64,000 nucleotides of DNA, from positions 31,615 through 95,614 of the forward strand of contig CAWILD010000014.1 in assembly GCA_963836815.1 (NCBI GenBank), read 5' to 3'. Positions 1 through 64,000 of this stretch are shown piece after piece. Source of the DNA: an uncultured Gemmatimonadales bacterium. GTDB taxonomy: Bacteria > Gemmatimonadota > Gemmatimonadetes > Gemmatimonadales > GWC2-71-9. Position 1 is the first letter of the stretch. Every line of letters begins with the position of its first letter. The notes beneath the pieces were generated by a model that was not told the DNA's origin, searched no databases, and was given only the letters and a program-made list of their open reading frames with translations. The position numbers and the translations under genes are program-made.

Positions 1-338
1 TCCACTTCGCGCATCGGTTCTTTTCGCCGTCCACGAAGACGCGGTTCCGGCCCTCGTTCTTCCCGTTCACCGAGCCCTCCGCGGAGATGGACGTCGAGTG
101 CCAGCTCTGCCACGGCAGCGGGTGTCCCGCGTGCAAGGGCACGGGATGGATGGAGATTCTCGGCTGCGGGATGGTGCACCCAGCCGTGCTGGAGAACTGC
201 AAGGTGGACTCGGAGAAGTACACCGGCTGGGCGTTCGGGATGGGTCCGCATCGGATCGCGATGCTGCGGTACGGGATCCCGGACATCCGGCTGCTGATGG
301 AAGGGGACATGCGGTTTCTGGGGAAGCTGGGGGAGTAG
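1..338 (+). CDS. pheS: phenylalanine--tRNA ligase alpha subunit, C-terminal end (gene starts left of window)
   Basis: Open in frame from the window edge to TAG 336-338. The translation [52 protein letters not shown] is the conserved PheS C-terminus. pheT follows. Confidence 0.9.
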
Positions 339-361
339 GGGGTGCAACGGGAGCGACAGTG

Positions 362-435
362 ACTTCATCCCGAGCGGAGCGAGGGTTCTTGCCCGGGCCA
401 GGTCCCTCGGTCGCTTCGCTCCCTCGGGATGAAGT
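362..435. repeat. GC-rich intergenic hairpin repeat, family H1 (CATCCCGAGCG.AGCGAGGG arms)
   Basis: Inverted arms cttcatcccgagcggagcgaggg / ccctcggtcgcttcgctccctcgggatgaag. Related copies lie at 8441, 11351 and 13186, each just after a gene end. Confidence 0.7.
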
Positions 436-472
436 GTGGTACGAATCCTAGACCTGGTGGCCAATCGCTTTC

Positions 473-2883
473 ATGAACGTCTCACTCCGCTGGCTCGAAG
501 CCTTTCTCCGCCGCCCGCTCGACCCGAAGGACGTGTCCGAGCGTCTCGTCATGCTCGGCGCTCCCGTGGACGCCATCGAGTCGCTCCATGGCGACCTCGA
601 AGGTCTCGTGGTCGGCCTGGTGGAGGAGGTGCGCCAGCACCCCAATGCCGATCGGCTCCGGGTCTGCCTGGTGAACGACGGGACGGCTGAGCGACTCCAC
701 GTGGTCTGCGGGGCGCCGAACGTCACCGCGGGCAGGAAGTATCCGTTCGCCCGCGTCGGCACGAGCGTCCCGCACGGCAAGGGCGGCGCTCCGATGAAGA
801 TCGAGAAGGCCAAGCTCCGCGGCGAGCTGTCCGAAGGGATGCTCTGCTCCGCCGCGTGAGCTGGGACTCGGTCAGGATCACGACGGCATTCTCGAGCTCG
901 ACACCGACGCCGCCCCGGGCACCCCTCTCCTCGAGGCGGTGCCGCTGGCGGATCACCGGCTGGTGGTGGACGTCACCCCCAATCGTCCGGACCTGCTCTG
1001 TCACAAGGGAATCGCCCGCGAGCTCTCGGCATCGTACAAGACGCCGTTCCGCCTGCCGACCATTCCGGGGGCGGAAACCGTGGACGTCCCACCGTCGCGC
1101 CGTTCCGCCGATACCGGCGTAGTCGGCGGCATCACCATCACAATCGAAGACACCGAGTCCTGCCCGCGCTTCCATGGCGCGCTGATCCGGGGCGCCAAGG
1201 TCGGCCCGTCGCCCGAGTGGCTCCGGCGGAGGCTCGAAGCGGTCGGGGTGCGCTCGATCAACAACGTGGTGGACGCGACCAACTACGTGATGTTCGAGCT
1301 GAACCAGCCGATGCACGCCTACGACGCCGCCACGCTGCGGGGTGCGAAGCTCGTCGTCCGCCGGGCGAGGGCCGGCGAGCGGCTGGTGACGCTCGACGGC
1401 GTCGAGCGCGAGCTGTCGCCCGAGATGATCGCCATCGGGGATGCCGAGGGGGTCATCGGGTTGGCCGGCGTGATGGGCGGCGCCACCACCGAGGTGGGCA
1501 ACGAGACTCGCGACGTGCTGCTCGAGGGCGCCTACTGGAATCCGTCCCGGATCCGGCGCGCCCGTCGCACGCTCGGCATGACCAGCGAGGCGAGCTATCG
1601 GTTCGAGCGCGGCATCGACCGGTGGGGCGGGACGGATGCGATGCGCCGCTGCATCCAGATCCTGCTGGCCACGGCAGGCGGCGAGCTGGCCGAGGCGCCG
1701 CTCGACCTCTGGCCCGAACCGTCGCATCCGCCGCGGATCTTTCTCCGGCCCGCGCGGGTCACGCAGGTGCTCGGCGTGGAGGTGCCCTGGGCGGCTATCG
1801 AGCAGTACCTCGTCGCCATCGGCGCGACGGTGGTCTCCAAGCCGGACGACGGCCGGATCGCGGTGGACGTGCCGGGCTGGCGTCCCGACCTGGTGCGCGA
1901 GATCGACCTGATCGAGGAGATCGCGCGGCTACACGGCTACGACTCGTTCCCCGCCGATCTTCGTCCTTTCCGGCTCGGCAGCCTGCCGGATGCGCCCGAG
2001 GAGGCAGCCATTCGCGCGGTTCGGCGCGGCATGGTGAACCAGGGCCTCTACGAAGTCTCCCGACTTCCGATGGGGCCGCAGGACGGCGACGACAGCGTGC
2101 GTCTCGCCAATCCGCTGTCCGCGGAAGATGCGTGGCTCCGCCGACGGCTCCTCCCTGGGCTGGTTCGACTGGTCGAGGCGAACTGGGCGAATCACGTGTC
2201 CGACGTGCGCCTCTTCGAGATCGGCACCGCCTGGACGGCCGGCGCCCCCTGGCGAGCGCCCTCGGGAGGAGCAACGGGTGGCCGCCGTGCTGACCGGGAG
2301 ACGGGAGCCCGAGCATTGGACAGGCAGTGGAGAGGCCCAGCTCGACCTCTGGGACCTGAAGGGCCGGTTCGAGGCCGCCGTCGCTCTGGCGATTCCCGGT
2401 GGGGAGATACAAGTTGAGGGCGGCGCTTGGGTTGCCCGGGACGCCGGCGGCCGGATCGTGGGCGAAGCATCGCCTCTCATAGCCGACGCGCCGCCATGGG
2501 CCGCCCCGCTGTTCGGATTCGAGCTGGTCCTCGACCCGTCGCCTCGACAGGCTCCCCAATTCGCGCCGCTCCCGACGACTCCCGCCGTGGATCGGGTGTT
2601 GGCGTTGCTCCTGCCCGCGGGCGTCCGGGTTGGCGCGGTCGAGGAGCTGCTCCGGCGGGTCGGCGGAGCGCTGCTGGAGCAGGTGAGGGTCGAGAGCGAC
2701 TACCGCGGTCCTGAGCTGCCTCCCGAGACCCGAAGCGTGGCCTTCCGGCTCACCTTCCGGGCGCCGGACCGGACCCTCCGGGATGCGGAGGTGGATGCCG
2801 TGGAGACCAGGCTGCTGGCCGTGCTGGCCTCGGAGCTCGGAGTGCGGCGCCGCGACGCCGGGACTTCCCGCGCGGGAGAGTGA
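473..2883 (+). CDS. pheT: phenylalanine--tRNA ligase beta subunit; reading frame broken twice
   Basis: ORFs 473-859, 939-2417 and 2128-2883 in three frames are colinear with PheT: N-terminal tRNA-binding domain MNVSLRWLEAFL.., ..GMLCSA|ELGLGQDHDGILEL.., C-terminal RSVAFRLTFRAPDRTL. The breaks are near 850 and at C-run 2245-2249. Confidence 0.85.
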
Positions 2884-2884
2884 C

Positions 2885-3196
2885 GTGACATACGCGTACG
2901 AGCGACCCGATCTCAAGGCGCTGAACGAGCTGGAGCACCTGCTGCGCCACACCACGGAGGAGCTGGCCGCCTGGCGGCGGCGCACGCTCCGGGCCGAGGC
3001 CGAGCTGGGCGAGGCGCGGGCGAGCGGGGGCGTGGTCGCGGGGCCCGAGCTCAAGGAGGCTCGGCAGAAGATCGGCGAGCTGGAGAGTGAGAACCAGGCC
3101 CTGCGGCAGCGGATCGAGGCGGCCAAGGAGCGGCTCCGGGTGCTGTCCGCGCGGCTCTCGTTCCTCGAGCAGCACGGTGGGGGGACCGCCGCATGA
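2885..3196 (+). CDS. coiled-coil protein upstream of zapA (function unknown)
   Basis: GTG 2885 lies 2 nt after the pheT stop. The 103 codons are heptad-rich (ELEHLLRHTTEELAAWRRRTLRAEAELGE..ENQALRQRIEAAKERLRVL). The stop overlaps the zapA ATG (ATGA). Confidence 0.5.
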   Translation: MTYAYERPDLKALNELEHLLRHTTEELAAWRRRTLRAEAELGEARASGGVVAGPELKEARQKIGELESENQALRQRIEAAKERLRVLSARLSFLEQHGGGTAA

Positions 3197-3504
3197 GCGC
3201 CGCCAAGAACGCGGTCCGCGTAGTGATCGGCGGCGAGGAATTCACGGTTCGCTCGGAGCTTCCGCCGGAGTACACCCGTGAAGTGGCGGCCTATCTGGAC
3301 GCGGCGCTCAAGCGGGTGCGGGATTCGCTTCCCATGATGGAAACCCACAAGGCGGCGATTCTCGCCGCCCTCGCCATCACCGACGAGCTGTTTCAGGCTC
3401 GCCGGGGCGATCGCGAGATCGCCTCCCGTTTGTCGGGGATGGCCGACGACCTGGCCCGCCTGCTTCCGCCCGCCAAGCGGGGCAGCCGCGCCGCCGTGTC
3501 CTAA
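3193..3504 (+). CDS. zapA: cell division protein ZapA
   Basis: 103 aa; VRVVIGGEEFTVRSELPPEYTREVAAYLDAALKRV...HKAAILAALAITDELF matches the ZapA fold pattern. Positioned before rny, as in many bacteria. Confidence 0.75.
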   Translation: MSAAKNAVRVVIGGEEFTVRSELPPEYTREVAAYLDAALKRVRDSLPMMETHKAAILAALAITDELFQARRGDREIASRLSGMADDLARLLPPAKRGSRAAVS

Positions 3505-3517
3505 CGGAGAACTCTCG

Positions 3518-5098
3518 ATGCCTCAGTCCCTGCTCCTCCCCGTTCTCGCGGGGGTGGCTGCCGGACTCGTAGTCGCATTGGTGTTCGTGCTGTACTACGT
3601 CCGGGCCCAGCGACGCTCGGCAACGGGAATTCTCGCGGCCGCCCGGGCAGAGGCCAACCGGCTCCGCGCGGACACGGTGCGTGAGGCCGAGTCCGCCAAG
3701 GCGGAAGTGCTGGTCGCCGCCAAGATGGAATCGCTCAAGTTGCGCGAGGACCTGGATCGCGAGATCCAGCGCCGGCGCGAGGAGTGGGAGCGACTCGAGC
3801 GCCGGGCCGAGGAGCGCAGCCGGGTCCAGGACCGGAAGCTGGAGGAGATCGAGGGCCGGGAACGGAATTTCGGCAAGCGCGAGGAGTCGCTGAGCCAGCG
3901 GGAGAACGCGCTCCGCGCTCGCGAGGGCGAGGCCGACCGCCTCGCGCAGGAGCAGCGGGTCAAGCTCGAGCGGATCGCGGGGCTCACCGCCGAGGACGCC
4001 CGGCGCGAGATCCTTCAGCGGGTGGAGGACGAGGCCCGCACCCAGGCGGCCGCGCTCGTGCGCGAGATCAAGGAGCAGGCCCGGAAGAGCGCCGACCGCG
4101 ATGCCCGACGGATCATCTCGATCGCGATCCAGCGCCTCGCCGCGGAGCACACCGCGGAGAGCACCGTCGCCGCCGTCCCCCTCCCGAGTGACGAGATGAA
4201 GGGGCGGATCATCGGCCGCGAGGGCCGCAACATCCGCGCGTTCGAGACCGCGACCGGCGTGGACGTGATCATCGACGATACGCCGGACACCGTCATCGTC
4301 TCCTGCTTCGACCCGATCCGGCGCGAGGTCGGCCGCCGCGCGCTCGAGGCCCTGATCCAGGACGGCCGGATCCACCCGGGACGGATCGAAGAGGTGGTCG
4401 GGAAGGTGCAAAAGGAGCTGGACACGCAGCTGGTGGAGCTCGGCGAGCAGGCGGCGTACGACACCGGCATCCACGGCATGCACCCCGAGCTGATCAAGCT
4501 GGTCGGCCGGATGCGCTACCGGACGTCCTACGGGCAGAACATCTACGACCACTCGAAGGAAGTGGCGTGGCTGGCCGGCATGATGGCGGCCGAGCTGCAC
4601 CTCGACGTGCAGCTCGCCAAGCGGGGCGGGCTGCTGCACGACGTGGGCAAGGTGCTCACCCACGACAGCGAGGGCACCCACGTCGAGCTCGGCGTGGAGG
4701 TCGCGAGGCGCTACGGCGAGACCGCGCTGGTGATCAACTGCATCCAGGCGCACCACGACGACGTGCCGCACGAGACCACCGAGTCGGTGCTGGTGCAGGC
4801 GGCCGACGCGATCAGCGGGTCGCGGCCGGGCGCGCGGCGCGAGGCGTTCGAGACCTACGTGAAGCGGCTCACCCGGCTCGAGGAGATCGCCAACGGCTTC
4901 CCCGGCGTGGAGAAGTGCAACGTGATCCAGGCCGGCCGCGAGGTCCGCGTGGTGGTGACGCCGGACCGGATCGACGACGCGGCGGCAGCGGCGCTGTCCG
5001 AGACCATCGCCCGCAAGGTCGAGAACGAGCTGCAGTATCCGGGACAGATCAAGGTGGTCGTGATTCGGGAGACGAGAGCAGTGGACTACGCTCGATGA
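3518..5098 (+). CDS. rny: ribonuclease Y
   Basis: 526 aa with an N-terminal TM helix, a long charged coiled coil, a KH domain ([15 protein letters not shown]) and an HD domain (LLHDVGK...HH). This is the RNase Y architecture. Confidence 0.92.
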
Positions 5099-5982
5099 GT
5101 GCTCGCATTCTGGATGGAACGGCGCTGGGCAAGACGATCCGCGCCGAGGTGGCTGCAGAGGTCGCGAGGTTGGGAGGAAACGGCACCAGGCCGGGACTGG
5201 CCGCGGTACTGGTCGGGGAGGATCCGGCGAGCGCCGTCTACGTGCGCTCCAAGGGGAAGGCCACCGAGGAAGCGGGCATGCACTCGGAGACGATCCGCCA
5301 GCCGGCGACGATCTCCGAGGACGAGCTGCTCGGCATCGTGGACCGCCTCAACGCCGACCGGAAGATCCACGGCATCCTGGTGCAGCTTCCGCTGCCCAAG
5401 CACATCGACAGCGAGAAGGTGCTGCGCCGGATCGATCCGGCAAAGGACGTGGACGGGTTCCACCCGGTGAACGTCGGCAAGCTGGTGACCGGCGACCGCA
5501 CCGCGTTTCGTCCGGCCACGCCGTACGGCGTGCAGCAGATGCTGGTCCGCTCCGGGATCGAGACCAAGGGCGCCCACGCGGTGATCGTCGGCCGGTCGAA
5601 CATCGTGGGCAAGCCGATGGCGAACATCCTGATCCAGCAGGGGCCGGGCGGCGACGCGACGGTGACGGTGTGCCATTCGCGCACGCGCGATCTGCCCGGC
5701 GTCACCCGGAGCGCCGATATTCTCATCGCGGCGATCGGGAAGGCGGAGTTCGTCACGGCGGACATGGTGCGGCCGGGCGCGGTGGTGATCGACGTCGGGA
5801 TCAACCGGGTGGACGACGCGTCGCAGCCCAAGGGCTATCGCCTGGTCGGCGACGTCGCCTACGGCCCCGTCTCGGAGGTCGCCTCCGCCATCACTCCGGT
5901 CCCCGGTGGCGTCGGCCCGATGACGATCGCCATGCTGCTGCAGAACACCCTGCAGGCTTGGCGGCAGCTGGAGTCTCGATGA
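5095..5982 (+). CDS. folD: bifunctional methylenetetrahydrofolate dehydrogenase / methenyl-THF cyclohydrolase
   Basis: ATG 5095 overlaps the rny stop. [73 protein letters not shown] is the FolD signature. Confidence 0.92.
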
Positions 5983-6000
5983 AGGTTGGATTGTGCGGAA

Positions 6001-6115
6001 GTGTTTACCACGAGGCACGAAGGACACGAAGGGCACGGAGCAAGCACTATGGGGGTGTGCTGTTACCTACCGTCTTCCTCTGTGCCTTGCTCTCCGTGCC
6101 TCTGTGGTGAAAACA
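6001..6115. repeat. imperfect palindromic repeat, family H2 (CACGAAGGACACGAAGG type)
   Basis: gtgtttaccacgaggcacgaaggacacgaagggcacggagcaagcac pairs with gtgccttgctccgtgcctctgtggtgaaaacac. It lies between folD and xseA. Confidence 0.6.
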
Positions 6116-6152
6116 CTTTCGGAGCCTCTGAACACTCAGGAGCTATGCGGCG

Positions 6153-7315
6153 ATGGCACTCTCTTTTCAATTCGGCAGCCCCTCGGCCCCACGGATGAGG
6201 TCTGGTCCGTCAGCCGGCTCACGCACATGGTGAAGCGGCTGGTGGAGGGGGAGATGATGCCGCTGTGGATCCGGGGCGAGGTGGTGCAGTTCAAGGCCTG
6301 GCCCGGCAGCGGGCATTGGTACTTCAACCTGCGCGACCGGAACTGCCAGGTCCGCTGCTGCATGTGGAGTCGGGACGTGCCTCGGAGAGCCACGCCGCCC
6401 AAGGATGGCACCGAGGTCTTCGTGCTCGGCCAGCCAGTGATCTACGAGGCCAAGGGCGAGTTCCAGCTCAAGGTCACGCGGATCATTCCCACCGCGGAGG
6501 TCGGCGCCGCGCAGCAGGAGCTCGAGCGGGTCCGGGCGCTGCTGCAGCAGGACGGGCTCTTCGACGTCGCGCGGAAGCGGCCGATTCCCAAGCTCGCGAG
6601 CACCGTCGCCGTCGTCACCAGCGTCGCGGGAGCGGCGCTGCACGACATCATCACGGTCGTGCGCAGCCGGTGGCCCTGCTGCCGGCTCCTCGTGGTGAAT
6701 GCGCGGGTGCAGGGCGACGGCGCCTCCGCCGCGCTGGTGAGCGCGCTTCGGCTGGTGAACCGAATCCCCGACGTGGAGCTGTGCATCGTCGGGCGAGGCG
6801 GCGGTGGAAGGGAGGACCTGGCGGCCTTCAACACCGAGGCGGTCTGCCGCGCGCTCGCCGCGGTCCGGGTGCCGACGATCTCCGCTGTCGGGCACGAGAC
6901 CGATATCTCGCTCACCGACCTCGTCGCGGACTTGCGCGCGGCGACGCCGTCCGCCGCGGCCGAGCAGGCGGTCGCCGACCGGCGCGAAGTCCTCCGCCAG
7001 GTCGCCGACCTCGCCGCGCGACTCGCCCACGGACTGGCCTCGCGCTCGCGGCTCGCCGACGAGCGCCTGGCTCGCACCGCCGACCGGCTTCACGCCGGCA
7101 TGGATGCCGCGCTCCAGCGCGAGCGGCACCGGCTGGACCGTCTCGGCGCCCAGCTCGACGCGCTGAGCCCGCTGCGCGTGCTCGACCGCGGGTACGCCGT
7201 TCCCCGAGACGCCGACGGCCGGGTGCTCAAGCGCGTGGCGGACTTCGCCCCTGGCTCCTCGTTTCACCTCCGCGTCGCCGATGGCGACGTCCCCGCCCGC
7301 GTGGAGCCCGCGTGA
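6153..7315 (+). CDS. xseA: exodeoxyribonuclease VII large subunit (start uncertain)
   Basis: VWSVSRLTHMVKRLVE..LWIRGEVVQFKAWPGSGHWYFNLRD (OB fold), then VAVVTSVAGAALHDI..GRGGGGREDLAAFN..ISAVGHETD. There is no in-frame canonical start after the H2 repeat. ATG 6153 would need a 1-nt shift near 6190. Confidence 0.8.
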
Positions 7316-7527
7316 CCAGCATCGCCGACGAGCTTGCCCGCCTCGAGGAGATCGTCCGCAAGCTCGAGGCCGACGACGTCGAGCTCGACGCGGCGCTCGC
7401 GCTCTTCGAGGAGGGCGTGGCGAGACTTCGCGTCGCCCGCGAGCGGCTCGTCGCCGCCGAGCTCAAGGTCCAGGCCGTCCTCGACCAGGCGGGCGGAGAT
7501 CTCCGGTACACCGATCTCGATGGCTGA
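7312..7527 (+). CDS. xseB: exodeoxyribonuclease VII small subunit
   Basis: GTG 7312 overlaps the xseA stop. The 71 aa include LARLEEIVRKLEADDVELDAALALFEEGVARLRVARERL, typical of XseB. Confidence 0.85.
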   Translation: MTSIADELARLEEIVRKLEADDVELDAALALFEEGVARLRVARERLVAAELKVQAVLDQAGGDLRYTDLDG

Positions 7528-8432
7528 GGCCGCGGCCGCGCCGGTGTCGGATCTGCTCGCCGAGGCGCGGGAGCAGACCGATCGCCTGCTCGGTGAGTGG
7601 GCCGACCGGTTGCGCGCCGAGGTCGGCGGGCGCGAGGGCGAGGCCCTCGACTACGCGCTGAGGACGCCCGGCAAGCGGGTGCGAGCGGCGCTGGTGCTCG
7701 CCGCCTACCGCGCGGTCGGCGGACAGCTCGCCGGCGATCGCCGGTGTCGGCGCCGCGGTCGAAACGGTGCACACGTACTCCCTCGTGCACGACGACCTGC
7801 CCTGCATGGATGACGACGACCTGCGTCGCGGGCGGCCCACCACACATCGCCGGTTCGACGTCCCCACCGCGACCCGGGTCGGCTTCCTGCTCGTTCCCGT
7901 GGCCGCCCGCGTGCTCGCCGCCGCGGCGAAGGACCTCGAGCTTCCGCCGGCCACCCTGGGACGCATGGCCGTCGAGCTCTTTCAGGCCGGCGGAATCGAG
8001 GGCATGGTGGGCGGTCAGTGGCTGGACCTCGAGGCCGAAGGCCGGCAGCTCGCGCTCTCCGAGCTGGTCGAGGTCCACGGCGGCAAGACCGGCGCCTTGA
8101 TCCGCGCGGCGTGCACCCTCGGCGGCATCGCGGGCGAGGCCAATCCGGACCAGGTCGCGGCCCTCACGGCCTACGGTGAGGACGTGGGTCTGGCTTTCCA
8201 GATCGCCGACGACGTGCTCGACGCCACCGCCACGAGCGAGACGCTCGGCAAGACGGCCGGGCGCGATGCCGAGCTGGCCAAGTCCACGTACGTGAGCGTG
8301 TTGGGCGTGGAGGCGGCGCGAGCGGAGGCGGAGCGGCTCGCGCGGCGGGCGGTGGGATTTCTCGACGCGGGCGGCGTCCCCAGCGGGGCACTTGGGGCCT
8401 TGGCCGGGTATATTGTAACGAGGAATTCGTAG
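7520..8432 (+). CDS. ispA: polyprenyl (farnesyl/geranylgeranyl) diphosphate synthase; one frame break
   Basis: ATG 7520 overlaps the xseB end. N-terminal part ..LRTPGKRVRAALVLAAY, then after a shift near 7720 ..VETVHTYSLVHDDLPCMDDDDLRRGRPT (first DDxxD) and FQIADDVLD (second). Confidence 0.85.
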
Positions 8433-8440
8433 CAGTGACG

Positions 8441-8513
8441 TCTGTCACCCTGAGCGCAGCGAAGGGGGCATACTCCCGGGCATGGCCCCCTTCGCTGCGC
8501 TCAGGGTGACAGA
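8441..8513. repeat. GC-rich intergenic hairpin repeat, family H1
   Basis: tctgtcaccctgagcgcagcgaaggggg ... cccccttcgctgcgctcagggtgacaga. Lies between ispA and dxs. Confidence 0.7.
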
Positions 8514-8538
8514 ACCTGTCCCATAGACCGAGCACCCG

Positions 8539-10436
8539 ATGACCCTGCTCTCGTCCATCCGGTCCCCGGCCGACCTCAAGCGGCTCCACCGCGACCAGCT
8601 TCCCCAGCTGGCCGAGGAGATCCGCCAGCGGCTGATCGAGTGCGTGTCCCAGACGGGCGGCCACATCGGTGCCAGCCTCGGCGTGGTGGAGCTGAGCATC
8701 GCGCTGCTCTACGAGTTCGACTCGCCCCAGGACAAGATCGTCTGGGACGTCGGTCACCAGGCGTACGCGTGGAAGCTGCTGACCGGGCGGAACGAGGTGT
8801 TCCCCACCTTGCGGCAGCGCGACGGCGTCTCCGGTTTCCTCAAGCGCACCGAGAGCGAGCACGACCAGTTCGGCGCGGGCCACGCCGGCACCGCGATGTC
8901 GGCCGCGTTGGGCATGGCGACCGCGCGCGACCTCAAGGGCGGGCACAACAAGGTCGTCGCCGTGGTGGGCGACGGCGCGCTGACCTGCGGCCTCTCCTAC
9001 GAGGGCATGAACAACGCGGGTCACTCCGACCGCGACATCATCCTCATCGTCAACGACAACGGGATGTCCATCTCGCCCAACGTCGGCGCCATCAGCAAGA
9101 CGCTCGGCCGCATCGTCGCGGATCCGCGCACCAACCGCCTGCGCGAGAAGATCAAGGGAATGACCTTCGCCCTCGGCGGGGTGTTCGGCGAGGGCGTGGT
9201 AGACTTCGCCAAGAATGTCGAGGAGAGCGTCAAGAACCTGTTCTCGCCCGGGATGCTGTTCGAGGAGCTCGGGCTTCCGCTACTTCGGCCCGATCGACGG
9301 CCACGACCTCCCCAAGCTCTGCGACACCCTCCGCTTCGTGCGCGGCATGACCGGCCCGCGGGTGATCCACGTGATGACGCAGAAGGGGAAGGGCTTCTCG
9401 TTCGCCGAGTCGAATCAGGAGAAGTGGCACGGCCTCGCCGCCTACGATCCGGTGACGGGCGAGGCACGCAAGAAGGCCAGCGGCCCGCCGACCTGGACCC
9501 AGGTCTTCGGCGACGGGCTCACCGCGCTCGCCGGCGAGCATCCCGAGGTCGTCGCGATCACCGCGGCGATGCCGTCGGGCACCGGGACCAACATCTTCGA
9601 GAAGAAGTATCCCGACCGGTTCTTCGACGTGGGGATCGCGGAGGGCCACGCGGTCACCTTCGCCGGCGGGCTCGCGACCCAGGGCATCCGTCCCGTCGTC
9701 GCGATCTACAGCACCTTCCTCCAGCGCGCCTACGACAACGTGATCCACGACATCGCCGTGCAGCACCTGCCGGTGACGTTCTGCATGGATCGCGCGGGGC
9801 TCGTGGGCGAGGACGGCCAGACCCACATGGGGCTGTACGACATCGCCTACATGCTCGCGGTGCCGGGGATGACGGTGACGGCGCCCAAGGACGGCGACGA
9901 GCTCATCGGACTGCTCCGCACCGCGCTCAGCCACGACGGGCCGTTCTCGACCCGCTACCCGCGGGACAAGGCGCCCGCCGAGCCGCGTCCCGCGGCGGAG
10001 ATTCCCGCGGTGCCGTACGGCACGTGGGAGCAGCTTCGCCGGGGCGGCGAGGTCGGCCATCCTGGCCGCGGGGACGATGGTGCTGCCGGCGGTGCAGGCC
10101 GCTGAGCTGCTCGCCGCCGACGGCATCGAATGCGGCGTGGTGAACTGCCGGTTCCTCAAGCCGCTCGACACCGCGATGCTGGAGTCGCTGGCGCAGCGCT
10201 GCCGCGTGCTGGTGACGGTGGAGGAGGGGACCATCGTGAACGGCTTCGGCGCCTTCCTCGCCGAGACGCTGCAGACCACCCACCCGGAAGTGCGCGTCGT
10301 CGCGCTCGGCGTGCCCGACCGGCTGATCGAGCAGGCGCCCCGCGCGGAGCAGCTCGAGGCCTTCGGCCTGACCGCGGCCGGCATCGCGCGCCGCATCACC
10401 GCCCTGCAGCACGAGGAGAGCCTCGAGGCCCGATGA
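8539..10436 (+). CDS. dxs: 1-deoxy-D-xylulose-5-phosphate synthase; reading frame broken twice
   Basis: ORFs 8539-, 9215-10105 and 10077-10436 are colinear with Dxs (GGHIGASLGVVEL, DVGHQAYAWKLLTGR, GDGALTCG, FDVGIAEGHAVTFAGG, DRAGLVGEDGQTHMG). The breaks are an extra G at 9271-9273 and another near 10055. Confidence 0.9.
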
Positions 10437-11302
10437 AGGTAGGCATCGTCGGGAACCCGCGGTATCCGGACCTGCGGGGCGTGCTGGAGCAGGTTGCGGC
10501 CCAGTCGCCCGACCGCGGCATCACGCTCTACAGCGAGGACCGGCTGGCGCCGTTCTGGCGGCGGCAGGTGCCGACGTTCGAGGACACGGAGCTCGATGCC
10601 CTCGTCACCTTCGGCGGCGACGGCACCCTCCTTCGCGGCGCCCGCCTCCTCGGCGGACGCGAGACACCGATCCTCGGCGTAAATCTCGGCCGCGTCGGCT
10701 TCCTCACCACCGCCACTCGCGAGACCCTCGACACCGCGCTCGATTGCCTGGTGGCGGGCCGTTACGTCACCGAGCGGCGCCAGGCACTCGAGGCGGCGAT
10801 CCGCGACGACAGCGGGAATTCCCGCGCCGTGCAGATGGCGGTCAACGACGTGGCGATCCACAAGGGCGGCGTCGCGCGGGTCGTGCGGGTCAACGTGTTC
10901 ATCAATGGCGAGAACGTAGGCCCCTACAGCGCCGACGGCCTGGTCATCGCCACGCCGACAGGCTCGACGGCGTACAGTCTGAGCGCGGGTGGGCCGATCG
11001 TCGTGCCCGGGGTCGAGGCGATGGTGGTGACCCCGATCGCCGCCCACACGCTTGCGGTGCGTCCGCTCGTGGTCCCCGCGACCTATCACATCGTGGTCGA
11101 GCCGATCTCGGGCTGGGCGGACGATCTGCTGGTGTCGTTCGATGGGCAGACCGGGACCACGCTCGCGCCGGGCGAGAAGGTGGATGTCCGCCGGGCCGAC
11201 GCGCGGGTATGCCTGATCCGCCTCGGCGGTGACGGGTTCTTCAGCCGCATGCGGCACAAGCTGCACTGGGGGGATCTGTCGGATCGGGAGGCGAAGCGGT
11301 AG
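10433..11302 (+). CDS. nadK: NAD(+) kinase
   Basis: ATG overlaps the dxs stop. DALVTFGGDGTLLRGARL..ILGVNLGRVGFL..NDVAI..DGLVIATPTGSTAYSLSAGGPIV is the NAD kinase signature. Confidence 0.9.
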   Translation: MKVGIVGNPRYPDLRGVLEQVAAQSPDRGITLYSEDRLAPFWRRQVPTFEDTELDALVTFGGDGTLLRGARLLGGRETPILGVNLGRVGFLTTATRETLDTALDCLVAGRYVTERRQALEAAIRDDSGNSRAVQMAVNDVAIHKGGVARVVRVNVFINGENVGPYSADGLVIATPTGSTAYSLSAGGPIVVPGVEAMVVTPIAAHTLAVRPLVVPATYHIVVEPISGWADDLLVSFDGQTGTTLAPGEKVDVRRADARVCLIRLGGDGFFSRMRHKLHWGDLSDREAKR

Positions 11303-11350
11303 GCGGCGTTACGACGCAACCGGCGTACTTCAACCGCGGAGGGAGCGAAC

Positions 11351-11437
11351 GCGTCATCCCGAGCGCAGCGAGCCACCTCACCCGGGGTATCGAACCCCGG
11401 TAGAGTAGGTCCCTCGCTGCGCTCGGGATGAAGTACG
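11351..11437. repeat. GC-rich intergenic hairpin repeat, family H1
   Basis: gcgtcatcccgagcgcagcgagcc ... ggtccctcgctgcgctcgggatgaagtacgc. Lies between nadK and recN. Confidence 0.7.
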
Positions 11438-11468
11438 CATGGCATCACTCCATCAACTAACTTCCCCC

Positions 11469-13142
11469 ATGCTCACCGAGCTCCGCGTCCGCGACCTCGC
11501 CACCATCGCCGACGTCACTCTCGTCCTCGGCCCTGGCCTCAACGTCCTCACGGGCGAAACCGGTGCCGGGAAGTCCATGCTGGTGGACGCGCTGGCGCTG
11601 CTGCTGGGCGAGCGCGCGGCCAGCGGGAGCGTCCGTCCCGGGGCAGGGAAGACCATCGTCGAAGGCGCGTTCGAGGGCATCGACAAGCCGACCCGGCTGC
11701 GGATCGAATCCCTCGGCCTCGATGTCGAGGACGGCCGAGTGGTGGTGCGCCGCGAGGTGTCGGCCGAAGGCCGTTCCCGCGCGTGGGTGAACGGCAGTCC
11801 GACGACGGCCGCGGTCCTCGCGCAGCTCGGCGCCCTGCTGGTGGACCTGCACGGACAACACGAGACCCAGTCCCTCCTCCACGCGGACGCGCAGCGCGAC
11901 ATTCTGGACGCCTTCGCCCACGCCGAAGCGGAGAGCGCGTCGGTCGCTGAGGCGCATCGGGCGCTGGCGGCGCTGAAAGCCGAAGAAGCGGCACTGGTCT
12001 CCCGGCGCGACGAGGTGCGCCGGCGGGCCGACTACCTGCGGCACGTCGTCTCCGAGATCGACAACGCGAAGCTCAAGGTGGGGGAAGACGAGAGCCTGCA
12101 GATCGAGGCTCGGCGACTGAGCCAGGCCGGCGCGCTCGCCGAGCTGGCCCAGCGCATCGCGGACGCTCTGGAGTCGGGTGAGGAGAACGCGCTGGGGGCG
12201 GTGTCTGTCGCCGACCGCGCGCTGACCTCGCTGGAGAAGACGGACCCCTCGACCGCGGCATGGCGCGAGATGCTCGACGCGGCGTACGCCAACCTGGCCG
12301 AGCTGGCGAGGCTCGCGGCGGAGTACGCCGAGGAGACCCAGGAGGATCCGGAGCGGCTGGCGGAGGTCGAGCGGCGACGGGACCTCCTGTTCCGCCTGAC
12401 CGGGAAGTACGGGGCCACGGTCGAAGCGGTCCTCGCCACTCGCGGCGAGTCGGCTGGCGAGCTGGACCTGCTGGACACGGCGGACATGGACCTTCGGGCA
12501 ATCGCCGCGCGGCGTGTCGCCGCGGAAAGCGCTCTCCGGACGGCGGCGGATGCGCTCACCGCCCGGCGTCGAGAGGCTTCGGACCGCCTGGCGCGCGGCG
12601 TCAATCGCCTGCTCCCTCAGCTCGGGATGCCGGGCGGGAAACTCCGGGTCGGTCTGAATCCGCTGACCGAGACGGGGTCACACGGCCAGGAGAGCGTGCA
12701 GCTCGACGTGCAGCTCAACGTGGGGCTCGAGGCGAAGCCGCTCGCCCGGGTGGCTTCCGGTGGGGAGCTCTCGCGGCTGATGCTCGCGCTCAAAGTCGTG
12801 CTCGCGAAGCACGACGCTATCGCTACGCTGGTGTTCGACGAGGTGGACCAGGGCATCGGTGGTGAGGTCGGCGCACAGGTCGGCGCGGCGTTGGCCGAGG
12901 TGGCGGAGCGACACCAGGTGCTCGTCATCACCCACCTGCCGCAGATCGCCGCCCGGGCGGACCAGCACCTCGTCGTCTCCAAGGAGCCGCGGGGCGGGAT
13001 CGCGACCAGCGACGTGCAGCAGATCCATGGCGAGGATCGCGTCGGCGAGGTGGCGCGGATGCTGGGGGACGCGGAGGGTGTGGCGGCGCGGAGGCATGCG
13101 CAGGAGCTGCTGGGAAGGGAGCCGGTGCGGAAGCGGAGGTAG
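11469..13142 (+). CDS. recN: DNA repair protein RecN
   Basis: MLTELRVRDLATIADV..LNVLTGETGAGKSMLVDAL (Walker A), a long coiled coil, and ASGGELSRLMLALK..LVFDEVDQGIGG (signature/Walker B). ATG 11439 is possible but abuts the hairpin repeat. Confidence 0.9.
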   Translation: MLTELRVRDLATIADVTLVLGPGLNVLTGETGAGKSMLVDALALLLGERAASGSVRPGAGKTIVEGAFEGIDKPTRLRIESLGLDVEDGRVVVRREVSAEGRSRAWVNGSPTTAAVLAQLGALLVDLHGQHETQSLLHADAQRDILDAFAHAEAESASVAEAHRALAALKAEEAALVSRRDEVRRRADYLRHVVSEIDNAKLKVGEDESLQIEARRLSQAGALAELAQRIADALESGEENALGAVSVADRALTSLEKTDPSTAAWREMLDAAYANLAELARLAAEYAEETQEDPERLAEVERRRDLLFRLTGKYGATVEAVLATRGESAGELDLLDTADMDLRAIAARRVAAESALRTAADALTARRREASDRLARGVNRLLPQLGMPGGKLRVGLNPLTETGSHGQESVQLDVQLNVGLEAKPLARVASGGELSRLMLALKVVLAKHDAIATLVFDEVDQGIGGEVGAQVGAALAEVAERHQVLVITHLPQIAARADQHLVVSKEPRGGIATSDVQQIHGEDRVGEVARMLGDAEGVAARRHAQELLGREPVRKRR

Positions 13143-13185
13143 GGTGGGACGCGCCAGGGCCGTCGCGGACCTACTTCTCCACCTA

Positions 13186-13222
13186 GGTCCCTCGGTCGCT
13201 TCGCTCCCTCGCGATGAGGTAC
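13186..13222. repeat. half copy of hairpin repeat family H1
   Basis: ggtccctcggtcgcttcgctccctcgcgatgaggtac matches the right arm of the copy at 362-435. No left arm is present. Confidence 0.5.
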
Positions 13223-13250
13223 TACGAACAGAGCATTTCTCTGCGTTCCC

Positions 13251-14777
13251 TTAGAACAACCCGAAATACAGCCTGAACCTCGCCCGGATCCGATGCACGT
13301 CCGGCACGATCCCCCGTGACGAGCTCACCACCCGCTCGTAGGTCCAGCCCGCGTCCACCGGGAGCCCGCGGCCGCCCGGGTGGCGCACCCCCGGATTGGA
13401 GTAGCTGACGCCGATCCCAACGTATGTGGCCTCGCCGTCGGTGCCCTCGGCCAGCACGCTCGGGTCCACTCCGGGGATCGAGTCGGCCTCGCTCGCGTAG
13501 GTCACCTTGTCGAGCTGGCGCGACTGGAGCTCCACCTGGCCGATCAGCGCGAAAGTCCGGGCGAGCCGAACGAAGGGCCGCACGCCCAAGGTCGTAACGT
13601 CCCCGGGATCGCGACGGATGTTCGCCAGCCGGTCGAGCCCCGCGAACGGCTCCGTCGGCGCCGCGACCCGGTCCACGTAGTCGGCGGCGAGCTGGCGATT
13701 GTAGCCCGCCTCGAGCCTGGCCCCGATCGCTCCGGTGCCCACGTCCAGGGTGCCCCGCACCTCGACGTCGGTCTGCCCGTCGCCGGTCCCGAGAGCGAGG
13801 AGTTGATTGCTGCGCGGAATAGAGCCGGTCGGAAAGCGGACGAGTCCCTCGACCGCCGCACGAAGGCCGCCGCGTTTGGTTCCTCGATCCCAGCCGTCAA
13901 CCAGTGTGATGGCGGCCCCCGCCTCCGCGTCCCCGCGGAACGTCACCACGGACTCGCCGGTGCTGAGGCTGACGGGCCCTCCCGGAGCATTGAGGAACGC
14001 CTCGACGTCGGAGCCGGTGACCGGGGTCGTGGGCAGCACCGGCGTCGCCGTGAACCCGGCAACCCCGAGACTTCCCGAGAGCGTGCCTTGCAACGCAGTG
14101 ACCTGTTGCGTGATGGCGCCACCGGCCACGCTCGAGGCGACCGGTACGAAAGGCGAGGCCGTCTCCGGGTCGGCGAGCAGGAGGAAGAGGTTGTCGCGCA
14201 GCGTCGTTCCCGAGGCCAGCGTGGCCTCCGCCAGCGCGCGCTGTGCCGGGTCGCCGTCATAGAACCCGGAGCTGATCTGCGCGCCGAGAGTATTGATCGC
14301 GTTGTCGAACTCCTGGAAGAACGGGTCCTGCTGCAGCGAGCTCGGCGTGACCCCGGCATCCGCCGTGGTGTCGAAGTCCAGGTTCGTCTGCACTCTCGCG
14401 CGTACCAGCGGGATCCGGCCGAAGATGGTGAGCCAGTGGGTGAGGCCGATGCTGGCGCCGAACACGGCGGTGCCGCGGTCGGAGATGACGTCGCCGGTGA
14501 GGCCGCCAAGACTCAGTTGATAGTCGCTGATCCCGGTGATCGAGCGGATGAGGGCGTCGGAGGGGGCGAGGGAGGGAATGAGTGAGCTGCCGAGGGCGGG
14601 CGTCGTGATTCTGGCACCGACCGGCCGCTTGTCGCCCTCGACGAACTCGTTGTCCCAGATCTCGAAGGCGCCGTCCACCTCCAGACGTGCGGCACCCGCG
14701 GGCACCCCGACCGGGGCCAGCTGCGCCCACGCCGACGAAGGCGCGAGCAGGGCGAGGATCGTCCCCAATCGCCGCAC
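13251..14777 (-). CDS. putative outer-membrane beta-barrel protein
   Basis: GTG 14777 preceded by GAGGGA. Signal peptide VRRLGTILALLAPSSAWAQ, alternating beta-strand-like composition, and C-terminal ..RFRLYFGLF ending in Phe. The longer ORF to 15014 overlaps galK. Confidence 0.6.
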   Translation of the reverse strand: MRRLGTILALLAPSSAWAQLAPVGVPAGAARLEVDGAFEIWDNEFVEGDKRPVGARITTPALGSSLIPSLAPSDALIRSITGISDYQLSLGGLTGDVISDRGTAVFGASIGLTHWLTIFGRIPLVRARVQTNLDFDTTADAGVTPSSLQQDPFFQEFDNAINTLGAQISSGFYDGDPAQRALAEATLASGTTLRDNLFLLLADPETASPFVPVASSVAGGAITQQVTALQGTLSGSLGVAGFTATPVLPTTPVTGSDVEAFLNAPGGPVSLSTGESVVTFRGDAEAGAAITLVDGWDRGTKRGGLRAAVEGLVRFPTGSIPRSNQLLALGTGDGQTDVEVRGTLDVGTGAIGARLEAGYNRQLAADYVDRVAAPTEPFAGLDRLANIRRDPGDVTTLGVRPFVRLARTFALIGQVELQSRQLDKVTYASEADSIPGVDPSVLAEGTDGEATYVGIGVSYSNPGVRHPGGRGLPVDAGWTYERVVSSSRGIVPDVHRIRARFRLYFGLF

Positions 14778-14877
14778 GCCATCCCTCAAAGAGCCTCCCG
14801 AGCCTGATGATGGTGCCAGGGTGTCAATCCGGTGGACCGGGAAGTTCGCCTGATCCGGGCAGCTTTTCCAGCCGCCG

Positions 14878-16050
14878 ATGTCGGGTAGATTCTCCGGGGT
14901 GAATCGCACCTCGCCGGCACGGCTCGCCGCCTCCCTCTTCGCCACCGGCTTCTCCGCCCATCCCCACGTCGTCGCGTCGGCGCCCGGCCGGGTGAACCTC
15001 ATCGGCGAACACACCGACTACAACGGTGGGCCGGTTCTGCCGGTGGCCGTTCAGCGCCGCACGGCGGTGGCGGTGTCTCATGCGGACGACTGGCTCGTCG
15101 CTTCGACTGTGGACAACAAGATCCGCGCCATCGGCGTGGACGCTCCGCCCAGGAAGTCCTGGACCGACTATCTGGTCGGGGTCGTGCGCGAGCTGCGGGC
15201 GATCGGTGCTGCTCCGGGGGGTGCCCATGTCACCATCGCCTCCAGCATTCCCCTCGGCGCTGGCCTTTCGTCCTCGGCGGCGCTCACGGTGGGTGCCGCG
15301 AAGGCACTGAGCCTGCTCGCCGGCCGCCGGCTCACGCCCGCGCAGCTGGTGGACGTCGCCTATCGCGCGGAGCACGACCATGTCGGCGTCCGCTGTGGCA
15401 GGATGGATCAGACCATCTCCGCGCACGCGGAGCCGGGAACGGCGCTGCTGTACGAGACGGGAACCGGCGCCATCATGCGGGTGACGTGCTCGGCGCGGCT
15501 GTGGATCGTAGAGACGGGCGTGTCGCACAAGCTGACCGGTGGGGCGTACAATCGCCGTCGCGAGGAATGCGAGCAGGCGCTGGCGCTCTGCCGGGAGGCT
15601 CAGCCGGATCTTGCCCACCTGGCCGATCTCGCGCCCGGCGATCTCCCCCAGGTAATGCGGCGGCTTCCGAAGGAGCTGGCGCCGAGGGTCCGACACGTCG
15701 TGAGCGAGACCGCTCGCACTCGGCAGGCGGCGGCCGCCCTGGCTGCCGGCGAGCTGGCGCAGCTCGGCCGGCTGCTGGTCGAAGGGCACGAGTCGCTGCG
15801 GAAGGATTACGAGTCCAGTGTTCCCGAGGCGGACTTTCTGGTCGAATCGGCGGTGAAGCGCGGGGCCTTTGGGGCGCGGCTCACCGGCGCGGGGTGGGGC
15901 GGCGCCGTCATCGTCCTGGCCCCGGAGGATCGGCAGCACACGGTCCTCGGCGATGTGGCGCGCGATTTCCGAGGGCGGTTCGGGCGCGAGGCGGCGATGT
16001 GGAGCACGCGCGCATCGTCCGGCGTGCGCCGGGAGTCGCTTCGCGACTAG
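14878..16050 (+). CDS. galK: galactokinase
   Basis: APGRVNLIGEHTDYNGGPVLP (galactokinase signature), GHMP motif PLGAGLSSSAAL, and ARLTGAGWGGAVIVL. Confidence 0.88.
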   Translation: MSGRFSGVNRTSPARLAASLFATGFSAHPHVVASAPGRVNLIGEHTDYNGGPVLPVAVQRRTAVAVSHADDWLVASTVDNKIRAIGVDAPPRKSWTDYLVGVVRELRAIGAAPGGAHVTIASSIPLGAGLSSSAALTVGAAKALSLLAGRRLTPAQLVDVAYRAEHDHVGVRCGRMDQTISAHAEPGTALLYETGTGAIMRVTCSARLWIVETGVSHKLTGGAYNRRREECEQALALCREAQPDLAHLADLAPGDLPQVMRRLPKELAPRVRHVVSETARTRQAAAALAAGELAQLGRLLVEGHESLRKDYESSVPEADFLVESAVKRGAFGARLTGAGWGGAVIVLAPEDRQHTVLGDVARDFRGRFGREAAMWSTRASSGVRRESLRD

Positions 16051-16072
16051 GCGGTATATTGTGGACTGCCTG

Positions 16073-16156
16073 GCTCCGGTGGCGAAACTGGCAAACGCTA
16101 CAGACTTAAAATCTGTTGGGAGCAATCCCTTGTGGGTTCGATCCCCACCCGGAGCA
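16073..16156 (+). tRNA. tRNA-Leu (anticodon TAA)
   Basis: Acceptor GCTCCGG/CCGGAGC, anticodon stem-loop cagaCTTAAAAtctg (TAA), long variable arm, T arm gtgGGTTCGATCCccac, discriminator A. CCA is not encoded. Confidence 0.85.
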
Positions 16157-16157
16157 T
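16105..16157 (+). repeat. attL core (3' part of tRNA-Leu), direct repeat 1
   Basis: cttaaaatctgttgggagcaatcccttgtgggttcgatccccacccggagcat is identical to 31122-31174. Confidence 0.85.
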
Positions 16158-16192
16158 AGACTTAGCTGCAACCCCCTCTTTGACCTCGGCCG

Positions 16193-16220
16193 TTTGCACC
16201 ACCGTTTGCACTACGACCCC
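16193..16220 (+). repeat. tandem GTTTGCAC motif, putative integrase arm-type site (left)
   Basis: tttgcaccaccgtttgcactacgacccc lies 36 bp inside attL. A near-identical copy at 31015-31043 lies about 80 bp inside attR. Confidence 0.5.
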
Positions 16221-17437
16221 TATCTGACTTTCCGCCGCTGCTCGGCTTTAGTCACCTGCTTCTCCCAGTATGCGCGGTCGGCTCCGGTTGGGATGAACAC
16301 GCCGTACGTCGTCAACGTGAGCATTGGGGTCGAGTGGCCGAGCTGCGTCTGCACGACGGCGATGGGCACGCCAGCCCGGAGCCGCATCACGGCCCAGTGG
16401 TGGCGGGCCGCGTGGACTTTGAGCTTGCGGGTCAGCTCGAGCCTCTCGGCCGCGATCCAGCGGTGCCAGTGGTTGACCTGATAGGGCTTCCACTCGGCAG
16501 GGAAGAGCCGCGCGGTGGGCAGCATCCGCTTGACGTGCGCCGCGATGATGGGCCACGCCCAATCGGCTACCATGCACACCCGGTCCCTGGTATGCGTCTT
16601 GGTGCCTGCGGCTCGTATCTCCCGGCTCGCGTCCCACACATCGGCTCGGGTAAGACGCAGGGCTGTGCTCACTTCGATGCCGGTCCCGTACAGAATCGCG
16701 AAGAGTGCCCGCCTTTCGGGCGTCGCTTGTGCGTCCACGATCCGCCGCACCTCACCTAACTCATAGAACTCCACCGGCGCCTTCCCCTCGGCCGGTCGGC
16801 TCACAGCATCCATCGGGTTGGCGGAGAAGTGGCCGTGAACTCGGGTCACATATTCGAAAAACAGTGACCAAGCCGAATGAACCCGCCGAAGCGTATTCCG
16901 CTTACCGGGGTAAGCCGCCGACCTCTCCGTGAGCCACGCTGTGGTGACCCGGCTCAGGGAGCGCGGCCCGCCCTCAGGCAGCAGCCAGCGGACATGCACG
17001 AGGATCTGGTCGCCATAACCCGCGGAGACGCCCCGGCTGTGCGCCGTGTGCCATGGCTTCACGAGCGGCTCCAGGTCCACGTCGGCCAGGAGCCGCCGCA
17101 TCTCGACCACGTTGTAGCGAGTGGAGACCCACAAGTCGTAGAGCCGCCCGAGTCGCGCCGGTCGATCTCGTCGGCGTGCCATGAGGACAGGCTCGAGCAG
17201 GTCCCAGGCGCGGTGCTCGGCGGCGAGGCATTCCCACATCGCCGCGATCCGTTGGGCCAGCGCCTTCCCCCCAGCGGTGAGGGGAGCTACGGTCTGCAGT
17301 TGCCTGAACCTGCGTTGGGAAGATGCAGCCGCGCGGGGCCTCTCAGAAACGTGATGTGATGCCGCCGGGTGGTCTACTACCACCTCGCCCGCACTACCTG
17401 CGTTCCTGTTAGCGCTCATGGAGGGCACCGCCCTCAC
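16220..17437 (-). CDS. tyrosine-type site-specific integrase
   Basis: 405 aa. The C-terminal catalytic region carries R (LRLTRAD), HAARHHWAV (HxxR) and LGHSTPMLTLTTYGVF (catalytic Y). Adjacent to the tRNA. Confidence 0.85.
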   Translation of the reverse strand: MRAVPSMSANRNAGSAGEVVVDHPAASHHVSERPRAAASSQRRFRQLQTVAPLTAGGKALAQRIAAMWECLAAEHRAWDLLEPVLMARRRDRPARLGRLYDLWVSTRYNVVEMRRLLADVDLEPLVKPWHTAHSRGVSAGYGDQILVHVRWLLPEGGPRSLSRVTTAWLTERSAAYPGKRNTLRRVHSAWSLFFEYVTRVHGHFSANPMDAVSRPAEGKAPVEFYELGEVRRIVDAQATPERRALFAILYGTGIEVSTALRLTRADVWDASREIRAAGTKTHTRDRVCMVADWAWPIIAAHVKRMLPTARLFPAEWKPYQVNHWHRWIAAERLELTRKLKVHAARHHWAVMRLRAGVPIAVVQTQLGHSTPMLTLTTYGVFIPTGADRAYWEKQVTKAEQRRKVR

Positions 17438-17527
17438 GGAGCCCAGCGCCCGTCTAGTCTGTCGACTGCATGCGCAGGTTAAGCGGCCAGCCGGATCGAG
17501 GCGTTCGCCGAGCAGCGCTGATCGAGC

Positions 17528-18016
17528 CTAGCGCACCACGACCCTCTTGTGCATGCCGAGCATCACATGAGGTGGCTGGCCCTCTCCATCGCGGAACTGG
17601 CACACGATCGCGTACGTTCGCCCGGGTAAGAGATCCACCATCAGCTCGCCGCCGCTGGCCTGGGCTGGACGCGCGATGAGCACACCAATCAATGCGTCGA
17701 GGAGCTCTTGGGGATCACCATCGGTGCGCAGTCGTTCCAGCAGCTGTTCAAAGCTGATGCCGGGCTTCAGCAGCGCCATGACCAATTCATGGGGCACTCG
17801 TCCTCGGTTCTGGAACGAGATTAGCGTGCGCCCACCCGAGAGTGTGTCGGAAGCCTGAAAGGCGTAGTCTGTTCCGGCAACCGTCACCGTGCTGACCCGT
17901 TGGCGGCAGCTGGGGCTGACAGTCACGAGGGCAACGAGCGCAGCGGTCCGCGCGAGGCGCTCGCGAGCACTTCGAGGGACTCGCAAACAACGCATCGTAC
18001 CTTCCTTCGCGAGCAC
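17528..18016 (-). CDS. secreted hypothetical protein, possibly cupredoxin-like
   Basis: Signal or lipoprotein leader ALVALVTVSPSC. The C-terminal GRTYAIVCQFRDGEGQPPHVMLGMHKRVVV resembles Cys/His/Met copper-site strands. The assignment is weak. Confidence 0.45.
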   Translation of the reverse strand: MLAKEGTMRCLRVPRSARERLARTAALVALVTVSPSCRQRVSTVTVAGTDYAFQASDTLSGGRTLISFQNRGRVPHELVMALLKPGISFEQLLERLRTDGDPQELLDALIGVLIARPAQASGGELMVDLLPGRTYAIVCQFRDGEGQPPHVMLGMHKRVVVR

Positions 18017-18061
18017 TGGCCGAAGCCAATAGCGCCGCAGCGGCCAAGGTAGGGGGTGGCC

Positions 18062-18115
18062 GCCTAACTAGAATTAGACTGCGACCGCAGCAGTCTAAAT
18101 CCGCTCGTGTCAGGG
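18062..18115 (+). repeat. possible short diverged attC-like site
   Basis: GCCTAAC-tagaa-TTAGACTGC-gaccgca-GCAGTCTAA-atccgctcgt-GTCAGGG. The 9-bp inner stem is perfect, but the outer boxes are complementary at only 5/7 positions. Confidence 0.3.
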
Positions 18116-18377
18116 GACCAGCCGGTTGCCCAACTTACTATAACGATTCGCGCGATGCGGACGTACGCCCTCGACCATAATCGGGGGCCGTCAGAATGAC
18201 GCTGTGGAACAAGGGATAGCGTGGGCTGGCTCTCCATGCAGGCGGCCTGCCCAGCGTCTGCTGTCGCACTTTCAACGGACCGCGACAATTCTGCATCTCA
18301 TGCCGCCCCGCGTGGCCCGGTGTATGCGGTTCCCGACTTGACCCGAGGAAATCCGTATCGAGCCGCGCGCTGGTCGC

Positions 18378-18503
18378 TTGACAGCCCCGGTACGGCACCG
18401 TACATCAGGGGTACTCCACGACAAAGGCACACCCGGCGAAAGCCGGGGCCGCAACGCGCCGAGATGCGCTCGTGCGAAGATCCCCCTCGCAGAGGAGGTT
18501 TCC
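18378..18503 (+). promoter_or_regulatory. promoter + conserved hairpin leader, copy A
   Basis: TTGACA-17 nt-TACATC, then cacgacaaaGGCACACCCGGCGAAAGCCGGGGCCGCAacgcgcc (CCCGGC/GCCGGG stem, GAAA loop), a CCCCTC..GAGGAGG stretch and GTG 18504. Repeated at 26644 and 28333. Confidence 0.5.
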
Positions 18504-18834
18504 GTGTCCACACGCCTGCCTGCCCTTCTGCTTCCGGTCATCCTCGCCTGCTCCCGGTCCACAGCCGAGAGCGCCTCTAGCGCCGCTCCTGTTAGCAGTG
18601 AGAACGATGAAGCGGCGCGCCGGGGCCGTTTCGCAGCTGGAGGATGAATGGGCAAACGCCCTCGAGGCGCACGACACGACGTTCTTGGCTCGGGTGGTTG
18701 CTCCCGACTTAACCACATCGAGTGTCACGCAGGGCCCCCTGCAGAACTCCACGTTCCACGCGCATCCCTGGAGAACGCTCTACTCGAGCGGGCCTCCGCG
18801 CCCGTCCGGCCTGTCGGCTGCATTTGCGGGTTAG
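18504..18834 (+). pseudogene. DUF4440/SnoaL-like lipoprotein, frameshifted and truncated by an attC half-site
   Basis: The lipoprotein signal VSTRLPALLLPVILAC is in one frame and ..QLEDEWANALEAHDTTFLARVVAPD.. in another, with at least two shifts. The 3' end runs into the inverted attC half-site at 18806-18838. Confidence 0.55.
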
Positions 18835-18838
18835 GCGG
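18806..18838 (-). repeat. solo attC left half (R''-L''), inverted orientation
   Basis: The reverse complement reads CCGCCTAACCCGCAAATGCAGCCGACAGGCCGG, the conserved attC left end. No matching right end was found. Confidence 0.6.
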
Positions 18839-18855
18839 CGTGCATGAATGTTCGA

Positions 18856-19056
18856 TTACATCTGCCTCTCGACCTGGCGCACGAGGCGAAAAGCCCAGAT
18901 GGCAAGCGCTGCCGGGAGGAGGAGGCCGATCACGGAGACCCAGAGCGGTACGACCCAATCGCCTAGTTCGGCCGGTACCCGGTACACAAGCCGAAGAAGG
19001 TGGCCGAGCGCGATGAGCCCGAACAAGGTGCCCGAGATTTGCAGATAGTACCTCAT
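18856..19056 (-). CDS. small membrane protein (2 TM), unknown function
   Basis: 66 aa with two hydrophobic helices (ISGTLFGLIALGHLL, VSVIGLLLPAALAIWAF). GGAAGGAAA lies 6 nt upstream of the ATG. Confidence 0.5.
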   Translation of the reverse strand: MRYYLQISGTLFGLIALGHLLRLVYRVPAELGDWVVPLWVSVIGLLLPAALAIWAFRLVRQVERQM

Positions 19057-19113
19057 TGGCTGTTTCCTTCCAGGGGCGGGCGAAGCCCCCTTTCTGACCG
19101 GGCTGGTGCTGCC

Positions 19114-19265
19114 GCCTAACGAAAATGCGCATCAGCCGCGGGGCCATCGTGCCGATGCCCGCACAAACCTACGCTCCATACGTCCCACAGCGCGCTCCAG
19201 GTGCGCTGCGACCGAGCGGAGGGCAGCGCTACCTCCGGCCCGTCGGCTGCATGCGCGGGTTGGGC
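19114..19265 (-). repeat. attC site, inverted orientation (152 bp)
   Basis: The minus strand reads GCCCAAC-ccgcgcatgcagccgacgggccgg ... gcggctgatgcgcattttc-GTTAGGC. It belongs to the long-class family found in the main array. Confidence 0.75.
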
Positions 19266-19366
19266 CGCACCCGGCGCAGCTGCGAACTATGAACCTTCGG
19301 GCCGCCGTCTTGGGCGGACTTACAGCTCCAATGAGCGCGCCTGCCACAATGCCTACCGGGTTTATC

Positions 19367-22274
19367 TCACTGCTCCTGAGTGAGGCGCTCGAGCGCCCCT
19401 CGTGCCTCGGCCACATACGGCTGAAGCTCCGGGTCAGCATGTCGCCACGCATCGGCTACGAACTGGTAGGCCCGGATGGCGGCCCTGCGCTCGCCCAGCC
19501 GCTCCGCCGCCCGCGCCCCTTCGAGGACACCGATGACGCGCAAGCACTGAAATGGGAGACACTGCCGTCAATTCCGATCTCTCGAGCACGGTCCGATCAT
19601 CCCCGCGGGTGGCCTGCAGCCCCAACCTGACAAGGGGCTCGAAATAGCAGACGGCACACAGGGAATCGGGAAGCTGCTCGAATCGCCGAAGTGCATCGGC
19701 CGTATCATGCCGCACCAGCGCGAGGTACGCGTGCGCGGCCTCGCCTCCGAATACGGCCTCCTCGCGCAGTACCGGGTCCGGGCTCGACCTCAACAGTGAG
19801 TCGGCGAGCTCCCGGAATCGCAGGATCGAGCGGGCGTCACCATGGCTCGCCCACCAGGGGAGCGCGACGCGCGCGGTCCGGAGATCGCCAGCGCGTAGCC
19901 ATCGGTCGAAGTAGAACCCGGCGGTGTCGGCGGGGTAGAGACCCTGGAGGGCTAGTTCCGCGAACACTCCGGGAGCGGCGATGGGATCAGGGCTCAACGC
20001 CGCGGCTGCTTCACGCAGATGTCCGCGGAAATGAAGCGTGCTGGCCAGCTTCCTGCGACGCATCTCGCTCGTGAGCCAGGCGGCGGAGCTGTCGGGACTT
20101 GCCGCCAGGGCCCGCGCGACGCGCACGGCGACCTCCCCGGTGTCGGCCGCGTTCACCCCTGCGTACCAGGCCTTGTGGAGCGTGATGGCCGACGCCAGCT
20201 CGAGCCGTCGCTGCATCGCCGATCCGGATTGCCTGGGGTCGGGCAGATCGAGTCCGAGGCGCGCCCCGTCGGCGGTCACGTCGCCGGGGGCAAGCTTGAG
20301 GTACTCCACCGCGTAGCGCCGTGCTGCGTCGAGACCACGAGCGGCGGATGCCATCTCGAAGGGGTGGATGTAGGCCGGGGCGTAGGCGGAATCCAGCGCG
20401 ATTGCACGATCGAAGGCAGCAATCGTCTCGGAGATCGGGATCGCTCGGCCCTGGTGACGGTAGACCTCACCAAGTGTGTACCAGGCATCGGTGTCATTGG
20501 GGTACCGGCGCACGGCCTCTTGCGCGGTCGCGAGAAGTCGTCGGTAGGCCGCCCACGTCAGCATCCCCTCCAGCTGGTTGGAGTCCACCGCGACGAGGAG
20601 GCTGTCACGCGGCGCGAGACCATGATTCAGCGCCCCGGCCCGGAGCGAGAGTGCGACGGACAGAGATTCGCCGTCGGCTCGTTGCCAGCCCACCACGCGG
20701 CCGAGCCGCCAGAGCGCCAGCGCGAAGCTGCTGTCGAGGGCTGCAGCGCGCTCGTAGGAAGCCAGCGCCGAGTCCCACGCGCCGTGGCGGAACCACTGCT
20801 CACCCTGCAGAAACGCCTTCATCGCGGCCGGCGAGGTCGAGCCGAGCGATGCGATGCCCGTGAGCTCGACGCGTCTGGCACGGCCGAGCGCACCGAGGAC
20901 TCGCACCGCGAGCGAGTCGCCCAGTCGGTCGATCCTGCTCACCTCGTCCTGCAGCTCGAACTCTCCCAGCGGTCGTCCGGTCTCGACGTCCAGCAGGGTG
21001 GCGCGGACACGGGCCGAGTCCCTGCCGGCGGGTACCAGGCTCCCGAAGAGGCTCAGCCGCGCACCGGTCCGCCGGCCGAGCTCGGCGGCCGCCAACGGAT
21101 CAGCGTGCCCGGACCAGCGCCGTACGACGGCCGTGGGCGGTACCGTGCGAATCGGGCCCGCGCCATCGAGGTTGCGGGAGAGCAGGTCTACCAGCCCCTC
21201 GCGCCACAACTCGAATGAGGGTGAGAGGACGTCGAATGGAGCAACCGCGAGAAGATCAGTATCGAGCGCGCGGGGCGCCGCCTTCTGACGCCACAGCAGC
21301 GCCACCGCCGCTGCGCCCACGGCGATCGCGAGTCCCAGGCCGACCAGGACCGCCCGGCCCGGTCGACGAACTCTTGACGACGGCGGCGGCGCGGACAGCG
21401 CCCGCAGGAATTCCGCGACTGTGGCGAACCGATCGGCCGGGACGACCGCCAATGCCTTTTGAACGGCCGCATCCACGGCCGGGGGCACCGTCGGGCGCAG
21501 CCGACTCAATGCCGGAGCGGGTTGGATGAACCGCTTCGCCACGACCGCCTGCGGCGTCGGCCCGGTGAAGGGCGGCTCTCCAGCGAGCATCTCGTGGAGC
21601 ACGCATCCCAACGCATAGATGTCAGTCCGGGCGTCCACCAGCCCGGCGCCGGCCTGTTCCGGGCTCATGTACGTCGGCGTGCCGACGGCGAGGCCGGTAC
21701 CGGTGAGCTCCTCGCCACCAGCCGCCTCGACCGCACGCGCGATCCCGAAATCCCCCACCCGGGCGTGCCCATGGGCGAGCAGGATGTTTTCGGGCTTGAT
21801 GTCCCGGTGGATCACGCCGTGGCGGTGAGCGTAGTCCAGCGCGTCCCCTACCTCCCGCGCAATCGCGAGCGCGTCGTCCAGCGGCAGCTGCGGCTCCCTT
21901 CGGAGCCGATCCCGGAGACTTTCCCCCTCGACGAATGGCATCGTGTACCACAGGCGACCGAGGGTCTCGCCCGAGTCCAGCACCGGCAGGATATGGGGGT
22001 GATCCAGGCGTGCCGTCAGCTTGATCTCGCGGAGGAAGCGCTCCGGTCCCAGTGCCGCCGCGAGCTCCCCGTGTAGCAGCTTCAGGGCGACGTGACGGTC
22101 GTGTTTCTCGTCGCGGGCGAGATAGACCGTCGCCATGCCACCGCGCCCGAGCTCCCGGTCAATCATGTAGCGGCCCCGAAGGGCATCAGTCAGAGACGAA
22201 TCAATCGCGGTCACGAGACTGCCAGGTGGGAGACTACTAGAAGGTGATGACAGGATCCCGATGAATATTAGCAA
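19367..22274 (-). CDS. Ser/Thr protein kinase with large TPR-like C-terminal region; one frame break near the 3' end
   Basis: Hanks kinase motifs GRGGMATVY, VALK, HRDIKPENIL, DFG, TPTYMSPE, followed by a TM segment and a helical-repeat region. The last ~70 codons continue in another frame (..LRVIGVLEGARAAERLGERRAAIRAYQFVADAWRHADPELQPYV..) to the stop at 19367. Confidence 0.85.
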
Positions 22275-22301
22275 GGTTCACCGGGTGACACAGGCCAGCT
22301 G

Positions 22302-22385
22302 GGTGAACAGCGGCAGGCTATCTATCTCTTAACCCTTCGAAGCTCCACGGGGTTAAGAGAGAGAGATAGAGCTGAGCTGTTCACC
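22302..22385. repeat. 84-bp near-perfect palindrome (MITE-like or terminal-repeat pair)
   Basis: ggtgaacagc-ggcagg-ctatctatctcttaaccc / gggttaagagagagagatag-agctga-gctgttcacc. One arm recurs at 62165-62204. Confidence 0.6.
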
Positions 22386-22715
22386 TTTCCCTTAGAGCTC
22401 AAGTCTGACCAACAGCGTCATTACGGCAGCTATCGAGCACCCTTGAGCGCGAACGCGCCCTCAGCGCATAGAATTAGAGCGCAGGTCACAGGAAGTTTGG
22501 ATCTGACACGACGTGATTTGGGCTGGCGGGCACCGCAGTCTACTTCTAGTTGGGCAGCAGGGGAGGAGTTCAAGTCACGGCCGGGATACGCAGGAACAAC
22601 AGCGTGCCGCGACTCACACTTGAAGGCACCATGTTTGGTCATGTAATCGGCTTGCCCCTCCTCGCTCTCGTGGCCACTCCGTTTACATTGCCTATACACT
22701 CCGCATCCAAGTCTT

Positions 22716-23549
22716 ATGAGTGACCCATTAGCAGCGGCCAAGCTCAAGGCTGAGACAGCCTACAATGCTGCCGCAGACTACTTCGACGCCGAGCCCTTGG
22801 GGTTCTGGGCGCGGTATGGCCGGCGGACCGTCGATCGGCTGCGGCTGCATCGTGGGGCGCACGTACTGGATGTGTGCTGTGGCACCGGTGCCTCCGCGTT
22901 ACCTGCGGCGGAAGCCGTCGGCCCCGAGGGCCACGTCATCGCAGTTGATCTTGCGGGCGAACTCCTCGCCCTTGGCCAGGCCAAGGCCCAGGCCGCAGGG
23001 CTGCAGTGCGTGGAGTTCCGTCGTGGGGACATGACAGACTTGGGCTTTCCCGATCGTCATTTTGACGCGGTGGTCTGTGTGTTTGGGATTTTCTTTGTCC
23101 CGGACATGGAGCACCAGGTGGCGGAGCTATGGCGCATGGTGCGGCCCGGCGGGCAGCTGGCGATCACCACGTGGGGCACACGATTTTGGAGCCCGGCGTA
23201 CGAGATTTGGTTGGAAGCCGTGCGCCGAGTGCGCCCCGATCTGTATACCGCATTTAACCCTTGGGACCGCATCACGACACCGGAGGCGGTCCGCACGCTC
23301 CTCCACGACGGTGGTGCTCAGAGTATCGATGTTGCTGCAGAAGAGGGGTACCAGAAACTGCGCACGCCAGAGGATTTCTGGATCATGGCACTGGGGAGTG
23401 GCCTGCGGTGGACGATCGATAAGATGGGCTCCGAGTTGGCACGCGAGGTGAAGCACGAGATCCTAGACCGGCTTGCTGCCGCGGGGGTCGATCGCGTTGC
23501 AACCAACGTCATCTATGCCACCGCCGAGAAGCCGTCAGGCCCGGCCTAA
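22716..23549 (+). CDS. class I SAM-dependent methyltransferase
   Basis: VLDVCCGTGASALPAAEAV (motif I), VIAVDLAGELL, and FDAVVCVFGIFFV. The stop TAA lies inside the R''-like box of the following attC. Confidence 0.8.
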   Translation: MSDPLAAAKLKAETAYNAAADYFDAEPLGFWARYGRRTVDRLRLHRGAHVLDVCCGTGASALPAAEAVGPEGHVIAVDLAGELLALGQAKAQAAGLQCVEFRRGDMTDLGFPDRHFDAVVCVFGIFFVPDMEHQVAELWRMVRPGGQLAITTWGTRFWSPAYEIWLEAVRRVRPDLYTAFNPWDRITTPEAVRTLLHDGGAQSIDVAAEEGYQKLRTPEDFWIMALGSGLRWTIDKMGSELAREVKHEILDRLAAAGVDRVATNVIYATAEKPSGPA

Positions 23550-23703
23550 TATCGCTTGGGCCGACCGCACTAGTTCTAGCATCCCCTGGCTGCCGCCCGC
23601 CCCCGACCACCGCTCGGCCACAGCGCGCCCTGGCGCGCTGTGGAAGGAAGGTTTGTGCGCGGGGAACGATGATGCCCGGTAACTGATGCGCAAGTCGCTA
23701 GAC
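23544..23703 (+). repeat. degenerate attC site (160 bp)
   Basis: GCCTAAT..gggccgac ... ggaaggtttgtgcgcgggg..ggtaactgatgcgcaagtc-GCTAGAC. The interior matches the long-class attCs, while both outer boxes are mutated. Confidence 0.55.
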
Positions 23704-23963
23704 CCCGAAGGAGAGCCTATGCCGCGTTGGGAATACGCATCCGGAGTCTCCCAGGAGCGCCAGCCCGGTCCATGGCGACGAGTAAAGAGCCTGCCACCCA
23801 TCGGGCGTGACCTGGAGGGTACTGTAGTACGCTTCGAACCACACCGCGGCGACTCCTGGGAGAGGCGCTCGGCCCCGACCACCGGGGGAGGCGTGGACTG
23901 GCCTTCGAGAGGGACTGCGACGGCAGCGCGGGATAGCGCAAGGGTGACGCACAGGAGACGCAT
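23698..23963 (-). CDS. small secreted hypothetical protein (frame break; weak call)
   Basis: The signal-like start MRLLCVTLALSRAAVAVPLEG is in one frame and ..VWFEAYYSTLQVTPDGWQALYSSPW.. in another, ending at 23698. Confidence 0.25.
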
Positions 23964-24185
23964 ACTCTCCTCCATCCATCAGCTGGTTGGCAAGGGAGCT
24001 CGCGCTCGAGCGTGTAGCGGTCGCCAGGGCGGCCTTGAACCTTTCTAGGTCTCGCTCGGAGAGACCTGTCGGACTGGGGTATGTTAGGCTACAGGCCCCA
24101 GGTCCCTGTCGGACCAGACACGCCCGCCGGAGGTTGGTCGAGAAAGAGAGGACAGTTGGGAAAGCGGCCCTGCTCGGGATCGACG

Positions 24186-24510
24186 CTACCCCGAATCGAG
24201 TGCCCGGATCGGCCCAGTCTCCCGGATCTCGACCGGTACCCCTTCGAGTTTGGAGGGGATCGCGCGTGCCAGCTCTGAAGGTCTTCCGCACCACCAGCAC
24301 CAGGATGCAGGGCCGGCCGCCGCACACACCCTCGGCCGTGCCGACCACTCCCGGGCGCGCCATGAGCCGCTCGGTGTGGCGGCCGAGCACCTGGGCGACA
24401 GTGTCGTGCTGGATAGTCCGCCCCTCGGGTCCGCGCGGCGGCCCTGCCGACAACCGGCACCCGCTCGCGGTGGCGAGCGCGAGGAGCGCCGGGAGCACGA
24501 GCCCACGCAC
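24186..24510 (-). CDS. stand-alone protease-propeptide-like lipoprotein; one frame break
   Basis: The lipoprotein signal LLALATASGC and HTERLMARPGVVGTAEG..ILVLVVRKT | SELARAIPSKLEGVPVEIRETGPIRAL parallel the pro-region of the adjacent S1 protease (HTDRLLRSEGVVGTAIG..VQIFTKT..RGLPISLDGVPV). The shift is near 24282. Confidence 0.5.
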
Positions 24511-24517
24511 CGCGCGA

Positions 24518-25611
24518 TCAGGTGCCGTCGATCGTCACCCCGAGGGCGTTGAGCACGGCGCCGATCGGATTGGCGATGGTGTACCCGTTCGAGCTCCCGG
24601 CGAAGAGCAGGGCGACGGGCCGCTTGCTGGAATTGTTGGTGACGATGAGCGAGCCCGAGTCGCCCGCGCGGGAGAACTGCCCCGGCCCTCGGACCACCAC
24701 CTGGCCGACGAAACGCGCGGTCCCATGGCTGTAGGCGACGTTGACGGTGGCGTTGATGCCGACCACCGCGCCAGTGGTGCGCCCCGTAGTCCGGCCGTAC
24801 TTCTGCACCGGCTGATTGAGCACGGCAGCAATGATCGCGGAGCTGGGGACTCCATACCCGTCGGATGGCGTGCGCCGGCCCAGATTGGCGGTGCTGCTGA
24901 TAGCCATGGCGGCATCGACCTTGTTGTTCGCCGTGGTGGAGAAGACGATCCTGACGAACTTGCTGAGGCTGCCGATGATGGCGTCTGACCCGCTGGCGCA
25001 GGCCAGATCGTACCGGCCGGGCTGGAGGACCTTGCTGCCGATCGGGGCCGAGTTCTCCAAGGCGTAGACGTGGTTGTTACTCACCGCATAGACCGCGGTG
25101 CCGGACTTGCCCCTAAAGCCGATGGTTCCGGCGGAGCACTGGCCCTTGTTTCCGGTGGAGACCCCGATTGGCACCGGCCGGGGAAACCTCGACTTGGGGT
25201 TGATGCTGAGGGCCGCGGCGGCCGGAGCGGCGGACGGCCGCGGGGATCGCGCGGATCCTCGCCCAGTAACGACTGGAGAGACGGGCACCCCGTCCAAGCT
25301 GATCGGCAGCCCGCGGATCACGCGGCGGTCTTGGTGAAGATCTGGACGGCGACCCGGCCGTTCGGCGCGAGCCCGATCGCGGTGCCGACCACGCCCTCGC
25401 TCCGGAGCAGTCGGTCGGTATGCCGGCCCTGGGCCGCGAGCGCCTGGGCCAGTCCGGGCGGCTCGGCCCCGACGGCGGCGAGGTTAGGCGGCGCGGTATC
25501 GGGAGGCTCGGTTGCGTCGTGGGTGCAGCTGAGGACCGGAAGGGCGAAGGCGAGGAGCAGCATCCACGGGGAAAGAACCCGGCCCCGGAGGCCGCGGAAG
25601 ATACTGCGCAT
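24518..25611 (-). CDS. secreted S1 (chymotrypsin/alpha-lytic-type) serine protease with pro-region; one frame break
   Basis: ATG 25611, signal MLLLAFALPVLSC and a pro-region. After a 1-nt break at 25318-25321 comes the protease domain with ..SNNHV.., ..NKVDAAM.., GDSGS (catalytic Ser). Confidence 0.8.
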
Positions 25612-25768
25612 ATCTGGAGACCTCTCGGGAGCGCAGGGAAGTGAGTTGAGATCTTGAAGATAGACCGAGTCGATCAGCAGGCTAGAGGTTTCAGACGGCC
25701 GGTGGAAAGGGCGCGGAGAATGGTGCGGAGACACGGGTACACGGCGAACAGCACGATCACTCGTCAAC

Positions 25769-26173
25769 TCAAGGCGTCGAGCCGGTGCGCGGGTCGTCCT
25801 TCGGGTCGACGTAGGTGATCGCAAAGGGACCTGTGCTCTGGACCTCCAACATGACGCGGCTGGCCGCATGTACGAAGTGAGGCTCCTTCGCGCCGATCGT
25901 GACGGGATCGTTGGGGGCCATCGCCTTCATGGCCTTCTCATGCCACTTCGCTCCGTGGCCCAGGTGCAGCGTGCCCTCGAGCAGGCGGAGCGTCTTGTTC
26001 GTGGGCGTGACAAGCACAGCGCCATAGCCGGGAAGAGCTCCCCCATAGTCCTTGACTCCTGAAAAGTGACCGCGGCTATACTGCGGCCATGCCTTCAACC
26101 GATCGTCCCAACCGAAGGCCTCGCTTTCGCGAGCAGCTAGGCTGGAGCCATGTGCTGCTCGCATGGGGCGCAC
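25769..26173 (-). CDS. hypothetical protein (possibly cupin-fold)
   Basis: 134-codon ORF with beta-rich sequence LRLLEGTLHLGHGAKWHE..PHFVHAASRVMLEVQSTGPFAITYV. The N-terminal boundary is uncertain. Confidence 0.4.
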   Translation of the reverse strand: MRPMRAAHGSSLAARESEAFGWDDRLKAWPQYSRGHFSGVKDYGGALPGYGAVLVTPTNKTLRLLEGTLHLGHGAKWHEKAMKAMAPNDPVTIGAKEPHFVHAASRVMLEVQSTGPFAITYVDPKDDPRTGSTP

Positions 26174-26550
26174 TCCTCTGTGCCTGTCAGGTCGACCCGC
26201 GGCGCTCGCCGGGGGACAGCCTGGTCACCTGGTCTGGCGAGGAACTTCGCGACGCACCGCCGCCGCCGCCGCCGCGCGATACCTCGCCTTTCAAGAAGGT
26301 GGAGCGTCTACCGCTAGCCACGGACTCAACACGGGTGCTCGCCGTTGCGGAACAACCGCCGGATGATCGCTGGTGCCGTGGAGACACCCTTGTCTGGTTC
26401 TGGCACGAGGGGCTGGAGGTGTCCTTCTTGGACGGCTACATCGTGGAGAGCCATCTCGCTTTCCCAGCAGGTTTCGAGGGCAACAGGCACGTTCACAGGC
26501 CGGTTGCGGAACGCCGATGCACGGTTGTCGGCGCGAGGCGTGGCTCTTGA
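26152..26550 (+). CDS. hypothetical lipoprotein
   Basis: GTG 26152 gives VLLAWGALLCACQ (lipobox), followed by a Pro-rich linker and a beta-rich body. The ATG 26089 alternative overlaps the neighbouring gene. Confidence 0.35.
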   Translation: MLLAWGALLCACQVDPRRSPGDSLVTWSGEELRDAPPPPPPRDTSPFKKVERLPLATDSTRVLAVAEQPPDDRWCRGDTLVWFWHEGLEVSFLDGYIVESHLAFPAGFEGNRHVHRPVAERRCTVVGARRGS

Positions 26551-26643
26551 CCCATGAAAGGTCGATGCTGCTAGACTAGCGGCATGACCCCTTCATATTG
26601 GCCCTGAGCGCTGGGAGGTCCCCCTGCTGATCGCACCATAGCA

Positions 26644-26824
26644 TTGCGTGATATAGCGCAACGCTATATACTGTACCTGCCAACCGAGAGAGCACACCCG
26701 GCGAAAGCCGGGGTCGCAAAGCCACGGATCCTCGCCTCCTCCGCGACGCCGGCCTTCGGCCAGCCACCACCGAGGTCCCAAGATCGCCGAGCTGCTGCTA
26801 TTGCAGGCTCGGCGTTTTCTTGTT
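26644..26824 (+). ncRNA. candidate small RNA: promoter + hairpin-leader module (copy B) ending in an intrinsic terminator
   Basis: TTGCGT-17 nt-TATACT; core GCACACCCGGCGAAAGCCGGGGTCGCA at 26692-26718; CCTCGCCTCCTCC stretch; stem GCCGAGC[tg]CTGC-TATT-GCAGGCTCGGC followed by GTTTTCTTGTT (26786-26824). No start codon follows at the position seen in copies A and C. Confidence 0.35.
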
Positions 26825-27011
26825 CCGGTGGGCTTCATAACACTCGCCCACCCCGCCGTCTTGCCGAACCCGAACAGCTAGCTGCACCGACCAGATCGAG
26901 CAGCGTCTACCACGCTCGGAGGTTGCAAGCACGACGAGGGCCACGGGCGTAATGACCCAGACCGCTGAGCCTGCCACGAGACGGGTCTCACTCTACCCCT
27001 AGGAGGCTTCC

Positions 27012-28012
27012 ATGAAGCCAATTGCCATTAGCAGTCTGAGGTGCTCAATGCGGAAAATGGCGCTTGGATTTCCTATCCCCTTGGGAGGGAGCATGCACGT
27101 CCCGTTACATGCGCTCGAAGCCTGGAGCGCTCCGCGGCTCGCCCGCAGCGCGCACACCGCCGTCCGTGTCTCGCTTGGGATTGTCCTCGGATCAGGTGCC
27201 GCCCTGCTCACGGCGTGCGGAGATTCACCGGGCCGCCCCCTCCCTCGCCTGCCGCCGAAAATCCAGCATTTGTTGTGGGCGGCACGAGCGACGCGGCGAA
27301 CCGGTACGCGAACGTCGGCGTCCTGCAGCTCAACGTCGGCGGCGACGACTGGTTCGACTTCTGCTCGGGGACGCTGGTCCGCCCGAACGTCGTCCTCACG
27401 GCCGCCCACTGCACGGACTTCCTGGTCGAGGAGGGGGAGGACGGGTTCGGCCCCGCCGACCTGCGGATCTCGTTCGATCCGGAAGGCGACGCTCCGTACT
27501 CGACGGTCGACCACATCGTCGTGCATCCGGACTGGTTCACGAGGCAGGAGCCGTGCCGAGGCAACTCGAAGCAGCTCTGCCTGGCGCCTCCGGCCGAGGA
27601 CATAGGGCTCGTCTTCCTGGACGCTCCGGTCGGCGGCATCACCCCGGCGCCCATCGCCGATCCGACGTACCTGGCCGGGCTCAGCCTCACTGGCGAGACG
27701 TTCACCGTCGTGGGATACGGCGTCGATGCGTTCATCACCGGGAGCACGTTCGCCAACCATCCGGTCGTGTTCGTCGACGGCATCCGGAGCTACCGGGACG
27801 TCTCGGTGATCACGACGCACGACGCGTTCCCGGATCGGTTCCTGAAGATCACGCAGAGCATGTGCTTCGGCGACTCGGGCGGCCCGCTCTTCCACGGGGC
27901 CACGCTCGTCGGAATCAACACCTGGACGTTCAGCCTGCGGTGCTCGGGGCCGAACTTCGCGTACCGCGTCGACTCGCCGGCAGCGCAGAGCTTCCTCGCG
28001 GCGAACCTCTAA
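27012..28012 (+). CDS. secreted trypsin-like S1 serine protease; one frame break
   Basis: AGGAGG precedes ATG 27012 (ATG 27093 also has GGGAGGGAG). Lipobox AALLTAC. After a shift in C-run 27236-27240: VVGGT.., TAAHC (His), DIGLV (Asp), GDSGGP (Ser). Confidence 0.8.
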
Positions 28013-28332
28013 GTGACGATCTAGTCACCCAGCCTGGGCAGCACCCAGGCGACTCTTCCGAGCCCGCCTGCTTCCGCGGGCTCAGCATCACTAGTTTGCC
28101 TTCTTGGTCGGTCACCAGCGGACGGCCAGCCCGACAAGCCGGAGGATCTGTCAGCCCGTCGAGCTCGAGTCTTGGGGACACGCCCCGGAGTGTTGAGAAG
28201 CCGCGTGGTCTGGCACTAGCCCGGCACTATGAAGCACGGCGCACGGGGATATTCTGCGGTGCACCGCGTGTGATGCCACAAGCACTTGGCGAAGGGCAGG
28301 CGGCCGCCAGTCCTCATAATGCCGGCCCGCTC

Positions 28333-28456
28333 TTGACGGCCCCTGTACCGCGTCCTATCTCAGGGCCTACCATCCCTCGACAAAGGCACACCCGGCGAAA
28401 GCCGGGGCCGCAGCGCCACGGGTCCTCACGCTCGGTCAGACGGACGGGAGGAGGGC
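28333..28456 (+). promoter_or_regulatory. promoter + conserved hairpin leader, copy C
   Basis: TTGACG-17 nt-TATCTC, ctcgacaaaGGCACACCCGGCGAAAGCCGGGGCCGCAgcgcc (core 28385-28412), then a TCCTC...GGGAGGAGGG pairing and ATG 28457. Confidence 0.5.
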
Positions 28457-28714
28457 ATGCACAAGCCAGGGAAACGAGGCGAGCGCCAAGTGCGCCTCAA
28501 GCCACAATACGCACACCTGTACCGAGGCATCCCCCCGAACGAGTGGTGGCCGGCGTGGCTGCTGGCAGAGCAACTACTTGCCAGGGCGGAAGCCGAGGGC
28601 GTTCCCGAGCAGCAACGGATTTGCGATCCCAGCCATTTTGTGTTTCGGGGTGGGCAGAGCCGGGAGCCGCGTCTCCAGGATCTGCGAACCCGGCGATCAG
28701 ACGTCACTCCGTGA
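28457..28714 (+). CDS. small hypothetical protein downstream of leader copy C
   Basis: 85 aa with a strong SD (GGGAGGAGGG) 4 nt upstream of the ATG. MHKPGKRGERQVRLKPQYAHLYRGIPPNEWWPAWLLAEQLLARAE... No family recognised. Confidence 0.5.
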   Translation: MHKPGKRGERQVRLKPQYAHLYRGIPPNEWWPAWLLAEQLLARAEAEGVPEQQRICDPSHFVFRGGQSREPRLQDLRTRRSDVTP

Positions 28715-28753
28715 ACGCGTGGTAAGAGACGGAGGAAACACAGGCGGGTGCCA

Positions 28754-30835
28754 CTACTGGATCTGGACGATCTTGGCGACGGACGGCACGCCGTTCTCGT
28801 CGAGCACGAACATCATGTAATGTCCCGGCGGCGCGAGGGTGGCCCTGAGGGGCGCCGTCACCGTGACGCTGGACGCGTCGCGGGTGGTGATCGGGAGGTA
28901 GTTGAGCCGCTGGTTCATGTTCGTGGCGTGTGTGACGCTCGAAAGCCGGATGAACGTGACCTTGGCGATGCCCGCGGCGTTCGGCGTCCCAATCGCGAAG
29001 CTCTGCCCATACGTCACGCTGGCAGGTGCCGTGCTAATCGTCGGGCGGGTAGCGTCGGTGCCATCCAGGTTGAACAGGTAGGGGGGCGAGAAGATCTCGC
29101 CGGAGTAGTCGTTCTGCAAGCCGCTCGCGAACGGTTGCCCGCTGCCGACCGACAGGACCCGGCCGTCGGGGAGCAAGAGCGCATTGGAGTGGTACAGCCG
29201 GTAGTGGGTCTGCCGTGCGAGTTGAGTCCATCCGCCCGTCGGACTCCACCGTTCGGCCGCCAGCACGTTGGCATTGGTGGGCGGGCTGTTGAAGCCGCTG
29301 GCGTTGGTACCGCCAGTCACAAGCACCGTCCCGTCCGCCAGGAGCGTGGCGTTCATCTGCCGGCGCGCGACTCTCATCGCCCCGGCCGGCTGCCAAGTGG
29401 CCCCCACGTTCAGGTCGATCCTCTCTGCCGTGCTGGTGGGTCCTCCGCCACCGACGAGGAGGATCTTGCCGGGCTCGTACATCACCGCCGAGCCGTAGTC
29501 TCGGTATCCGTACGCGCTGGAGGGCCCCGTGCTCTTGCCGCCCGCTCCCTCGGTGGTCAGATACCCGGTGGCCTGGGCCGGACCGGCGATGAACACCGAG
29601 CCGCTCGGCGCCACGAACATCATCGGATAGTAGTTGATGCTCGAGGCGGCGGCGGTCAGGGAGCGCAAGGAGGTACCCGAGGCGCTCAGCACCTCGGGAA
29701 TCGTGTTGAGCGTCCCATCGGTGCCGCCGCCTGACACCACGAGCGCTTCGCCGTTGGGGAGAGCCAGGACGCTGGGATACCACCGCCCGTTCTGCATCGT
29801 CGGGCCGGGAGACCAAGTCTTCGACACGTAATCAAAGAGATTGGTCACCGCGATCCCGATGTTGTCGGTGCCGCTGTGCCCGCCCATCACCATGAGCCTG
29901 CCGTCGGGAAGCAGCGCGTGTCCGCTGCAGAACAGGTCGGCGGGCCTGGTAATGCTCTCGAACGAGCCGGTGGTCGGATCCCAGAGCGTCTGATGCCGGT
30001 CGCTCCTGCCCCACGTCAGGACCTCGCCGTCCGGCAGGACGCTCGCATGGATCGACAGGACCGGCCAGTCGAACGGATTCCCCCACTCTCCCACCAGGGC
30101 CTTGTTGGCGGGCTTGTCGAAGCTCACGACCACCGACGTGGACTGCGCGAGCGTCACCGCGCAGCTCCCCGAGCTCTTGCCGATTCCGGTTCCCGCGGTT
30201 TGACAGCTGCCGCCTGCCCACGCCTTGAGGTAACTGCCGGTCGACGCCGTGGCCGTGACCGTGACGAGCGTGTTGAGCGCGTAGTTGGCGCTGCAGCCGG
30301 TCGCCGCCGCAGTGCCCCCGCTGATGCTGCAGGCGATCCCCAAGGGGCTGGACGAGACCGTCCCATCACCGGCGGCACCGCCCGTGATACTCAGCGTCGC
30401 GACATTGGTCTGCGGACGGAAGTTGATCGTCACGACCGCATCGCTCGTCATCGGGATGACGCAGGCCAGCACATTCTCGGGAGAAGGCGGACAGTTCCCG
30501 CTGACGATCGTGAAGGTGGCGCCGGCGGCAGGCGCGATGTGGAGGGTCACGATGGCCGTGGACTTGTACCCCTGCTCGCACTTGCCGCTGGACGCGCCGC
30601 CGGGCACGATCGTGCAGCTGATACCGCCCCGCTCCGAGGTAACGACACCCCCCATCGCGCTGCCCGTACCGCTGACGCGGAGCTGGTAGCGGGCCCCGAC
30701 TCGGGCAAACTCCGGCTCGGTGGCCTGGTCCTGGCAGCCGAAAAGGAGGAGCAGCGCGGCGCCGGCGCCGGGGAGACACCGTGCGCCGCGGGCGACGAAC
30801 GAACCACACATGTGAGCGCTCAGGGTATGGGGCAA
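28754..30835 (-). CDS. glyoxal/galactose-oxidase-like lipoprotein (kelch propeller + DUF1929-type C-terminal domain)
   Basis: Lipobox ALLLLFGC and N-terminal Ig-like repeats, then ..LPDGEVLTWG..FCSGHALLPDGRLMVMGGH..RWYPSVLALPNGEALVVSGG..YHSNALLLPDGRVLSVGSG..PPGHYMMFVLDENGVPS. Confidence 0.8.
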   Translation of the reverse strand: MPHTLSAHMCGSFVARGARCLPGAGAALLLLFGCQDQATEPEFARVGARYQLRVSGTGSAMGGVVTSERGGISCTIVPGGASSGKCEQGYKSTAIVTLHIAPAAGATFTIVSGNCPPSPENVLACVIPMTSDAVVTINFRPQTNVATLSITGGAAGDGTVSSSPLGIACSISGGTAAATGCSANYALNTLVTVTATASTGSYLKAWAGGSCQTAGTGIGKSSGSCAVTLAQSTSVVVSFDKPANKALVGEWGNPFDWPVLSIHASVLPDGEVLTWGRSDRHQTLWDPTTGSFESITRPADLFCSGHALLPDGRLMVMGGHSGTDNIGIAVTNLFDYVSKTWSPGPTMQNGRWYPSVLALPNGEALVVSGGGTDGTLNTIPEVLSASGTSLRSLTAAASSINYYPMMFVAPSGSVFIAGPAQATGYLTTEGAGGKSTGPSSAYGYRDYGSAVMYEPGKILLVGGGGPTSTAERIDLNVGATWQPAGAMRVARRQMNATLLADGTVLVTGGTNASGFNSPPTNANVLAAERWSPTGGWTQLARQTHYRLYHSNALLLPDGRVLSVGSGQPFASGLQNDYSGEIFSPPYLFNLDGTDATRPTISTAPASVTYGQSFAIGTPNAAGIAKVTFIRLSSVTHATNMNQRLNYLPITTRDASSVTVTAPLRATLAPPGHYMMFVLDENGVPSVAKIVQIQ

Positions 30836-31014
30836 GCTATCTTAGCTCCGCCTTTCCCGGTGCGTAAGAGGGACCTTCGATGTTGGTGCGGGCTGTGTGT
30901 GGCAGGCCGTTGTTGGCAGGGTCAGGTCTACCGACCCTGCGCTCCGGAGCAAGAGGTCGCGGAACAGGGGGAAGGGTAGGGGAGTGGATCGGCCGAAGCC
31001 TACTCGGGAGAACC

Positions 31015-31043
31015 TTTGCACCACCGTTTGCACTATAGACCCC
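31015..31043 (+). repeat. tandem GTTTGCAC motif, putative integrase arm-type site (right)
   Basis: tttgcaccaccgtttgcactatagacccc, compared with 16193-16220. Confidence 0.5.
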
Positions 31044-31121
31044 ACGATTCCACGGGTTTTCGCGGCGCTTCTCGAAAGCCTTCCCCTCGGAAGAGTCCCA
31101 CTTTCCGAGGCCCACAGGCCC

Positions 31122-31174
31122 CTTAAAATCTGTTGGGAGCAATCCCTTGTGGGTTCGATCCCCACCCGGAGCAT
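31122..31174 (+). repeat. attR core: duplicated 3' part of tRNA-Leu, direct repeat 2
   Basis: Identical to 16105-16157. It lacks the 5' half of the tRNA, so it is not a gene. Confidence 0.85.
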
Positions 31175-31556
31175 GGAGTTGGCCGCAGTAGTCTTCGTTA
31201 CCGCACCCCTTCGCACCACCGGCTGCTTCAACGAGGTGTAACTTGGCCGAGGACGATGTCGACCGCAGCACGGGCGAAACCCGCAACCAAGCCCAGGCGG
31301 TGATTCACAGTCCCGAAGCCAACCTGCTGTGGCCCCAGAGCACCTAAGGATCATCGCAACTATCCTCGCCGGCGTGAGCCTCCAGTGTCTCACGCTGGCG
31401 GCGCGTGCGTGGTTGCAGCCCGACGCAGCACCCGGCGCAGCGAGCCCGGAGCGGACCGCCTTTCGCGGAGGCTTGATACTCTTCGTTGTTTAACTCGGCG
31501 TACTCGGCGCGCTGTGGCTGATCTCGGTTCCCCTCGGCTGGAGGCCCGATCGTGTC

Positions 31557-31844
31557 TTGTGGGTAGGGCTCGGCTCCTTCCTTGCCCTCATGACCGTAGC
31601 TCGACCTTGGTGGTTTTGGGAGAACTACAGGGCGCGATGGCTGCGAGGTGCCATTGGGGACGAAGCGACGGCCGCCATCTATCTGGTCATCGCTGGGCTG
31701 ATGATCTGGGTGGGCCTCTTCACCGACTGGAGGTTCGGACGGCATCATGTCGCATGGGCAGGCCGCATGGGCAGGCCAACCTTCCTGCCTTCCGAGCCTG
31801 GCTGCATTTGGAATGGGATTGGCGGATCAGGTCCCGGGAGCTAG
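31557..31844 (+). CDS. small membrane protein, unknown function
   Basis: TTG start, 95 aa, two hydrophobic segments (VGLGSFLALMTVA, AAIYLVIAGLMIWVGLF). Confidence 0.4.
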   Translation: MWVGLGSFLALMTVARPWWFWENYRARWLRGAIGDEATAAIYLVIAGLMIWVGLFTDWRFGRHHVAWAGRMGRPTFLPSEPGCIWNGIGGSGPGS

Positions 31845-31885
31845 ACTAGAGATCACCCGGCAACACCGACGTCCCCGAGAATCAT

Positions 31886-32953
31886 ATGCTGATAGTGCAA
31901 CTGCGCGAGATCTCCGTTCTCGCCTTGGTAGCAACTGTTGGCTGCGCTCCCAATTCCAGCCCGCCGGCCCCGCGCACAGCGACTTTCAATTCCTCCGAAT
32001 ACGCCGCTTATGACCAGACCGGAAACGGCGTGATCTCCGGCCAGGCCTTCCTACGGACTCAGGGCGGGGAGGTCCGGTATGGCGCAGGGCGTGAGGTTTA
32101 TCTCCACCCAGTCACTTCCTACTCCAGAGAATGGTGGAACCGATTCGTTCTCGGTGGAAAGCGTCTGGAGTCTGGTGACCCTCGGGACCAAGCCTACCAA
32201 CGCACGGCGGTCGCTGACGGAGAGGGTCGCTTCGTCTTCGCGGACTTACCGGCCGGCGAGTACTACGTTGCGTCCTCGGTATCCTTGGAATCCCATGCCG
32301 GTACTTACACAAACTCCACCACCGACAGCCTCGTGGGCCAGGAAGTCCGGCTGCGAGCCGGCATGCGCGTGGATCTCGTGCTCGACGACGTGCACACCAC
32401 GGTCGCAACTTCTTGGGGGCCTGCAACGCCACCACCGACCGGGACGGCCGGCGCAGCGACCCAGATCCCAGCGGCTGAGGCGGCGAGTACTGATTCGCCC
32501 CTGATCGGCAGTCCACAGCACCAGACCGCGCCTGCGCGGTTCACCCCCACCGCGGCCGTGCGCCCCCCTGAGGAACCAGTGCCTGGTACCCACGGGAGCG
32601 TCCCTACGTCACCTTCACCAGGTGGTAATGCGGACAGCTTGCCCTCCGAGCCCTCCAGCCGGGCTTTCACGCGCGATCCACTGGTGCGGCTACTAATCGG
32701 TGATCTCCGACGGCTGGGAATTGCTCAGTCGGTGCAGGAGAAGGCTGTTGGGCTCCTCCGCGTGGAGCTCGCCGGTGGACCGAGCGCAGCGACTTCGGGA
32801 GAATACCAATTGGCAGCGCTATACGGTGCCTATCGCCGCGCCGTGTTCGGGTCACCGGAAGCGATCCTCGAGCTGTTCTCAGCTGGGGCGAAGTTTGGCG
32901 AATATAACAGGGACGGCCTCCTCATCGGACCCGAATTTGCCGTTCCGCGCTAG
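31886..32953 (+). CDS. lipoprotein with carboxypeptidase-regulatory-like beta-sandwich domain
   Basis: Lipobox LALVATVGC; GEGRFVFADLPAGEYYVAS is the typical CarboxypepD_reg-like strand pair; Pro/Thr-rich linker; helical C-terminal domain. Confidence 0.5.
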   Translation: MLIVQLREISVLALVATVGCAPNSSPPAPRTATFNSSEYAAYDQTGNGVISGQAFLRTQGGEVRYGAGREVYLHPVTSYSREWWNRFVLGGKRLESGDPRDQAYQRTAVADGEGRFVFADLPAGEYYVASSVSLESHAGTYTNSTTDSLVGQEVRLRAGMRVDLVLDDVHTTVATSWGPATPPPTGTAGAATQIPAAEAASTDSPLIGSPQHQTAPARFTPTAAVRPPEEPVPGTHGSVPTSPSPGGNADSLPSEPSSRAFTRDPLVRLLIGDLRRLGIAQSVQEKAVGLLRVELAGGPSAATSGEYQLAALYGAYRRAVFGSPEAILELFSAGAKFGEYNRDGLLIGPEFAVPR

Positions 32954-33143
32954 CTAGTCCCGCCGGTCAGCGAGGCTTAGGGGTTCCCGGATGGAGGAGT
33001 GAGTAGCTCGGCTGTAACGGCTGCCTGCTCCTCGCGGGCCCTGAGACGTAGCCGTCCCAGGCCTTGCATTGTTTGCGCTCGCAAGAAAGATTGCTTACCC
33101 CCTACATTTAGTTGCTTGCCGGATCGTGGTCCGGGGAGACACA

Positions 33144-33308
33144 ATGGATCGGCACTGTCCTCGCTGCGGCATTCCAGTCGGTGAGCAAATCCGCTGTCCT
33201 CTCTGCGACACCAGCATGGTCCGCGTCAACCTTCGGCGCACTCTGCTCTGGGCACTGGTTGTGGAGGAATACCTCGTAGCCCTGGTCGTTCTGCTGCGCT
33301 TTCGATGA
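33144..33308 (+). CDS. zinc-ribbon membrane-anchored small protein
   Basis: GGGGAG precedes ATG 33144. The CPRC..(10)..CPLC ribbon is followed by the TM helix LLWALVVEEYLVALVVLL. Confidence 0.45.
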   Translation: MDRHCPRCGIPVGEQIRCPLCDTSMVRVNLRRTLLWALVVEEYLVALVVLLRFR

Positions 33309-33419
33309 CCTGCGGAGCTCCGGCTCAGCTCTCGTAGACTCACACACCTTGGCATCAAACGAACGAAGGCAGGCGGTGTCGGGGATTCTAGTAAGCGTCC
33401 ACCCGCTCACTTCCGGCGC

Positions 33420-34130
33420 ATGACCCACTCCCGGCGCGACGCGGTCCCGTTCGATCCGCGGCATTTCGAGCGCCTGGCGATGGCGGGCGGCACCCTGTCG
33501 CCCGAGGAAGTGTTTCGGGACATCCACCAGCGCCACCATTGGACCGGGAGCGCCTCGCCCTCCGGTGCGGGAGCGGCCGAAGAGCAGACGGCCCGGGTGC
33601 GGACAGCGCTTCCCGCACTGCTGGAGGAGCTCGGCGTCAGGACGCTCCTCGACCTGCCCTGCGGCGACCACAGCTGGATGGCGACGGTGGACCTGCGGGT
33701 CGTGCAGTATATCGGCGGCGATCTCCTCCCCGAGCTGATCGCGCCCCTCCAGCAGCGCTTCGGCGACTCCAGCCGGAAGTTCATGGTGCTGGATCTCACC
33801 CGCGACCCTCTGCCCTCGTCCGATCTGCTCCTCTGCCGCGATTGTCTCGTCCACCTGTCTCATGCGGACATCCGCCTCGCGCTTCGGAACATCCTGCGGA
33901 GCGGGATCCCCTACCTGCTGACGACTACGTTCCCCGACGGCGCCGAGAACGAGGACATCGTCACCGGCGACTGGCGGGTGCTGGATCTGCAGCGTCCGCC
34001 CTTTTCGTTCCCGTCTCCGCTCCGCATGCTCACCGAGGGATGCACCGAGGGCGACGGTCGCTTCGCCGACAAGGGTCTCGGACTCTGGCGAACGGTGGAT
34101 CTCGCGCGGGTGCCGATGCTGGCCGGCTGA
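33420..34130 (+). CDS. class I SAM-dependent methyltransferase-like protein
   Basis: 236 aa. LLDLPCGDHSWM (motif I-like), DLLLCRDCLVHL, and a cofactor-fold length. Confidence 0.55.
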   Translation: MTHSRRDAVPFDPRHFERLAMAGGTLSPEEVFRDIHQRHHWTGSASPSGAGAAEEQTARVRTALPALLEELGVRTLLDLPCGDHSWMATVDLRVVQYIGGDLLPELIAPLQQRFGDSSRKFMVLDLTRDPLPSSDLLLCRDCLVHLSHADIRLALRNILRSGIPYLLTTTFPDGAENEDIVTGDWRVLDLQRPPFSFPSPLRMLTEGCTEGDGRFADKGLGLWRTVDLARVPMLAG

Positions 34131-34257
34131 TCGGACGGCCAAGAAGGCCGAAGTCACGACTACTACGCCCCCCTGGCCCAACTCCTGCGGTATTCACAGG
34201 CCCAGTCGAGGGCGCGCTCCGCCCGAGTCGGCACGCTCAAATCTCCCGGGGTCCACC

Positions 34258-34479
34258 ATGACGAGTCCGATGCTCGAGGCCGGCTGTACGCTGGCGGTAC
34301 TACTTGGTCTGTACGGTTTCCTCTGCTACTGGGAGGCGTCACGGGCCGATCTCGTGGCGGGTGCCCGGCGGACGGCCCACTCTCCGGATGCGGAGGTACC
34401 GAGCTATCGGACCCGCGCGCGGGTGGCGCTGGCGGCGAGCGGAGCCATCGCGCTGGGGCTGATCGCTACGGCGCTCTAG
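34258..34479 (+). CDS. small membrane protein, unknown function
   Basis: 73 aa with two hydrophobic helices. Followed by an attC-like site. Confidence 0.4.
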   Translation: MTSPMLEAGCTLAVLLGLYGFLCYWEASRADLVAGARRTAHSPDAEVPSYRTRARVALAASGAIALGLIATAL

Positions 34480-34596
34480 GTATGTAGCGCGCGCGACGAC
34501 AGTCGCGGCACGCGCAGATTCTTGCAGTTCGAAACACCCCACCGCTCATCTACTCGATTTCGCAGCTTCCGCCATCCCCGCACTACATACGAGCTC

Positions 34597-34753
34597 GCCT
34601 TATCCGGTTGTCGTGCCCCCGGGCAACAGCCGACAGGCCAGGGTGGGGCGGCGCTCCGCTCGGGCGCGTCGCTCCTGGGGGCCATCGAACGGAGGCGTTG
34701 AATTGTACTGGCGGCAGGCCGATCGCCTGCAGCTGATGCGGCATCCGTTAGGC
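34597..34753 (+). repeat. attC site with degenerate left end (157 bp)
   Basis: GCCTTAT..caacagccgacaggcc ... gatcgcctgcagctgatgcggcatcc-GTTAGGC. Confidence 0.6.
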
Positions 34754-34877
34754 CGATGCCCGGGCACCCAGCGACGCGGGCTAGGGCGTGTAGATCTGCC
34801 CATTGACGAGGATTGGCCCTTGCCACAGTTCTTCGACGTGGGCGACATGCCAGCCTTGCGGGAGGCGACGCCACACC

Positions 34878-35237
34878 TCACTGTCGGGTGTGGACCGTGG
34901 CCGTATCTCCCTGTAGCGTAAGGCTGTCAATCTGGATGTCGATCGTGCCATTCTCCGCGATCACCGACCAATCTCGCAAGAGGTTGGCCCGGAGCTGCTC
35001 TTGGGTGAGGAGTTCGCTATGCTCGTCCCCGGCAGTGTCGTTCTGCAGGGTGAAATCGGGTGTCTGCACTGAGAGCAACGCGTCGATGTCCTTATCCCGG
35101 GTTGCCTGCACGCTACGCGCGATCTGGGCCGCGATGGCCGCCCGCGCGATCCCGACTTCCTGAGCCGGGCCAGAGGGCCTCGGCGTGCAGGCTGCGGCGA
35201 CCCAGATGGGCACACTCCAGCAGCGGCTCAGTGCCAT
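34878..35237 (-). CDS. DUF4440/SnoaL-like lipoprotein
   Basis: ATG 35237; signal MALSRCWSVPIWVAAAC; ..AIAAQIARSVQATRDKDIDALLSVQTPDFTL.. The longer ORF upstream is read-through of an attC remnant. Confidence 0.55.
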   Translation of the reverse strand: MALSRCWSVPIWVAAACTPRPSGPAQEVGIARAAIAAQIARSVQATRDKDIDALLSVQTPDFTLQNDTAGDEHSELLTQEQLRANLLRDWSVIAENGTIDIQIDSLTLQGDTATVHTRQ

Positions 35238-35308
35238 GTGGGGCTCTCCTCGAGGCGTGACACAGTGTCGGACACCGAGCAGAGCGAAACGGTTGCCTAC
35301 GCTGCACG

Positions 35309-35354
35309 GCCTAACCCGCGCATGCAGCCGGCAAGCGCCGCCACAGGCGGTAGG
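35309..35354 (+). repeat. truncated attC (left end only)
   Basis: GCCTAACCCGCGCATGCAGCCGGCAAGCGCC then divergence. The only R'-like box is GGTAGGA. Confidence 0.5.
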
Positions 35355-35362
35355 AAGGCGAC

Positions 35363-35851
35363 GTGAGTCGCGGTACGGTCTCTCGTCGCGTGCGCATTGT
35401 GCTGCTGGCATTGCTTAGTGCCGGGTACTTCCTGGCGCTCTACGTGTTCTTCCGACCGGTCCAAGTGCGCATCTGGAATTACTTCAGCGCCGTCGATGTC
35501 TTCATGATGGCGTGCCTGATTCTCCCCTTCATGGTAGTGCCTCTGCTCGTCCCCCCACGTCACCGTGTGACCCGATATGCTTGGGCCGTCAGCGCCGTGA
35601 TGGCGCTGGATCTCGTGTTTTTCGCGGTGGCCGAGTTTGGACCGCTGGGGACCGGCCATCCGTCATTGGAATCGATGGGCTCGTACTTCCTGGCGATGGC
35701 CAAGCCGGTACTCGTCCCCGTGGCACTGGCCCTGCTGAGTGTCGCGTGTGTCAAAGGCGAACATATAGCCCTCGTCGCGACTGGGTTTCTCTGTTTGGCC
35801 GGGGAGACGCTATACGGGACGTACCCGACGGCGTGGTGGGGAACCGCCTGA
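35363..35851 (+). CDS. integral membrane protein, unknown function
   Basis: 162 aa with 4-5 hydrophobic helices. Bounded by attC sequences on both sides. Confidence 0.5.
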   Translation: MSRGTVSRRVRIVLLALLSAGYFLALYVFFRPVQVRIWNYFSAVDVFMMACLILPFMVVPLLVPPRHRVTRYAWAVSAVMALDLVFFAVAEFGPLGTGHPSLESMGSYFLAMAKPVLVPVALALLSVACVKGEHIALVATGFLCLAGETLYGTYPTAWWGTA

Positions 35852-35922
35852 ATGAAGCCGGAGCGATGTTGCACGCTGGCCCAGGGCCAAGGGGGGCGCT
35901 CTCGCGCCCTGCGTGACGTGCT

Positions 35923-36028
35923 GCCTAACCCGCGCATGCAGCCGACGAGCGCTGGCGCTAGACTCCGTTCGGGTGGCACCCTCCTGCGCGAGCTTGATTG
36001 CCCGCGCCTGATGCGCAATTCGTTAGGC
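35923..36028 (+). repeat. attC site (106 bp)
   Basis: GCCTAAC-ccgcgcatgcagccgac ... cgcgcctgatgcgcaattc-GTTAGGC. Confidence 0.8.
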
Positions 36029-36068
36029 GGACCCGACGACTCGCCTGTGACTTAGTAGGAGTCTGGTA

Positions 36069-36428
36069 ATGCCCCGCATAGCCCCCGAGATTTTCCGGAA
36101 GCGGCTCCTCATCGAGGGGTACTTCGCACGTCAGGACCTGAATGCCGAGATCATCCGAGACTATTTCAAGCTCATCACTGGCCAATTGGGCCTGCGCACC
36201 TATGGGGACCCGATCGTCCACCACACCAGCGGGCAGGGCAAGGCGATCAATGAGGGGTATGACGCCTTCGTGCCGCTGATCGACTCCGGTATCTATGTCT
36301 GCATCTGGTCTGGTCCGCGCTTCGCCTCGGTGATTCTCTACACCTGCGCGGAGTTCGATGAAACGCGTGCAACCGATCTGACGCGGGAGTTCTTCGCGAT
36401 GACTGAGTGGGAGACCACGCTGTTCTAG
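36069..36428 (+). CDS. S-adenosylmethionine decarboxylase-related family protein
   Basis: 119 aa. ..VHHTSGQGKAINEGYDAFVPLIDSGIYVCIWSGPRFASVILYTCAEFD parallels the SpeH-type ..LAESHISIHTWPE..D.FTCG core. Recognised from memory. Confidence 0.5.
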   Translation: MPRIAPEIFRKRLLIEGYFARQDLNAEIIRDYFKLITGQLGLRTYGDPIVHHTSGQGKAINEGYDAFVPLIDSGIYVCIWSGPRFASVILYTCAEFDETRATDLTREFFAMTEWETTLF

Positions 36429-36660
36429 TCCACCAGTCCAGGTCCGTGGGCGGGTGACTCCTGGGCGCTGCATGCCGGTGGGTCAAGCCGTCAGCACCTG
36501 CACATCGACTATTACACCAAGCTCATGCTCACCCTCCTCGGAGGTTGTCTGCTCATGATTGTATTCCGAAGTGACTCCTGGGTTGACAAGGCAGTCGCGC
36601 AAGCTGCCATTACCTGTAAGGGCGAGCTAAAGGCGAACGCACACGGGGGCACTGAGGCGA

Positions 36661-37230
36661 ATGTCGGTGGATATCAGATCCAGGTCAGCTGTCGCTGAGC
36701 GTTCGGGCGTGAAAGCCTCCGTATTCATTGGCACCAGTGTCGACGGCTTCATCGCGCGAACCAATGGTGACCTCGATTGGCTGCCGGCCGGCGGAGGCGA
36801 AGAGCACGGGTATGAGGCGTTCATCGCCTCCGTCGATGCGCTGGTGATCGGCCGCAAGACGTTCGAGACCGTGTTGACCTTCGATGCGTGGCCATACGGT
36901 GAGAAGCCCGTCTACGTGTTGAGCACCCACGAACTGGCGCCCGCTCCCGTCGGGGCGGTGGTGGAGCGACTGGAGGGCCCTCCGGCCGACGTCGTGTCGC
37001 AACTCAGCGCTCGCGGCGTCCGCCATGCGTACGTCGATGGCGGCATCACGATTCAGCGCTTCCTTCAGGCCGGCTTGATTCAGCGCCTCATCATCACGCG
37101 CGTGCCGGTGCTGCTCGGAACCGGGATTCCACTGTTCGGGGTCACGGGGCGTGACATCATCCTCACCCACGTCGGAACGCGCCAGTACGCCAGTGGCCTC
37201 GTCCAGAGCGAGTATACGGTCGCCACTTAG
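36661..37230 (+). CDS. dihydrofolate reductase-like (RibD C-terminal domain) protein
   Basis: ..VFIGTSVDGFIARTNGDLDWL..VDALVIGRKTFE..PVYVLS..VDGGITIQRFLQAGLIQRLIITRVPVLLGTGIPLF. GTG 36709 is a likelier start than ATG 36661. Confidence 0.75.
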   Translation: MSVDIRSRSAVAERSGVKASVFIGTSVDGFIARTNGDLDWLPAGGGEEHGYEAFIASVDALVIGRKTFETVLTFDAWPYGEKPVYVLSTHELAPAPVGAVVERLEGPPADVVSQLSARGVRHAYVDGGITIQRFLQAGLIQRLIITRVPVLLGTGIPLFGVTGRDIILTHVGTRQYASGLVQSEYTVAT

Positions 37231-37358
37231 CCCAGATGGCAATGCAGTCGGCAACCGCGGACCGGCCGGAGCTCCCTGGAAGGCGGCTCTCGACCAGGCG
37301 GTACCCCGCGTAGGTTCACCAGCCTGCCGAGGGGATCCACAACGGAGCCGTCGAGCTC

Positions 37359-37844
37359 ATGACCTACATTCCCCCGGATGCGGGCGAAGCCCTTTGGATC
37401 GGCACCTTTGGCGTCATCTATAAGGTACCGGCCGAGACCACCGCGAGCGCCGTTGCCGTCGTCGAGCATGTGCTTGGCCCCCTACAGCTCGGCGCCCCCT
37501 TCCATCGCCACAGCCGCGAGGACGAGATCTCCTACGTGCTCGATGGCGTGCTCACCGTCCAGCAGGGTGAGCAGATCGAAACGGCCGGTCCTGGCGGCAC
37601 GATCGTGAAGCCCCGAGGCGTCTTCCACGCCTTCTGGAATACTGGTGCGACGCCGGTCCGCTTCTTGGAGGTGATCGCACCAGGTGCTTTCGCCCAGTAC
37701 TTTCGAGAGCTTGCTCCGCTGCTGGCACAGCCCGGCGCTCCCGACCTCGAGGGCGTGGTCGCCCTGGCGGGCCGCTATGGCATGGAGTTCGACTTGGCCA
37801 GTCTGCCGGGGCTGCTCGAGCGCCACGGCCTGCGGGCCGGCTGA
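37359..37844 (+). CDS. cupin domain protein
   Basis: G(x)5H.H..E motif region APFHRHSREDEISYVLDGVLTV and the second motif GTIVKPRGVFHAFWN. Confidence 0.7.
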   Translation: MTYIPPDAGEALWIGTFGVIYKVPAETTASAVAVVEHVLGPLQLGAPFHRHSREDEISYVLDGVLTVQQGEQIETAGPGGTIVKPRGVFHAFWNTGATPVRFLEVIAPGAFAQYFRELAPLLAQPGAPDLEGVVALAGRYGMEFDLASLPGLLERHGLRAG

Positions 37845-37884
37845 CGGCAGGAGCTCCAAGGCGGACGCGCACGAGGATGGTCCC

Positions 37885-38268
37885 ATGCTCGAGGAGTGGA
37901 CTGAGCCGCCTCCGATGAGCCCGGTGGCACCTGCGCCGGCCGTCCTTTCTTCTGATAGCACGCTCTGGCTGGCCTACCGGATCGCACGCGATCCGCACCA
38001 CTGCGCGGTGATCCGGTTTCACCACGTGCAACAGTACGCGTGGGGCGCACCGCCCGCCGTCTATGGCCTGGAGAGCCTGGGCGCGCTCTCGCAGGGCAGT
38101 TTCTACGAGGTCCCGGTGGCGAGCGGGGAGACGGGCGGTGTCGGCCGTCGCTGGCTGATCACTTTTCCCGATGCGATGCTCGAGGTACGGGCCGCTGACG
38201 CTGAGGTCGTTCTCCGAGCTGCCGCGGCGCTCGGCCCGGCCCACGCTCTGGCGGCCCTGCTCAGCTAA
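37885..38268 (+). CDS. hypothetical protein
   Basis: ATG 37885, 127 aa, coding-like composition. No family recognised. Confidence 0.4.
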   Translation: MLEEWTEPPPMSPVAPAPAVLSSDSTLWLAYRIARDPHHCAVIRFHHVQQYAWGAPPAVYGLESLGALSQGSFYEVPVASGETGGVGRRWLITFPDAMLEVRAADAEVVLRAAAALGPAHALAALLS

Positions 38269-38321
38269 GTGGCGGCGCAGACGCGACGAGTTCAGGATGC
38301 GATTCCGTCCGGAGAACCAAC

Positions 38322-38789
38322 ATGGCATCAATCGACGAAGTGCTCGCACAACAGGATCCTACGACCTTCGCTATCGCACTCAGCGATCTGGTGTTTCCCC
38401 GGTGCGATCGGGATGGGTTCGACGCCCTCAGCCCGGCTGAGCGAGTGGCCTACTGCGTAGATGCGCTCGAGCGCGAGGTCAACAACGGCGGGTTTCATCA
38501 GTTCTTTCTGAACTCCTCCGGTGACACGACCGCAGAGACCGCGGCTGCACTTCAGGCGATCGGTGCGGCCGCGGCAGGGAGTCTCTTGGCGCGAGCAGTT
38601 GTCGCTTTTCCCGGCGGCCAGCCACCGAAGGACCGCGAGCAGCGAGTGAAGATCCTCGAGGGCGTCTCCGAAGAAACACGGGAGACTTGGTTGGCCCTGG
38701 ACGACGAGTTCTACACCTATCCCGATGACCTGACGGCGCTCATGCGCCGCTTTGTGGAGCTCCATCGGGGAGAGTTCCGGGCGTGGTAG
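38322..38789 (+). CDS. DUF4375 (DMP19-like) domain protein
   Basis: The hallmark LEREVNNGGFHQFFLNSSGD plus ..LDDEFY.. are typical of this family. Confidence 0.7.
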   Translation: MASIDEVLAQQDPTTFAIALSDLVFPRCDRDGFDALSPAERVAYCVDALEREVNNGGFHQFFLNSSGDTTAETAAALQAIGAAAAGSLLARAVVAFPGGQPPKDREQRVKILEGVSEETRETWLALDDEFYTYPDDLTALMRRFVELHRGEFRAW

Positions 38790-38811
38790 GGGTCGGAGCT
38801 CGGCGCGCGGT

Positions 38812-39615
38812 CTAGCAAGGGCCCCCGCCGGCCGACAACCTGGTGGTATCCGGCGCCACCGGCGCGGAAGGGTCCGCGGGTAGGCCGATGCTGGCCGCAT
38901 GCGCCGCAGCCGCCATGGCGTCGATTCGGGCTTGTGACAGCGCCACGCCGGGTATGGTCGCGAGGGCGGCCGCCGGGATGCTCCGGGCATCCCGACCGAA
39001 CAGCCTGTCATACACGGTCAGCGCCGCCAGCAGCGTGCCGGCGGGGGCCGGGTGGTAGCCGTCCGAACTGTACAGTGGCAGTTCTGGATCCGCGTCCAAC
39101 GCATCTTTCCACGCGATGCCGACTGGTATCACCACCCCGCCGACCGCCCGCGCGGCGGCCGTTGCCGACTCACCTGCGAATCCAAGGGATTGGGGAAACG
39201 CCTGTCGGGCCCATGGCAGAAACATGGCCGGCCGTCCTCCACCCGCGCGGATACTCGGCGCGAGACGCATGGCCGCGATGACCAGCGTGTCGCGGCAGAT
39301 ACCCGCCGGCGTGGGCCCCTGCTGCAGCACGACGAACGCCCAGTGGCCCTCATGTATCTCTGCCAATGCCTCCGTGGCACCGCCGGTGTGGTCGATGACG
39401 GCCATATTCGGCCCGGCCACCATCCCGACGCGAACGGAATCGCCTGCCGCCTCAGCAATACTCTCGACCATGGCGGGAAGATCGTTGGTGTAGGTCAGAC
39501 TGTTCCCTACGAACAGAATCGAATGACCGGAAACACCCTCCGCCGACGTGACAGGGGAGCAACCTGGCTCGATGGAGAGGAGCGCGGTGACGAAGAGCAC
39601 CCGAACTGGTCTCAT
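38812..39615 (-). CDS. SGNH/GDSL-type hydrolase lipoprotein
   Basis: Signal ..LLSIEPGC. Block I ILFVGNSLTY (Ser), block V SDGYHP (Asp/His). Confidence 0.65.
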   Translation of the reverse strand: MRPVRVLFVTALLSIEPGCSPVTSAEGVSGHSILFVGNSLTYTNDLPAMVESIAEAAGDSVRVGMVAGPNMAVIDHTGGATEALAEIHEGHWAFVVLQQGPTPAGICRDTLVIAAMRLAPSIRAGGGRPAMFLPWARQAFPQSLGFAGESATAAARAVGGVVIPVGIAWKDALDADPELPLYSSDGYHPAPAGTLLAALTVYDRLFGRDARSIPAAALATIPGVALSQARIDAMAAAAHAASIGLPADPSAPVAPDTTRLSAGGGPC

Positions 39616-39784
39616 ACTCCGCTCCTTGAGGAAACCGTCGGTGGGCAGCGCACAGGTAAATCGCTCCTCCTAAGACGGCGATGGCGAGACCGACAGCACA
39701 CCGTCGTCCCCGCCGAGCCGCTGTCCCGAGGCCGCCACCCTTATCATTCGGATGACGTACTCGACACCTACTCCGGATGTGTAG

Positions 39785-40363
39785 ATGCGATTGTGGTCTT
39801 CGCTAGTTTGGATGGTTCTCGTCACTACCGCGCTTCGGCCGGCTTGGTCCCAGAGCGCCGCCTCCGGTCCCCGAGAACCGCCCGGCGCTCGGGTCGCGGC
39901 GCTCGAGGTGGCGCTGTACAACGCGCAGGCGAATGTTCAGGAGCAGTCGGACGCCGATAAGCCGAAGCTGGCCACCGAGGTTCTGCATTCCACGCTGGCC
40001 GAACTGCTGCCTGGCCAACTCGCCGACAGCGGTGCGGTTCGGGCCGCTGTCCGTTCGAAGGCAGCAGTGGCCATCGCGGGCGGGCAGGCATGCAATGTGG
40101 TCCTGGCGTGCGCGCGAGCGGTGGCCAAAGCGGTCGACGCGCCCTGGGTCGTGCTGGCCAAGGTCAGCAAGACCAGCAACCTGATCTGGCTGCTCACTGC
40201 TCAGCTCGTGCACGTTCCTTCGGGGACCATCATCCTCGACGATTCCACTGAGCTCAAGGGCGAGCCCGAGGCGATGGTGCGAGCGGGAGCGCGCATTTTC
40301 GCCGAGCGAGTGGCACGCACTGTTCGAGCTGGAGGCGTCACCACCAATTTTCCGACGCCGTGA
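39785..40363 (+). CDS. secreted hypothetical protein
   Basis: Signal MRLWSSLVWMVLVTTALRPAWSQ. 192 aa. No family recognised. Confidence 0.45.
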   Translation: MRLWSSLVWMVLVTTALRPAWSQSAASGPREPPGARVAALEVALYNAQANVQEQSDADKPKLATEVLHSTLAELLPGQLADSGAVRAAVRSKAAVAIAGGQACNVVLACARAVAKAVDAPWVVLAKVSKTSNLIWLLTAQLVHVPSGTIILDDSTELKGEPEAMVRAGARIFAERVARTVRAGGVTTNFPTP

Positions 40364-40392
40364 GCTCCCTTCGAATTCCGAGCCTGGCTCCT

Positions 40393-40420
40393 GCCTAACC
40401 AAGGGCTGTGCGGTCGGCGG
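40393..40420 (+). repeat. eroded attC left end
   Basis: GCCTAACCAAGGGCTGTGCGGTCGGCGG resembles the left end of the attC at 52274 (GCCTAACCAAGCGTTGGAGCGGTCCGCCGG). No R' is present. Confidence 0.4.
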
Positions 40421-40438
40421 ACATCGCCAGGAGAAGAC

Positions 40439-40840
40439 ATGCTTGAAAACAGCGACGTCGCGACCAGGCTCCCGGCCCAGGACTTGAATCGAGCCAGATT
40501 GTTCTACGCCGAAAAGCTGGGGCTGGAGCCCGTCGAGGAGCGGCCGGGAGGCCTGCTGTATCGCTGCGGAAGCGGATCCTTCGTCCTCTTCCAGTCGGCT
40601 GGAGCCCCCGCCGGAACCCACACCCAGATGGCCTGGGAGGTCGCGGACATCGTGACCACAGTGGCGGCGCTCCGCTCGCGTGGAGTGGTATTCGAGGAGT
40701 ATGATCTTCCTGGAATGAAGACGAGCGACGGCATCGCCACGATCTCAGGGAACTATCCCAGCAAGGGCCGCGGAGAGAAGGGCGCGTGGTTCAAGGACAG
40801 CGAGGGCAATCTCCTCGGTATCGGCCAGCCCGTGCGCTGA
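40439..40840 (+). CDS. VOC (glyoxalase/bleomycin-resistance fold) family protein
   Basis: 133 aa. ..LPAQDLNRARLFYAEKLGL..FEEYDLPG..AWFKDSEGNLLGI is the typical VOC pattern. Confidence 0.75.
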   Translation: MLENSDVATRLPAQDLNRARLFYAEKLGLEPVEERPGGLLYRCGSGSFVLFQSAGAPAGTHTQMAWEVADIVTTVAALRSRGVVFEEYDLPGMKTSDGIATISGNYPSKGRGEKGAWFKDSEGNLLGIGQPVR

Positions 40841-40844
40841 GGCC

Positions 40845-41570
40845 GTGAGACACCTTTCATCGTCCGCGAGCTGCCTTTCGGCAGCCCTCCTCCTGCTCCC
40901 CGCGCTGGCGTGCAGCCATTCTCCTCCGCAGGGCGCCCCGGGCCCTTCCGTCGGTGAAGTCCTGCCAGTGTTCGAAGAACCCAGGCACCGGCTCGTGTTC
41001 TCCAGTCCCGTGGTGCGCGTGCTGGATGTACGTCTGCCTGCGGGCGATACCACTGCTTACCATGTTCACGCCGCCCGCATGGTCGGGATAGCGGTCCAGG
41101 GCGCCCGAATCTGGACACAGACCCCAGGCGCGCCGCCTGGCCCGATCGCAGTGCCGCAGGCAGTGCCCTACGTGTTCGACAACTGGTCGGAGACCTTACC
41201 GTACACCCACCGAGTCGTGAATGTGGACACGCTGCCACTTCACTACGTCGTGGCCGAATGGCTGTCTCGCACTGGTCCGGAAGCCCCGGCGCTGCCCGAC
41301 GAGCCCGCCCGCCGCCTCCTCAAGGACGGACCGACTGCACGAGTCTACGAGATCACACTGGACGCCGGATCGGCGACCGATGCCCACACCCATGCCGCTC
41401 CCGGGCTGACGGTGCAGGGGACCGCGGGCACTCTGTCTGAGGAGGGTAGGCCGCGAGCCAAGGGAGGGGTCGGCGCGGGAAGCTGGAGCTGGAGGGAGGC
41501 GCAGTATCGTCATGTGCTGCGAAATGCTGGATCCACCCGTCTCACGATCTATGAGATCGACTGGCGCTAG
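40845..41570 (+). CDS. hypothetical lipoprotein (two cupin-like halves)
   Basis: Lipobox LLLLPALAC, with two repeats of beta-rich ..VRVLDVRLPAGDTTAYHVH.. / ..RVYEITLDAGSATDAHTH.. Confidence 0.5.
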   Translation: MRHLSSSASCLSAALLLLPALACSHSPPQGAPGPSVGEVLPVFEEPRHRLVFSSPVVRVLDVRLPAGDTTAYHVHAARMVGIAVQGARIWTQTPGAPPGPIAVPQAVPYVFDNWSETLPYTHRVVNVDTLPLHYVVAEWLSRTGPEAPALPDEPARRLLKDGPTARVYEITLDAGSATDAHTHAAPGLTVQGTAGTLSEEGRPRAKGGVGAGSWSWREAQYRHVLRNAGSTRLTIYEIDWR

Positions 41571-41696
41571 GCTGCACGGGGCCGTCCGACGCACCTGGAA
41601 GCCAATGCTGGCGCTGACGCTCAGTCTCGTGGCTGCAGGGCTCATCTTACAGTGGCTTACGCCGGCCGCGGACTCCATTGGAGACTTCGTGCGGCC

Positions 41697-41978
41697 ATGA
41701 AGGACTGGCCATTCGAGGATGCGCCCAACACCGCGTCCATCACCACTCGCCAGGTCCTCGAGGCCGGCGCGCCGATTCTTAGGGTGGCGCATGATGCCGA
41801 CGATGGGAGCTGGCAGTTCCTGTGCGGCACCACTGACGACCCGGCCGACGCTCGGGTCGTCGGACTAGGCCAGATGTATGCCCGAGATGCCACGCTCGGC
41901 GAGCTCGCGGACTTGCCGGAAGGGTGGCAGGCTTGGCGCGCCGCGCCGGACCAACCCTGGCAGCGCGGCCCCAGCTGA
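41697..41978 (+). CDS. DUF2185 domain protein
   Basis: MKDWPFEDAPNTASITTRQVLEAGAPILRVAHDADDGSWQFLCG matches the DUF2185 signature as I recall it. Confidence 0.6.
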   Translation: MKDWPFEDAPNTASITTRQVLEAGAPILRVAHDADDGSWQFLCGTTDDPADARVVGLGQMYARDATLGELADLPEGWQAWRAAPDQPWQRGPS

Positions 41979-42040
41979 GAACACTCACCCTGAACGCCCA
42001 CGGCGATGCGCATGACGTTGTGCGATAGCGCGAGACTGCG

Positions 42041-42556
42041 ATGAACCCGAGCTATCTACTTGTTCGCCGGCCGCTGAACGATGCGATCGCGCGCTACGGC
42101 GCCTGGATCGATCAGCCCGAGCTCGCCCCGCCGCAGGAGGTCGCGGAGGACGATGCCTTCGATCTGGCATTGGAGGATGACCAATGGAAGGGCCTCGCGG
42201 TGTACATCTTTGCCTCCGGCCCCTGGACCGTGTTCGAAGAAATCTCCGGCGGTCTCGGCGCACGTCCAGCCGAAGCCTGGGTGCGGCTCGCGGACGGCGG
42301 CGATCTCATTTACGCGGCGTGCAACGACGCGATCGGCTACGGTGAGCTCGTCCGAGTGGATCGCGGGCAGCTGGTGCGGCAGTTTCTGCAGGATGAGCAG
42401 GATCCCAGCGCGGATGTGGATATCGGGAAGCTCCCCGAAGAGGCCGACGAGCCCATCTCAGACTGGACGGACGTGGCGAAGTGGGTGGAGGAAGAGGAAG
42501 ATAAATTCACGGGGAGGCAGCGAGGTTGGCTGTGGATCCACCGTGCCGCCGGCTGA
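42041..42556 (+). CDS. hypothetical acidic protein
   Basis: 171 aa with coding-like composition. No family recognised. Confidence 0.45.
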   Translation: MNPSYLLVRRPLNDAIARYGAWIDQPELAPPQEVAEDDAFDLALEDDQWKGLAVYIFASGPWTVFEEISGGLGARPAEAWVRLADGGDLIYAACNDAIGYGELVRVDRGQLVRQFLQDEQDPSADVDIGKLPEEADEPISDWTDVAKWVEEEEDKFTGRQRGWLWIHRAAG

Positions 42557-42622
42557 CAGGGGCCTCGCGACGCGTGGAGCGTCCGGGGCCATAAGGGCTG
42601 CCGCAACTCAGGAGAACCCATC

Positions 42623-43474
42623 ATGCCGACAGTGAAAGCCAACGGGCTCACAATAAACTTCGATGAGCAAGGAAGCGGCGAGCCTCTCCTTCTCATCCCC
42701 TATCTGGCCGCCGATCACGCATGCTATGCCTTTCAGGTGGCCGAATATGCCAAGCATTTCACCTGTATCTCGCTCGACCTGAGAGGCGCCGGCGAAACCG
42801 ACAAACCTGAAGGCTCGTACTCCACCGAGCTGTTCGCGGACGACGTCGCCGCCTTCATGCAGGCCCTGGGAATCCAGAAGGCCCACGTCTCCGGCCTGTC
42901 GCTCGGGGCAGCCACCGGGATGTGGCTGGCAGCCAAGTATCCCGGGCGAGTGAAATCGTTGTCGCTCCACGCAGCCTGGATCAAGACCGACTACTTCCTG
43001 CAGACGGTGGTCGGAACGTGGCAGGTCCTGGCCAAGGCGCTCGGCAGTGTGCACGAGACCATCATCCAGGGGATCTTTCCCTGGTGCTTGACGCCCGAAC
43101 TGTACGCCGCCAGGCCGGAATTCATCGGGTCCTTGATGGACTTCGTGCGGTCTCGCCCCGCGCAGCCGCTGGCCGCCTTCATCCAGCAGTCGAATGCCGT
43201 ACTTGCCCACGACCTCGAGGCTCAGTTGGGACGGATCACCGCGCCGACCCAGATCACCTGCGGGCGGCGCGACTTGCTGTGCTCGACGCGATTCGCCGAG
43301 CCCATCCACCACAGCATTCCGGGGTCCGAAGTCGTGGTGTTCGAGGACTGCGCGCACGCGCCGATCTATGAGAAGGTGGAAGAGTTCAATCAGAAGACGT
43401 TGGAGTTCTTGAAGCGGCACGCCGGCCTGACCGCGCGCTTCCCCCGAGGCGTCCCCGGAGTCGCCACCACCTAG
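42623..43474 (+). CDS. alpha/beta hydrolase
   Basis: ..GEPLLLIP.., nucleophile elbow VSGLSLGA, C-terminal ..FEDCAHAPIYE (His). Confidence 0.8.
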   Translation: MPTVKANGLTINFDEQGSGEPLLLIPYLAADHACYAFQVAEYAKHFTCISLDLRGAGETDKPEGSYSTELFADDVAAFMQALGIQKAHVSGLSLGAATGMWLAAKYPGRVKSLSLHAAWIKTDYFLQTVVGTWQVLAKALGSVHETIIQGIFPWCLTPELYAARPEFIGSLMDFVRSRPAQPLAAFIQQSNAVLAHDLEAQLGRITAPTQITCGRRDLLCSTRFAEPIHHSIPGSEVVVFEDCAHAPIYEKVEEFNQKTLEFLKRHAGLTARFPRGVPGVATT

Positions 43475-43546
43475 CGCGGACCGCCCTCCGGCCCTACCGT
43501 CGTGTCTGGTGCCCGCGGCAATCCCCGATCCCAGGTCTTCGACCGC

Positions 43547-45208
43547 ATGGCCAAGCCCGTCCTGTTGACCGTCGATGACGATCCCGAAGTGCTGAACGCC
43601 ATCGAGCGCGACCTCCGGCAGCATTTCCGAGGCGACTACCGGGTGGTGAAGGCGTCGTCCGGCGCCCAGGCGCTCGAGACCGTCCACCAGCTCCTCCAGC
43701 GCGGCGCCCAGGTCGCGCTCTTCCTCGTGGACGAGCGCATGCCGCACATGAGCGGCACCCAGTTCCTGCTCGAGGCGATCAAGGTCTACCCCGACGCGCG
43801 GCGCGTGCTGCTCACCGCCTACGCCGATACCGAGACCGCCATCACCGCCATCAACGAGGTCGGCCTCGACCATTACCTCCTCAAGCCATGGGAGCCGCCG
43901 ACGGTGCGGCTCTATCCGATCCTCGAGGACCTCCTCTCCGACTGGTTCGCCCGCGCCCGCCCGATGTTCGACGGGATCCGCGTGGCCGGCACGGCGCTCT
44001 CACCGGCGAGTTTCGCGGTGAAGGACTTCCTCGCGTCGAACCAGGTGCCGTACCAGTGGGTCGACTTGGAGAACGACCCGACCGGGCGTCAGCTCCTGTC
44101 GGACCCGAGCGACGGCGACGTGCGGCTCCCGAAGGTGCTCTTCCCCGACGGGACCACGATGGTGCAGCCTACCCTGCGCCAGCTGGCCGAGAAGATCGGG
44201 CTGCAGACCCAGGCGCAGAAGCCGTTCTACGATCTGATCGTCGTCGGCGGTGGTCCGGCAGGTCTCGCGGGTGCGGTGTATGGCGCGTCGGAAGGGCTGC
44301 GCACGATCCTCGTCGAAAAGAGCGCTCCGGGGGGTCAGGCCGGGACCAGCTCGAAGATCGAGAACTACCTCGGCTTCCCGAACGGCGTCACTGGCGCCGA
44401 CCTCGCGCGACGCGCTAAGGACCAGGCCAAGCGCTTCGGCGCCGAGATCATCACCACGCAGGAGGCGGTCGAGATCAGGCGCGAGGATCCGTACCGGAAG
44501 GTCATCCTGTCCGATGGGGCGGAGCTGACCGGCTACGCCCTCCTGATCGCGCCGGGGATGGAGGTGCGGCAGCTCCAAGCCGAGGGTATCGAGCCGCTGC
44601 TCGGGTCGGGCGTGTACTACGGCTCATCGCTCACGGAGGCCGCGACCTACCGCGGCAAGGATGTGATCGTCGTCGGCGGCGCGAACTCGGCAGGCCAGGG
44701 AGCGATATTCTTCTCGAAGACCGCCCGCAAGGTCACGATTCTCGTGCGCGGACCCGACATCCAGGCCGGGATGTCCCGCTACCTCGTGGACAGGATTCGA
44801 GAGACGCCGAACGTCGAGGTGCTGGTGAACACCTGCGTGGTCGCCGCGCGCGGCGAGGGGCGGCTCGAGGCCGTGACGGTGGTCGACCGGGTGAGCGGCG
44901 AGCACCGGGAGCTGTCCGCCGCCGCCATGTTCATCTTCATCGGGACCGCGCCGCGAACGGGACTGTGCAAGGAGCTCGTGATGCGCGACTCGCACGGCTT
45001 CGTGCTCACCGGCCGCGACGTGATGACCGACGGACACCGCCCAGCCGGCTGGACCGCCGAGCGCGACCCTTACCTCTTCGAGACGAACGTGCCGGGAATC
45101 TTCTGCGCCGGCGACGCCCGCCACGGCTCCGGCAAGCGCGTCGCGGCCGCCGTCGGCGAGGGATCGGCGACCGTGAGCATGATCCACCAGTACCTGCAGA
45201 CGGTGTAG
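43547..45208 (+). CDS. fused response-regulator receiver / thioredoxin-reductase-like FAD oxidoreductase
   Basis: REC: VLLTVDDDPEVL..LFLVDERMPHMSG..LLTAYAD..YLLKPW. FAD/NAD: YDLIVVGGGPAGLAGA, GGQAGTSSKIENYLGFP, VVGGANSAGQGA, FCAGDARHGS. GTG 43502 is an alternative start. Confidence 0.85.
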   Translation: MAKPVLLTVDDDPEVLNAIERDLRQHFRGDYRVVKASSGAQALETVHQLLQRGAQVALFLVDERMPHMSGTQFLLEAIKVYPDARRVLLTAYADTETAITAINEVGLDHYLLKPWEPPTVRLYPILEDLLSDWFARARPMFDGIRVAGTALSPASFAVKDFLASNQVPYQWVDLENDPTGRQLLSDPSDGDVRLPKVLFPDGTTMVQPTLRQLAEKIGLQTQAQKPFYDLIVVGGGPAGLAGAVYGASEGLRTILVEKSAPGGQAGTSSKIENYLGFPNGVTGADLARRAKDQAKRFGAEIITTQEAVEIRREDPYRKVILSDGAELTGYALLIAPGMEVRQLQAEGIEPLLGSGVYYGSSLTEAATYRGKDVIVVGGANSAGQGAIFFSKTARKVTILVRGPDIQAGMSRYLVDRIRETPNVEVLVNTCVVAARGEGRLEAVTVVDRVSGEHRELSAAAMFIFIGTAPRTGLCKELVMRDSHGFVLTGRDVMTDGHRPAGWTAERDPYLFETNVPGIFCAGDARHGSGKRVAAAVGEGSATVSMIHQYLQTV

Positions 45209-45213
45209 GGACG

Positions 45214-46639
45214 ATGACCGAGCCGCGACCAGCATCGGTGACTGCGGGAGACGGGTCCGACCTGCTCGCGCGCTTGGCCGCGCACCGGGTGATCGGCAAG
45301 GTGCCGCCCCGCGAGCTGGAGTGGCTGGCGGCGCACGGTACGCTCGAGCGCTACGAGCCGGGGCACATGATCGCGCGAAAAGGCGAGGTGGTGGAGGCGC
45401 TGTACATCCTTCTCAAGGGTCATGTCTCGCACGTGATCGATCAGGGGGGCGCGTGGCGCAAGTCCATGGACTGGCACGACGGTGACGTGACCGGGCTTCC
45501 TCCCATACTCGCGGCTCGTCGCCCCACCGGGCAACTCCGTGGTCCAGGAGCCGACCGAGCTGCTGCGAGTCGCCCGGGAGCACGTGCCGGTGCTTCCGAT
45601 CGAGTGTCCGCACGTGACCGCCGAGCTGGTGCACGCGATGGTGGACCGCGCGCGGGCATTCAAGGCCAGCGACCTGCAGGTGGAGAAGATGGCGTCGCTC
45701 GGCAAGCTGGCGGCCGGCCTGGCTCACGAACTGAACAACCCGGCGTCTGCCGCCGCGCGCAGCGCCCACCTCATTTCCGAGGCGCTGGCCGAGTCCGAGG
45801 AGGCGTCACGCGCGCTCGGCGCGGCGGGTCTCGACGCGCGGGCGCTCGCGGCGGTCGAGCGCGTCCGTTACGTCTGTGCCACCAGGGTGACTACGGGTGT
45901 GTTCTCGCCGCTCGACCGCGCGGATCGGGACGAGGCTTTGAGCGACTGGCTGCTGGATCACGGCGCGGATGATGCACTTGCCGCTCCGCTCGCCGAGACG
46001 AACGTCACGCTCGCACTGCTCGACGAGCTCGCGGCGGAGGTCGATGGCGACCAGCTTCGCGCGTCGCTCCGCTGGGTGGCGGCCGGGTGCACGGTCGGCG
46101 GGCTGGCGCGCGACATCGAGCGGGCGGCGTCGCGGGTGCACGAGCTGGTCAGCGCCGTGAAAGGCTTCACGTACATGGACCGCGCGCCGTCGCCCGAGCC
46201 GGTGGACGTCGGGAAGGGACTTTCGGATACCCTTGCCGTGATGACCGCGAAGGCGCGCGCGAGGTCGGCGTCCTTGACGGTGGACGTGCCGGCGGAGCTC
46301 CCGCGCGCGCGCGGTTTCGGGGGCGAGCTGAATCAGGTATGGGCGAACCTGATCGACAACGCGCTCGACGCAGTGAGCGACGGCGGGCGGGTGACCGTGA
46401 CGGCGCGCGCCGAGGGACCGAAGGTCGTGGTGCGGGTGACCGACGACGGGGCGGGGATCCCGGCTGAGGTGAAGAGCCGGATCTTCGATCCCTTCTTCAC
46501 CACGAAGCCCGTGGGCAAGGGCACCGGGCTCGGTCTCGACATCGTCCGGCGCCTGGTGGATCACAACGACGGCTCCATCGAGGTGCAGTCCGAGCCCGGA
46601 CGGACGGAATTCCGCGTGGCGCTCCCCGTGTCCGAGTGA
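45214..46639 (+). CDS. cyclic-nucleotide-binding-domain sensor histidine kinase; one frame break
   Basis: The cNMP-binding-like N-terminal part (..YEPGHMIARKGEVVEALYILLKGHV..) is joined, after an extra G at 45493-45495, to ..GFLPYSRLVAPPGNSVV... H-box LAAGLAHELNNP. N/G boxes NLIDNALDA, DDGAGIP, GKGTGLGL. Confidence 0.85.
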
Positions 46640-46651
46640 GTCGGTAGTCCC

Positions 46652-47119
46652 ATGCGAAGTCACGTAACCTTCAAAACACCGCGCTTCAATCAGACCGAGG
46701 TGCGGCAGCACTTCATCAACGATTGCTGCTTCGGCGAGGACTGCATCGCCTGGCTCATTGGCGAGCTGCGCGGCCGAGGGTGGACCGACCTCACCGAGGC
46801 CTGGCAGGAGGACTGGGGTTGGCAGACCAGCGGGCAGCGCGACGGCCGCCGGTACCTCCTCAGCGTTGGACTGATCCCCGAGGATGAACCGGAATGGCTC
46901 GTCCACATCGGGGAGAAGGCGCCGCTACTGGATCGCCTCCGCGGCCGGGGTGAGCTCAAGGTCCTGCCAAAGTTGGCTCCGGCGCTGCATGAGGTGCTGC
47001 GGTCCGCGTCAGACGTCGGGGACGTGAGCTGGCATTTCGAAGATGAATTCATGCGAGGGACGAGCACCGGTGGGGCTGATCCGGCCGCGCCCCGAACCGG
47101 CGGCGGGGTCACCACCTAG
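46652..47119 (+). CDS. hypothetical protein
   Basis: 155 aa with coding-like composition (..FINDCCFGEDCIAWLIGELRGRGW..). No family recognised. Confidence 0.45.
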   Translation: MRSHVTFKTPRFNQTEVRQHFINDCCFGEDCIAWLIGELRGRGWTDLTEAWQEDWGWQTSGQRDGRRYLLSVGLIPEDEPEWLVHIGEKAPLLDRLRGRGELKVLPKLAPALHEVLRSASDVGDVSWHFEDEFMRGTSTGGADPAAPRTGGGVTT

Positions 47120-47134
47120 CTTTCGCGAGGCCCG

Positions 47135-47551
47135 ATGCTCCTTCCTATCCTTGGGGGCGCTGCGCTCGGAGCACTGTTCGCAGTGCTCGCAGCCAACCGT
47201 GGGGCGGCCGGCGAGCGGCGCTTGCTCGCGCTCGGCCTGGTCGTGGCCGCCCTCATCTACGTGGGTCTCGCACTGCCCAGCGCCGACTCGCACTGGCTGG
47301 CGGTCGAGGCGATCGGCGTCATCATGTTCGGAGGGCTGGCCTGGGTCGGCAGCCGCGCGGCGGGATGGTTGGCACTGGGCTGGGCCGCACACGTGGCATG
47401 GGACGTCGGGCTTCACCTCGACCGCGCTCAACCTGTCGTCGGGGGCTGGTACCCGTTGGCCTGCGTCGGGTTCGACCTGGTGATTGCCGGTTTCGTTCTG
47501 CACGCTGCCGTGCAGGCAGTGCGATCGCGCGCCGGCGCGCCGGTGAAGTGA
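47135..47551 (+). CDS. integral membrane protein, unknown function
   Basis: 138 aa with four hydrophobic helices. Confidence 0.5.
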   Translation: MLLPILGGAALGALFAVLAANRGAAGERRLLALGLVVAALIYVGLALPSADSHWLAVEAIGVIMFGGLAWVGSRAAGWLALGWAAHVAWDVGLHLDRAQPVVGGWYPLACVGFDLVIAGFVLHAAVQAVRSRAGAPVK

Positions 47552-47579
47552 TCGCTCGCAGCTCACCTGAGGATCACCG

Positions 47580-48320
47580 ATGGACGGCAAGACGACGCTC
47601 CTGATTCTCGTCCTCGTGGTGGGTGAGCAGCTCGGCCGCCGGTTCATCCATCCGTATTTCGGAGTCGTCTACGTCCCGCTGGTCCTGGCCGCACAGCTCG
47701 TCTATTCCCGTGTGGCTGATCGCGGACGGCGGCAGCGGCTCGCCGCGATCGCGGAGATGCCGGAGGACCAGCGACGAGCCGCCGCGGACGCCCTCCCTGA
47801 TGAGGACGAGCGCGTCCGCGCGAGGCTCGCGCTCGGCCTGGTGGATCCGGTGGCCGACGGGCCACAGGGCGCGGAGGAGGAGGTGTTCGGCTACCCCCGG
47901 AGCTGGCGCCGCTCGGTCGTGTGGACCTACTGGATGTGTCTCGCCATGGCGGGCTTCATTCTGGCCATCGGATACAGCCAGAACGTGGTCGCCAGGCCCG
48001 ATTTCCTGCCGTGGCTCGGACTGATCCTGGGGTTCGGTGGAGGTGCCGTCGCCGTCCGATGGTCCGAGCGCCACGTGCTCACCCGCGTCTTCATCAACGT
48101 GAGCGGGATCGGGTCCATCGATCCCTCGGGACAGCGGCAGATCATCCTCTGGAGCGAGCTCATCGGCCTCCGGCCGCGGCCGTGGCTTTCGCAGGTCGAC
48201 TTCCATGGACGGGGGAGCACGGGCAGGATCGTGGCCTCCTACCACCTGGAGCGGTTTCCCCGGCTGATGGAGCTAGTCTCGGCACGACTCCAAACCATGA
48301 ACCCGGAGGATGCTGCCTGA
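47580..48320 (+). CDS. membrane protein, unknown function
   Basis: 246 aa with N-terminal and central TM pairs and a soluble C-terminal domain. Confidence 0.5.
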   Translation: MDGKTTLLILVLVVGEQLGRRFIHPYFGVVYVPLVLAAQLVYSRVADRGRRQRLAAIAEMPEDQRRAAADALPDEDERVRARLALGLVDPVADGPQGAEEEVFGYPRSWRRSVVWTYWMCLAMAGFILAIGYSQNVVARPDFLPWLGLILGFGGGAVAVRWSERHVLTRVFINVSGIGSIDPSGQRQIILWSELIGLRPRPWLSQVDFHGRGSTGRIVASYHLERFPRLMELVSARLQTMNPEDAA

Positions 48321-48331
48321 CGGAAGCTTCA

Positions 48332-48718
48332 ATGCCCTGGTGGGCACTTGGCTACGTCATCCTCTACGCCGGCATCGGCGTCGCGGCCGCGATCGATGAG
48401 TACCGCAGTGGCAACGGCCTCGGTTGGGCTGTGGGAGAGCTGCTCGCCACCGTCCTCGGGTCGCTCTTCGTGTGGGCGCTCTGGCACCGGAGTCTTCAGT
48501 CGGGCTTGGGGAAGGCCGTGCTTCCGCTCTTCGTGGGTGTGCTCGTGTGGGAGATCGTTTCGGCAGCGCACGACCTATCCGCCGAGCAGCCCAACGGGGA
48601 GCTGTCGCCGGCTGCCGATCGGGCAGCTCACCGCCTCGGCGTACTGCTCGCCCTTCTTCTCGTTGCCCCGGCTCTCGCGGCGGGTGCGTGGCTCTGTTGG
48701 CGCGCACTCAACGCATGA
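48332..48718 (+). CDS. integral membrane protein, unknown function
   Basis: ATG 48332, 128 aa, four hydrophobic helices. Confidence 0.5.
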   Translation: MPWWALGYVILYAGIGVAAAIDEYRSGNGLGWAVGELLATVLGSLFVWALWHRSLQSGLGKAVLPLFVGVLVWEIVSAAHDLSAEQPNGELSPAADRAAHRLGVLLALLLVAPALAAGAWLCWRALNA

Positions 48719-48836
48719 AGGGAGTCGCCATGCTTCACAGCCAGCTGATGCTCTTCGGGCTTCGGTGCCCTGAGCCTGATCGGCTGTGAGCGGCGGCTAC
48801 CCGGAAACATCACCGCGTGCCAGGTGTACCGGCGCA

Positions 48837-48976
48837 GTCTAACCCGCGCATGCAGCCGACAGACCGGATAAGCGCAGAGTTCCGCTCGGGCGGCACCCTC
48901 TGCGAGTGCTCTAAGGAACGAAGGTTTGTGCGGGCGGTAGCATGAGGGCCTGCAGCTGATGCGCAAGGCGCTAGGC
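48837..48976 (+). repeat. attC site (140 bp)
   Basis: GTCTAAC-ccgcgcatgcagccgac ... ggcctgcagctgatgcgcaaggc-GCTAGGC. Confidence 0.8.
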
Positions 48977-49008
48977 GGGCTCGCTATTGAGTTCTGGGAG
49001 GTGCCAAC

Positions 49009-49416
49009 ATGACCAGTCGGGATCAAACCCCCGTTGCCGAGGATCGGGACGCGGAGCTCCTCCGCTCGACCGAGCGCGAGCGACTCCGTGCGCTGGTCAC
49101 TGGTGATGTTGATCGGGCACGTCAGCTGCACTCCGAGGACTTTCAACTCATTAACCCTCTGGGCGGAGCGCTTTCGAAAGAGCAGTACCTGGGCGGCATC
49201 AGCGCCGGACAGATCCATTACCTGTACTGGGCGCCTGAATCGATCGCGGTTCGCCTCTACGGAGATGTGGCGGTGATCCGGTATCGGTCAGAGCTCGAAA
49301 TCGTTGTGCAGGGCCGCCACATTCCGCGTCAGCGGTATTGGCATACCGATCTATACGAGCGGCACGGGATGCAGTGGCAGGTCGTGTGGTCGCATGCGAC
49401 TGCCGCCGACTACTGA
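49009..49416 (+). CDS. DUF4440/SnoaL-like protein (cassette)
   Basis: GGGAGGTG precedes the ATG. ..ERLRALVTGDVDRARQLHSEDFQLINPLGGALSKEQYL..VAVIRY..YWHTDLYERHGMQWQVVWSHAT. Confidence 0.7.
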   Translation: MTSRDQTPVAEDRDAELLRSTERERLRALVTGDVDRARQLHSEDFQLINPLGGALSKEQYLGGISAGQIHYLYWAPESIAVRLYGDVAVIRYRSELEIVVQGRHIPRQRYWHTDLYERHGMQWQVVWSHATAADY

Positions 49417-49441
49417 TGGCGAACATCACGCCCAGCTCGCC

Positions 49442-49585
49442 GCCTAACCCGCGCATGCAGCCGGCAGGCCGGGGTGGGCCCAGAACTCCGCTCGGGCGCG
49501 GGGCTCCTGGAGGCGAGTCAGCGGAAGCGTAGGTTTGTGCGGGCGGTAGGATGATCGCCTGCAGCTGATGGCAAAGTCGTTAGAC
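49442..49585 (+). repeat. attC site (144 bp)
   Basis: GCCTAAC-ccgcgcatgcagccggc ... cgcctgcagctgatggcaaagtc-GTTAGAC. Confidence 0.8.
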
Positions 49586-49599
49586 GGACGCGGAAAGGC

Positions 49600-50076
49600 T
49601 CAGGCCGAGGCGGCGCGCCGATCGATCCGAGCTATGAAGCAGCCGGCCTCGGCGTTCCGCAAATGCGCATACTGAGCGGCTGGGAGCTCGAAGACCACAT
49701 CGAGGACGTCTTCGAAGCGGGCGGTGCCGACCCGCCGCTGAGCCAGGAGGGTCCCGGCCGCACCGTAGCCTTCGATCACGAGGGGTAGGGGTCTCAGCGC
49801 CTCGGGGAGTCCCCCGTCATCGTACCGCTCACAGGGGACGCGATGGATGAACACCGGCCCCGGTGCGGGCAAGGCTCCGGGATCCGTGAAAGGTTGGTAG
49901 GTGAAGAGCAGGCGCTCATCAGTCCCGACGGTGAAGGTTTGCAGGCATAGTCGGCACGGGCCGTATCCCGTTGCTACCTCGACATGGGCGGGATGGCCGT
50001 ACTGCGGCGAGCGGAGGGCGGCTCGCGCCGCCGTCGCCAGGCTGTCGGGAATGCCTTGAATCCGGTAGCGGTGCAT
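49600..50076 (-). CDS. DUF1203 domain protein (reverse-oriented in its cassette)
   Basis: MHRYRIQGIP..GYGPCRLCLQTF..ERLLFTYQPF..GPVFIH match the DUF1203 pattern as I recall it. Confidence 0.65.
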   Translation of the reverse strand: MHRYRIQGIPDSLATAARAALRSPQYGHPAHVEVATGYGPCRLCLQTFTVGTDERLLFTYQPFTDPGALPAPGPVFIHRVPCERYDDGGLPEALRPLPLVIEGYGAAGTLLAQRRVGTARFEDVLDVVFELPAAQYAHLRNAEAGCFIARIDRRAASA

Positions 50077-50149
50077 GCGGGAGCCCGGGAAGAGGTGCGA
50101 CGAAGCTAGATGCTTCGGCACGGGCGTGCCTCCCAAGTCATGCGCTCAA

Positions 50150-50270
50150 ATCGCGCGGCGCGCCACCGGTGCCGCGGGCGCGGGCGCCCGTGCGACTCCC
50201 GGTCGTCCTGACGCCGGAGGAGGTGCGCCGGGTGCTGGAGCAGATGTGGGGCACTACGCGGCTAGCGTTT
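50150..50270 (+). pseudogene. integron-integrase-like (IntI) fragment, ~40 codons
   Basis: ..[34 protein letters not shown] parallels the IntI1 segment ..[28 protein letters not shown] (from memory). No catalytic region follows, and it is cut off by the attC at 50310. Confidence 0.55.
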
Positions 50271-50309
50271 CAAGCGAGCGCTTCGCTTGGGTCAAAGGTC
50301 CCAGGTGCC

Positions 50310-50447
50310 GCCTAACCAGCGCATGCAGCCGGCAAGCGCTTCCAGGCAAGTCTCCGGTGCCCGCCACCCGCCGATGGCGGGCGGCGGAACGTAGGGTTGC
50401 TGCATGAGCGGGCGAGTCGCTTGCGGCTGATGCGCATTTCGTTAGGC
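50310..50447 (+). repeat. attC site (138 bp)
   Basis: GCCTAAC-cagcgcatgcagccggc ... cgcttgcggctgatgcgcatttc-GTTAGGC. Confidence 0.8.
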
Positions 50448-50495
50448 AGCCTTGAGATTCATTGATGCGAATCGGGTGATCAAGGAGGTGAAACA

Positions 50496-51206
50496 ATGTC
50501 GTACGTGGCAGTCGTCTTCGTCGTCGGGTTGCTCATCGCGATTCACGAGTATGGCCACCTGTTGGCGGCGAAACTGTGCGGGATCCCCGTCAAGCGATTC
50601 TCCATTGGCTTCGGGCCTAAGGTCCTCGAGGTCAAACACGGAGAAACATCGTATTGGCTCTCCTGGATTCCGATAGGCGGTTACGTCCTGCCGGCAATCG
50701 AGCAGGACGACTTCCGCGAACTTCCGGCGTATAAGCGAATCACATTTGCCCTTGGCGGTCCGATGGCCAACGTGATCGCGGCGTTCATGGGTTTATTCCT
50801 CCTCGGGCTCGCCCAGTTCAACTTGCCAGTATTCGGGGCCACATCGTTTGCCGCTACCCAACTGTGGACGGGACTGCAACAACAGATCTCTGGGCTTTCG
50901 GCGCTGGTTACTGATGTCGAGCAACTCACCGGGATCGTCGGAATCGTTGCTGTTGGAGGTGCCCAGTTCGGATCCACGCTCACCAGCTTGCTGACGTTCT
51001 CGGTGCTGATAAACCTCAGCCTGGCTGTCATGAACCTGTTGCCGCTACCTCCGCTCGACGGTGGGCGAATTCTCTTCTGCGTTCTCGAGAAGATCTACCG
51101 GCCTGTGGTCAGGGCCGAAGCTCCCTTGACCTTAGCCGGCTGGACGATGGTCTTGGCGTTGATGGTCTATCTGACGGTTCAGGATGTCGGCAGGATCTTG
51201 GCCTAG
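50496..51206 (+). CDS. M50 (site-2 protease) family membrane metalloprotease without PDZ domain (cassette)
   Basis: AAGGAGG precedes the ATG. HEYGH (HExxH) sits in the first TM region and NLLPLPPLDGG in a later TM region. 236 aa. Confidence 0.8.
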   Translation: MSYVAVVFVVGLLIAIHEYGHLLAAKLCGIPVKRFSIGFGPKVLEVKHGETSYWLSWIPIGGYVLPAIEQDDFRELPAYKRITFALGGPMANVIAAFMGLFLLGLAQFNLPVFGATSFAATQLWTGLQQQISGLSALVTDVEQLTGIVGIVAVGGAQFGSTLTSLLTFSVLINLSLAVMNLLPLPPLDGGRILFCVLEKIYRPVVRAEAPLTLAGWTMVLALMVYLTVQDVGRILA

Positions 51207-51255
51207 AGAGTATTCCAGCAGAAAACTGGATGGCGTCGTATCGGACCTGAGCGCT

Positions 51256-51341
51256 GCCTAACAGGCGCTTGCAGCCGACGGCGCGGGTATCATCGTGTGA
51301 AAGATCTGGGAGCGCGCCGCGGCTGAAGCGCGACGTTAGGC
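51256..51341 (+). repeat. attC site (86 bp)
   Basis: GCCTAAC-aggcgcttgcagccgac ... gcggctgaagcgcgac-GTTAGGC. Confidence 0.8.
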
Positions 51342-51354
51342 CTGCGAGAGACCA

Positions 51355-51783
51355 ATGATGACCACTAAGACCTATCTAGAGCCGACACAAGAGTCGGGCC
51401 GCGCATTCTTCACTCGCGGTATTTCCGGCAGCGTCGTAATGCTCAACTTGCTGCGGTTTCGTCCCGTTGCGGACTACTCAGCCACACCCGACCTCGCTCC
51501 GGCTTCGCCCATATCCGGAGAGACCGCCTACCGCCTATATATGGAGCACACTCTTCCGTACCTGAAGCAGTCCGGGGGTGAAGTGCTCTTTTTCGGCAAG
51601 GGCGGCGAGTTCCTGATTGGCCCGAGCGATGAGCGCTGGGACGCCGCCATGCTTGTGCGCCAAACCAACGTAGCTTCGTTCCTAGAGTTCGCCTCAAACC
51701 AAGAGTACCTCTCCGGCCTCGGGCATCGCCTCGCCGCGTTAGAGGATTCACGCTTGCTCCCGCTTATCGGGGAACAGGCCTAA
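51355..51783 (+). CDS. DUF1330 domain protein (cassette)
   Basis: ..VVMLNLLRFRPVADY..YRLYMEHTLPYLKQSGGEVLFFG.. The stop TAA lies inside the next attC R'' box. Confidence 0.65.
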   Translation: MMTTKTYLEPTQESGRAFFTRGISGSVVMLNLLRFRPVADYSATPDLAPASPISGETAYRLYMEHTLPYLKQSGGEVLFFGKGGEFLIGPSDERWDAAMLVRQTNVASFLEFASNQEYLSGLGHRLAALEDSRLLPLIGEQA

Positions 51784-51837
51784 CAAATCCATGCAGCCGA
51801 CGTGCGAAGCCGCACGCGGCTGATGGTGTCGTTAGGC
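51778..51837 (+). repeat. attC site, minimal 60-bp form
   Basis: GCCTAAC-aaatcc-ATGCAGCCG-acgtgcg-aagc-cgcacg-CGGCTGAT-ggtgtc-GTTAGGC. All boxes pair, with one unpaired G in the left inner box. Confidence 0.85.
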
Positions 51838-51851
51838 CGCGATCGGAAACT

Positions 51852-52247
51852 ATGGACTATGCCATCAAGCTCGTAGTTCTATCGGCGGCGACACTCGCTG
51901 CTCTCGCCGTCGGCGTCTCCGTGCTCGCGATGTATCGTCTTGTTGAGCCGCGGCGCCTCGCCATCATCTCGCTGGTATCGGCAGCCATCGCCGCGACGGT
52001 GTATCCTTGGCACGGGCTTCGGGCAGAATCCCTTCCTGCGTCGTTTCTTGTGTTCCTTTTCCTCGCCGTAACAGCTGCAGCTTCTGGTATCGCATGCCTG
52101 GCGTTGACCCGTCGGAGCGAGCACCCAGGGCTTGGGGGCCTAGAGATCGTCGTTGTGGTGGCCGTAATCGCCGCGTTGGTGCCGATGGTTCAGTTCTGGT
52201 TCGCAGGGGGCTTCGTTGCGCTTGCCCTCATCTTCGGCATGCACTAA
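51852..52247 (+). CDS. integral membrane protein, unknown function (cassette)
   Basis: 131 aa with four hydrophobic helices. Confidence 0.5.
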   Translation: MDYAIKLVVLSAATLAALAVGVSVLAMYRLVEPRRLAIISLVSAAIAATVYPWHGLRAESLPASFLVFLFLAVTAAASGIACLALTRRSEHPGLGGLEIVVVVAVIAALVPMVQFWFAGGFVALALIFGMH

Positions 52248-52273
52248 CGGTGCTGGCTATCGTCGGAACCGCA

Positions 52274-52369
52274 GCCTAACCAAGCGTTGGAGCGGTCCGC
52301 CGGAGTGCGGCGTTCGAAGGTAGTCCGCGGCATTCCGTCCGCCGGCCGCTCAACGCTCGGTCGTTAGGC
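52274..52369 (+). repeat. attC site (96 bp)
   Basis: GCCTAAC-caagcgttggagcggtccgccgg ... ccggccgctcaacgctcggtc-GTTAGGC. Confidence 0.8.
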
Positions 52370-52497
52370 GGTCGACATATGTCTTGGTCCAGGACCTCGC
52401 CGCCTGTACTTCTCTACAGCGTGCCACGCGTCGGGCATTTCTTGCGCGTTTCCCGCGATTGAGCTGGAGTCGGGGGGCAACGACCACTGGAGGCCGT

Positions 52498-52953
52498 ATG
52501 AAGGGACCTCGATATCCGGTCGGGCTTCTCCTCGTTTTGGTGGCGGCGGCATGTGGCGGCGCGCGCTCCGCGCGTACACCCACCCCGAGCCCAGGTGCTG
52601 CGCCTTTCATCGCGATCAAGGTCGACACCATGGCGTGGGGAGAGGCGAACATGCATCCGACGCTGCAGTGGTTCCGCAAGCGCCTGGTGAACGATACGAG
52701 TGCGCAGGGCATCTACGTCTCCCTGCTCCGCTATCCGGCGGGAGTGATTAACCCAAGTCACAGGCATCCGCATCCGCATGGGTTCTACGTTCTGCAGGGG
52801 CAACTAGTGACGAGTCGTGGCACCTTTGGGCCGGGAACGTTCGTCTGGTTCCCAGCTGGCGAAGTCATCGAACACGGCGCCGGCATCAAGGAGGACATGG
52901 TGGCGATCTTCATCAGCGGCGCGCCGTTCCAGATCGATTACGTGAACAGGTGA
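52498..52953 (+). CDS. cupin-domain lipoprotein (cassette)
   Basis: GGAGG precedes ATG 52498. Lipobox LVLVAAAC. ..INPSHRHPHPHGFYVLQGQLV..FVWFPAGEVIEHG. Confidence 0.7.
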   Translation: MKGPRYPVGLLLVLVAAACGGARSARTPTPSPGAAPFIAIKVDTMAWGEANMHPTLQWFRKRLVNDTSAQGIYVSLLRYPAGVINPSHRHPHPHGFYVLQGQLVTSRGTFGPGTFVWFPAGEVIEHGAGIKEDMVAIFISGAPFQIDYVNR

Positions 52954-53003
52954 GCCAGAGCACTGGGCGCTCCTACACAAGGCGGCGATTGGCCAAAGTC
53001 GCC

Positions 53004-53145
53004 GCCTAACCCGCTCATGCAGCCGACGGGCCGGAGGGGCGCGGAGTTCCGCGCGGGCGGCACCCTCCCACAGCGCCGCTAGGGAGGCCTAAGTTTGTGC
53101 GGGCGCCAGCACGAGGGCCCTCAGCTGATGCGCAAGTCGTTAGGC
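53004..53145 (+). repeat. attC site (142 bp)
   Basis: GCCTAAC-ccgctcatgcagccgac ... ggccctcagctgatgcgcaagtc-GTTAGGC. Confidence 0.8.
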
Positions 53146-53233
53146 GGCCGCCCGGCTTCCCCTCTAGGGCGCCTCTCTCTTCAGGAGGAGCTGGTCTGGC
53201 TGGTCCGTTCACCACACTGATTTCGGAGATCCA

Positions 53234-53614
53234 ATGGGTCGGCAGATTGTCTCTACATCGAAGGCGGCCAAGCCACCCGCAACCTACAGCCAGGCAGTGA
53301 AGGCCGCGGGCCTTGTGTTCGTCTCGGGCACAGCCCCGGCCGACCCTGCAACGGGCGGTTTGGTCGGCGCAACCATCCAAGAGCAAACACGGCAGTGTCT
53401 GACCAACATTGCCGCCATCCTACAAGAGGCCGGCAGCTCGCTTGAGAAGATTGTGAGTGCGACGGTGATTCTGGCGGAAGAGGAGGATTTTGGAGGCATG
53501 AATGAGGAATGGGTCCGATGGTTTCCCTCTAACCCTCCGGCTCGCCAAGGCGCCAAACTGCCTGTGCGGGTTCCCGGTCTGAAGGTCTCGATTGCCGCCA
53601 TTGCCGAGGCATAG
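53234..53614 (+). CDS. ridA: RidA/YjgF family reactive-intermediate deaminase (cassette)
   Basis: ..YSQAVKAAGLVFVSGTAP..TIQEQTRQCLTNIAAILQEAGSSLEKIV..PARQGAKLPV.. is the typical RidA pattern. Confidence 0.8.
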   Translation: MGRQIVSTSKAAKPPATYSQAVKAAGLVFVSGTAPADPATGGLVGATIQEQTRQCLTNIAAILQEAGSSLEKIVSATVILAEEEDFGGMNEEWVRWFPSNPPARQGAKLPVRVPGLKVSIAAIAEA

Positions 53615-53705
53615 GGGCCTTGATCCGCGTCTGGGCGGTCCCACTCGGCACTATCGGTCGCATTCGCTTCGGGTAAAGCGAGGGCGGGTATCCCCAACCG
53701 CGGCC

Positions 53706-53834
53706 GCCTAACCCGCAAATGCAGCCGACAAACGCGGCCTGGCCCGAACTCCGGTGATTGGCAGCCCTCCCAGAGGCGGTAAGGAACGTAGGTTTTTCTC
53801 AGGTCGTTTGCAGCTGATTTGCATTTCGTTAGGC
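53706..53834 (+). repeat. attC site (129 bp)
   Basis: GCCTAAC-ccgcaaatgcagccgac ... gtttgcagctgatttgcatttc-GTTAGGC. Confidence 0.8.
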
Positions 53835-54211
53835 GGCGCAGTCACCGCTCGTGGCAAGTACCAACGGTCGAATGATTCATCCTCGCGTTCGGCAGTAACC
53901 TTCTCTGCTCCGCGAAGCGACATCCGAAGCAGCCTCTCAACGACCGCGCCAAGCTCTGGGTACCTTCCCCGGTCTCGCATCATCCAGGCTCTGCTCAGCT
54001 CTCGTCCATTGCGCCAGATCGTGAAGGTTCGAACGTCCTCATCGCTGTCCAACACGTATCGAGGCTGAGCTGCTGCTAGTTCATCTGCATGTGCATCTAC
54101 CCGCAACCAGAACGCAGCCAACTCTGCTTCTTCCGCCTTCCCCTGCACGTACGTTGTGACCAACCGAGACGGACACCGGAGAGGGACGATCGTTCCGTCG
54201 TCCCAAAGCAC
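53708..54211 (-). CDS. hypothetical protein; 3' end of ORF reads through the attC
   Basis: 167-codon ORF. The first ~120 codons look coding (..FTIWRNGRELSRAWMMRDRGRYPELGAVVERLL..). The last ~40 are antisense attC sequence. Confidence 0.4.
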   Translation of the reverse strand: MLWDDGTIVPLRCPSRLVTTYVQGKAEEAELAAFWLRVDAHADELAAAQPRYVLDSDEDVRTFTIWRNGRELSRAWMMRDRGRYPELGAVVERLLRMSLRGAEKVTAEREDESFDRWYLPRAVTAPPNEMQISCKRPEKNLRSLPPLGGLPITGVRARPRLSAAFAG

Positions 54212-54277
54212 GGCGAGCGGCTGGTATCGCGGTCCAGACCGGAGCCCGGGTGGCCCAGAGAGCGCCGGCGTGATGCC

Positions 54278-54901
54278 TTAGACGGTGCGGGGTCGCCACG
54301 GCTCGTGCTCGTGCGCGAGCCAGACCAGCTCGGGGTCGAGCGCGCGCACCCGCAGCTGGCCTTCGGTGTGCGGCTCGTCGAGCTCGCCAAACCAAACCGC
54401 CACGTCGCCGCCAACGACGACCGGGCGCCCGCCAGTCTCGACGACGACGACCTGCATGCCGCGTGTGTGGCCCGGCGCCGGGACGAGCCGGAGCCCGGGA
54501 AGCAGCTCGAGTTCGCCGTCGACCGGCACGTACCGCACGCCGGGCGCCTCGACCCACTCGCGAATGGTGTAGTCGTCCTCGTTGCGCGCGTCGTCGAGCT
54601 CCCGACGCTGGACGTAGATCGGCCTGCCGGCGAAGAGGTGGTTGCCGCCGCAGTGGTCGAAGTGCAGGTGTGTGTTGACGACGATGTCGATGCCGGCGAG
54701 GTCGAAGTTCTGATTGCTCAGTGGACGGAGGCGGGGATCGAGGTCGGCCACCGCCGGGTGCAGCTCCGTCATGCCGGTGTCGACCAGCACGCGCGCATCG
54801 GGATGGTCGATGACGTGCACGTAGACCGGCATCCGCTCGCCCTCGGCGAGCAGGTCGGCAACGCGGACTGGCGTGATGGTGATTGAGGCGAGGGCGTTCA
54901 T
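54278..54901 (-). CDS. MBL-fold metallo-hydrolase (lactonase-like)
   Basis: THLHFDHCGG (HxHxDH), ..PAPGHTRG.., ..GDV... 207 aa. Confidence 0.8.
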   Translation of the reverse strand: MNALASITITPVRVADLLAEGERMPVYVHVIDHPDARVLVDTGMTELHPAVADLDPRLRPLSNQNFDLAGIDIVVNTHLHFDHCGGNHLFAGRPIYVQRRELDDARNEDDYTIREWVEAPGVRYVPVDGELELLPGLRLVPAPGHTRGMQVVVVETGGRPVVVGGDVAVWFGELDEPHTEGQLRVRALDPELVWLAHEHEPWRPRTV

Positions 54902-55416
54902 TGAGGACCGACCGCCGTGGTGGTGGCTGATTTCATCGCGATCACGTGCTCCACGAACTGATCGACGGCGATCTCGGTGCCCTGGTAGAAGCCCGACGCT
55001 TTGTTGTTCTCGAGGTCCGCTTCATCCCGGTGCAGCGCCGTGAAGACGTAGCGAGTGCCGGTTCCCACGGTTTCCATCGTAATGATGGCGGTAATCGGAA
55101 TGTCGTCAAAGACAGCCGGACGATAGCCGGGGAACAACATGGAGGTCCAGACAAGTCGCTCCATCGGAAGCACTTCCAGGAAACAGCCGAGGTTGGGAAC
55201 CTCCTGACCGTCTGCCATTGCGATGTCGATGCTGAAGATGCCGCCCGGTCGCACGTCCATTTCGGTTCGCGACACACGCCCCCAAGGCTTGGGCATGTAC
55301 CACTCCTTCAGATGCTCCGGTTTGGTCAACGCTTCCCAGACGAGCCGCGTGGGAGCGTCGATGAACCGTTCGATAGCGAAATCAAGTTTCGGATTGAGCG
55401 TGAATTGCTTGCTCAT
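54898..55416 (-). CDS. SRPBCC (AHSA1/START-like) domain protein
   Basis: ATG 55416 overlaps the arsR-like stop. ..IERFIDAPTRLVWEALTKPEHLKEWY..GGIFSI... ArsR-SRPBCC is a common gene pair. Confidence 0.7.
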   Translation of the reverse strand: MSKQFTLNPKLDFAIERFIDAPTRLVWEALTKPEHLKEWYMPKPWGRVSRTEMDVRPGGIFSIDIAMADGQEVPNLGCFLEVLPMERLVWTSMLFPGYRPAVFDDIPITAIITMETVGTGTRYVFTALHRDEADLENNKASGFYQGTEIAVDQFVEHVIAMKSATTTAVGPQ

Positions 55417-55766
55417 GATTCTGATTCCTTGTCCTTGAGTTGTTTGACGTATTGGTCGAACCGGTCCAGTCGAGCTTCCCACAACTGACGACGCGCGGTC
55501 AGCCAGTCTTCAACGACCTTGAACCGTTCGGGTGCGATCTCATACGTCCGCACTCGGCCGCGCTTTTGCGACCGCACCAGTCGGCTCTGTTCGAGCACCG
55601 AGAGGTGCTGCACGAACGACGGGAGTTGCATGTCGAACGGTGCCGCCAGTTCGCTGACGGTGGCTGGTCCGACAGACAGTCGCTCCAGGACTTTCCGCCG
55701 CGTCGGGTTGGACAAGGCGTGAAACACGTCGTCAGCGGCTGCGGAGTGAACCATTTGCGACACCAT
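55413..55766 (-). CDS. ArsR/SmtB family transcriptional regulator
   Basis: ..VFHALSNPTRRKVLERLSVGPATVSELAAPFDMQLPSFVQHLSVLEQSRLVRSQKRGRVRTYEI is a winged HTH of the ArsR type. Confidence 0.85.
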   Translation of the reverse strand: MVSQMVHSAAADDVFHALSNPTRRKVLERLSVGPATVSELAAPFDMQLPSFVQHLSVLEQSRLVRSQKRGRVRTYEIAPERFKVVEDWLTARRQLWEARLDRFDQYVKQLKDKESES

Positions 55767-55975
55767 CCAAATGCTCGGGTTATCCGATCTGACCGAGAGA
55801 TTCTACAGCCATGGAATACTTCTGTCAATACCTAAGTATTTGCCATGATGGAAGCGCGGCCCCCCACGCAGAGACAAGAGCTCCGGCGAAGCCGGTTTCC
55901 CTTCATCGACTGGACTGCGACCTTTGCTGGCCGGGATGCAGTCAGGGCCGCGCATGGCGAGCGCTTCGCTCTGCG

Positions 55976-56074
55976 GCCTAACGAACGTTGCAGCTGACAA
56001 GCGATCTGATGATTGCGCCACGCTGCGCGCGGCGCTTCTATTGACTCGCTTGCAGCTGAACTTGGGCGTTAGGC
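55976..56074 (+). repeat. attC site (99 bp)
   Basis: GCCTAAC-gaacgttgcagctgac ... cgcttgcagctgaacttgggc-GTTAGGC. Confidence 0.8.
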
Positions 56075-56205
56075 CGACACTACGGACATCTTGTCTTCGC
56101 AAGCGCGCTATAGCAGCGGAAGTCCGCCCCACGGTAGGCGACACGCCAGATCACTGACCGCCACGTTGAATAACTCGCACGGGCAGGCGAGTAGGGAGAT
56201 GGATC

Positions 56206-56532
56206 ATGCCGCTCTATCTATCGCGCTTCAGCTATACGCCGGAGACATGGGCCAGATTGATTCGGAAGCCCGAGGACCGCCGAAAGGCCGCTCAGACGTA
56301 TATCGAGTCGGTTGGTGGAAAACTCCATGGGTTCTGGTACGCCTTCGGGACACATGACGGCTACAACCTCTGGGAGGCCCCCGACAACGTGTCCATGGCC
56401 GCGGTTGCGATTGCGATCAGTGGCGGTGCTGCGCTCAGCTCCTTCGAAACGACGGTCCTCCTAACCGTCGACGAAGCGATAGCCGCCCTTCGGAAGGCCG
56501 AGCAAGTCAGCTACCGGGCACCCGGTGCGTAG
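56206..56532 (+). CDS. GYD domain protein (cassette)
   Basis: MPLYLSRFSYTPETWARL..ESVGGKLHGFWYAFGTHDGYNLWEAPDN matches the GYD family pattern. Confidence 0.7.
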   Translation: MPLYLSRFSYTPETWARLIRKPEDRRKAAQTYIESVGGKLHGFWYAFGTHDGYNLWEAPDNVSMAAVAIAISGGAALSSFETTVLLTVDEAIAALRKAEQVSYRAPGA

Positions 56533-56549
56533 CGTATCAGGCGCGTGCG

Positions 56550-56689
56550 GCCTAACCCGCGCATGCAGCCGACGGGCCGGAAATGTCCCGGGGCTCCGCC
56601 CGGGCGCAGCGTCCCGTGAGGACGCTGCGGAACGTAAGTTTGTGTGGCACGGGCATGATGGCCCGCAGCTGATGCGCAAGTCGTTAGAC
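56550..56689 (+). repeat. attC site (140 bp)
   Basis: GCCTAAC-ccgcgcatgcagccgac ... ggcccgcagctgatgcgcaagtc-GTTAGAC. Confidence 0.8.
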
Positions 56690-56740
56690 GGCGCGTCCCC
56701 CCTTCTTGCTCGCCCGTGCTGACAGAGTGACTTTGCCCTC

Positions 56741-57299
56741 ATGGCGCGAACCATCCTCGTGATTCACGGTGCTGGGGAGCCCCGGCGGCGGCGAGGCAAG
56801 GTGTATTGGGAGTCGCTACTCGAGGAAACTCTGGGGCGGGGCTATCGCGTCCAGGCACCACGCATGCCCCGGCCAGAGCACCCACACTACTGGACTTGGG
56901 CTCGCCGTATCGATGAACTCATGGGGAGTACTCGCGCGCCTATCCTTGTGGGTCATTCCTTCGGAGCTTCGGTGCTTCTAAAATATCTCGCGGAGACTGT
57001 GCGCCGCCCTGCTTTGGCTGGCCTGTTTCTGATCGCCACGCCATTTCTGGGGGCCGGACTTCCCGGAGTTTGCGCTACCGCCTGACTTCGGGACGCGCCT
57101 CGGTGACCTATCGCCTATCTATCTGTACCACAGCCGGGACGACGCCGAGGTACCGTTCGAGCATCTGGAGCGCTATCGGCGTGCCCTCCCTTACGCCACG
57201 GTGCGGGCTCTGGACGATCGCGGCCACGAGTTCAATCAGGCGCAGTTCCCGGAACTTGCGGCCGATATTCGCGGCCTCGGGCCGCGGCGCGCCGTCTAA
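56741..57299 (+). CDS. alpha/beta hydrolase (YdeN/RBBP9-like) cassette; one frame break
   Basis: ILVIHGAGE.., nucleophile elbow VGHSFGA. After a shift at 57044-57053: ..YLYHSRDDAEVPFEHLERY..DDRGHEF... The stop TAA lies inside the next attC R'' box. Confidence 0.7.
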
Positions 57300-57426
57300 C
57301 CCGCGCATGCAGCCGACAAACGCGGGGCGCCGCAGTGGCGGCCCGCGAGCCACGCTCCGCGTGGCCATTCAGTGGAAGCGTTTGTTTGTAGGGTGTCGTT
57401 TGCAGCTGATGCGCATTGCGTTAGGT
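57294..57426 (+). repeat. attC site (133 bp)
   Basis: GTCTAAC-ccgcgcatgcagccgac ... gtttgcagctgatgcgcattgc-GTTAGGT. Confidence 0.8.
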
Positions 57427-57501
57427 GGCCACGAGCAACCGTGGCCAGGTGAGCGGTTGTGACGTTTCGGCGCCGCTCTGACTCTGAAGCAGGAAGGCAC
57501 C

Positions 57502-57879
57502 ATGAACCACTTCGCTTGGCCGGAGCAGGTGGCCACCCTGAACAACATGCTAGATATCCTTGAAGGACAGGTGACGGCCGGGGATGTGGGCACGCCCGGC
57601 TTAGCTGAGTTCAAGAGCGCTCTCGACGATTTGCGGCTCCGGACTTGGGGTCTGCTCACGGCGATCAACGCGGATGATCCCCACGCGTTTCAAGAGCGGT
57701 TTCGCACCCACCGGGGAATCGAGATGTGCCGTGCCCTCACCACCGACCTGCGGACGGGCAAGCTGAGCAGTCGCCAACCGGACCTGCCGGCCCTGGGCGG
57801 CGCAGCGCGGGATCTATCGGCCGCAGTGAAGGAGGCGACGCGCAAACCTTCGAAGCGACGCGGCAAAGGCGCCGTCTGA
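57502..57879 (+). CDS. hypothetical helical protein (cassette)
   Basis: AGGAAGG precedes the ATG. 125 aa. No family recognised. Confidence 0.45.
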   Translation: MNHFAWPEQVATLNNMLDILEGQVTAGDVGTPGLAEFKSALDDLRLRTWGLLTAINADDPHAFQERFRTHRGIEMCRALTTDLRTGKLSSRQPDLPALGGAARDLSAAVKEATRKPSKRRGKGAV

Positions 57880-57888
57880 GCGCCGGCG

Positions 57889-58029
57889 GCCTAACCCGCG
57901 CATGCAGCCGACGGGCCGGACCTGTCCCAGGCTCCGCCCATGCGCTTCGTCCCTTGAGGACGAAGCGGAACGAATGTGTGTGTGGGCGCGAGCATGGATC
58001 GCCTGCAGCTGATGCGCATTTCGTCAGGC
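57889..58029 (+). repeat. attC site (141 bp)
   Basis: GCCTAAC-ccgcgcatgcagccgac ... cgcctgcagctgatgcgcatttc-GTCAGGC. Confidence 0.8.
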
Positions 58030-58050
58030 TGACCCAAACAGGTGGACTCA

Positions 58051-58488
58051 ATGGATGAGTTTCTCCAGGCCGCTCTCGAGGAAGCGAGGCAGGGCCTTGC
58101 CGAGGGCGGCATCCCAATCGGCGCTATCCTCGTGCATTCTCGGGGGATCCTCGGGCGTGGACACAATCAGCGAGTGCAGCGTGGCAGCGCCGTTCTTCAC
58201 GCGGAAATGGACGCGCTGGAGCGAGCCGGCCGACTGGCAGCGCCTGTGTATCGGGCAAGCACTCTGTACACCACACTTTCACCCTGCGCGATGTGCAGCG
58301 GGGCCATCCTCCTCTACGGCATTCGGCGCGTGGTGATCGGCGAAAACCGCACGTTCCGGGGCGAGGAGGAGCTGCTGCGCTCGCGCGGGGTGCTGGTGGA
58401 AGTTGTCGATGATCCTAGCTGTGCCGCCCTGCTTGCGGCTTTCGTGCGCGCGCACCCGGAGTTGTGGAACGAAGATATCGGCCACTAG
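58051..58488 (+). CDS. CMP/dCMP-type zinc deaminase (cytosine/guanine deaminase-like) cassette
   Basis: HAEMDAL (zinc His/Glu) and SPCAMCSGA (PCxxC). ATG 58051 is preceded by AGGTGG. GTG 58042 is an alternative start. Confidence 0.8.
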   Translation: MDEFLQAALEEARQGLAEGGIPIGAILVHSRGILGRGHNQRVQRGSAVLHAEMDALERAGRLAAPVYRASTLYTTLSPCAMCSGAILLYGIRRVVIGENRTFRGEEELLRSRGVLVEVVDDPSCAALLAAFVRAHPELWNEDIGH

Positions 58489-58499
58489 TGAAGCGGGCA

Positions 58500-58524
58500 G
58501 CCTAACCCGCGCATGCAGCCGACG
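58500..58524 (+). repeat. attC site, left part (split by insertion)
   Basis: GCCTAAC-ccgcgcATGCAGCCGACG is followed directly by the left terminal inverted repeat. It continues at 62261. Confidence 0.8.
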
Positions 58525-58557
58525 GGGGTATAAAGATAACTCGAAAAAATGTCAGTA
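58525..58557 (+). repeat. left terminal inverted repeat
   Basis: ggggtataaagataactcgaaaaaatgtcagta. A second GATAACTC lies 20 bp inside. Confidence 0.75.
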
Positions 58558-58663
58558 GCGCTATTCGGATAACTCATCACGCTCCAGCAGCTACCGCGGT
58601 GTATGCTGGCGATCTCATGCCGGCGAAGACAGATTTCGAGCATCCCCTTCATATGGCTTGGCC

Positions 58664-58940
58664 GTGACCGACGTGACGGCCTCCGCATTGGCCAACGCCC
58701 TTCGCGATCGCTACCGCCTTGAGCGTGGCTGCGGACGCGGCGGGATGGCGACGGTGTATCTTGCCGAGACCTGAAGCACGGCCGCGAGGTCGCGCTCAAG
58801 GTCCTTCGCCCGAAGTGGCCGCGGCGCTCGGTACCGAGCGGTTCCTGCAAGATCCATATCAGCGCCCGGCTCGACCACCCCCACATCCTCACCTTGATAG
58901 ACTAGGGCCAGAAGACGGTTGGTGTGGTACGTACTGCGGT
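58664..58940 (+). pseudogene. Ser/Thr kinase N-terminal fragment (frameshifted, stop-containing)
   Basis: ..[22 protein letters not shown]|..[23 protein letters not shown].. is readable only by switching frames. It is paralogous to the N-terminus of the kinase at 19367-22274. Confidence 0.65.
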
Positions 58941-58989
58941 TAGGCATCTTTTAGGAACGGTAGCAGCGATGCAGGGGTAGTGAAGCTCT

Positions 58990-59870
58990 ACTGATGCACG
59001 GCAGGCGGAGCGATCCATCCTGGCCGCGGCGAGCTGGTTGGCGAAGGGCCGCTGGACGTGGTAGCGCCAGGTATCAGCAATACAGCCTTCGTTGGGGTCT
59101 TTCTCGGGCTAGTGCTCGTGCTCGTGCTCTTCCACCTGTTCTCATCAATGGGGTACTCAGGACTCGGATAGTGTGCTCAGCACGTGCTCTGAGGCCTTCG
59201 AATGACCACTCTCCCTTCTTCATCGAGGAAATACAAGCAGTAGCGCTTTGCGGAGATCATGTAGCCGCAGAGGTCACGCGTTTGCTCGCGTACGTGTTCT
59301 CTTTCTCGAGCTTCAGGAGAGAACCACTCACCACGGGCCGTACGGGTTGAGGCTGTCCAGGCGCTTGATGATCTTGTTGACGCAGCCCAGCTAAGGGCAC
59401 GTATCGCTGGCCGACCATCGCGCTTCTTGTAAGGCCGACAGGGACAGGGTACGAGCTCACCCCGCCGGGAGGCTACAATGGCTATGGAATCTCTGTCGGT
59501 GAACAGGTAGGTCCCACGGCGGCTGTCACCATCCGCTCGATAATCGCGAGCATGAGCCGCGCCGCGCGTTCGTGATCCAGGCTGCCAGCGGCGTGGAAAC
59601 AGAACTCCCCCGGATCCTCCGGGTGCTGGGTTTGACAGCTGAAGGCCCCCTCTCTCTCCATGGCCCCGGACTCGGGCCGGTTTCCCTGGGGCGAGCGATC
59701 GCGGATCGAACTGGGCAAAGACGCCGTAGCTGCCGCTGTTAGCTATCACCTTCAGCAACTTCTCCACCCGCTGGCGCTCACGCGGACTGATTTTGGCGTC
59801 GGGTAGGCTCTTGATCCGATGGCGTTCCTCGATCACATGGTCGGCGAGGAACACCTGGCCGCCGCTAAGC
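58990..59870 (-). pseudogene. family B DNA polymerase remnant (protein-primed type), palm/thumb region only, multiple frame breaks
   Basis: In N-to-C order on the minus strand: KLLKVIANSGSYGVFAQ (motif B, Kx3NSxYG), ..AARLMLAIIERMV..GTYLFTDRDSIAIV (motif C, degenerate YxDTDS), ..GYMISAKRYCLY.. (KxY), ..KASEH... At least 5 frame switches are needed. The N-terminal exonuclease half is absent. Confidence 0.65.
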
Positions 59871-59926
59871 GTGAGCTGGACGAGGGGCTGCGGGACCAAT
59901 TTCTCCATCACCCCCCAGGAGGAGCT

Positions 59927-60400
59927 ATGCGTGCCGAACAACAACTTGCTGATCACCTCTGGTTTCTCAACTCGCTTGTGCGCATCCGAGTGGCCCATTC
60001 CGCCGGAGCCGACGGATTCTCCGTCATCGAATTCCAGGCCCCATTCGGCGATTCACCACCCCTGCACATTCACTACATGGAGGACGAGTTGTTCCATGTC
60101 TTGGAGGGTGAGTTCCGCTTCACGATCGGAGGCGAGGAAATGCGCGCTGGCCCGGGTGAGCTGATTCTGGCTCCGAAGGGCGTACCTCACACCTTTCGAA
60201 TCGAATCCGCCGCTGGAGGTCGCTATCTAATCGTGACCACGCACGGCGATTTCGAACGCTTTGTCCGGGAGCTGAGCCGCCGGGCCGAGCGTGCGGAATT
60301 GCCAGCACCTTCAGGACCACCTACTCCAGAGCAGATCCAGGCGCTGGGTGCCGCGGCCATGCGCCACAACGCCGAGATTGTGGGCCCCCCGCTCACTTGA
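59927..60400 (+). CDS. cupin domain protein (cassette captured inside the element)
   Basis: CAGGAGGAG precedes ATG 59927. ..SPPLHIHYMEDELFHVLEGEF..LILAPKGVPHTFRI.. Followed by an attC lacking its left end. Confidence 0.7.
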   Translation: MRAEQQLADHLWFLNSLVRIRVAHSAGADGFSVIEFQAPFGDSPPLHIHYMEDELFHVLEGEFRFTIGGEEMRAGPGELILAPKGVPHTFRIESAAGGRYLIVTTHGDFERFVRELSRRAERAELPAPSGPPTPEQIQALGAAAMRHNAEIVGPPLT

Positions 60401-60416
60401 TCTCGACCCTGTGTTT

Positions 60417-60527
60417 CGGACGGTCCCGAGCTCCGCTCGGGCGCCGCGTCCCTTTAGGACGCGGCGGAACGAAGGATTGTGCGGGCGCGGCCATGATCGC
60501 CCGCAGCTGATGCGCATTGCGTTAGGC
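60417..60527 (+). repeat. attC site lacking its left (R''/L'') end
   Basis: cggacggtcccgagctccgctcggg..ggaacgaaggattgtgcgggcg..cgcccgcagctgatgcgcattgc-GTTAGGC. Confidence 0.65.
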
Positions 60528-60613
60528 GGACGCGCGAGCATCTTGGTAGGATAAGACACGACTCGCATCACTATCGCGGATACGTGCATGCATTCAGGCC
60601 TAATCGTTTCTGA

Positions 60614-62041
60614 TTGCGACGGCACCTTGGTCGACAGCAAACCCGGCGCGAACACGGTCTGGCTGGAAGTCGCTGCCGAGTGACTCATATTCCATTTGCC
60701 ACCACCGGCGCCTACCCGGTACGTGCGGGCAATCGCGTCCACCCGCTCATTGATGGCGAGCCTGCATTTCGCCGGGTTTGTGACGCCATTGATCAGGCCC
60801 TAGCGCGCGTGTGGGTCGCCGTCACGTTTCTCTGGGCCAGCTTTCAGATGCCCGATGGTCGCGGTTCGTTCTTTGACGTACTGACACGAGCGCGCCAGCG
60901 TGGACTCGACGTCCGGGTGCTATTTTGGCGACCCGATGATGCGACCGCACATCTGCGGACTAATGCGTTCTGGGGGTCGCCCGCGCATGTCGCGCTGCTG
61001 GAGCAGCAGGCATCGGAGATCAGCATTCGCTGGGATCGCGCGCACCCTGGATTCTGTCAACATCAAAAACTCTGGCTCATCGACGTTGGGTTGGAAACGG
61101 CCTGTGCGTTTGTCGGTGGCATCAATCTCAATCCCCATTCGGTGGTTGCCCCCGGCCATCGTGGCGCTAAACACAATCACGACATGTATCTCGAGATCAG
61201 CGGTTCGGCAGTCACAGACGTCCACCACAACTTTGTGCAACGCTGGAACGAGGCCAGCGAACGGGACGAGGCGGACGGTCGGTGGGGACCCGATGCTGAT
61301 CGCGATCTCGCCTTTCCAGACCGGGTCGCGGCGGTACGTGGATCCACCGTCGCCCAAGTGCAACGGACGATCCATCCTGGCCGCTACGCCAACACCCACC
61401 CCACTCCCGGCGGGGCTCCGTTTGCCATCGCCGACGGTGAGTTCTCCAATCGCGACCAGTACATCCATGCCATCCGCGCTGCCCGTGAGTATATCTATCT
61501 TGAGAACCAAGCCATCAGTGTGCGGCCAATCCTTGAAGAGCTTGTAGCCGCGGTGAAGCGCGGCGTGGCGGTTGTCCTAGTGTTGCCGACCGTGGCCAAC
61601 AGCATCGACGCACCTGCGGATCCCCACGGCGAGCTGTTCCGTGACGAACGCCGCACGCTGGCGCGCACGTCGCATTTCACTCTAGCAGGACTGGCCGGAC
61701 CAGATGCCAGTGGCGCACGCCAACCCGTTCACGTGCATGCCAAACTTATGATCATTGATGATGTCTGGGCGACGGTCGGCTCCTGCAACCTCCACCGATA
61801 TTCCATGTATGGTAACAGTGAGCTCAACATCGCCTTCGCCGATGCGGTGACGGTGCGCGCATTACGCTGCGAACTCCTAGCGGAGCATCTCGATCAGGAC
61901 ACATCCGCGCTCGATGGCCGATCGGCGCTCTGCGTGTTTCGGACCGTGGCTGAGCAGAATGCGGGTCGCCGGGACGGTGGAGATCCCGACTGGGAAGGAA
62001 TCGCCTGCGCGATGGATCCACTTCAGTGGTGGGCAAGCTGA
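60614..62041 (+). CDS. phospholipase D / HKD-superfamily protein (cassette inside the element)
   Basis: Two HKD motifs: CQHQKLWLIDVG..GGINL and HVHAKLMIIDD..VGSCNL. GTG 60680 is a plausible alternative start. Confidence 0.8.
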   Translation: MRRHLGRQQTRREHGLAGSRCRVTHIPFATTGAYPVRAGNRVHPLIDGEPAFRRVCDAIDQALARVWVAVTFLWASFQMPDGRGSFFDVLTRARQRGLDVRVLFWRPDDATAHLRTNAFWGSPAHVALLEQQASEISIRWDRAHPGFCQHQKLWLIDVGLETACAFVGGINLNPHSVVAPGHRGAKHNHDMYLEISGSAVTDVHHNFVQRWNEASERDEADGRWGPDADRDLAFPDRVAAVRGSTVAQVQRTIHPGRYANTHPTPGGAPFAIADGEFSNRDQYIHAIRAAREYIYLENQAISVRPILEELVAAVKRGVAVVLVLPTVANSIDAPADPHGELFRDERRTLARTSHFTLAGLAGPDASGARQPVHVHAKLMIIDDVWATVGSCNLHRYSMYGNSELNIAFADAVTVRALRCELLAEHLDQDTSALDGRSALCVFRTVAEQNAGRRDGGDPDWEGIACAMDPLQWWAS

Positions 62042-62102
62042 ACGGCGCGATCGTCGGCCGGTCAATGACAAGGAAGAGAACCCTAATATCTCGAATGGCG
62101 CC

Positions 62103-62145
62103 ACCTAACCCGCTAATGCAGCCGACAATCGCGGGCGGTTCGGAC
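62103..62145 (+). repeat. attC left end (R''/L'') truncated on the right
   Basis: ACCTAAC-ccgctaatgcagccgacaatcgcgggcggttcggac, then unrelated sequence. Confidence 0.6.
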
Positions 62146-62164
62146 TTCTTCGGATCGATAGCCG

Positions 62165-62204
62165 GGTGAACTAGCTACCCCTCTCTGTCTCTTAACCCCT
62201 CGAA
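62165..62204 (+). repeat. single arm of the 22302-22385 palindrome family
   Basis: ggtgaactagctacccctctctgtctcttaacccctcgaa, compared with ggtgaacagcggcaggctatctatctcttaacccttcgaa. Confidence 0.5.
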
Positions 62205-62227
62205 CGTTTGAAGGCTGGCTGAAGGGG

Positions 62228-62260
62228 TACTGACATTTTTCCGAGTTATCTATATACCCC
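62228..62260 (-). repeat. right terminal inverted repeat
   Basis: tactgacatttttccgagttatctatatacccc is the reverse complement of the left repeat with 2 mismatches. Confidence 0.75.
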
Positions 62261-62388
62261 ATGCAGCCGACGGGCCGGACCTGTCCCGGGCTCCGCCCAG
62301 GCGCTTCGTCCTTGGAGGATGAAGCGGAACGTAGGTTTGTGCGGGCGGCAACCTGATGGCCCCGCAGCTGATGCGCATGTCGTCAGGC
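62261..62388 (+). repeat. attC site, right part (continuation of 58500-58524)
   Basis: ATGCAGCCGACGggccggacctgtcccggg ... cccgcagctgatgcgcatgtc-GTCAGGC. Confidence 0.8.
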
Positions 62389-62496
62389 AGCGAGAAGACC
62401 CTATGATGCAATCAGGGGTCATGACAGTGAGGCTGCTTCCGACAATCACCGAACTTGGCGTCGCTAGGGCTCGGCTGTTGCAAACGAGGAGGAGCC

Positions 62497-63210
62497 GTGA
62501 CTGGCAAAGAGAAGGGGAAGTCAGTTAACCGAACCGCACGAGTCGCAGGGTTCCTGTATCTCCTTGTGTTCCCATTCGCCATCTTCAGCTTGAAGGTGCG
62601 GGACACACTCATTGTACCCGGAGATGCCGCAGCAACAGCCAGTAATATCATGGCTTCCGAAGGGCTGTTTCGTGGCGGCATTGCTGCCTGGCTCCTTAGC
62701 CAGACGATCTTCATATTCCTGCTCCTGGCCTTATACAAGCTGCTCAAGCCGGTCAACCGGAACGTTGCTTTGCATATGGTCGTACTGCTCCTGGTTGGTG
62801 TGCCTATCGCGTTGATCAACGAGCTCAACCAGTTTGCCGCCCTGCTGCTATTGAGCGGCGCCGACTACCTGACGGCGGTCGAAGCAGGTCAGTTGCATGC
62901 TCAGATGATGTTTCATCTCGATCTGCACGAATACGGGATCAACATCGCCCAGATCTTCTGGGGCCTCTGGCTGTTGCCCTTCGGTTATCTGGTTCTCAGG
63001 TCGGGTTTCCTTCCCCAAATTCTGGGCGTCCTATTAATGATTGGATGTTTCGGGCATCTGATGGATGTCGTTACAGCCGTGGTTTTTCCCAACTTCGACG
63101 TAACAGTGACTCAGTTTACCTCAATAGGGGAATTCCTACTTCCCTTGTGGTTGGTGGTTAAGGGCGTAGATGTCAAGCGGTGGGAAAGCCGTGCCCTTGA
63201 ACCTGCCTGA
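62497..63210 (+). CDS. DUF4386 family membrane protein (cassette)
   Basis: GAGGAGGAG precedes GTG 62497. ..ARVAGFLYLLVFPFAIFS.. and six hydrophobic helices. The ORF track start of 62455 is less likely. Confidence 0.65.
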   Translation: MTGKEKGKSVNRTARVAGFLYLLVFPFAIFSLKVRDTLIVPGDAAATASNIMASEGLFRGGIAAWLLSQTIFIFLLLALYKLLKPVNRNVALHMVVLLLVGVPIALINELNQFAALLLLSGADYLTAVEAGQLHAQMMFHLDLHEYGINIAQIFWGLWLLPFGYLVLRSGFLPQILGVLLMIGCFGHLMDVVTAVVFPNFDVTVTQFTSIGEFLLPLWLVVKGVDVKRWESRALEPA

Positions 63211-63297
63211 ATGGGCCGGCTGCAGAATGGACGGGGATTTTCGTTGGCAGTAAGGGAGCTGTGGGTGGACCAGCCGCGACCATCGCGCCGGCTCGCT

Positions 63298-63404
63298 GCC
63301 TAACCCGCGCATGCAGCCGGCGGGCCCGGAGGAGCGCTGGCCTCCGCTCGGCCTTGTGCGCGGGTCGGCTTGATGGCCCGCAGCTGATGCGCATTCCGTT
63401 AGGC
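63298..63404 (+). repeat. attC site (107 bp)
   Basis: GCCTAAC-ccgcgcatgcagccggc ... ggcccgcagctgatgcgcattcc-GTTAGGC. Confidence 0.8.
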
Positions 63405-63437
63405 CGCAAGTCGTAGACAGCAGCGAAGGGGGAGCTC

Positions 63438-63863
63438 GTGCTCGTTTCGGGTCGGCTGTCGCGGGATGGTGCTACGTTGCGCAGGATCGCCCTGGCCTAT
63501 CCCGAAGCCTATGAAGAGATGCCCTGGGGCCATCACGCGATCAAGGTGAAGGGGAAGGCCTTCGTCTTTCTGGCGGCGGACCAGGCGACGTTCTCGCTCT
63601 CCGCCAAGCTGCCCTCGTCGGCCGGGGTGGCCCTCCAACTCCCGTTCGCGTCGCCGACAGAGTACGGCCTAGGGCGCAGTGGGTGGGTGACGGCGCGGTT
63701 TCCCCGGACCGCCCGGTTGCCGGTCGACATCCTCGGCATGTGGATCGACGAAAGTTATCGCGCGCTCGCGCCAAAGCGCCTACACGCGCAGCTAGAGGAC
63801 GCCTCGGCACCGGGTGCACCACGCAGTCCCAGGACCAGGAAGAAGCCGGCAAGCCGCCGCTGA
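63438..63863 (+). CDS. MmcQ/YjbR family protein (cassette)
   Basis: AAGGGGGAG precedes the GTG. ..[39 protein letters not shown].. is the typical YjbR pattern. Confidence 0.7.
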
Positions 63864-63870
63864 GCTTGCA

Positions 63871-63912
63871 GCCTAACCCGCGCATGCAGCCGACTGGGCC
63901 GGCCCAACCGGG
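63871..63912 (+). repeat. truncated attC (left end only)
   Basis: GCCTAAC-ccgcgcatgcagccgactgggccggcccaaccggg. No R' is found before the next gene start. Confidence 0.55.
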
Positions 63913-63925
63913 CTTGGAGGAACGG

Positions 63926-64000
63926 GTGGATCTAAAGCAGCTTGAAACCGACATTCTCTCCTTTGTGCGTCGGGCCTACCCGAACATCGAGGTTCGGGTC
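63926..64000 (+). CDS. hypothetical protein, 5' end only (runs off window)
   Basis: GGAGGAA lies 3 nt before GTG 63926. VDLKQLETDILSFVRRAYPNIEVRV is open to the window edge. Confidence 0.35.
   Translation, partial: MDLKQLETDILSFVRRAYPNIEVRV

Follow-up and report, generated by a model that had tools for sequence, protein, structure and literature searches.

A 15-kb integrative genomic island at a tRNA-Leu(UAA) gene of an uncultured Gemmatimonadales bacterium, with candidate integrase arm-type sites

The tRNA-Leu locus and the contents of the island

The window analysed was a stretch of 64,000 nucleotides of DNA from an uncultured Gemmatimonadales bacterium. It held a single tRNA gene, Leu(taa), on which ARAGORN and Rfam agreed. 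This gene started 22 bp behind the stop codon of galK, which was identified by Pfam matches, and at 16 kb the GC content fell from about 0.70 to about 0.66. The end of the tRNA gene recurred at 31122-31174, as a preliminary description of this DNA had stated, and the match was exact over 53 nt. A 23-nt portion of this core had two matches in the window, compared with 0.00 expected from shuffles. The direct repeats bounded an element, and one of them supplied the 3′ part of the intact tRNA gene. The other copy could have belonged to a further tRNA-derived feature, a case that the preliminary description had raised against its own reading. However, 31122-31174 is not a second tRNA gene, because only the 3′ half of the tRNA was present. 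The features of the locus were as follows.

16073-16156, plus strand: tRNA-Leu(UAA) gene, the integration target (ARAGORN; Rfam tRNA, 58 bits)
16105-16157, plus strand: attL core of 53 nt that starts in the anticodon loop and extends 1 nt beyond the tRNA 3′ end
16193-16220, plus strand: candidate arm-type site pair, near (P′-like) arm by the integrase gene; two words 12 bp apart
16220-17383, minus strand: tyrosine integrase gene (int); ORF readable to 17437
17384-17485, minus strand: truncated integron attC-like repeat abutting the int start, in the position of the relatives' xis-like gene
17528-18016, minus strand: 162-aa ORF with putative signal sequence, cassette-like (followed by the truncated attC-like repeat); no family matches
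18417-18464, plus strand: GEMM-I-like riboswitch candidate (c-di-GMP-I-GGC; Rfam score of 36.3 bits, under the gathering score, with E about 1e-5)
19114-19265, minus strand: integron attC-like unit, complete (GCCCAAC ... GTTAGGC), located downstream of the kinase gene at a distance of 168 nt
19434-22274, minus strand: Hanks-type Ser/Thr kinase with TPR repeats (Pfam Pkinase, 2.6e-48)
22716-23549, plus strand: SAM-dependent methyltransferase (Pfam Methyltransf_25, 7e-23)
23698-25869, minus strand: protease-related genes, including a Nal1_C-like serine protease split into 25318-25869 and 24518-25321 in different frames
26682-26800, plus strand: GEMM-I-like riboswitch candidate, both hairpins present (Rfam RF03167, E 5e-9; 48.1 bits against a gathering score of 59)
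27041-28012, plus strand: trypsin-like S1 serine protease with LTAAHC and GDSGGP motifs (Pfam Trypsin, 2e-18)
28376-28421, plus strand: GEMM-I-like riboswitch candidate (Rfam 37.2 bits)
28754-30835, minus strand: glyoxal/galactose-oxidase-like Kelch lipoprotein (Pfam GO-like_E_set, 7e-28; Glyoxal_oxid_N, 6e-16; lipobox LFGC)
31015-31042, plus strand: candidate arm-type site pair, far (P-like) arm; words and orientation as in the near arm
31122-31174, plus strand: attR core, copy of the tRNA 3′ half, exact repeat of 16105-16157
31175-33419, plus strand: probably what remains of an earlier element in the island's family (arm motif in decayed form at 31210-31230; 355-aa ORF at 31886-32953; synteny with the related loci L064, L065 and L066)

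The kinase, the methyltransferase and the glyoxal-oxidase-like lipoprotein had been listed as cargo in the preliminary description and were recovered as such by Pfam and, for the last, by its lipobox. Three protease-related genes had also been counted. The trypsin-like protease was solid, but the Nal1_C-like protease was one gene split in two, and the third, ORF 23698-24510, shared only a 39-aa N-terminal segment with it. Matches of the kinase to kinase-containing defence models covered the generic kinase domain only. Three GEMM-I-like riboswitch candidates were present in the island. The one at 26682 was situated upstream of the trypsin-like gene. In those at 18417 and 28376, the first hairpin alone was aligned and a promoter-like box was found upstream, with the form TTGACA-17-TACATC at 18417. 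The island interior was a mosaic in which attC-like repeats occurred and 18-19.4 kb was possibly decayed, and the 15 kb may therefore not have arrived as one unit.

Integrase and arm-type sites

The integrase ORF matched Phage_integrase in Pfam (2.5e-10) and an integrase family in PHROGs (3e-28). Its stop codon was located 63 bp from the end of the tRNA gene, the distance given before. The integrase family was specific to Gemmatimonadales, and its members adjoined tRNA-Met, Lys or Leu genes in a constant tail-to-tail geometry. In an alignment of 16 sequences, the window integrase and 15 homologues, the catalytic residues R264, K280, R345, H347, H368 and Y378 were invariant. The catalytic domain showed 79% identity to homologues and no stop codons. 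At the 5′ end, the reading frame of codons 4 to 22 approximately differed from that of every homologue; a 1-nt deletion was located near 17316 and an indel near 17372. The first 22 codons or so encode part of the putative arm-binding domain, and residues 1-52 showed no in-frame homology and gave a poor structure model. The frameshift may be an assembly error, since the essential genes dxs and ispA were likewise frameshifted in the window. If so, the integrase may be intact.

An intact homologue, P0001, was modelled by AlphaFold with a pLDDT of 92. The model had three N-terminal strands (residues 2-4, 11-16 and 22-26) and a helix (33-52), all above a pLDDT of 90. Full-length lambda Int chains aligned to it over 374-383 columns, compared with about 265-330 columns for most other top matches (XerA, Tn1549 Int 82-397, integron integrase and Cre). 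The predicted fold suggests that the intact relatives carry a lambda-Int-like N-terminal domain.

A 21-nt tandem motif, TTTGCACCACCGTTTGCACTA, was located inside both ends of the island, exact at 16193-16213 and 31015-31035, compared with 0.01 expected. On the minus strand, the near-arm words read AGTGCAAACGG and TGGTGCAAACGG, 35 nt from the attL core, and the far arm was placed 86 nt before the attR core. The preliminary description had reported a 28-bp motif with one wildcard. Its tandem motif at both ends held, but the two copies could not both be described by the 28-bp form. Between the 21 exact nt and GACCCC, attL had a 1-nt spacer (C) and attR one of 2 nt (TA). The third, decayed copy at 31210-31230 was identical in 15 of 21 positions and began 36 nt past the attR core, the same offset as that of the 16193 copy past attL.

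The arrangement was compared across 18 loci of the integrase family. In the interval from int to the tRNA gene, the best tandem word had a 12-nt period at 17 of these loci, with a shuffle P of ≤0.05 at 14, and the word varied by integrase clade. The word pair was repeated on the far arm, beside a second core copy, in four elements with both ends in view: the window island, the 10-kb element L008, L035 and L064. The far arm of the window was homologous to that of L064, and L008 and L035 showed matching geometry. At the same aligned position, L065 had another word pair, CTGTTCTA twice. The site geometry of the family was fixed, with pairs 12 bp apart, the near arm about 35-70 nt and the far arm 85-100 nt from the core. 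The architecture common to the 18 loci and the clade-linked words strongly back the earlier proposal of an integrase arm-binding site. Judged from these sequence comparisons, the tandem end motifs look like genuine arm-type sites of the integrase, and this idea is well supported.

Heterobivalent integrases with arm-type sites are known from the lambda type, and mycobacteriophage L5 Int, with arm-site pairs and a tRNA-Gly core, is a case that targets a tRNA gene. The present family resembled these systems in its three-domain tyrosine recombinase, with the three-strand-plus-helix N-terminal domain predicted in intact relatives, and in repeated arm words flanking a core whose sequence is a copy of the tRNA 3′ part. 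It also resembled them in the reading direction of int, toward attL, and in the small xis gene that relatives have upstream of int. Unlike lambda, it was a sequence family restricted to Gemmatimonadales in which the Pfam arm-binding domain had no match. There was one strictly 12-bp-phased pair per arm, whereas lambda has 2 plus 3 sites. The island is also not a phage and the window copy was without xis.

The same locus in related genomes

Comparison of this tRNA-Leu locus in related genomes had been suggested in the preliminary description. L064, L065 and L066 had the galK-tRNA flank in common with the window, together with a right flank starting at a methyltransferase-like gene. In the window, this conserved chromosomal flank begins at 33420-34130. 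Between the flanks, they held inserts of 1.9-3 kb instead of 15 kb, bounded by att copies and without any integrase. Insertion at tRNA-Leu was thus polymorphic, and no truly empty site was found among the relatives examined. The repeats, together with the other inserts at the same flank, bore out the idea of a site-specifically integrated element. L063, with 99% GalK identity, and the window diverged at a point 8 nt before the int stop codon.

An identity block from the anticodon loop to the tRNA 3′ end was also present in L008 (44 bp, at tRNA-Met) and L064 (54 bp). K. P. Williams reportedly distinguished in 2002 sublocation classes of tRNA-linked genomic islands that have anticodon-loop identity blocks. 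The present element has the same block and differs in nothing essential; the position of its crossover is a predicted one.

The 2.2 kb right of attR, 31175-33419, is probably the remnant of an older element in the island's family, to judge by its sequence. Its right-hand att was no longer detectable. The decayed arm copy beside attR suggests that a newcomer integrated next to this older remnant. Cis-mobilizable elements (CIMEs) and tandem accretion at att sites were described for the ICESt1/ICESt3 family (PMC5704250). Like CIMEs, the 1.9-3 kb inserts of the relatives kept attL and attR, in L064 also the arm sites, and had lost int. Possibly 31175-33419 also fits the CIME feature of att kept with integration and transfer genes lost. 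Unlike CIMEs of the ICESt1/ICESt3 type, no conjugation system was visible, and mobilisation in cis or in trans would be hypothetical. The window island itself was rejected as a CIME, as its integrase is still present. The tRNA-Leu site is a hot spot collecting elements of this integrase family and their remnants, including the 2.2 kb right of attR.

Integration, mobility and history of the island

Sequence and comparison together established the integration event and the repeat architecture. Very probably, 16158-31121 is an integrative genomic island that was put into the 3′ half of tRNA-Leu(UAA) by a heterobivalent, lambda-type tyrosine integrase and whose excision has probably been lost. In the circular form, attP would have the order far-arm pair, 86 nt, 53-nt copy of the tRNA 3′ half, 35 nt, near-arm pair and int. 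Crossing over of attP with the tRNA gene on the chromosome, for which the anticodon loop is the probable place, would have restored a complete tRNA at attL and produced the extra copy of the 3′ half at attR. The 12-bp-phased word pairs of both arms would be bound by the integrase's N-terminal domain, with the core-binding and catalytic domains acting at the core. The xis-like gene would have been replaced by the integron cassette debris abutting the int start. A repeat arising by chance or by segmental duplication of a tRNA fragment, without site-specific recombination, had nothing beyond the bare existence of the repeat in its favour and was effectively refuted by the shuffles, the adjoining integrase, the agreement of the two arm motifs and the recurrence of this architecture among many relatives.

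Loss of excision is the part of this reading that concerns present activity. A xis-like gene was located immediately upstream of int in 16 relatives. The island had been described as lacking an excisionase gene, and this was upheld: an HMM built from the xis-like ORFs of these relatives found nothing in the island, with its best window match (E 0.05) outside the island, and tblastn for a xis-like gene in the island was negative. The contig of P0005, with a 77%-identical integrase on the galK side and other cargo, had a 74-aa ORF in the xis position. The window copy has probably lost autonomous excision and is probably no longer self-mobile, because cassette debris replaces the xis-like gene and the int 5′ end looks damaged. 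The exact repeats had been taken as a sign that the island may still be excisable. This suggestion gained little from the comparison, since exact or near-exact repeats also flanked the integrase-less inserts of L064, L065 and L066 and thus say little about activity.

The best surviving alternative, which is possible but falls short of probable, is that a series of integrations and deletions at the hot spot, together with integron cassette capture, assembled the 15 kb as a composite, with attL and attR possibly from different events. The decayed arm copy directly after attR, the attC-like units within the island and the divergence of L063 would fit such a history. So would L065, with unlike arm words at its two ends, and L066, in which a tandem TAGTGCCA pair of another clade was present in inverted orientation within the insert. 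However, the two arm motifs agreed in all 21 nt and the two cores in all 53 nt, for which one attP origin is the simplest explanation.

It is rather unlikely that the island is a fully functional, excisable element whose int frameshifts are assembly errors and whose excision proceeds by integrase alone or with an unrecognised directionality factor in the small ORFs. The exact cores and arm motifs, the intact catalytic domain and the indels in essential genes of this assembly are in line with it, as is L064, a related MAG with many split genes. Against it stand the missing xis-like gene, the exact repeats around integrase-less inserts and the attC-like fragment at the int start, a difference in structure rather than an error of base calling.

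A further view, which appears decidedly doubtful, is that the tRNA-Leu(UAA) site is a small cargo exchange platform on which integrase-less modules such as those of L064, L065 and L066 are moved in trans by integrases like that of the window. The modules, of one or two genes, may be bounded by the tRNA-derived core and 12-bp-phased arm-site pairs. Arm words and integrase N-terminal domains may co-evolve as a specificity code, and the window island may be an integrase-carrying 'driver' form that picked up integron cassettes.

A prophage, ICE or IME is highly improbable. A tyrosine integrase at a tRNA gene is in line with one, and P0004, a homologue with 73% identity, was located among phage-like genes, including a weak Mu Gam match and DUF5131. 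However, the larger island ORFs that were scanned, by Pfam and for most of them also by NCBIfam and PADLOC, contained no capsid, terminase, portal or other virion structural or packaging family by Pfam, and no relaxase, type IV secretion or coupling protein by any of the three, which small or frameshifted ORFs could still hide. No gene for replication was recognised in the island either. PHROGs, used for int and the 162-aa ORF only, matched int alone. IMG/VR was without close relatives of the integrase, its top match having 29% identity.

On the preferred reading of a lambda-type integration, the island is an ordinary 15-kb example of tRNA-integrated genomic islands, and nothing changes in the established view of how such elements work. 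Gemmatimonadota are an abundant, poorly cultured soil phylum, and to our knowledge their mobile elements have hardly been described. The locus and its relatives form a clean natural series, with one integrase family, fixed site geometry and varying arm words and tRNA targets, which is usable for work on arm-site specificity or for integration tools in Gemmatimonadota. The locus also shows a tRNA hot spot gathering integrase-less remnants and exchanging material with a neighbouring integron cassette array.

The region at 35-64 kb looks like an integron cassette array without an integron integrase in view, and three further attC-like units were present inside the island. No IntI was found in the 64-kb window, as an integrase HMM searched against the six-frame translation recovered the island integrase alone. 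Clusters of attC sites without an integron integrase are termed CALINs (PMC8618304). The likeness to integron arrays and CALINs concerns 35-64 kb and the three island units, not the integration system of the island, and consists of R″/R′ boxes, an L-box stem containing unpaired bases and a variable stem with covariation. The attC-like repeat occurred in 17 copies, with the boxes GCCTAAC and GTTAGGC, and followed small unrelated genes. In the alignment of the 11 complete units, 24 consensus pairs were predicted, 6 of them with compensatory changes. In the predicted fold, R″ paired with R′, the unpaired columns 16, 21 and 23 interrupted the stem and the variable stem covaried. The array runs past the end of the window.

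The integrative island and its chromosomal site

The island proved to be a real, ordinary tRNA-targeted integrative island. The window contained a single tRNA gene, tRNA-Leu(taa) at 16073-16156 (ARAGORN, in agreement with Rfam). The segment 16105-16157 recurred at 31122-31174, identical over 53 nt, and a 23-nt part of this repeat had two matches in the window and none in shuffled sequences. The repeat extended from the 5' edge of the anticodon loop to 1 nt beyond the tRNA 3' end; the second copy is therefore a 3' half of the tRNA and not another tRNA. The ORF at 16220-17437 (minus strand) was identified as a tyrosine integrase (Pfam, 2.5e-10; PHROG integrase, 3e-28) ending 63 bp from the tRNA. 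The earlier proposal of a site-specifically integrated element, with its exact repeat and adjacent integrase, was borne out by these features and by the polymorphic locus in relatives.

The cargo had been listed as a Ser/Thr kinase, three protease-related genes, a methyltransferase and a glyoxal-oxidase-like lipoprotein. This list was essentially correct, but the third protease-related gene showed similarity over 39 aa only. Capsid, packaging, relaxase and T4SS families were not found in the larger island ORFs scanned (Pfam; NCBIfam and PADLOC on most), and a PHROGs scan of the integrase and a 162-aa ORF matched the integrase only. PADLOC/NCBIfam matches of the kinase (PD-T4-6, mad6) and methyltransferase (mad2) covered generic catalytic domains only and were not taken as evidence for a defence system. 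In the divergent intergenic region between these two genes, two 28-nt inverted-repeat arms were separated by 28 nt (22302-22385); this structure may be an operator or terminator.

Relatives of the tRNA-Leu locus, whose comparison had been suggested earlier, were located via GalK. The relative L065 shared with the window 91-97% protein identity from FolD through RecN, 80% for GalK and 81% for a methyltransferase-like gene (33420-34130 in the window). In the relatives L064, L065 and L066/L067, galK was followed by tRNA-Leu(taa), an arm-site pair (GATTGCACC...TGCAC) and an insert without integrase. The core recurred 1.9-3 kb downstream, either exactly or with a single mismatch, and was followed by the methyltransferase-like gene, in whose ATG the L064 attR core ended. 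The one or two cargo genes differed per relative and encoded TauE, secreted proteins or a beta-propeller protein.

Core-bounded, integrase-less inserts at tRNA-Leu(taa)
L064, 12138-14171: arm-site pairs on both arms
L065, 11260-14260: arm-site pair on the tRNA side only
L066, 7348-9204: arm-site pair on the tRNA side only

The contig of integrase homologue P0005 carried a 77%-identical integrase gene on the galK side with still other cargo; directly ahead of this gene, the excisionase position was taken by a 74-aa ORF. L063, with 99% GalK identity, shared attL and the arm motif with the window and diverged 8 nt before the integrase stop; its sequence past the arm motif (14 nt plus the 2 preceding nt, as a 16-nt pattern) was found nowhere else in the window. 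An empty tRNA-Leu site was not found among the relatives examined. As relatives with the galK flank hold other inserts, the 15 kb is, judged from the compared sequences, strain-specific and the tRNA-Leu site a hot spot. Inside the L066 insert (~7520-7560), two copies of GCGTGGCACTAA stood in tandem. The reverse complement, TAGTGCCA, serves as arm word in a different integrase clade, and the pair may be debris from a further element.

Right of attR, near-arm-like DNA was detected with the motif at 15/21 and the same 36-nt offset, and the conserved chromosomal flank started only at 33420. For these reasons we read 31175-33419 as the probable remnant of an older element, displaced by the present island. 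The older remnant beside the present island resembles the accretion at att sites described for CIMEs (PMC5704250). No second integrase or integrase remnant was found right of attR by tblastn with seven homologues or by HMM search of the six-frame translation. Within 31175-33450 there was no further decayed core, and homology to relatives' flanks was limited to where the methyltransferase-like gene starts; a right-hand core remnant of the presumed older element was not detectable.

Tandem words and the integrase family

The preliminary description had named a 28-nt motif at both island ends as a candidate arm site. Its part TTTGCACCACCGTTTGCACTA was exact at both 16193 and 31015 (0.01 expected), but the spacer before GACCCC differed (1 nt vs 2 nt). 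In integrase orientation, the window showed AGTGCAAACGG TGGTGCAAACGG between the integrase stop and the tRNA, and every relative had a comparable word pair in this interval.

Near-arm words in relatives
TAGTGCAATGG, twice: L054, tRNA-Leu taa
TGGTGCATT, twice: L034, tRNA-Leu taa
GTGCAA: L030 and L032, tRNA-Lys
GTGCAG: L010
GTGCCA: L009, L027 and L028
TAGTGCCAG: L011
GGGTGCA: L012 and L013
GGGTACA: L014
TACGTCCA: L006, L020, L021 and L035
GATAGTTCCGC: L007
CTGCCGTCCA: L008

When the 110 nt ahead of the tRNA were searched blindly for the longest tandem word, allowing periods of 11-13 nt, the period was 12 in 17 of 18 loci, and in 14 of the 18 the length exceeded that of 95% of shuffles. Wherever both element ends were visible, the pair recurred on the far arm beside the second tRNA-derived core.

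Elements with word pairs on both arms
Window: 35 nt and 86 nt from the core
L008: 44-bp core, 10-kb element, 47 and 102 nt from the core
L035: 40-bp core
L064: 54-bp core

The L064 far arm was homologous to that of the window over ~110 nt; L065 had another pair, CTGTTCTA twice, at the exactly aligned far-arm position. Since position and phasing were kept and the word varied with the integrase, the pairs resemble arm-type sites of a heterobivalent integrase. The comparison across loci backs the earlier proposal, and the tandem words are well supported as predicted sites of this type. Together with the integrase-less att-bounded mini-inserts, this comparative arm-word series is the most useful by-product of the analysis.

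The nearest integrase homologues were 73-79% identical and all metagenomic. In reference genomes the family was confined to Gemmatimonadales MAGs, and GalK homologues likewise indicated Gemmatimonadales. Across ~20 genomic and metagenomic loci, the end of the integrase gene was ~80-240 bp away from a tRNA gene, most commonly Met, but also Lys and Leu(taa). Contigs with the 73%-identical integrase P0004 (L001-L004) yielded neither attP nor tRNA. Integrase relatives in IMG/VR were at most 29% identical, none of them close, and a scan of IMG/VR with a degenerate arm pattern gave chance matches only. In the clade with TACGTCCA (L035; also L006, L020, L021), the adjacent tRNA-Met was oriented oppositely. 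In L035 (3327-3366, 8285-8324 and 8442-8516), the duplicated core was the tRNA 5' half up to the anticodon loop, and an intact tRNA-Met was present further downstream.

Homologue N-termini followed the pattern MV(Y/F)(R/K)R..G...(Y/F).FQAR...G.KQL. For the intact homologue P0001, the AlphaFold model (mean pLDDT 92) began with three short strands and one long helix, followed by core-binding and catalytic domains. Foldseek aligned this model with lambda Int chains of full length (1z1b, 1z1g, 5j0n) over 374-383 columns; for the majority of the remaining top matches (XerA, Tn1549 Int 82-397, integron integrase, Cre), the alignments covered ~265-330. The modelled architecture and alignment lengths would fit an arm-binding N-terminal domain. 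No Pfam arm-binding family was matched, even at E values up to 1.

Present mobility

In 16 relatives, an excisionase-like helix-turn-helix gene of 75-85 aa was located directly upstream of the integrase gene, and in homologue P0008 it was fused to it. An HMM of these genes found nothing in the island, in line with the earlier failure to find an excisionase gene. The excisionase position was instead occupied by a truncated attC-like repeat abutting the integrase start (...GTGCGGGCGAG / GTGGTAGTAG). The integrase stretch matching homologue codons 4-22 was readable only in another frame, closed by TAG TAG; DNA alignment against three homologues revealed a 1-nt deletion at CCCAACG-CAGG in the window, and residues 1-52 were disordered in the model of the window integrase. 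The missing excisionase gene, the attC junction and the out-of-frame 5' stretch argue against autonomous excision.

Frameshifts also occurred elsewhere in the window, and many genes were split in the related MAG L064.

Split reading frames in the window
7726/7728: ispA
9248-9273 and 10054/10056: dxs
25318-25321: protease

The essential core genes ispA and dxs were split in the window vs intact orthologues in L065, and the assembly probably contains single-base indel errors. Given these frameshifts and the split genes of L064, the single-base indels are possible assembly errors; as essential core genes are also split, frameshifts in the window should not be called pseudogenes without read support. 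Decay as an explanation for the integrase frameshifts and the split protease gene was dropped once the dxs and ispA frameshifts were found. Base-calling errors cannot account for the loss of the excisionase gene or for the attC junction, both of which are structural changes. The earlier suggestion that the island is still excisable, based on the exact att repeats, is doubtful, because integrase-less inserts also bear such repeats, which are thus no evidence of activity. Altogether, current self-excision of the island appears unlikely.

Putative cassette array and riboswitch candidates

A 22-nt word occurred 17 times in the window, three times in the island, 14 times at 35-64 kb and never at 1-16 kb. 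It belonged to an attC-like unit of 106-152 nt that opens with GCCTAAC, 12-55 nt past small-gene stop codons, and closes with GTTAGGC. In the consensus fold, the end boxes paired, the L-box stem contained unpaired bases and the inner stem covaried. Array units (106-144 nt) followed unrelated small genes, e.g., cupin, DUF1203, M50 peptidase, AHSA1 and PLD.

attC-like units
Complete, array: 35923-36028, 48837-48976, 49442-49585, 50310-50447, 53004-53145, 53706-53834, 56550-56689, 57294-57426, 57889-58029, 63298-63404
Truncated, array: near 35313, 58504, 62107 and 63875
Island (all minus strand, inverted relative to the array): 17384-17485, ~18745-18836 and 19114-19265, the last being the only complete one

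Because the unit has attC architecture, 35-64 kb looks like a chromosomal integron cassette array of the CALIN type. Integrons have been described before in this phylum, the Gemmatimonadota (PMC8618304). An integrase HMM on the six-frame translation of the window detected no IntI, only the island integrase, and an Rfam scan of 34-64 kb returned nothing. A prophage at 35-48 kb was rejected after Pfam and PHROGs showed ordinary cellular genes there.

A 42-nt repeat, confined to the island within the window, matched the c-di-GMP-I-GGC aptamer (GEMM-I clan, Rfam) at 48, 37 and 36 bits; none of the three reached the gathering score of 59.

GEMM-I-like riboswitch candidates
18417-18464, plus strand
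26682-26800, plus strand
28376-28421, plus strand

One candidate was located upstream of the trypsin-like protease gene, and two were preceded by promoter-like boxes, TTGAC(A/G)-17-TA(C/T)(A/C)TC. A GEMM-I-like element was also present in the L065 mini-insert at 12705-12800.

Follow-up and report, generated by a model that had tools for sequence, protein, structure and literature searches.

Integron cassettes and attC sites in both orientations within a tRNA-Leu island of a Gemmatimonadales-type genome

SGI1 and SXT-type islands and ICEs carry complete, active integrons (intI and attI) on functional mobile elements, and an older literature exists on the insertion of cassettes at 'secondary sites'. 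In the IntegronFinder nomenclature, clusters of attCs and single attCs without an integron integrase are called CALIN and SALIN, respectively (Cury et al. 2016, PMC4889954; Loot et al., bioRxiv 10.1101/2022.09.11.507474). The insertion of cassettes at attG sites (G|WT) was demonstrated experimentally for IntI1-3, and SALIN and CALIN were regarded as likely footprints of integrase-mediated insertion at genomic G|WT sites (bioRxiv 10.1101/2022.09.11.507474).

The locus described here lies in a window of 64 kb, i.e., the whole stretch of 64,000 nucleotides that was analyzed. It shares with CALIN and SALIN that attCs occur with cassette genes in small clusters of one to three sites with no intI nearby, that the lineage also has complete integrons, and that the proposed origin is array loss or rearrangement, or cassette insertion into the genome. 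It differs from them in that the sites lie within a delimited tRNA-targeting island beside a much larger array, occur in both orientations and are visibly decayed or truncated in three of four cases. As in SGI1 and SXT-type elements, the cassettes are located physically within an element that integrates by its own tyrosine recombinase, whereas here only attC fossils in a degraded island are present. As in sedentary chromosomal integrons of the Vibrio and Xanthomonas type, the attC family is homogeneous, and here it is widespread in one clade, the Gemmatimonadales; in contrast to these integrons, the window contains neither intI nor attI, and intI of related loci is co-oriented with the cassettes, not divergent. 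The region is a natural example of the known phenomenon of cassettes outside integrons, with no new mechanism or kind of element. Its features are listed below, where R1 denotes the attC covariance model described further on.

16073-16156, plus strand: tRNA-Leu(TAA), integration target of the island (ARAGORN; Rfam tRNA, 58.1 bits)
16105-16157, plus strand: attL core, 53 bp that correspond to the tRNA 3' part and recur exactly in attR (direct repeat D12; pairwise alignment)
16220-17437, minus strand: tyrosine recombinase (int) of the island (Pfam Phage_integrase, E 2.5e-10)
17383-17484, minus strand: attC-C, truncated attC of the orf162 cassette (R1, 24.8 bits, E 3e-5, alignment 17349-17484)
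17528-18016, minus strand: orf162, cassette gene of unknown function, 162 aa (orthologue P0121)
18062-18068, minus strand: R' box GTTAGGC, which marks exactly the 5' limit of the orf162 cassette (window/L122 alignment)
18074-18098, no strand assigned: unique perfect 9-bp hairpin (TTAGACTGC/GCAGTCTAA), not an attC (R1, 8.8 bits, E ~2)
18417-18706, plus strand: non-cassette segment, partial c-di-GMP-I-type aptamer followed by a lipoprotein gene with a weak DUF4440 start (Rfam, Pfam, translations)
18707-18836, minus strand: attC-B, full-length decayed attC of the orf66 cassette (R1, 34.9 bits, E 2.9e-8)
18856-19056, minus strand: orf66, small two-helix membrane-type cassette gene, 66 aa (cassette orthologues)
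19114-19265, minus strand: attC-A, complete, structurally intact long-class attC (R1, DNA fold, blastn)
19278-22338, minus strand: Ser/Thr kinase-TPR module, gene at 19434-22274 (Pfam Pkinase/TPR; L205 match)
22680-23543, plus strand: body of the methyltransferase cassette, gene at 22716-23549 (attC-flanked orthologues)
23544-23703, plus strand: attC-D, decayed attC of the methyltransferase cassette (R1, 23.8 bits, E 5.9e-5 for 23574-23703)
31122-31174, plus strand: attR core, exact repeat of the 53 bp of attL and right boundary of the island (direct repeat, alignment)
34615-64000, plus strand: neighbouring attC array, outside the island (attC scans)

The island of about 15 kb is located at the leucine tRNA gene and adjoins the large cassette array. 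Its tyrosine recombinase gene adjoins the tRNA gene, and at the far boundary the 3' end of the tRNA is directly repeated; the two 53-bp repeats are exact and still direct (16105-16157 = 31122-31174). The recombinase is a non-integron tyrosine recombinase, with a score of 38.8 bits against the integron integrase model TIGR02249 (cutoff 265), and its relatives adjoin tRNA-Leu, tRNA-Met and tRNA-Lys on elements without attCs. A reading of this recombinase as an integron integrase, with 17463-17484 as attI, was rejected: the protein fails the integron-integrase model, its relatives are integrases of tRNA islands or phages without attCs, and 17463-17484 is the R''-L'' end of the orf162 cassette's own attC.

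The neighbouring array consists of sites at 34615-36028, a 12.8-kb gap of ordinary genes (Pfam) and densely spaced sites that continue from 48837 up to the end of the window. Its left end is eroded, with a decayed first attC (34615-34753) and a half-site at 35309. A complete integron with intI and attI adjoining the array was not found in the window: tblastn with IntI1 and the Gemmatimonadales IntI of locus L015 revealed no intI in the 64 kb, and besides the island recombinase only a 31-36-aa fragment at 50175-50300 was matched. The regions at 18.04-18.5, 22.2-22.7 and 31.2-34.6 kb showed no similarity to the intI-proximal or attI regions of L015, L024 and L042, in which true intI genes adjoin the same attC family. 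Among Gemmatimonadales MAGs, at least 113 stretches contain this family; contigs have several loci each, and both orientations occur.

For the detection of attCs, covariance model R1 was built from only 14 attCs of the neighbouring array (34.6-64 kb, plus strand), a training set that contained none of the tested sites, and the whole window was scanned with filters off. The consensus structure of the family comprises 24 pairs, 11 with compensatory changes; the core boxes tested were R'' (RYYYAAC) and R' (GTTRRRY). Four matches in the island were accepted, with 98.4, 34.9, 24.8 and 23.8 bits (E 3e-27 to 6e-5), and the same four sites were recovered independently by blastn. The best match in the background control, i.e., the core genes in the 16 kb that precede the tRNA, reached 10.6 bits (E 0.5). 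A further match at 27308-27358 (15.6 bits, E 0.017), within a trypsin-like gene, was treated as chance. Array and island sites belong to one attC family, in which the R''-L'' (GCCTAACCCGCGCATGCAGCCG) and L'-R' boxes are conserved. Thus, real attC sites with cassettes are present inside the tRNA-Leu island in both orientations. The preliminary description had listed five sites, of which those at 19114-19265, at 18806-18838 (as part of a full-length decayed attC) and at 23544-23703 stood, and those at 24060-24088 and 18062-18115 did not. At 24060-24088, where a weaker inverted fragment had been noted, neither an R1 match at E<=10 nor a blastn match to any array attC was found.

The possibility that the sites are chance matches or intrinsic island repeats, which the preliminary description had named, is hardly credible and is already refuted for the four main sites. 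The stretch 18062-18115, taken as a whole, and the site 24060-24088 are indeed in line with chance, and three orphan GTTAGGC heptamers were seen where base composition predicts ~1.8 in 15 kb (both strands). Against this stand the E values obtained with a model not trained on the tested sites, the membership of the sites in the attC family of the neighbouring array, the occurrence of the same genes as ordinary cassettes in canonical arrays elsewhere, and the lack of such sites in elements with related integrases.

AttC-A, orf66 and attC-B represent a contiguous piece of an array. A complete minus-strand long-class attC had been proposed at 19114-19265, and attC-A bears this out. R1 scored it with 98.4 bits (E 2.9e-27) on the minus strand and with 8.8 bits on the plus strand, and for its bottom strand the canonical R-box/spacer/L-box hairpin was obtained, in which the 7-bp R boxes and an L stem with bulges are paired as in array members. 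Its boxes are GCCCAAC and GTTAGGC (minus strand), and blastn identity to the array attCs, in inverted orientation, was 73-75%. Only attC-A, i.e., one of the four island sites, retains the canonical fold; attC-B, attC-C and attC-D do not fold in this way. Orf66 shares 83% amino acid identity with an ORF of locus L064 located between attC 5341-5483 and attC 4919-5056; orthologues also occur in L048, likewise between two attCs, and in L091. The attC at the other end of orf66 had been described as a solo inverted left half at 18806-18838. The R''-L'' half is real (18815-18836; intact, with no mismatches to the array consensus), but it is not solo, since R1 aligned a full-length decayed attC with a conserved central region and a broken L'. 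Its boxes are GCCTAAC and GTTAAGT, the latter at 18713-18707, and it aligns with the attCs that follow the orf66 orthologues in L064 and L048.

The R' box of attC-B is joined to a non-cassette segment. This segment begins with a partial c-di-GMP-I-type aptamer (18417-18464; Rfam RF03167, 36.3 bits, below the gathering score) and continues with a lipoprotein gene (18505-18706) that is frameshifted and 3'-truncated. That a DUF4440-like gene is truncated here, as had been noted, is weakly suggested by Pfam (E 0.16, profile positions 2-31 of 107); the junction to attC-B lies where this match ends. The missing 3' part of the gene was not found in the window.

The orf162 cassette could be delimited by comparison with locus L122. 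Orf162 shares 94% amino acid identity with P0121, which lies in L122 between attC 3620-3748 and attC 4331-4466 of a uniform array. At the DNA level, identity was 88.8% over 698 nt, from exactly GTTAGGC to inside the attC; the sequences are near-identical from GTTAGGC on and unrelated upstream of it. The possible short diverged attC at 18062-18115 of the preliminary description was not an attC (R1, 8.8 bits, E ~2), and neither the window nor 123 loci contained a second copy of its hairpin at 18074-18098; its first heptamer, GCCTAAC (18062-18068), nevertheless represents the R' boundary of a real cassette. At the other end, homology stops at 17383, within the L122 attC. The remnant, attC-C, is an additional site that the preliminary description had not listed. 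It retains R''-L'' and the centre, its final ~37 nt (L'-R') are gone, and R'' (GCTTAAC) is the only box left. By blastn, it matches array attC 48840-48936. It abuts the island integrase gene.

The methyltransferase cassette has the opposite orientation. Orthologues with 74-96% amino acid identity are attC-flanked in more than 12 metagenome loci, and DNA homology begins at 22680 in all metagenome loci compared; the first ~60 nt of the cassette, including the R' boundary, are missing. The degenerate plus-strand attC reported after this gene was recovered by R1 (23.8 bits), and its true start at 23544 followed from the orthologous cassette in L125, with which the R''-L'' part is homologous (GCCTAAT here versus GCCTAAC in L125). 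The stop codon TAA lies inside this R'' box, as had been noted. Both R boxes are mutated (R' is GCTAGAC) and L'' is broken; the 3' half differs by three mismatches from the L'-R' consensus of the array. The idea that a single inversion had divided one attC into attC-C and attC-D was rejected, since both contain the same central region. For orf66, orf162 and the methyltransferase gene, an attC is located at the 3' end of the ORF, and the same unit of ORF and attC occurs in arrays elsewhere. By this comparison, all three were shown to be bona fide cassettes, with orthologues that lie between attCs of canonical arrays in other Gemmatimonadales or in soil metagenomes.

Between the two groups of cassettes lies the kinase module, which is 95.4% identical to L205 over 3064 nt; in L205 the context is different and no attC follows. 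Judged from this alignment, the module is an independent block of 3.06 kb and not a cassette. The kinase as a large cassette owning attC-A was rejected, since the block conserved in L205 stops 13 nt before the R'' of attC-A and has no attC after it. Likewise, an inversion through recombination between the kinase gene and a kinase fragment at 58.7 kb was rejected, given only 70% identity and the fact that attR would have flipped. Kinase pseudogene fragments adjoin truncated attCs at 58.5-58.9 kb and ~24.0 kb.

Two junctions between cassettes and non-attC DNA fit the integrase crossover G|TT exactly, i.e., 18068/18069 at the start of the orf162 cassette and 18707-18713 at the R' box of attC-B. 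In this respect, and in that orientation is unconstrained and inserted cassettes become stranded, the locus resembles attG insertion; it differs in that the experimental cases concern IntI1-3 and that the other boundaries are illegitimate breakpoints. The end of attC-C, the 5' end of the methyltransferase cassette and the DNA upstream of attC-A are not at G|TT; rearrangements unrelated to the integron integrase clearly occurred. No empty-site comparator was found, and no junction was demonstrable as a simple insertion.

That the region represents fossil cassettes in a degraded tRNA-Leu island, which arose by off-array insertion and subsequent decay, is probable, although not strongly so. Among the three scenarios proposed beforehand, insertion at secondary sites fits the junctions best. 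An integron integrase acting in trans, whose source is assumed to be another part of the genome or a previous host, would have put cassettes into island DNA at non-att sites ('secondary' or attG sites, G|WT) at least twice and in either orientation. The hybrid junctions would thereafter no longer be excisable; the cassettes would have decayed and been disrupted as further deletions occurred and other modules, including the kinase block, arrived, and one later deletion may have fused attC-C to the integrase gene. The cassettes would thus be stranded as passengers in a hotspot of recombination, with no working role in the island. With three minus-strand sites within 1.9 kb (17383-19265), one plus-strand site and no intI in 64 kb, they form, in IntegronFinder terms, a small CALIN (17.4-19.3 kb) and a SALIN (the methyltransferase cassette, 22.7-23.7 kb). 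Integration of the island into an older array, another of the proposed scenarios, fits poorly because insertion at the tRNA is site-specific and the 53-bp repeats are still direct, so that array DNA must have entered later.

A tentative and rather unlikely alternative is that the cassettes are remnants of an old array stretch that reached the tRNA-Leu and was scrambled by inversions, deletions and incoming non-cassette modules (integrase, riboswitch-lipoprotein unit, kinase block), with no insertion at secondary sites. The eroded left end of the adjacent array, the several illegitimate breakpoints, the contiguity of attC-A, orf66 and attC-B, and the kinase pseudogene fragments beside truncated attCs would agree with such a history. 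The cassettes lie, however, between direct, exact att repeats, of which an inversion across attR would have flipped one; two orientations within 5 kb require at least two rearrangements, and two junctions exactly at G|TT would be a coincidence under random breakage.

The preliminary description had suggested a second route of horizontal movement for the cassettes, and it is doubtful and distinctly improbable that they were acquired in a previous host and are moved between genomes by a functional integrative island, independently of any integron. The att repeats are intact, the int ORF is uninterrupted with a conserved catalytic region, the family is used by phage-like and integrative elements, and cassette orthologues in other genomes are 83-94% identical. 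In contrast, a working excision/integration module, i.e., an excisionase and an intact int with its own promoter, was not found in the island. No HTH_17-type excisionase lies upstream of int in the island, unlike in L006 and L008, and a replication module is also absent from it, whereas int relatives have both immediately upstream of int. The part of int common to its relatives begins at residue 47 (~17299), which corresponds to Met1 of the 77% identical P0005; the ORF upstream of this conserved start runs into the attC-C remnant, which replaced the native 5' end and promoter. Moreover, the P0005 contig, with the closest integrase relative at the same tRNA (same galK-tRNA flank), has different neighbours, and three of the four attCs no longer fold canonically. 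Neither a second island copy with the same cargo nor close relatives of the integrase were found in the genome and metagenome collections, and exact-sequence look-ups of three window proteins gave no match. The island looks degraded and mosaic. That it is still excisable, and serves as a vehicle that moves cassettes between Gemmatimonadales genomes by integration at tRNA sites, is very unlikely. If it were, the orf66 cassette would stay releasable, attC-A being intact, expression of the integrase would now start from a 5' region derived from an attC, and two different tyrosine-recombinase mobility systems would be functionally coupled in an environmental phylum.

Taken as probable off-array insertion followed by decay, the region is a well-resolved natural case of cassettes stranded off-array, with orthologues matched in canonical arrays elsewhere, in a phylum that has been little studied and whose attC repertoires are very large. 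The two boundaries exactly at the integrase crossover support the recent proposal that off-array insertion accounts for many SALIN and small CALIN, and the loss of function in three of the four sites suggests that stranded sites decay quickly.

The window has a high GC content (about 65-70%), and the names on its closest database relatives point to a Gemmatimonadales-type genome as its source. Four landmarks frame the analysis:

1-16 kb: ordinary core genes, the last being galK
16073-16156: tRNA-Leu(TAA)
16220-17437 (-): tyrosine recombinase gene
34.6 kb to window end (+): array of repeats with attC anatomy

The array repeats, spaced by 0.4-1.5 kb, follow the order R'' GCCTAAC, 2-nt spacer, L'' CGCGCATGCAGCCG, variable centre, L' CAGCTGATGCGCA, 5-nt spacer and R' GTTAGGC. 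Fourteen aligned array attCs gave the canonical attC hairpin as their consensus fold; compensatory changes occur in 11 of its 24 pairs. From 36030 to 48830, the attC sites of the array give way to 12.8 kb of seemingly ordinary genes without any attC match (including RibD_C, cupin, DUF3280, alpha/beta hydrolase, a response-regulator/pyridine-nucleotide oxidoreductase fusion and a histidine kinase), and the attC at 58500-58535 is broken off after its R''-L'' half and followed by an AT-rich stretch.

A covariance model (R1) was built on these 14 clear attCs, all from the array, and run unfiltered on both strands. This type of scan, proposed in the preliminary description, detected four attC sites in the island next to the tRNA gene, listed here with one weak match:

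19114-19265 (-): attC-A, 98.4 bits, E 2.9e-27 (same interval on the + strand, 8.8 bits)
18707-18836 (-): attC-B, 34.9 bits, E 2.9e-8
17349-17484 (-): alignment of the truncated attC-C (17383-17484), 24.8 bits, E 3e-5
23574-23703 (+): attC-D (23544-23703), 23.8 bits, E 5.9e-5
18062-18079 (-): weak match, 8.8 bits, E about 2

The top background score across 16 kb of core genes was 10.6 bits, and the same four sites, in identical orientations, were recovered when the island was compared by blastn with the remaining window sequence. When the recombinogenic (bottom) strand was folded with DNA parameters, a canonical attC fold was predicted for attC-A only; in the predicted folds of attC-B, -C and -D, L''/L' and/or R''/R' pairing was lost. 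Of the five candidates picked from sequence alone, three were confirmed, among them the complete attC at 19114-19265; one was partly right for a different reason, and one, the inverted fragment at 24060-24088, was rejected, as R1 gave no match there on either strand. The scan added one site to that list.

Comparison with orthologues provided the strongest evidence that the island attC sites are cassette boundaries. It concerned three genes:

18856-19056 (-): orf66, between attC-A and attC-B
17528-18016 (-): orf162, 94% identical to P0121, a protein of locus L122
22716-23549 (+): methyltransferase, a widespread cassette

The orf66 orthologue in L064 (83% identical) lies in a uniform array between attC 5341-5483 and attC 4919-5056; L048 and L091 carry more distant orthologues, and a three-way alignment of the region was colinear through attC-cassette-attC. 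In L122, P0121 is encoded by an ordinary cassette flanked by attC 3620-3748 and attC 4331-4466. The homology of this cassette with the window (88.8% over 698 nt) starts exactly at GTTAGGC (18068 to 18062, minus strand) and stops at 17383, within an attC, about 37 nt before R'. Therefore, the possible short site noted at 18062 was partly real, i.e., as the R' boundary of the orf162 cassette; it is not an attC, nor is the DNA upstream of this boundary. More than 12 metagenome loci contain methyltransferase orthologues (74-96% amino acid identity) with attCs on both sides. Since homology begins only at 22680 in the window, about 60 nt of the 5' end of this cassette, including its boundary, have been lost. 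At the other end, homology extends beyond the stop codon and includes the R''-L'' boxes (23544-23571), as in L125 (R'' GCCTAAT in the window versus GCCTAAC in L125); thus, the extent of 23544-23703 given for the attC following the methyltransferase was right. That these sites should be chance matches or repeats intrinsic to the island is scarcely credible.

The last 53 nt of the tRNA-Leu (16105-16157) are repeated exactly at 31122-31174 and thus delimit a 15-kb island. The claim that cassettes lie inside a tRNA island was upheld. With 38.8 bits on TIGR02249 (cutoff 265), the island recombinase is no integron integrase. The settings of its relatives (57-79% identity) are those of island or phage integrases: they adjoin tRNA-Leu(TAA), tRNA-Met or tRNA-Lys and belong to phage-like or integrative elements that also carry genes for replication and excisionase-like proteins; attCs of the window's family were absent from all loci of these relatives examined. 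Another metagenome carries a relative with 77% identity at this same galK-tRNA site, where its neighbours are different. In the island integrase, conservation begins at residue 47 (about 17299), upstream of which the sequence is attC-C remnant or unassigned DNA, and the island contains no excisionase gene. Motif TTTGCACCACCGTTTGCACTA occurs just inside both island ends (16196-16216 and 31017-31037), with a diverged copy just outside attR (31210-31228); these copies could be integrase binding sites of the arm type or relics of tandem integration. The proposed second route of transfer is doubtful here: most of the cassettes are dead, and the island gives the impression of a degraded element, not a working one. 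A still mobile island carrying cassettes as cargo is improbable.

Judged from these comparisons, the island interior is a patchwork of modules with separate histories, since aptamer-lipoprotein DNA, a kinase block and the integrase 5' region lie between the cassettes. The non-cassette DNA at 18069-18706, on the opposite strand to the cassettes beside it, holds a unique hairpin, a partial c-di-GMP-I-type aptamer and a lipoprotein gene with a frameshift. The weak DUF4440 match of this gene covers only profile positions 2-31 of 107 and ends within a few residues of attC-B R'. The hairpin (18074-18098), 5 nt from the orf162 cassette boundary, has a perfect 9-bp stem, TTAGACTGC-N7-GCAGTCTAA, with arms resembling attC core boxes (GTTAGAC/GTCTAAC); no further copies were found in the window or any comparison locus fetched. 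The island has one c-di-GMP-I riboswitch above the Rfam gathering score (26681-26799), which precedes a trypsin-like protease gene; two truncated copies of this aptamer, the partial one just named (18417-18464) and another at 28376-28421, lie upstream of other secreted-protein genes. In metagenome locus L123, the orf162 cassette is likewise flanked by aptamer-lipoprotein units of a similar kind. The kinase block (19278-22338) is 95.4% identical to L205, where its neighbours differ and no attC follows it; the kinase gene is a separate module. Its junctions lie 13 nt from R'' of attC-A and at the centre of a palindrome (22290-22370). This palindrome, imperfect with ~20-bp arms (CTATCTATCTCTTAACCC...GGGGTTAAGAGAGAGAGATAG), sits exactly at the module's upstream breakpoint, and L205 has a single arm only. 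Further kinase traces are a frameshifted N-terminal fragment at 58682-58911 (+), with ~70% DNA identity to the island kinase, beyond the AT-rich stretch in the array (58500-58945 region), and a short N-terminus-like stretch at about 23996-24034 (-), near the rejected 24060-24088 candidate.

At two junctions, the switch between cassette and non-att DNA coincides exactly with G|TT, the crossover point of the integrase:

18068/18069: start of the orf162 cassette
18707-18713: R' of attC-B, beside the truncated gene

They match the signature expected if an integrase inserts cassettes at secondary or 'attG' sites (G|WT). Loot et al. showed such insertion experimentally and proposed that SALINs and small CALINs arise by it (bioRxiv 10.1101/2022.09.11.507474). 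The illegitimate breakpoints at the remaining boundaries (attC-C 3' end, methyltransferase cassette 5' end and the DNA upstream of attC-A) point to later deletions and module insertions. We lean towards off-array insertion of the cassettes at such sites by an integron integrase, followed by this decay. That the island cassettes are instead remnants of an eroded former array is possible but rather unlikely, and fits less well with the findings that the 53-bp att repeats are direct and that two junctions fall exactly at G|TT.

No intI gene was found in the 64-kb window. Just before attC 50310-50447, at 50175-50300, lies a 31-36-aa stretch similar to the conserved integron-integrase core (E 0.002-0.014; 47-55% identity to a Gemmatimonadales IntI and to residues 112-147 of IntI1), which may be a piece of an intI gene inside the array. 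Among Gemmatimonadales MAGs, at least 113 stretches carry the attC family of the window, often with several loci and both orientations per contig. True intI genes, with 53% identity to IntI1, adjoin it in L015 (1154-2095, +), L024 and L042. There, intI lies upstream of the cassettes in the same orientation, an 'inverted integrase' layout, whereas class 1 integrons have a divergent one. Individual cassettes from the window array have counterparts with 85-99% identity in other MAGs, and cassette exchange is therefore active in this clade. The product of one 1.6-kb cassette (60520-62127) is a 475-aa PLD-domain protein (60614-62041). This cassette shows 98-99% identity among loci of several different Gemmatimonadales MAGs (L114, L079, L113, L056 and L018); the cassettes next to it are far less conserved, which suggests that it spread very recently.

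The preliminary observation was thus mostly correct and its interpretation partly supported. The island cassettes are CALIN/SALIN, i.e., cassettes outside integrons, an already-known kind of feature (CALIN concept: Cury et al. 2016, PMC4889954). Their importance is modest and lies mainly in offering a clean natural footprint from a phylum that has received little study.

Follow-up and report, generated by a model that had tools for sequence, protein, structure and literature searches.

The window analysed here, a 64,000-nucleotide stretch of DNA from an uncultured Gemmatimonadales bacterium, contains a 15-kb island at a tRNA-Leu gene, and within this island lie all three copies (A, B and C) of a module that joins a promoter-like site to a GAAA-capped hairpin leader. 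The island is delimited by the following features:

16073..16157, plus strand: tRNA-Leu(taa), left end of the island (ARAGORN and Rfam)
16105-16157, plus strand: left copy of a 53-bp direct repeat, an exact repeat inside the tRNA-Leu gene
16220..17437, minus strand: tyrosine integrase of the island (Pfam Phage_integrase, E = 2.5e-10)
31122..31174, plus strand: second copy of the direct repeat (53 bp), a partial 3' half of tRNA-Leu that closes the island on the right

The promoter-like sites, as read from the sequence, are:

18378..18406, plus strand: promoter A (TTGACA 18378-83, 17-nt spacer, -10-like TACATC 18401-06)
26644..26672, plus strand: promoter-like site B (TTGCGT 26644-49, 17-nt spacer, TATACT 26667-72)
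28333..28361, plus strand: promoter C (TTGACG 28333-38, 17-nt spacer, TATCTC 28356-61)

The hairpin core CCCGGCGAAAGCCGGG has exactly three sites in the window, all on the plus strand (18432-18447, 26697-26712 and 28391-28406), against a chance expectation of 0.27, with three or more matches in none of 100 dinucleotide shuffles; all three copies carry the longer string GCACACCCGGCGAAAGCCGGGG(C/T)CGCA. The exact matches confirm the original prediction of a threefold motif, each behind a promoter-like site whose hexamers are where it placed them, with a 17-nt spacer in every pair. The fixed distance it gave between promoter and motif holds only approximately, the gap from the -10 hexamer to GCACACC being 20 nt in A, 19 nt in B and 24 nt in C. 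None of the three promoter sites was reported by a strict sigma-70 consensus scan. Nevertheless, the predicted sigma70-like promoters of A and C are phylogenetically conserved: about 30 related loci among the matches listed preserve the type TTGAC(A/G)-N17-TAnnnn in both sequence and position, the homology of A and C to other genomes begins at the -35 hexamer, and promoter C is kept in L146, L156 and related riboswitch loci. Promoter B is unlike this conserved type.

The leader had been described as belonging to no recognised class. An Rfam scan, proposed at the time, shows otherwise, with copy B scoring 45.0 bits against RF01051, the c-di-GMP-I (GEMM-I) riboswitch, whose gathering score is 35. 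The element is hence a member of a known riboswitch class and not a new leader class, and the idea of a ligand-responsive type of element shared between 5' UTRs is supported. In our reading, to which we give a probability of roughly 0.8, the module consists of a promoter and the 5' core of a Gemmatimonadales subtype of the c-di-GMP-I riboswitch, with copy B a complete ON switch and copies A and C broken derivatives. This core is made up of the P1 5' strand, the GAAA-capped P2 hairpin and the CGCA junction.

A pattern scan over 185k genomes recovered at least 117 loci, and among the matches listed these continue from CGCAaagcc... into a full P3, barring a few apparent chance matches (e.g., L010, L029, L049 and L087). 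About 30 Gemmatimonadales loci among the matches listed are full-length, with a long B-like P3 and the A/C-type promoter. An alignment of 27 of the full-length loci displays compensatory changes in P2, P3 and the extension helix, with covariation at pairs 51-124 (GC14/GU9/AU4) and 64-111 (UA19/CG6/UG2). Partial or split copies also occur in relatives; in L040 inserted genes, spanning about 1 kb, interrupt the riboswitch. The view that the module instead represents a novel class of riboswitch or leader, or else a generic DNA element that is repeated or mobile, draws on nothing but the repetition itself, and is refuted to the point of near certainty by the Rfam and comparative results: a curated family is matched significantly, the canonical GEMM-I fold follows in more than 100 homologues, and every copy stands behind a promoter in the same orientation as the downstream gene.

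The core shared with RF01051 and the Vibrio cholerae Vc2 representative comprises GGCAnACC, the 6-bp stem, the GAAA loop and GGGnCGCAAAGCC, after which a second hairpin closes a three-helix junction, as here; copy B, whose score exceeds the curated threshold, has both A47 and C92. In contrast to RF01051, the Gemmatimonadales P3 is long and, in place of the classical CUAAG...UAUG tetraloop-receptor motif found in most other pattern-scan matches listed, has a conserved extension helix (UCCUCC / GAAGGA). Further, copy B has A20 in place of G20, and A and C are without P3 or its 3' strand and fall under the threshold. The best-scoring clan member for A and C, and for B in E-value mode, is RF03167 (c-di-GMP-I-GGC), since both the P1 stem and the shared P2 core are part of this model; however, all three copies have A at position 47, where its consensus has G (CGCGAA), and all remain under its gathering score of 59.

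Copy B and its gene comprise:

26681..26799, plus strand: complete c-di-GMP-I (GEMM-I) aptamer (RF01051, nhmmer, covariation)
26692-26717, plus strand: P2; about 26720-26793, plus strand: extended P3
26691, 26718 and 26795, plus strand: ligand-contact positions A20, A47 and C92
26785..26824, plus strand: predicted intrinsic terminator (RNAfold; stem 26785-26798 with 26803-26814, then TTTTCTTGTT at 26815-26824)
27012..28012, plus strand: lipoprotein trypsin-like serine protease gene, putatively B-controlled (Pfam Trypsin, E = 2e-18)

The full-length family profile matches copy B over positions 11-118 of 121 (nhmmer), and its helices are backed by covariation in the 27 homologues. The terminator 5' arm overlaps the P3 3' strand and C92; the same hairpin is predicted by RNAfold in B and nine related loci, across which the arms vary in compensatory fashion (GAUCGCC...GGCGAU versus GACCGCC...GGCGGU, U-A to C-G). 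These data establish class membership, the aptamer helices and the overlap of aptamer and terminator. A cyclic dinucleotide would bind where P1, P2 and the extended P3 meet, keeping the strand GAUCGCCGAGCUGC, with the ligand-pairing C92, inside the aptamer; in the ligand-free RNA, GAUCGCCGAGCUGC would pair with GCAGGCUCGGCG to form the terminator, followed by UUUUCUUGUU. Ligand would in this way allow read-through into the protease gene. Since the 3' strand doubles as the terminator 5' arm, copy B is most likely an ON switch for this gene, a direction of regulation that we infer. The Shine-Dalgarno (SD) sequestration originally suggested as the mechanism finds no counterpart here, as B, the only complete copy, has a predicted terminator instead.

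GEMM riboswitches typically lie in the 5' UTR of genes for surface or secreted proteins, and the same is true of copy B. Its protease gene has two candidate starts (ATG 27012 and ATG 27093), a lipobox LLTAC and, on three-frame translation, an apparent frameshift near 27225, which is probably an assembly error because the strain variant L146 carries different indels in the gene.

The ligand of copy B is not certain to be c-di-GMP, because an A, a cGAMP-type signature, stands where G20 aligns (AGC in B, GGC in the model). The first guanine of c-di-GMP is recognised by G20; cGAMP riboswitches have A in its place, and the Vc2 G20A variant binds both ligands (PMC6140456). In the GEMM-Ib cGAMP riboswitches of Geobacter (Gs1761, pilM), there is likewise an A at position 20, and in their ON-switch design the aptamer's 3' strand, ligand-pairing C included, is taken up by the terminator (PMC6140456, PMC9262584). 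The pilM switch has been characterised, and its terminator sequesters this C by the same logic as in copy B (PMC9262584). It is accordingly conceivable, if somewhat doubtful, that copy B is of the GEMM-Ib type and senses 3',3'-cGAMP, or cGAMP together with c-di-GMP, rather than c-di-GMP alone, a possibility also in keeping with the variation of position 20 between G, A and U among near-identical Gemmatimonadales paralogues. However, A20 by itself does not fix specificity, as the bispecific Vc2 variant illustrates (PMC6140456), and the close relatives L003, L108 and L117 have otherwise the same sequence with G20, a pattern that neutral drift also fits. Copy B differs further from the Geobacter switches in coming from a different phylum and in having siblings that differ only at position 20.

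The region of copy A contains:

18415..18457, plus strand: GEMM-I aptamer 5' part only (P1 5' strand, P2, CGCAA junction)
18483..18498, plus strand: small hairpin CCCCTC/GAGGAGG over the SD (base-pair probabilities)
18504..18711, plus strand: DUF4440-like lipoprotein gene remnant (compared with the intact L040 homologue by tblastn and DNA alignment)

Copy A retains P2 with its GAAA loop (18432-18447) and lacks the second hairpin, P3. It matches the full-length family profile at positions 3-45 of 121 only (nhmmer) and RF03167 with 36.3 bits against the gathering score of 59 (cmscan), 5 nt replacing 37 model positions of P3 in the alignment; its BLAST homology to full-length relatives stops at 18457. 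The gene at 18504 is of lipoprotein type, as had been proposed, but it is not intact: its frame shifts by 1 nt near 18621 and no homology extends beyond residue 69 of 160, leaving a frameshifted, 3'-truncated remnant. The minimum free energy fold of 18411-18480 (-28.4 kcal/mol, z = -2.1) could be taken for a working mini-aptamer, a three-way junction of P1 (CACGA/UCGUG), P2 and a 4-bp P3 (GCGC/GCGC). We consider this very improbable, as such a structure would have neither an unpaired C in the role of C92 nor a tetraloop receptor, no homologue of this architecture was found among the matches listed in the genome and metagenome scans, the downstream gene is truncated and the SD pairing is no better than in shuffles. 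By eye, the segment after CGCAA looks like the distant leader of the L040 orthologue rather than a P3, a resemblance that pairwise alignment did not establish.

The region of copy C contains:

28374..28428, plus strand: GEMM-I aptamer 5' part (P1 5' strand, P2, junction, P3 5' strand GCCACGGGTCCTC)
28439..28459, plus strand: purine tract GACGGACGGGAGGAGGGCATG with the SD (28446-55) and the ORF85 start codon
28457..28714, plus strand: ORF85, a conserved 85-86-aa protein (homologue and Pfam searches)

The pyrimidine and SD stretches noted earlier in A and C are present and predicted to pair: CCCCTC (18483-88) opposite GAGGAGG (18492-98) before the GTG start at 18504 in A, and TCCTC (28423-27) opposite GGGAGGAGGG (28446-55) before the ATG start at 28457 in C, with mean pairing probabilities of 0.83 and 0.87. 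Shuffled leaders reach the observed value in 34/200 cases for A and 6/200 for C, so that the pairing is no better than shuffles in A and marginally better in C. With the aptamer 3' half missing as well, the proposed SD sequestration is not supported for either copy.

Copy C has P2 with its GAAA loop (28391-28406) but neither the P3 extension nor the canonical 3' strand; it matches the family profile at positions 3-57 of 121 only (nhmmer) and RF03167 with 37.2 bits, under the gathering score of 59 (cmscan). L146, an independent assembly, carries this region without any difference. ORF85 has 53 homologues (66-96% identity) and no domain in a Pfam search. Upstream of its orthologues the element decays progressively: the conserved ACA bulge has an A-to-G change in L147, the GAAA loop is lost in L156, L148-150 show either a P2 of 5 bp together with A47C or an AAAA loop, and the element is absent in L151-155 and L157.

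The purine tract could be a degenerate 3' strand of P3/P1, and copy C and its L147 twin might then form a compact GEMM-I-like translational OFF switch, with a short P3 (CGCC-A-CGG-GUC with GAC-GG-ACG-GGAG) and P1 (CCCUC/GAGGG), in which ligand would lock the SD GGGAGGAGGG into the aptamer. The L147 leader aligns full-length to RF03167 (35 bits, cmscan), the SD is predicted to be paired at 0.87, marginally above the shuffles with their 0.66, the leader is kept in L146 and L147, and the tract, as read from the sequence, equals the canonical 3' strand GACCGCCGAGCUGCCGA at 9/17 positions. We nonetheless regard this as unlikely. The score is under both Rfam thresholds, and neither the sequence of copy C nor the cmscan alignment of the near-identical L147 leader has a ligand-pairing cytosine at the C92 position, where the latter has an A, besides two P3 mismatches; the tract is without any C. 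Additionally, there is no tetraloop receptor and no P3 extension, the ACA bulge is mutated in L147, L156 and L148-150 have uncompensated changes in P2, loop, A47 and the P3 5' strand, and the whole-leader fold has z = -1.0.

We therefore return to A and C as broken derivatives, which in Rfam give sub-threshold matches only, with P3 deleted, whereas their 5' halves match the family consensus letter for letter. A search of the window with the full-length family profile found no orphan aptamer 3' halves. The 3' part would have been lost by deletion or rearrangement inside the tRNA-Leu island, leaving promoter and P2 hairpin from which the ligand pocket could not be built, in copy A before a dead gene fragment and in copy C before a conserved small gene. 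They are thus most likely unregulated promoters and leaders that do not respond to ligand. Like degenerate or orphaned riboswitch remnants produced by genome rearrangement, A and C have retained no more than a part of the aptamer, copy A precedes a pseudogene fragment and the leaders of the copy C gene orthologues lose conserved nucleotides stepwise. Unlike such remnants, they have 5' halves that still agree with the consensus at every letter; these intact halves and the copy C leader kept in L146 and L147 might be due to selection and not to recent truncation or gene conversion. Because their 5' halves are preserved in this way and the promoter is intact, copies A and C may still drive transcription.

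The original prediction described a leader module, present three times on the + strand, in which a promoter is followed by a GAAA-tetraloop hairpin. All three copies (A, B and C) are present as claimed: the exact string CCCGGCGAAAGCCGGG occurs at 18432, 26697 and 28391, where 0.27 matches are expected by chance and none of 100 shuffles yielded three or more, and the longer string common to them is GCACACCCGGCGAAAGCCGGGG(C/T)CGCA. Each copy displays the first hairpin of the c-di-GMP-I (GEMM-I) riboswitch, i.e., its G-C pairs, ACA bulge, 6-bp stem, GNRA tetraloop and GGGnCGC return strand. Taking a covariance-model score at or above the gathering score of 35 bits as membership of RF01051, the Rfam scan of the whole window, a check proposed along with the prediction, recovered copy B (26681-26799) at 45.0 bits (E = 1.4e-05) and reported neither A nor C at the gathering level. 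Within the clan, A and C instead match best to the c-di-GMP-I-GGC variant (RF03167), whose gathering score is 59 bits; A reaches 36.3 bits and C 37.2, and their alignments show just 5 nt (A) or 3 nt (C) in place of the whole second hairpin, which takes up 37 model positions. B likewise scores only 48.1 bits against that variant, which calls for G47 and at least 59 bits, whereas A, B and C all carry A47. On the basis of these matches, the GAAA-tetraloop hairpin corresponds to the P2 (P1a) helix of GEMM-I together with its conserved junction nucleotides. B is a member of GEMM-I, belonging to a Gemmatimonadales subtype, and A and C are partial derivatives. The notion of a ligand-responsive leader was thus right in kind, but the class, taken to be unrecognised, is a known one (c-di-GMP-I, RF01051); the annotation is corrected to a c-di-GMP-I riboswitch element, with no new leader class.

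A scan for the pattern GCACACCNNNNGAAANNNNGGGNCGCA in one genome per species returned at least 117 loci. Among the matches listed, nearly all run on through CGCAaagcc... into a canonical second hairpin (P3, or P1b); a few, for example L010, L029, L049 and L087 (L-numbers denote related loci or contigs from other genomes or assemblies), are apparent chance matches. About 30 of the listed loci come from Gemmatimonadales MAGs, often with several copies per genome, and form a very uniform subtype with the consensus (c)cctcgacaaagGCACACCCGGCGAAAGCCGGGGCCGCAaagccacgggtcctcgcctcctccgcgacgcc, a variable hairpin, and then gccacgaaggaccc.acgaycgccgagctgcc; the genes around the window copies match those MAGs at 70-85% identity, which makes a Gemmatimonadales source for the window most likely. 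An alignment of 27 full-length Gemmatimonadales homologues (A1) supports three helices, namely P2, the Rfam P3 and an extension helix. P2 is paired in 100% of cells, with two pairs changed on both sides. The Rfam P3 of the family of B (43-53 with 122-133) is paired in 95.9% of cells in the 27 sequences, and its pair 51-124 covaries (GC14/GU9/AU4). In the lineage-specific extension helix, UCCUCC/GAAGGA, the pair 64-111 (UA19/CG6/UG2) is never unpaired. B and its relatives lack the classical tetraloop receptor CUAAG...UAUG, which is usual in the listed matches from outside Gemmatimonadales, and the extension helix may stand in for it.

The following segments of this region can pair in alternative ways:

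A1 columns 49-55, 61-67 and 108-118 (window ~26726-26779): alternative-pairing segments

The conserved GA(A/G)GGACCC segment (A1 columns 108-118) has two potential partners: pairing with UCCUCC leaves room for P3, and pairing with GGGUCCU rules out its inner part. The two versions of the P3 extension (helix X and helix Y) are each about 86-89% paired across the 27 sequences, and they may represent a built-in alternative conformer; the pairing of GAAGGACCC with one or the other partner could constitute a lineage-specific strand-swap mechanism. Downstream, an ORF with a lipoprotein-type signal (a lipobox before Cys) follows about 14 of 27 related leaders, a set that includes the partial copies L040a and L108b. 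In one subgroup (L004, L015 and L117), the leader precedes a conserved cytosolic protein of ~135 aa with no known function.

Reading of the sequence confirmed the -35 and -10 hexamers of A, B and C in their predicted places, with 17-nt spacers. A scan of 17.5-30 kb under a strict sigma-70 consensus reported no promoter, and it also missed the terminator of B (see below) owing to its loop and bulge rules; promoters and terminator were judged instead by comparative conservation and folding. In BLAST searches, the homology of the A and C regions to other genomes starts at the -35 hexamer. Further, TTGAC(A/G) is found 50-69 nt before GCACACC in 31 distinct upstream regions, with a TA-initial hexamer (TAACTC, TAACGT, TAAGTC, TATCTC and others) after 17 nt in 30 of them. 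As these regions were selected by the TTGAC anchor, the invariance of TTGAC is circular, but the constant 17-nt spacing and the TA are not, and these support the promoter call for A and C. The promoter-like site of B differs from the A/C type. Promoter spacers are usually not conserved; here, a GTACC about 7 nt after TTGACA recurs across paralogues and genomes (18384-18400, 28339-28355 and ~20 related loci), with GCACC or GGACC in its place in some relatives, and it may mark a regulator site or reflect a particular sigma factor.

Only in B is a complete aptamer joined to an expression platform that competes for its 3' strand; A and C have no such arrangement. The platform is an intrinsic terminator, recognised by folding:

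26785-26824 (+): intrinsic terminator of copy B, sharing a strand with P3

The 3' strand of P3 at 26785-26798 (CGCCGAGCUGCUGC), which contains the ligand-pairing C92 (26795), can also pair with 26803-26814 as the 5' arm of a hairpin, behind which TTTTCTTGTT occupies 26815-26824. Since this strand is common to both structures, aptamer and terminator are mutually exclusive. The same terminator hairpin is seen in nine related loci, where changes in its arms are compensatory (GAUCGCC...GGCGAU versus GACCGCC...GGCGGU). Ligand binding would hold the 3' strand in the aptamer and favour read-through, making B a putative ON switch, with a platform logic like that of the pilM cGAMP riboswitch, whose terminator ties up the C that pairs with the ligand (PMC9262584). 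The pyrimidine stretches, Shine-Dalgarno (SD) stretches and start codons all lie at the predicted positions, but SD sequestration did not hold up as the mechanism: B is predicted to use a terminator, the predicted SD pairing in A does not exceed that of shuffled leaders (34/200 reach the observed value), and that in C is marginally above them.

The gene behind B encodes a lipoprotein trypsin-like protease (Pfam Trypsin, E = 2e-18), with candidate starts at 27012 and 27093, the lipobox LLTAC and an apparent frameshift near 27225. In L146, an independent contig from a strain variant, the protease signal peptide is in frame near 27225, with other indels further on. Pseudogenisation by frameshift was rejected, since L146 has different indels in the same gene, and an assembly error is the probable cause of the frameshift near 27225. 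Single-base indels break frames both in the protease gene (27200-27310) and in a DUF4440 remnant behind A (18615-18625). Since L146 (98.5% identical to the window) aligns with 23 gap openings in 5.5 kb and its indels in the protease gene are not those of the window, many of the window frameshifts are probably assembly errors.

In c-di-GMP-I riboswitches, one guanine of the ligand is read by G20 and the other is paired by C92, with A47 also contributing (PMC6140456; PMC5888326), while cGAMP riboswitches have an A replacing G20, and the G20A version of Vc2, the Vibrio cholerae prototype, binds both ligands (PMC6140456). Copy B has A20 (26691), A47 (26718) and C92 in the Rfam alignment, with AGC where the model has GGC (A1 columns 14, 41 and 135); it is the only copy with the GEMM-Ib hallmark A20 in an otherwise GEMM-I fold. 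A and C both retain G20 and A47; A has no segment able to supply C92, and in C the nucleotide aligned to C92 is an A within a tract made up of purines only. Among the close siblings of B, position 20 is G in L003, L108 and L117, A in L004 and L015, and U in L011 and L050. The same variation among G, A and U at this position (A1 column 14) is seen among near-identical riboswitches that include L070, L083 and L114. Additionally, in L108:1114-1178, position 47 is U and P3 is altered; the ORF downstream of it is SnoaL/DUF4440-like by eye. Because of A20 in B and the G/A/U variation in its siblings, we tentatively entertain that B might be specific for cGAMP or dual-specific, although we do not favour it. 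Also unlikely is the broader reading in which the Gemmatimonadales GEMM-I scaffold with its promoter would furnish sensors for different cyclic dinucleotides via position 20, B being a cGAMP-type or bispecific ON switch for a secreted protease. Some of the longer ORFs in the 64-kb window were searched against Pfam, and no cyclase turned up among them.

Copy A matches the 121-position nhmmer profile of the full-length family only at positions 3-45 (18415-18457), and its BLAST homology to relatives also ends at 18457. The second hairpin was found neither by the profile, whose match ends at 45, nor by cmscan, which deletes 37 model positions. A CGCCGAG in A was considered as a kept 3' strand of P3 and is more likely part of the downstream leader: by eye, what comes after CGCAA looks more like the distal part of the leader in the L040 orthologue than like a P3, a likeness that rests on this reading, since pairwise alignment of A with L040 did not resolve the leader region. 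A can also be drawn as a mini three-way junction; this model has no equivalent of C92 and no homologue with that architecture. When the junction specific to A and C, GAAAGCCGGGGCCGCARCGC, was scanned against metagenomes, 28 loci were obtained, none of them another A-like or C-like truncated copy: 24 are chance matches in coding DNA, and the remaining 4 are true, full-length riboswitches with CGCAACGCC. The 66-aa ORF adjoining A has no exact protein on record, and no second assembly of A was obtained that way. The gene behind A is of lipoprotein type, as predicted, but only as a DUF4440-like remnant; set against L040, where the homologue is intact and 160 aa long, it contains one extra nucleotide near 18621, and the match runs out at residue 69 (18711). 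We conclude from these comparisons that copy A is probably an orphaned promoter with a half-aptamer.

Copy C matches the profile at positions 3-57 (28374-28428), covering the 5' strand of P1, P2, the junction and the 5' strand of P3, GCCACGGGUCCUC, after which the sequence passes straight into ACGCUCGGUCAGACGGACGGGAGGAGGGCAUG; with the profile match ending at 57, and in cmscan, no 3' strand of P3 was found. L146 has an identical copy C, which rules out an assembly artefact. The small gene behind it (ORF85, 28457-28714) encodes a real conserved protein, with 53 homologues at 66-96% identity. The family is of 85-86 aa with no Pfam domain, and its members adjoin response-regulator genes in several other contigs (L127, L148-L150). 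The closest orthologue, L147 (96% identity), has a compact leader as in C that differs by three substitutions, one of them falling in the conserved ACA bulge, and the sequence further upstream is different. In L156 (83%), promoter and SD are kept, CACA replaces GAAA and the bulge is changed. In L148-150 (80%), either P2 is down to 5 bp and A47C is present, or the loop reads AAAA. No trace of the element was found upstream of the ORF85 orthologues in L151-155 and L157, nor any riboswitch association for the more distant homologues in L127. The element therefore decays stepwise along the ORF85 orthologues, and the hairpin changes in L156 and L148-150 are uncompensated.

C might alternatively be a functional compact OFF switch, having a short P3 with the SD tract as its 3' strand. 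Indeed, cmscan threads L147 through such a P3 at 35 bits, and just 6 of 200 shuffles reach the SD pairing value of C. However, the L147 alignment has two mismatches, an A occupies the C92 position in an SD tract without any C, and the leaders of ORF85 orthologues carry uncompensated changes. On account of the missing C92, the mismatches and these changes, the compact model is an improbable minority rival, and C is treated as a decaying riboswitch whose promoter would now drive ORF85.

All three copies lie inside a ~15-kb island integrated at a tRNA-Leu gene, with the marks of such elements, a tyrosine integrase next to the tRNA gene and, at the opposite end, a direct repeat of the 3' part of that gene:

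16073-16156: tRNA-Leu(taa), left island end
16105-16157 = 31122-31174: exact 53-bp direct repeat, island ends
16220-17437: tyrosine integrase, adjoining tRNA-Leu

G+C is 0.70 left of the island versus 0.65 inside. A second exact repeat of 21 nt is present (16193-16213 = 31015-31035), and to the left of the island lie housekeeping genes (PheT, RNase Y, XseA, Dxs, NAD kinase, RecN and GalK). L146 (5483-5987) stops matching the window at 30937, ~185 nt before the right repeat, and hence the right end of the island differs between strains. The island also encodes a Ser/Thr protein kinase of 946 aa whose C-terminal region is long (19434-22274, - strand); a paralogous kinase-like segment lies at ~58689-58889, and in L015, L084, L097 and L117 kinase homologues are found a few kb or less from riboswitches. 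In L040 (1555-2701, - strand), a riboswitch looks split: its 5' part (profile 4-101) drives a lipoprotein gene, and its 3' part (profile 51-119) is found ~1 kb further, past two genes, upstream of the intact orthologue of the copy-A gene. This arrangement suggests recombination between near-identical riboswitch paralogues.

Near-identical multi-copy riboswitches appear to break and recombine, leaving promoters with half-aptamer remnants that might be mistaken for new RNA motifs, which calls for caution in motif discovery. The Gemmatimonadales copies form a tight subtype with a conserved promoter, a long P3 without the classical receptor and a varying position 20, and the genes they control are mostly lipoprotein genes. 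The assignment of B would place an island lipoprotein protease of this order in a cyclic-dinucleotide regulon and, if the reading of position 20 is true, cGAMP riboswitch signalling would extend beyond Geobacter-type bacteria.
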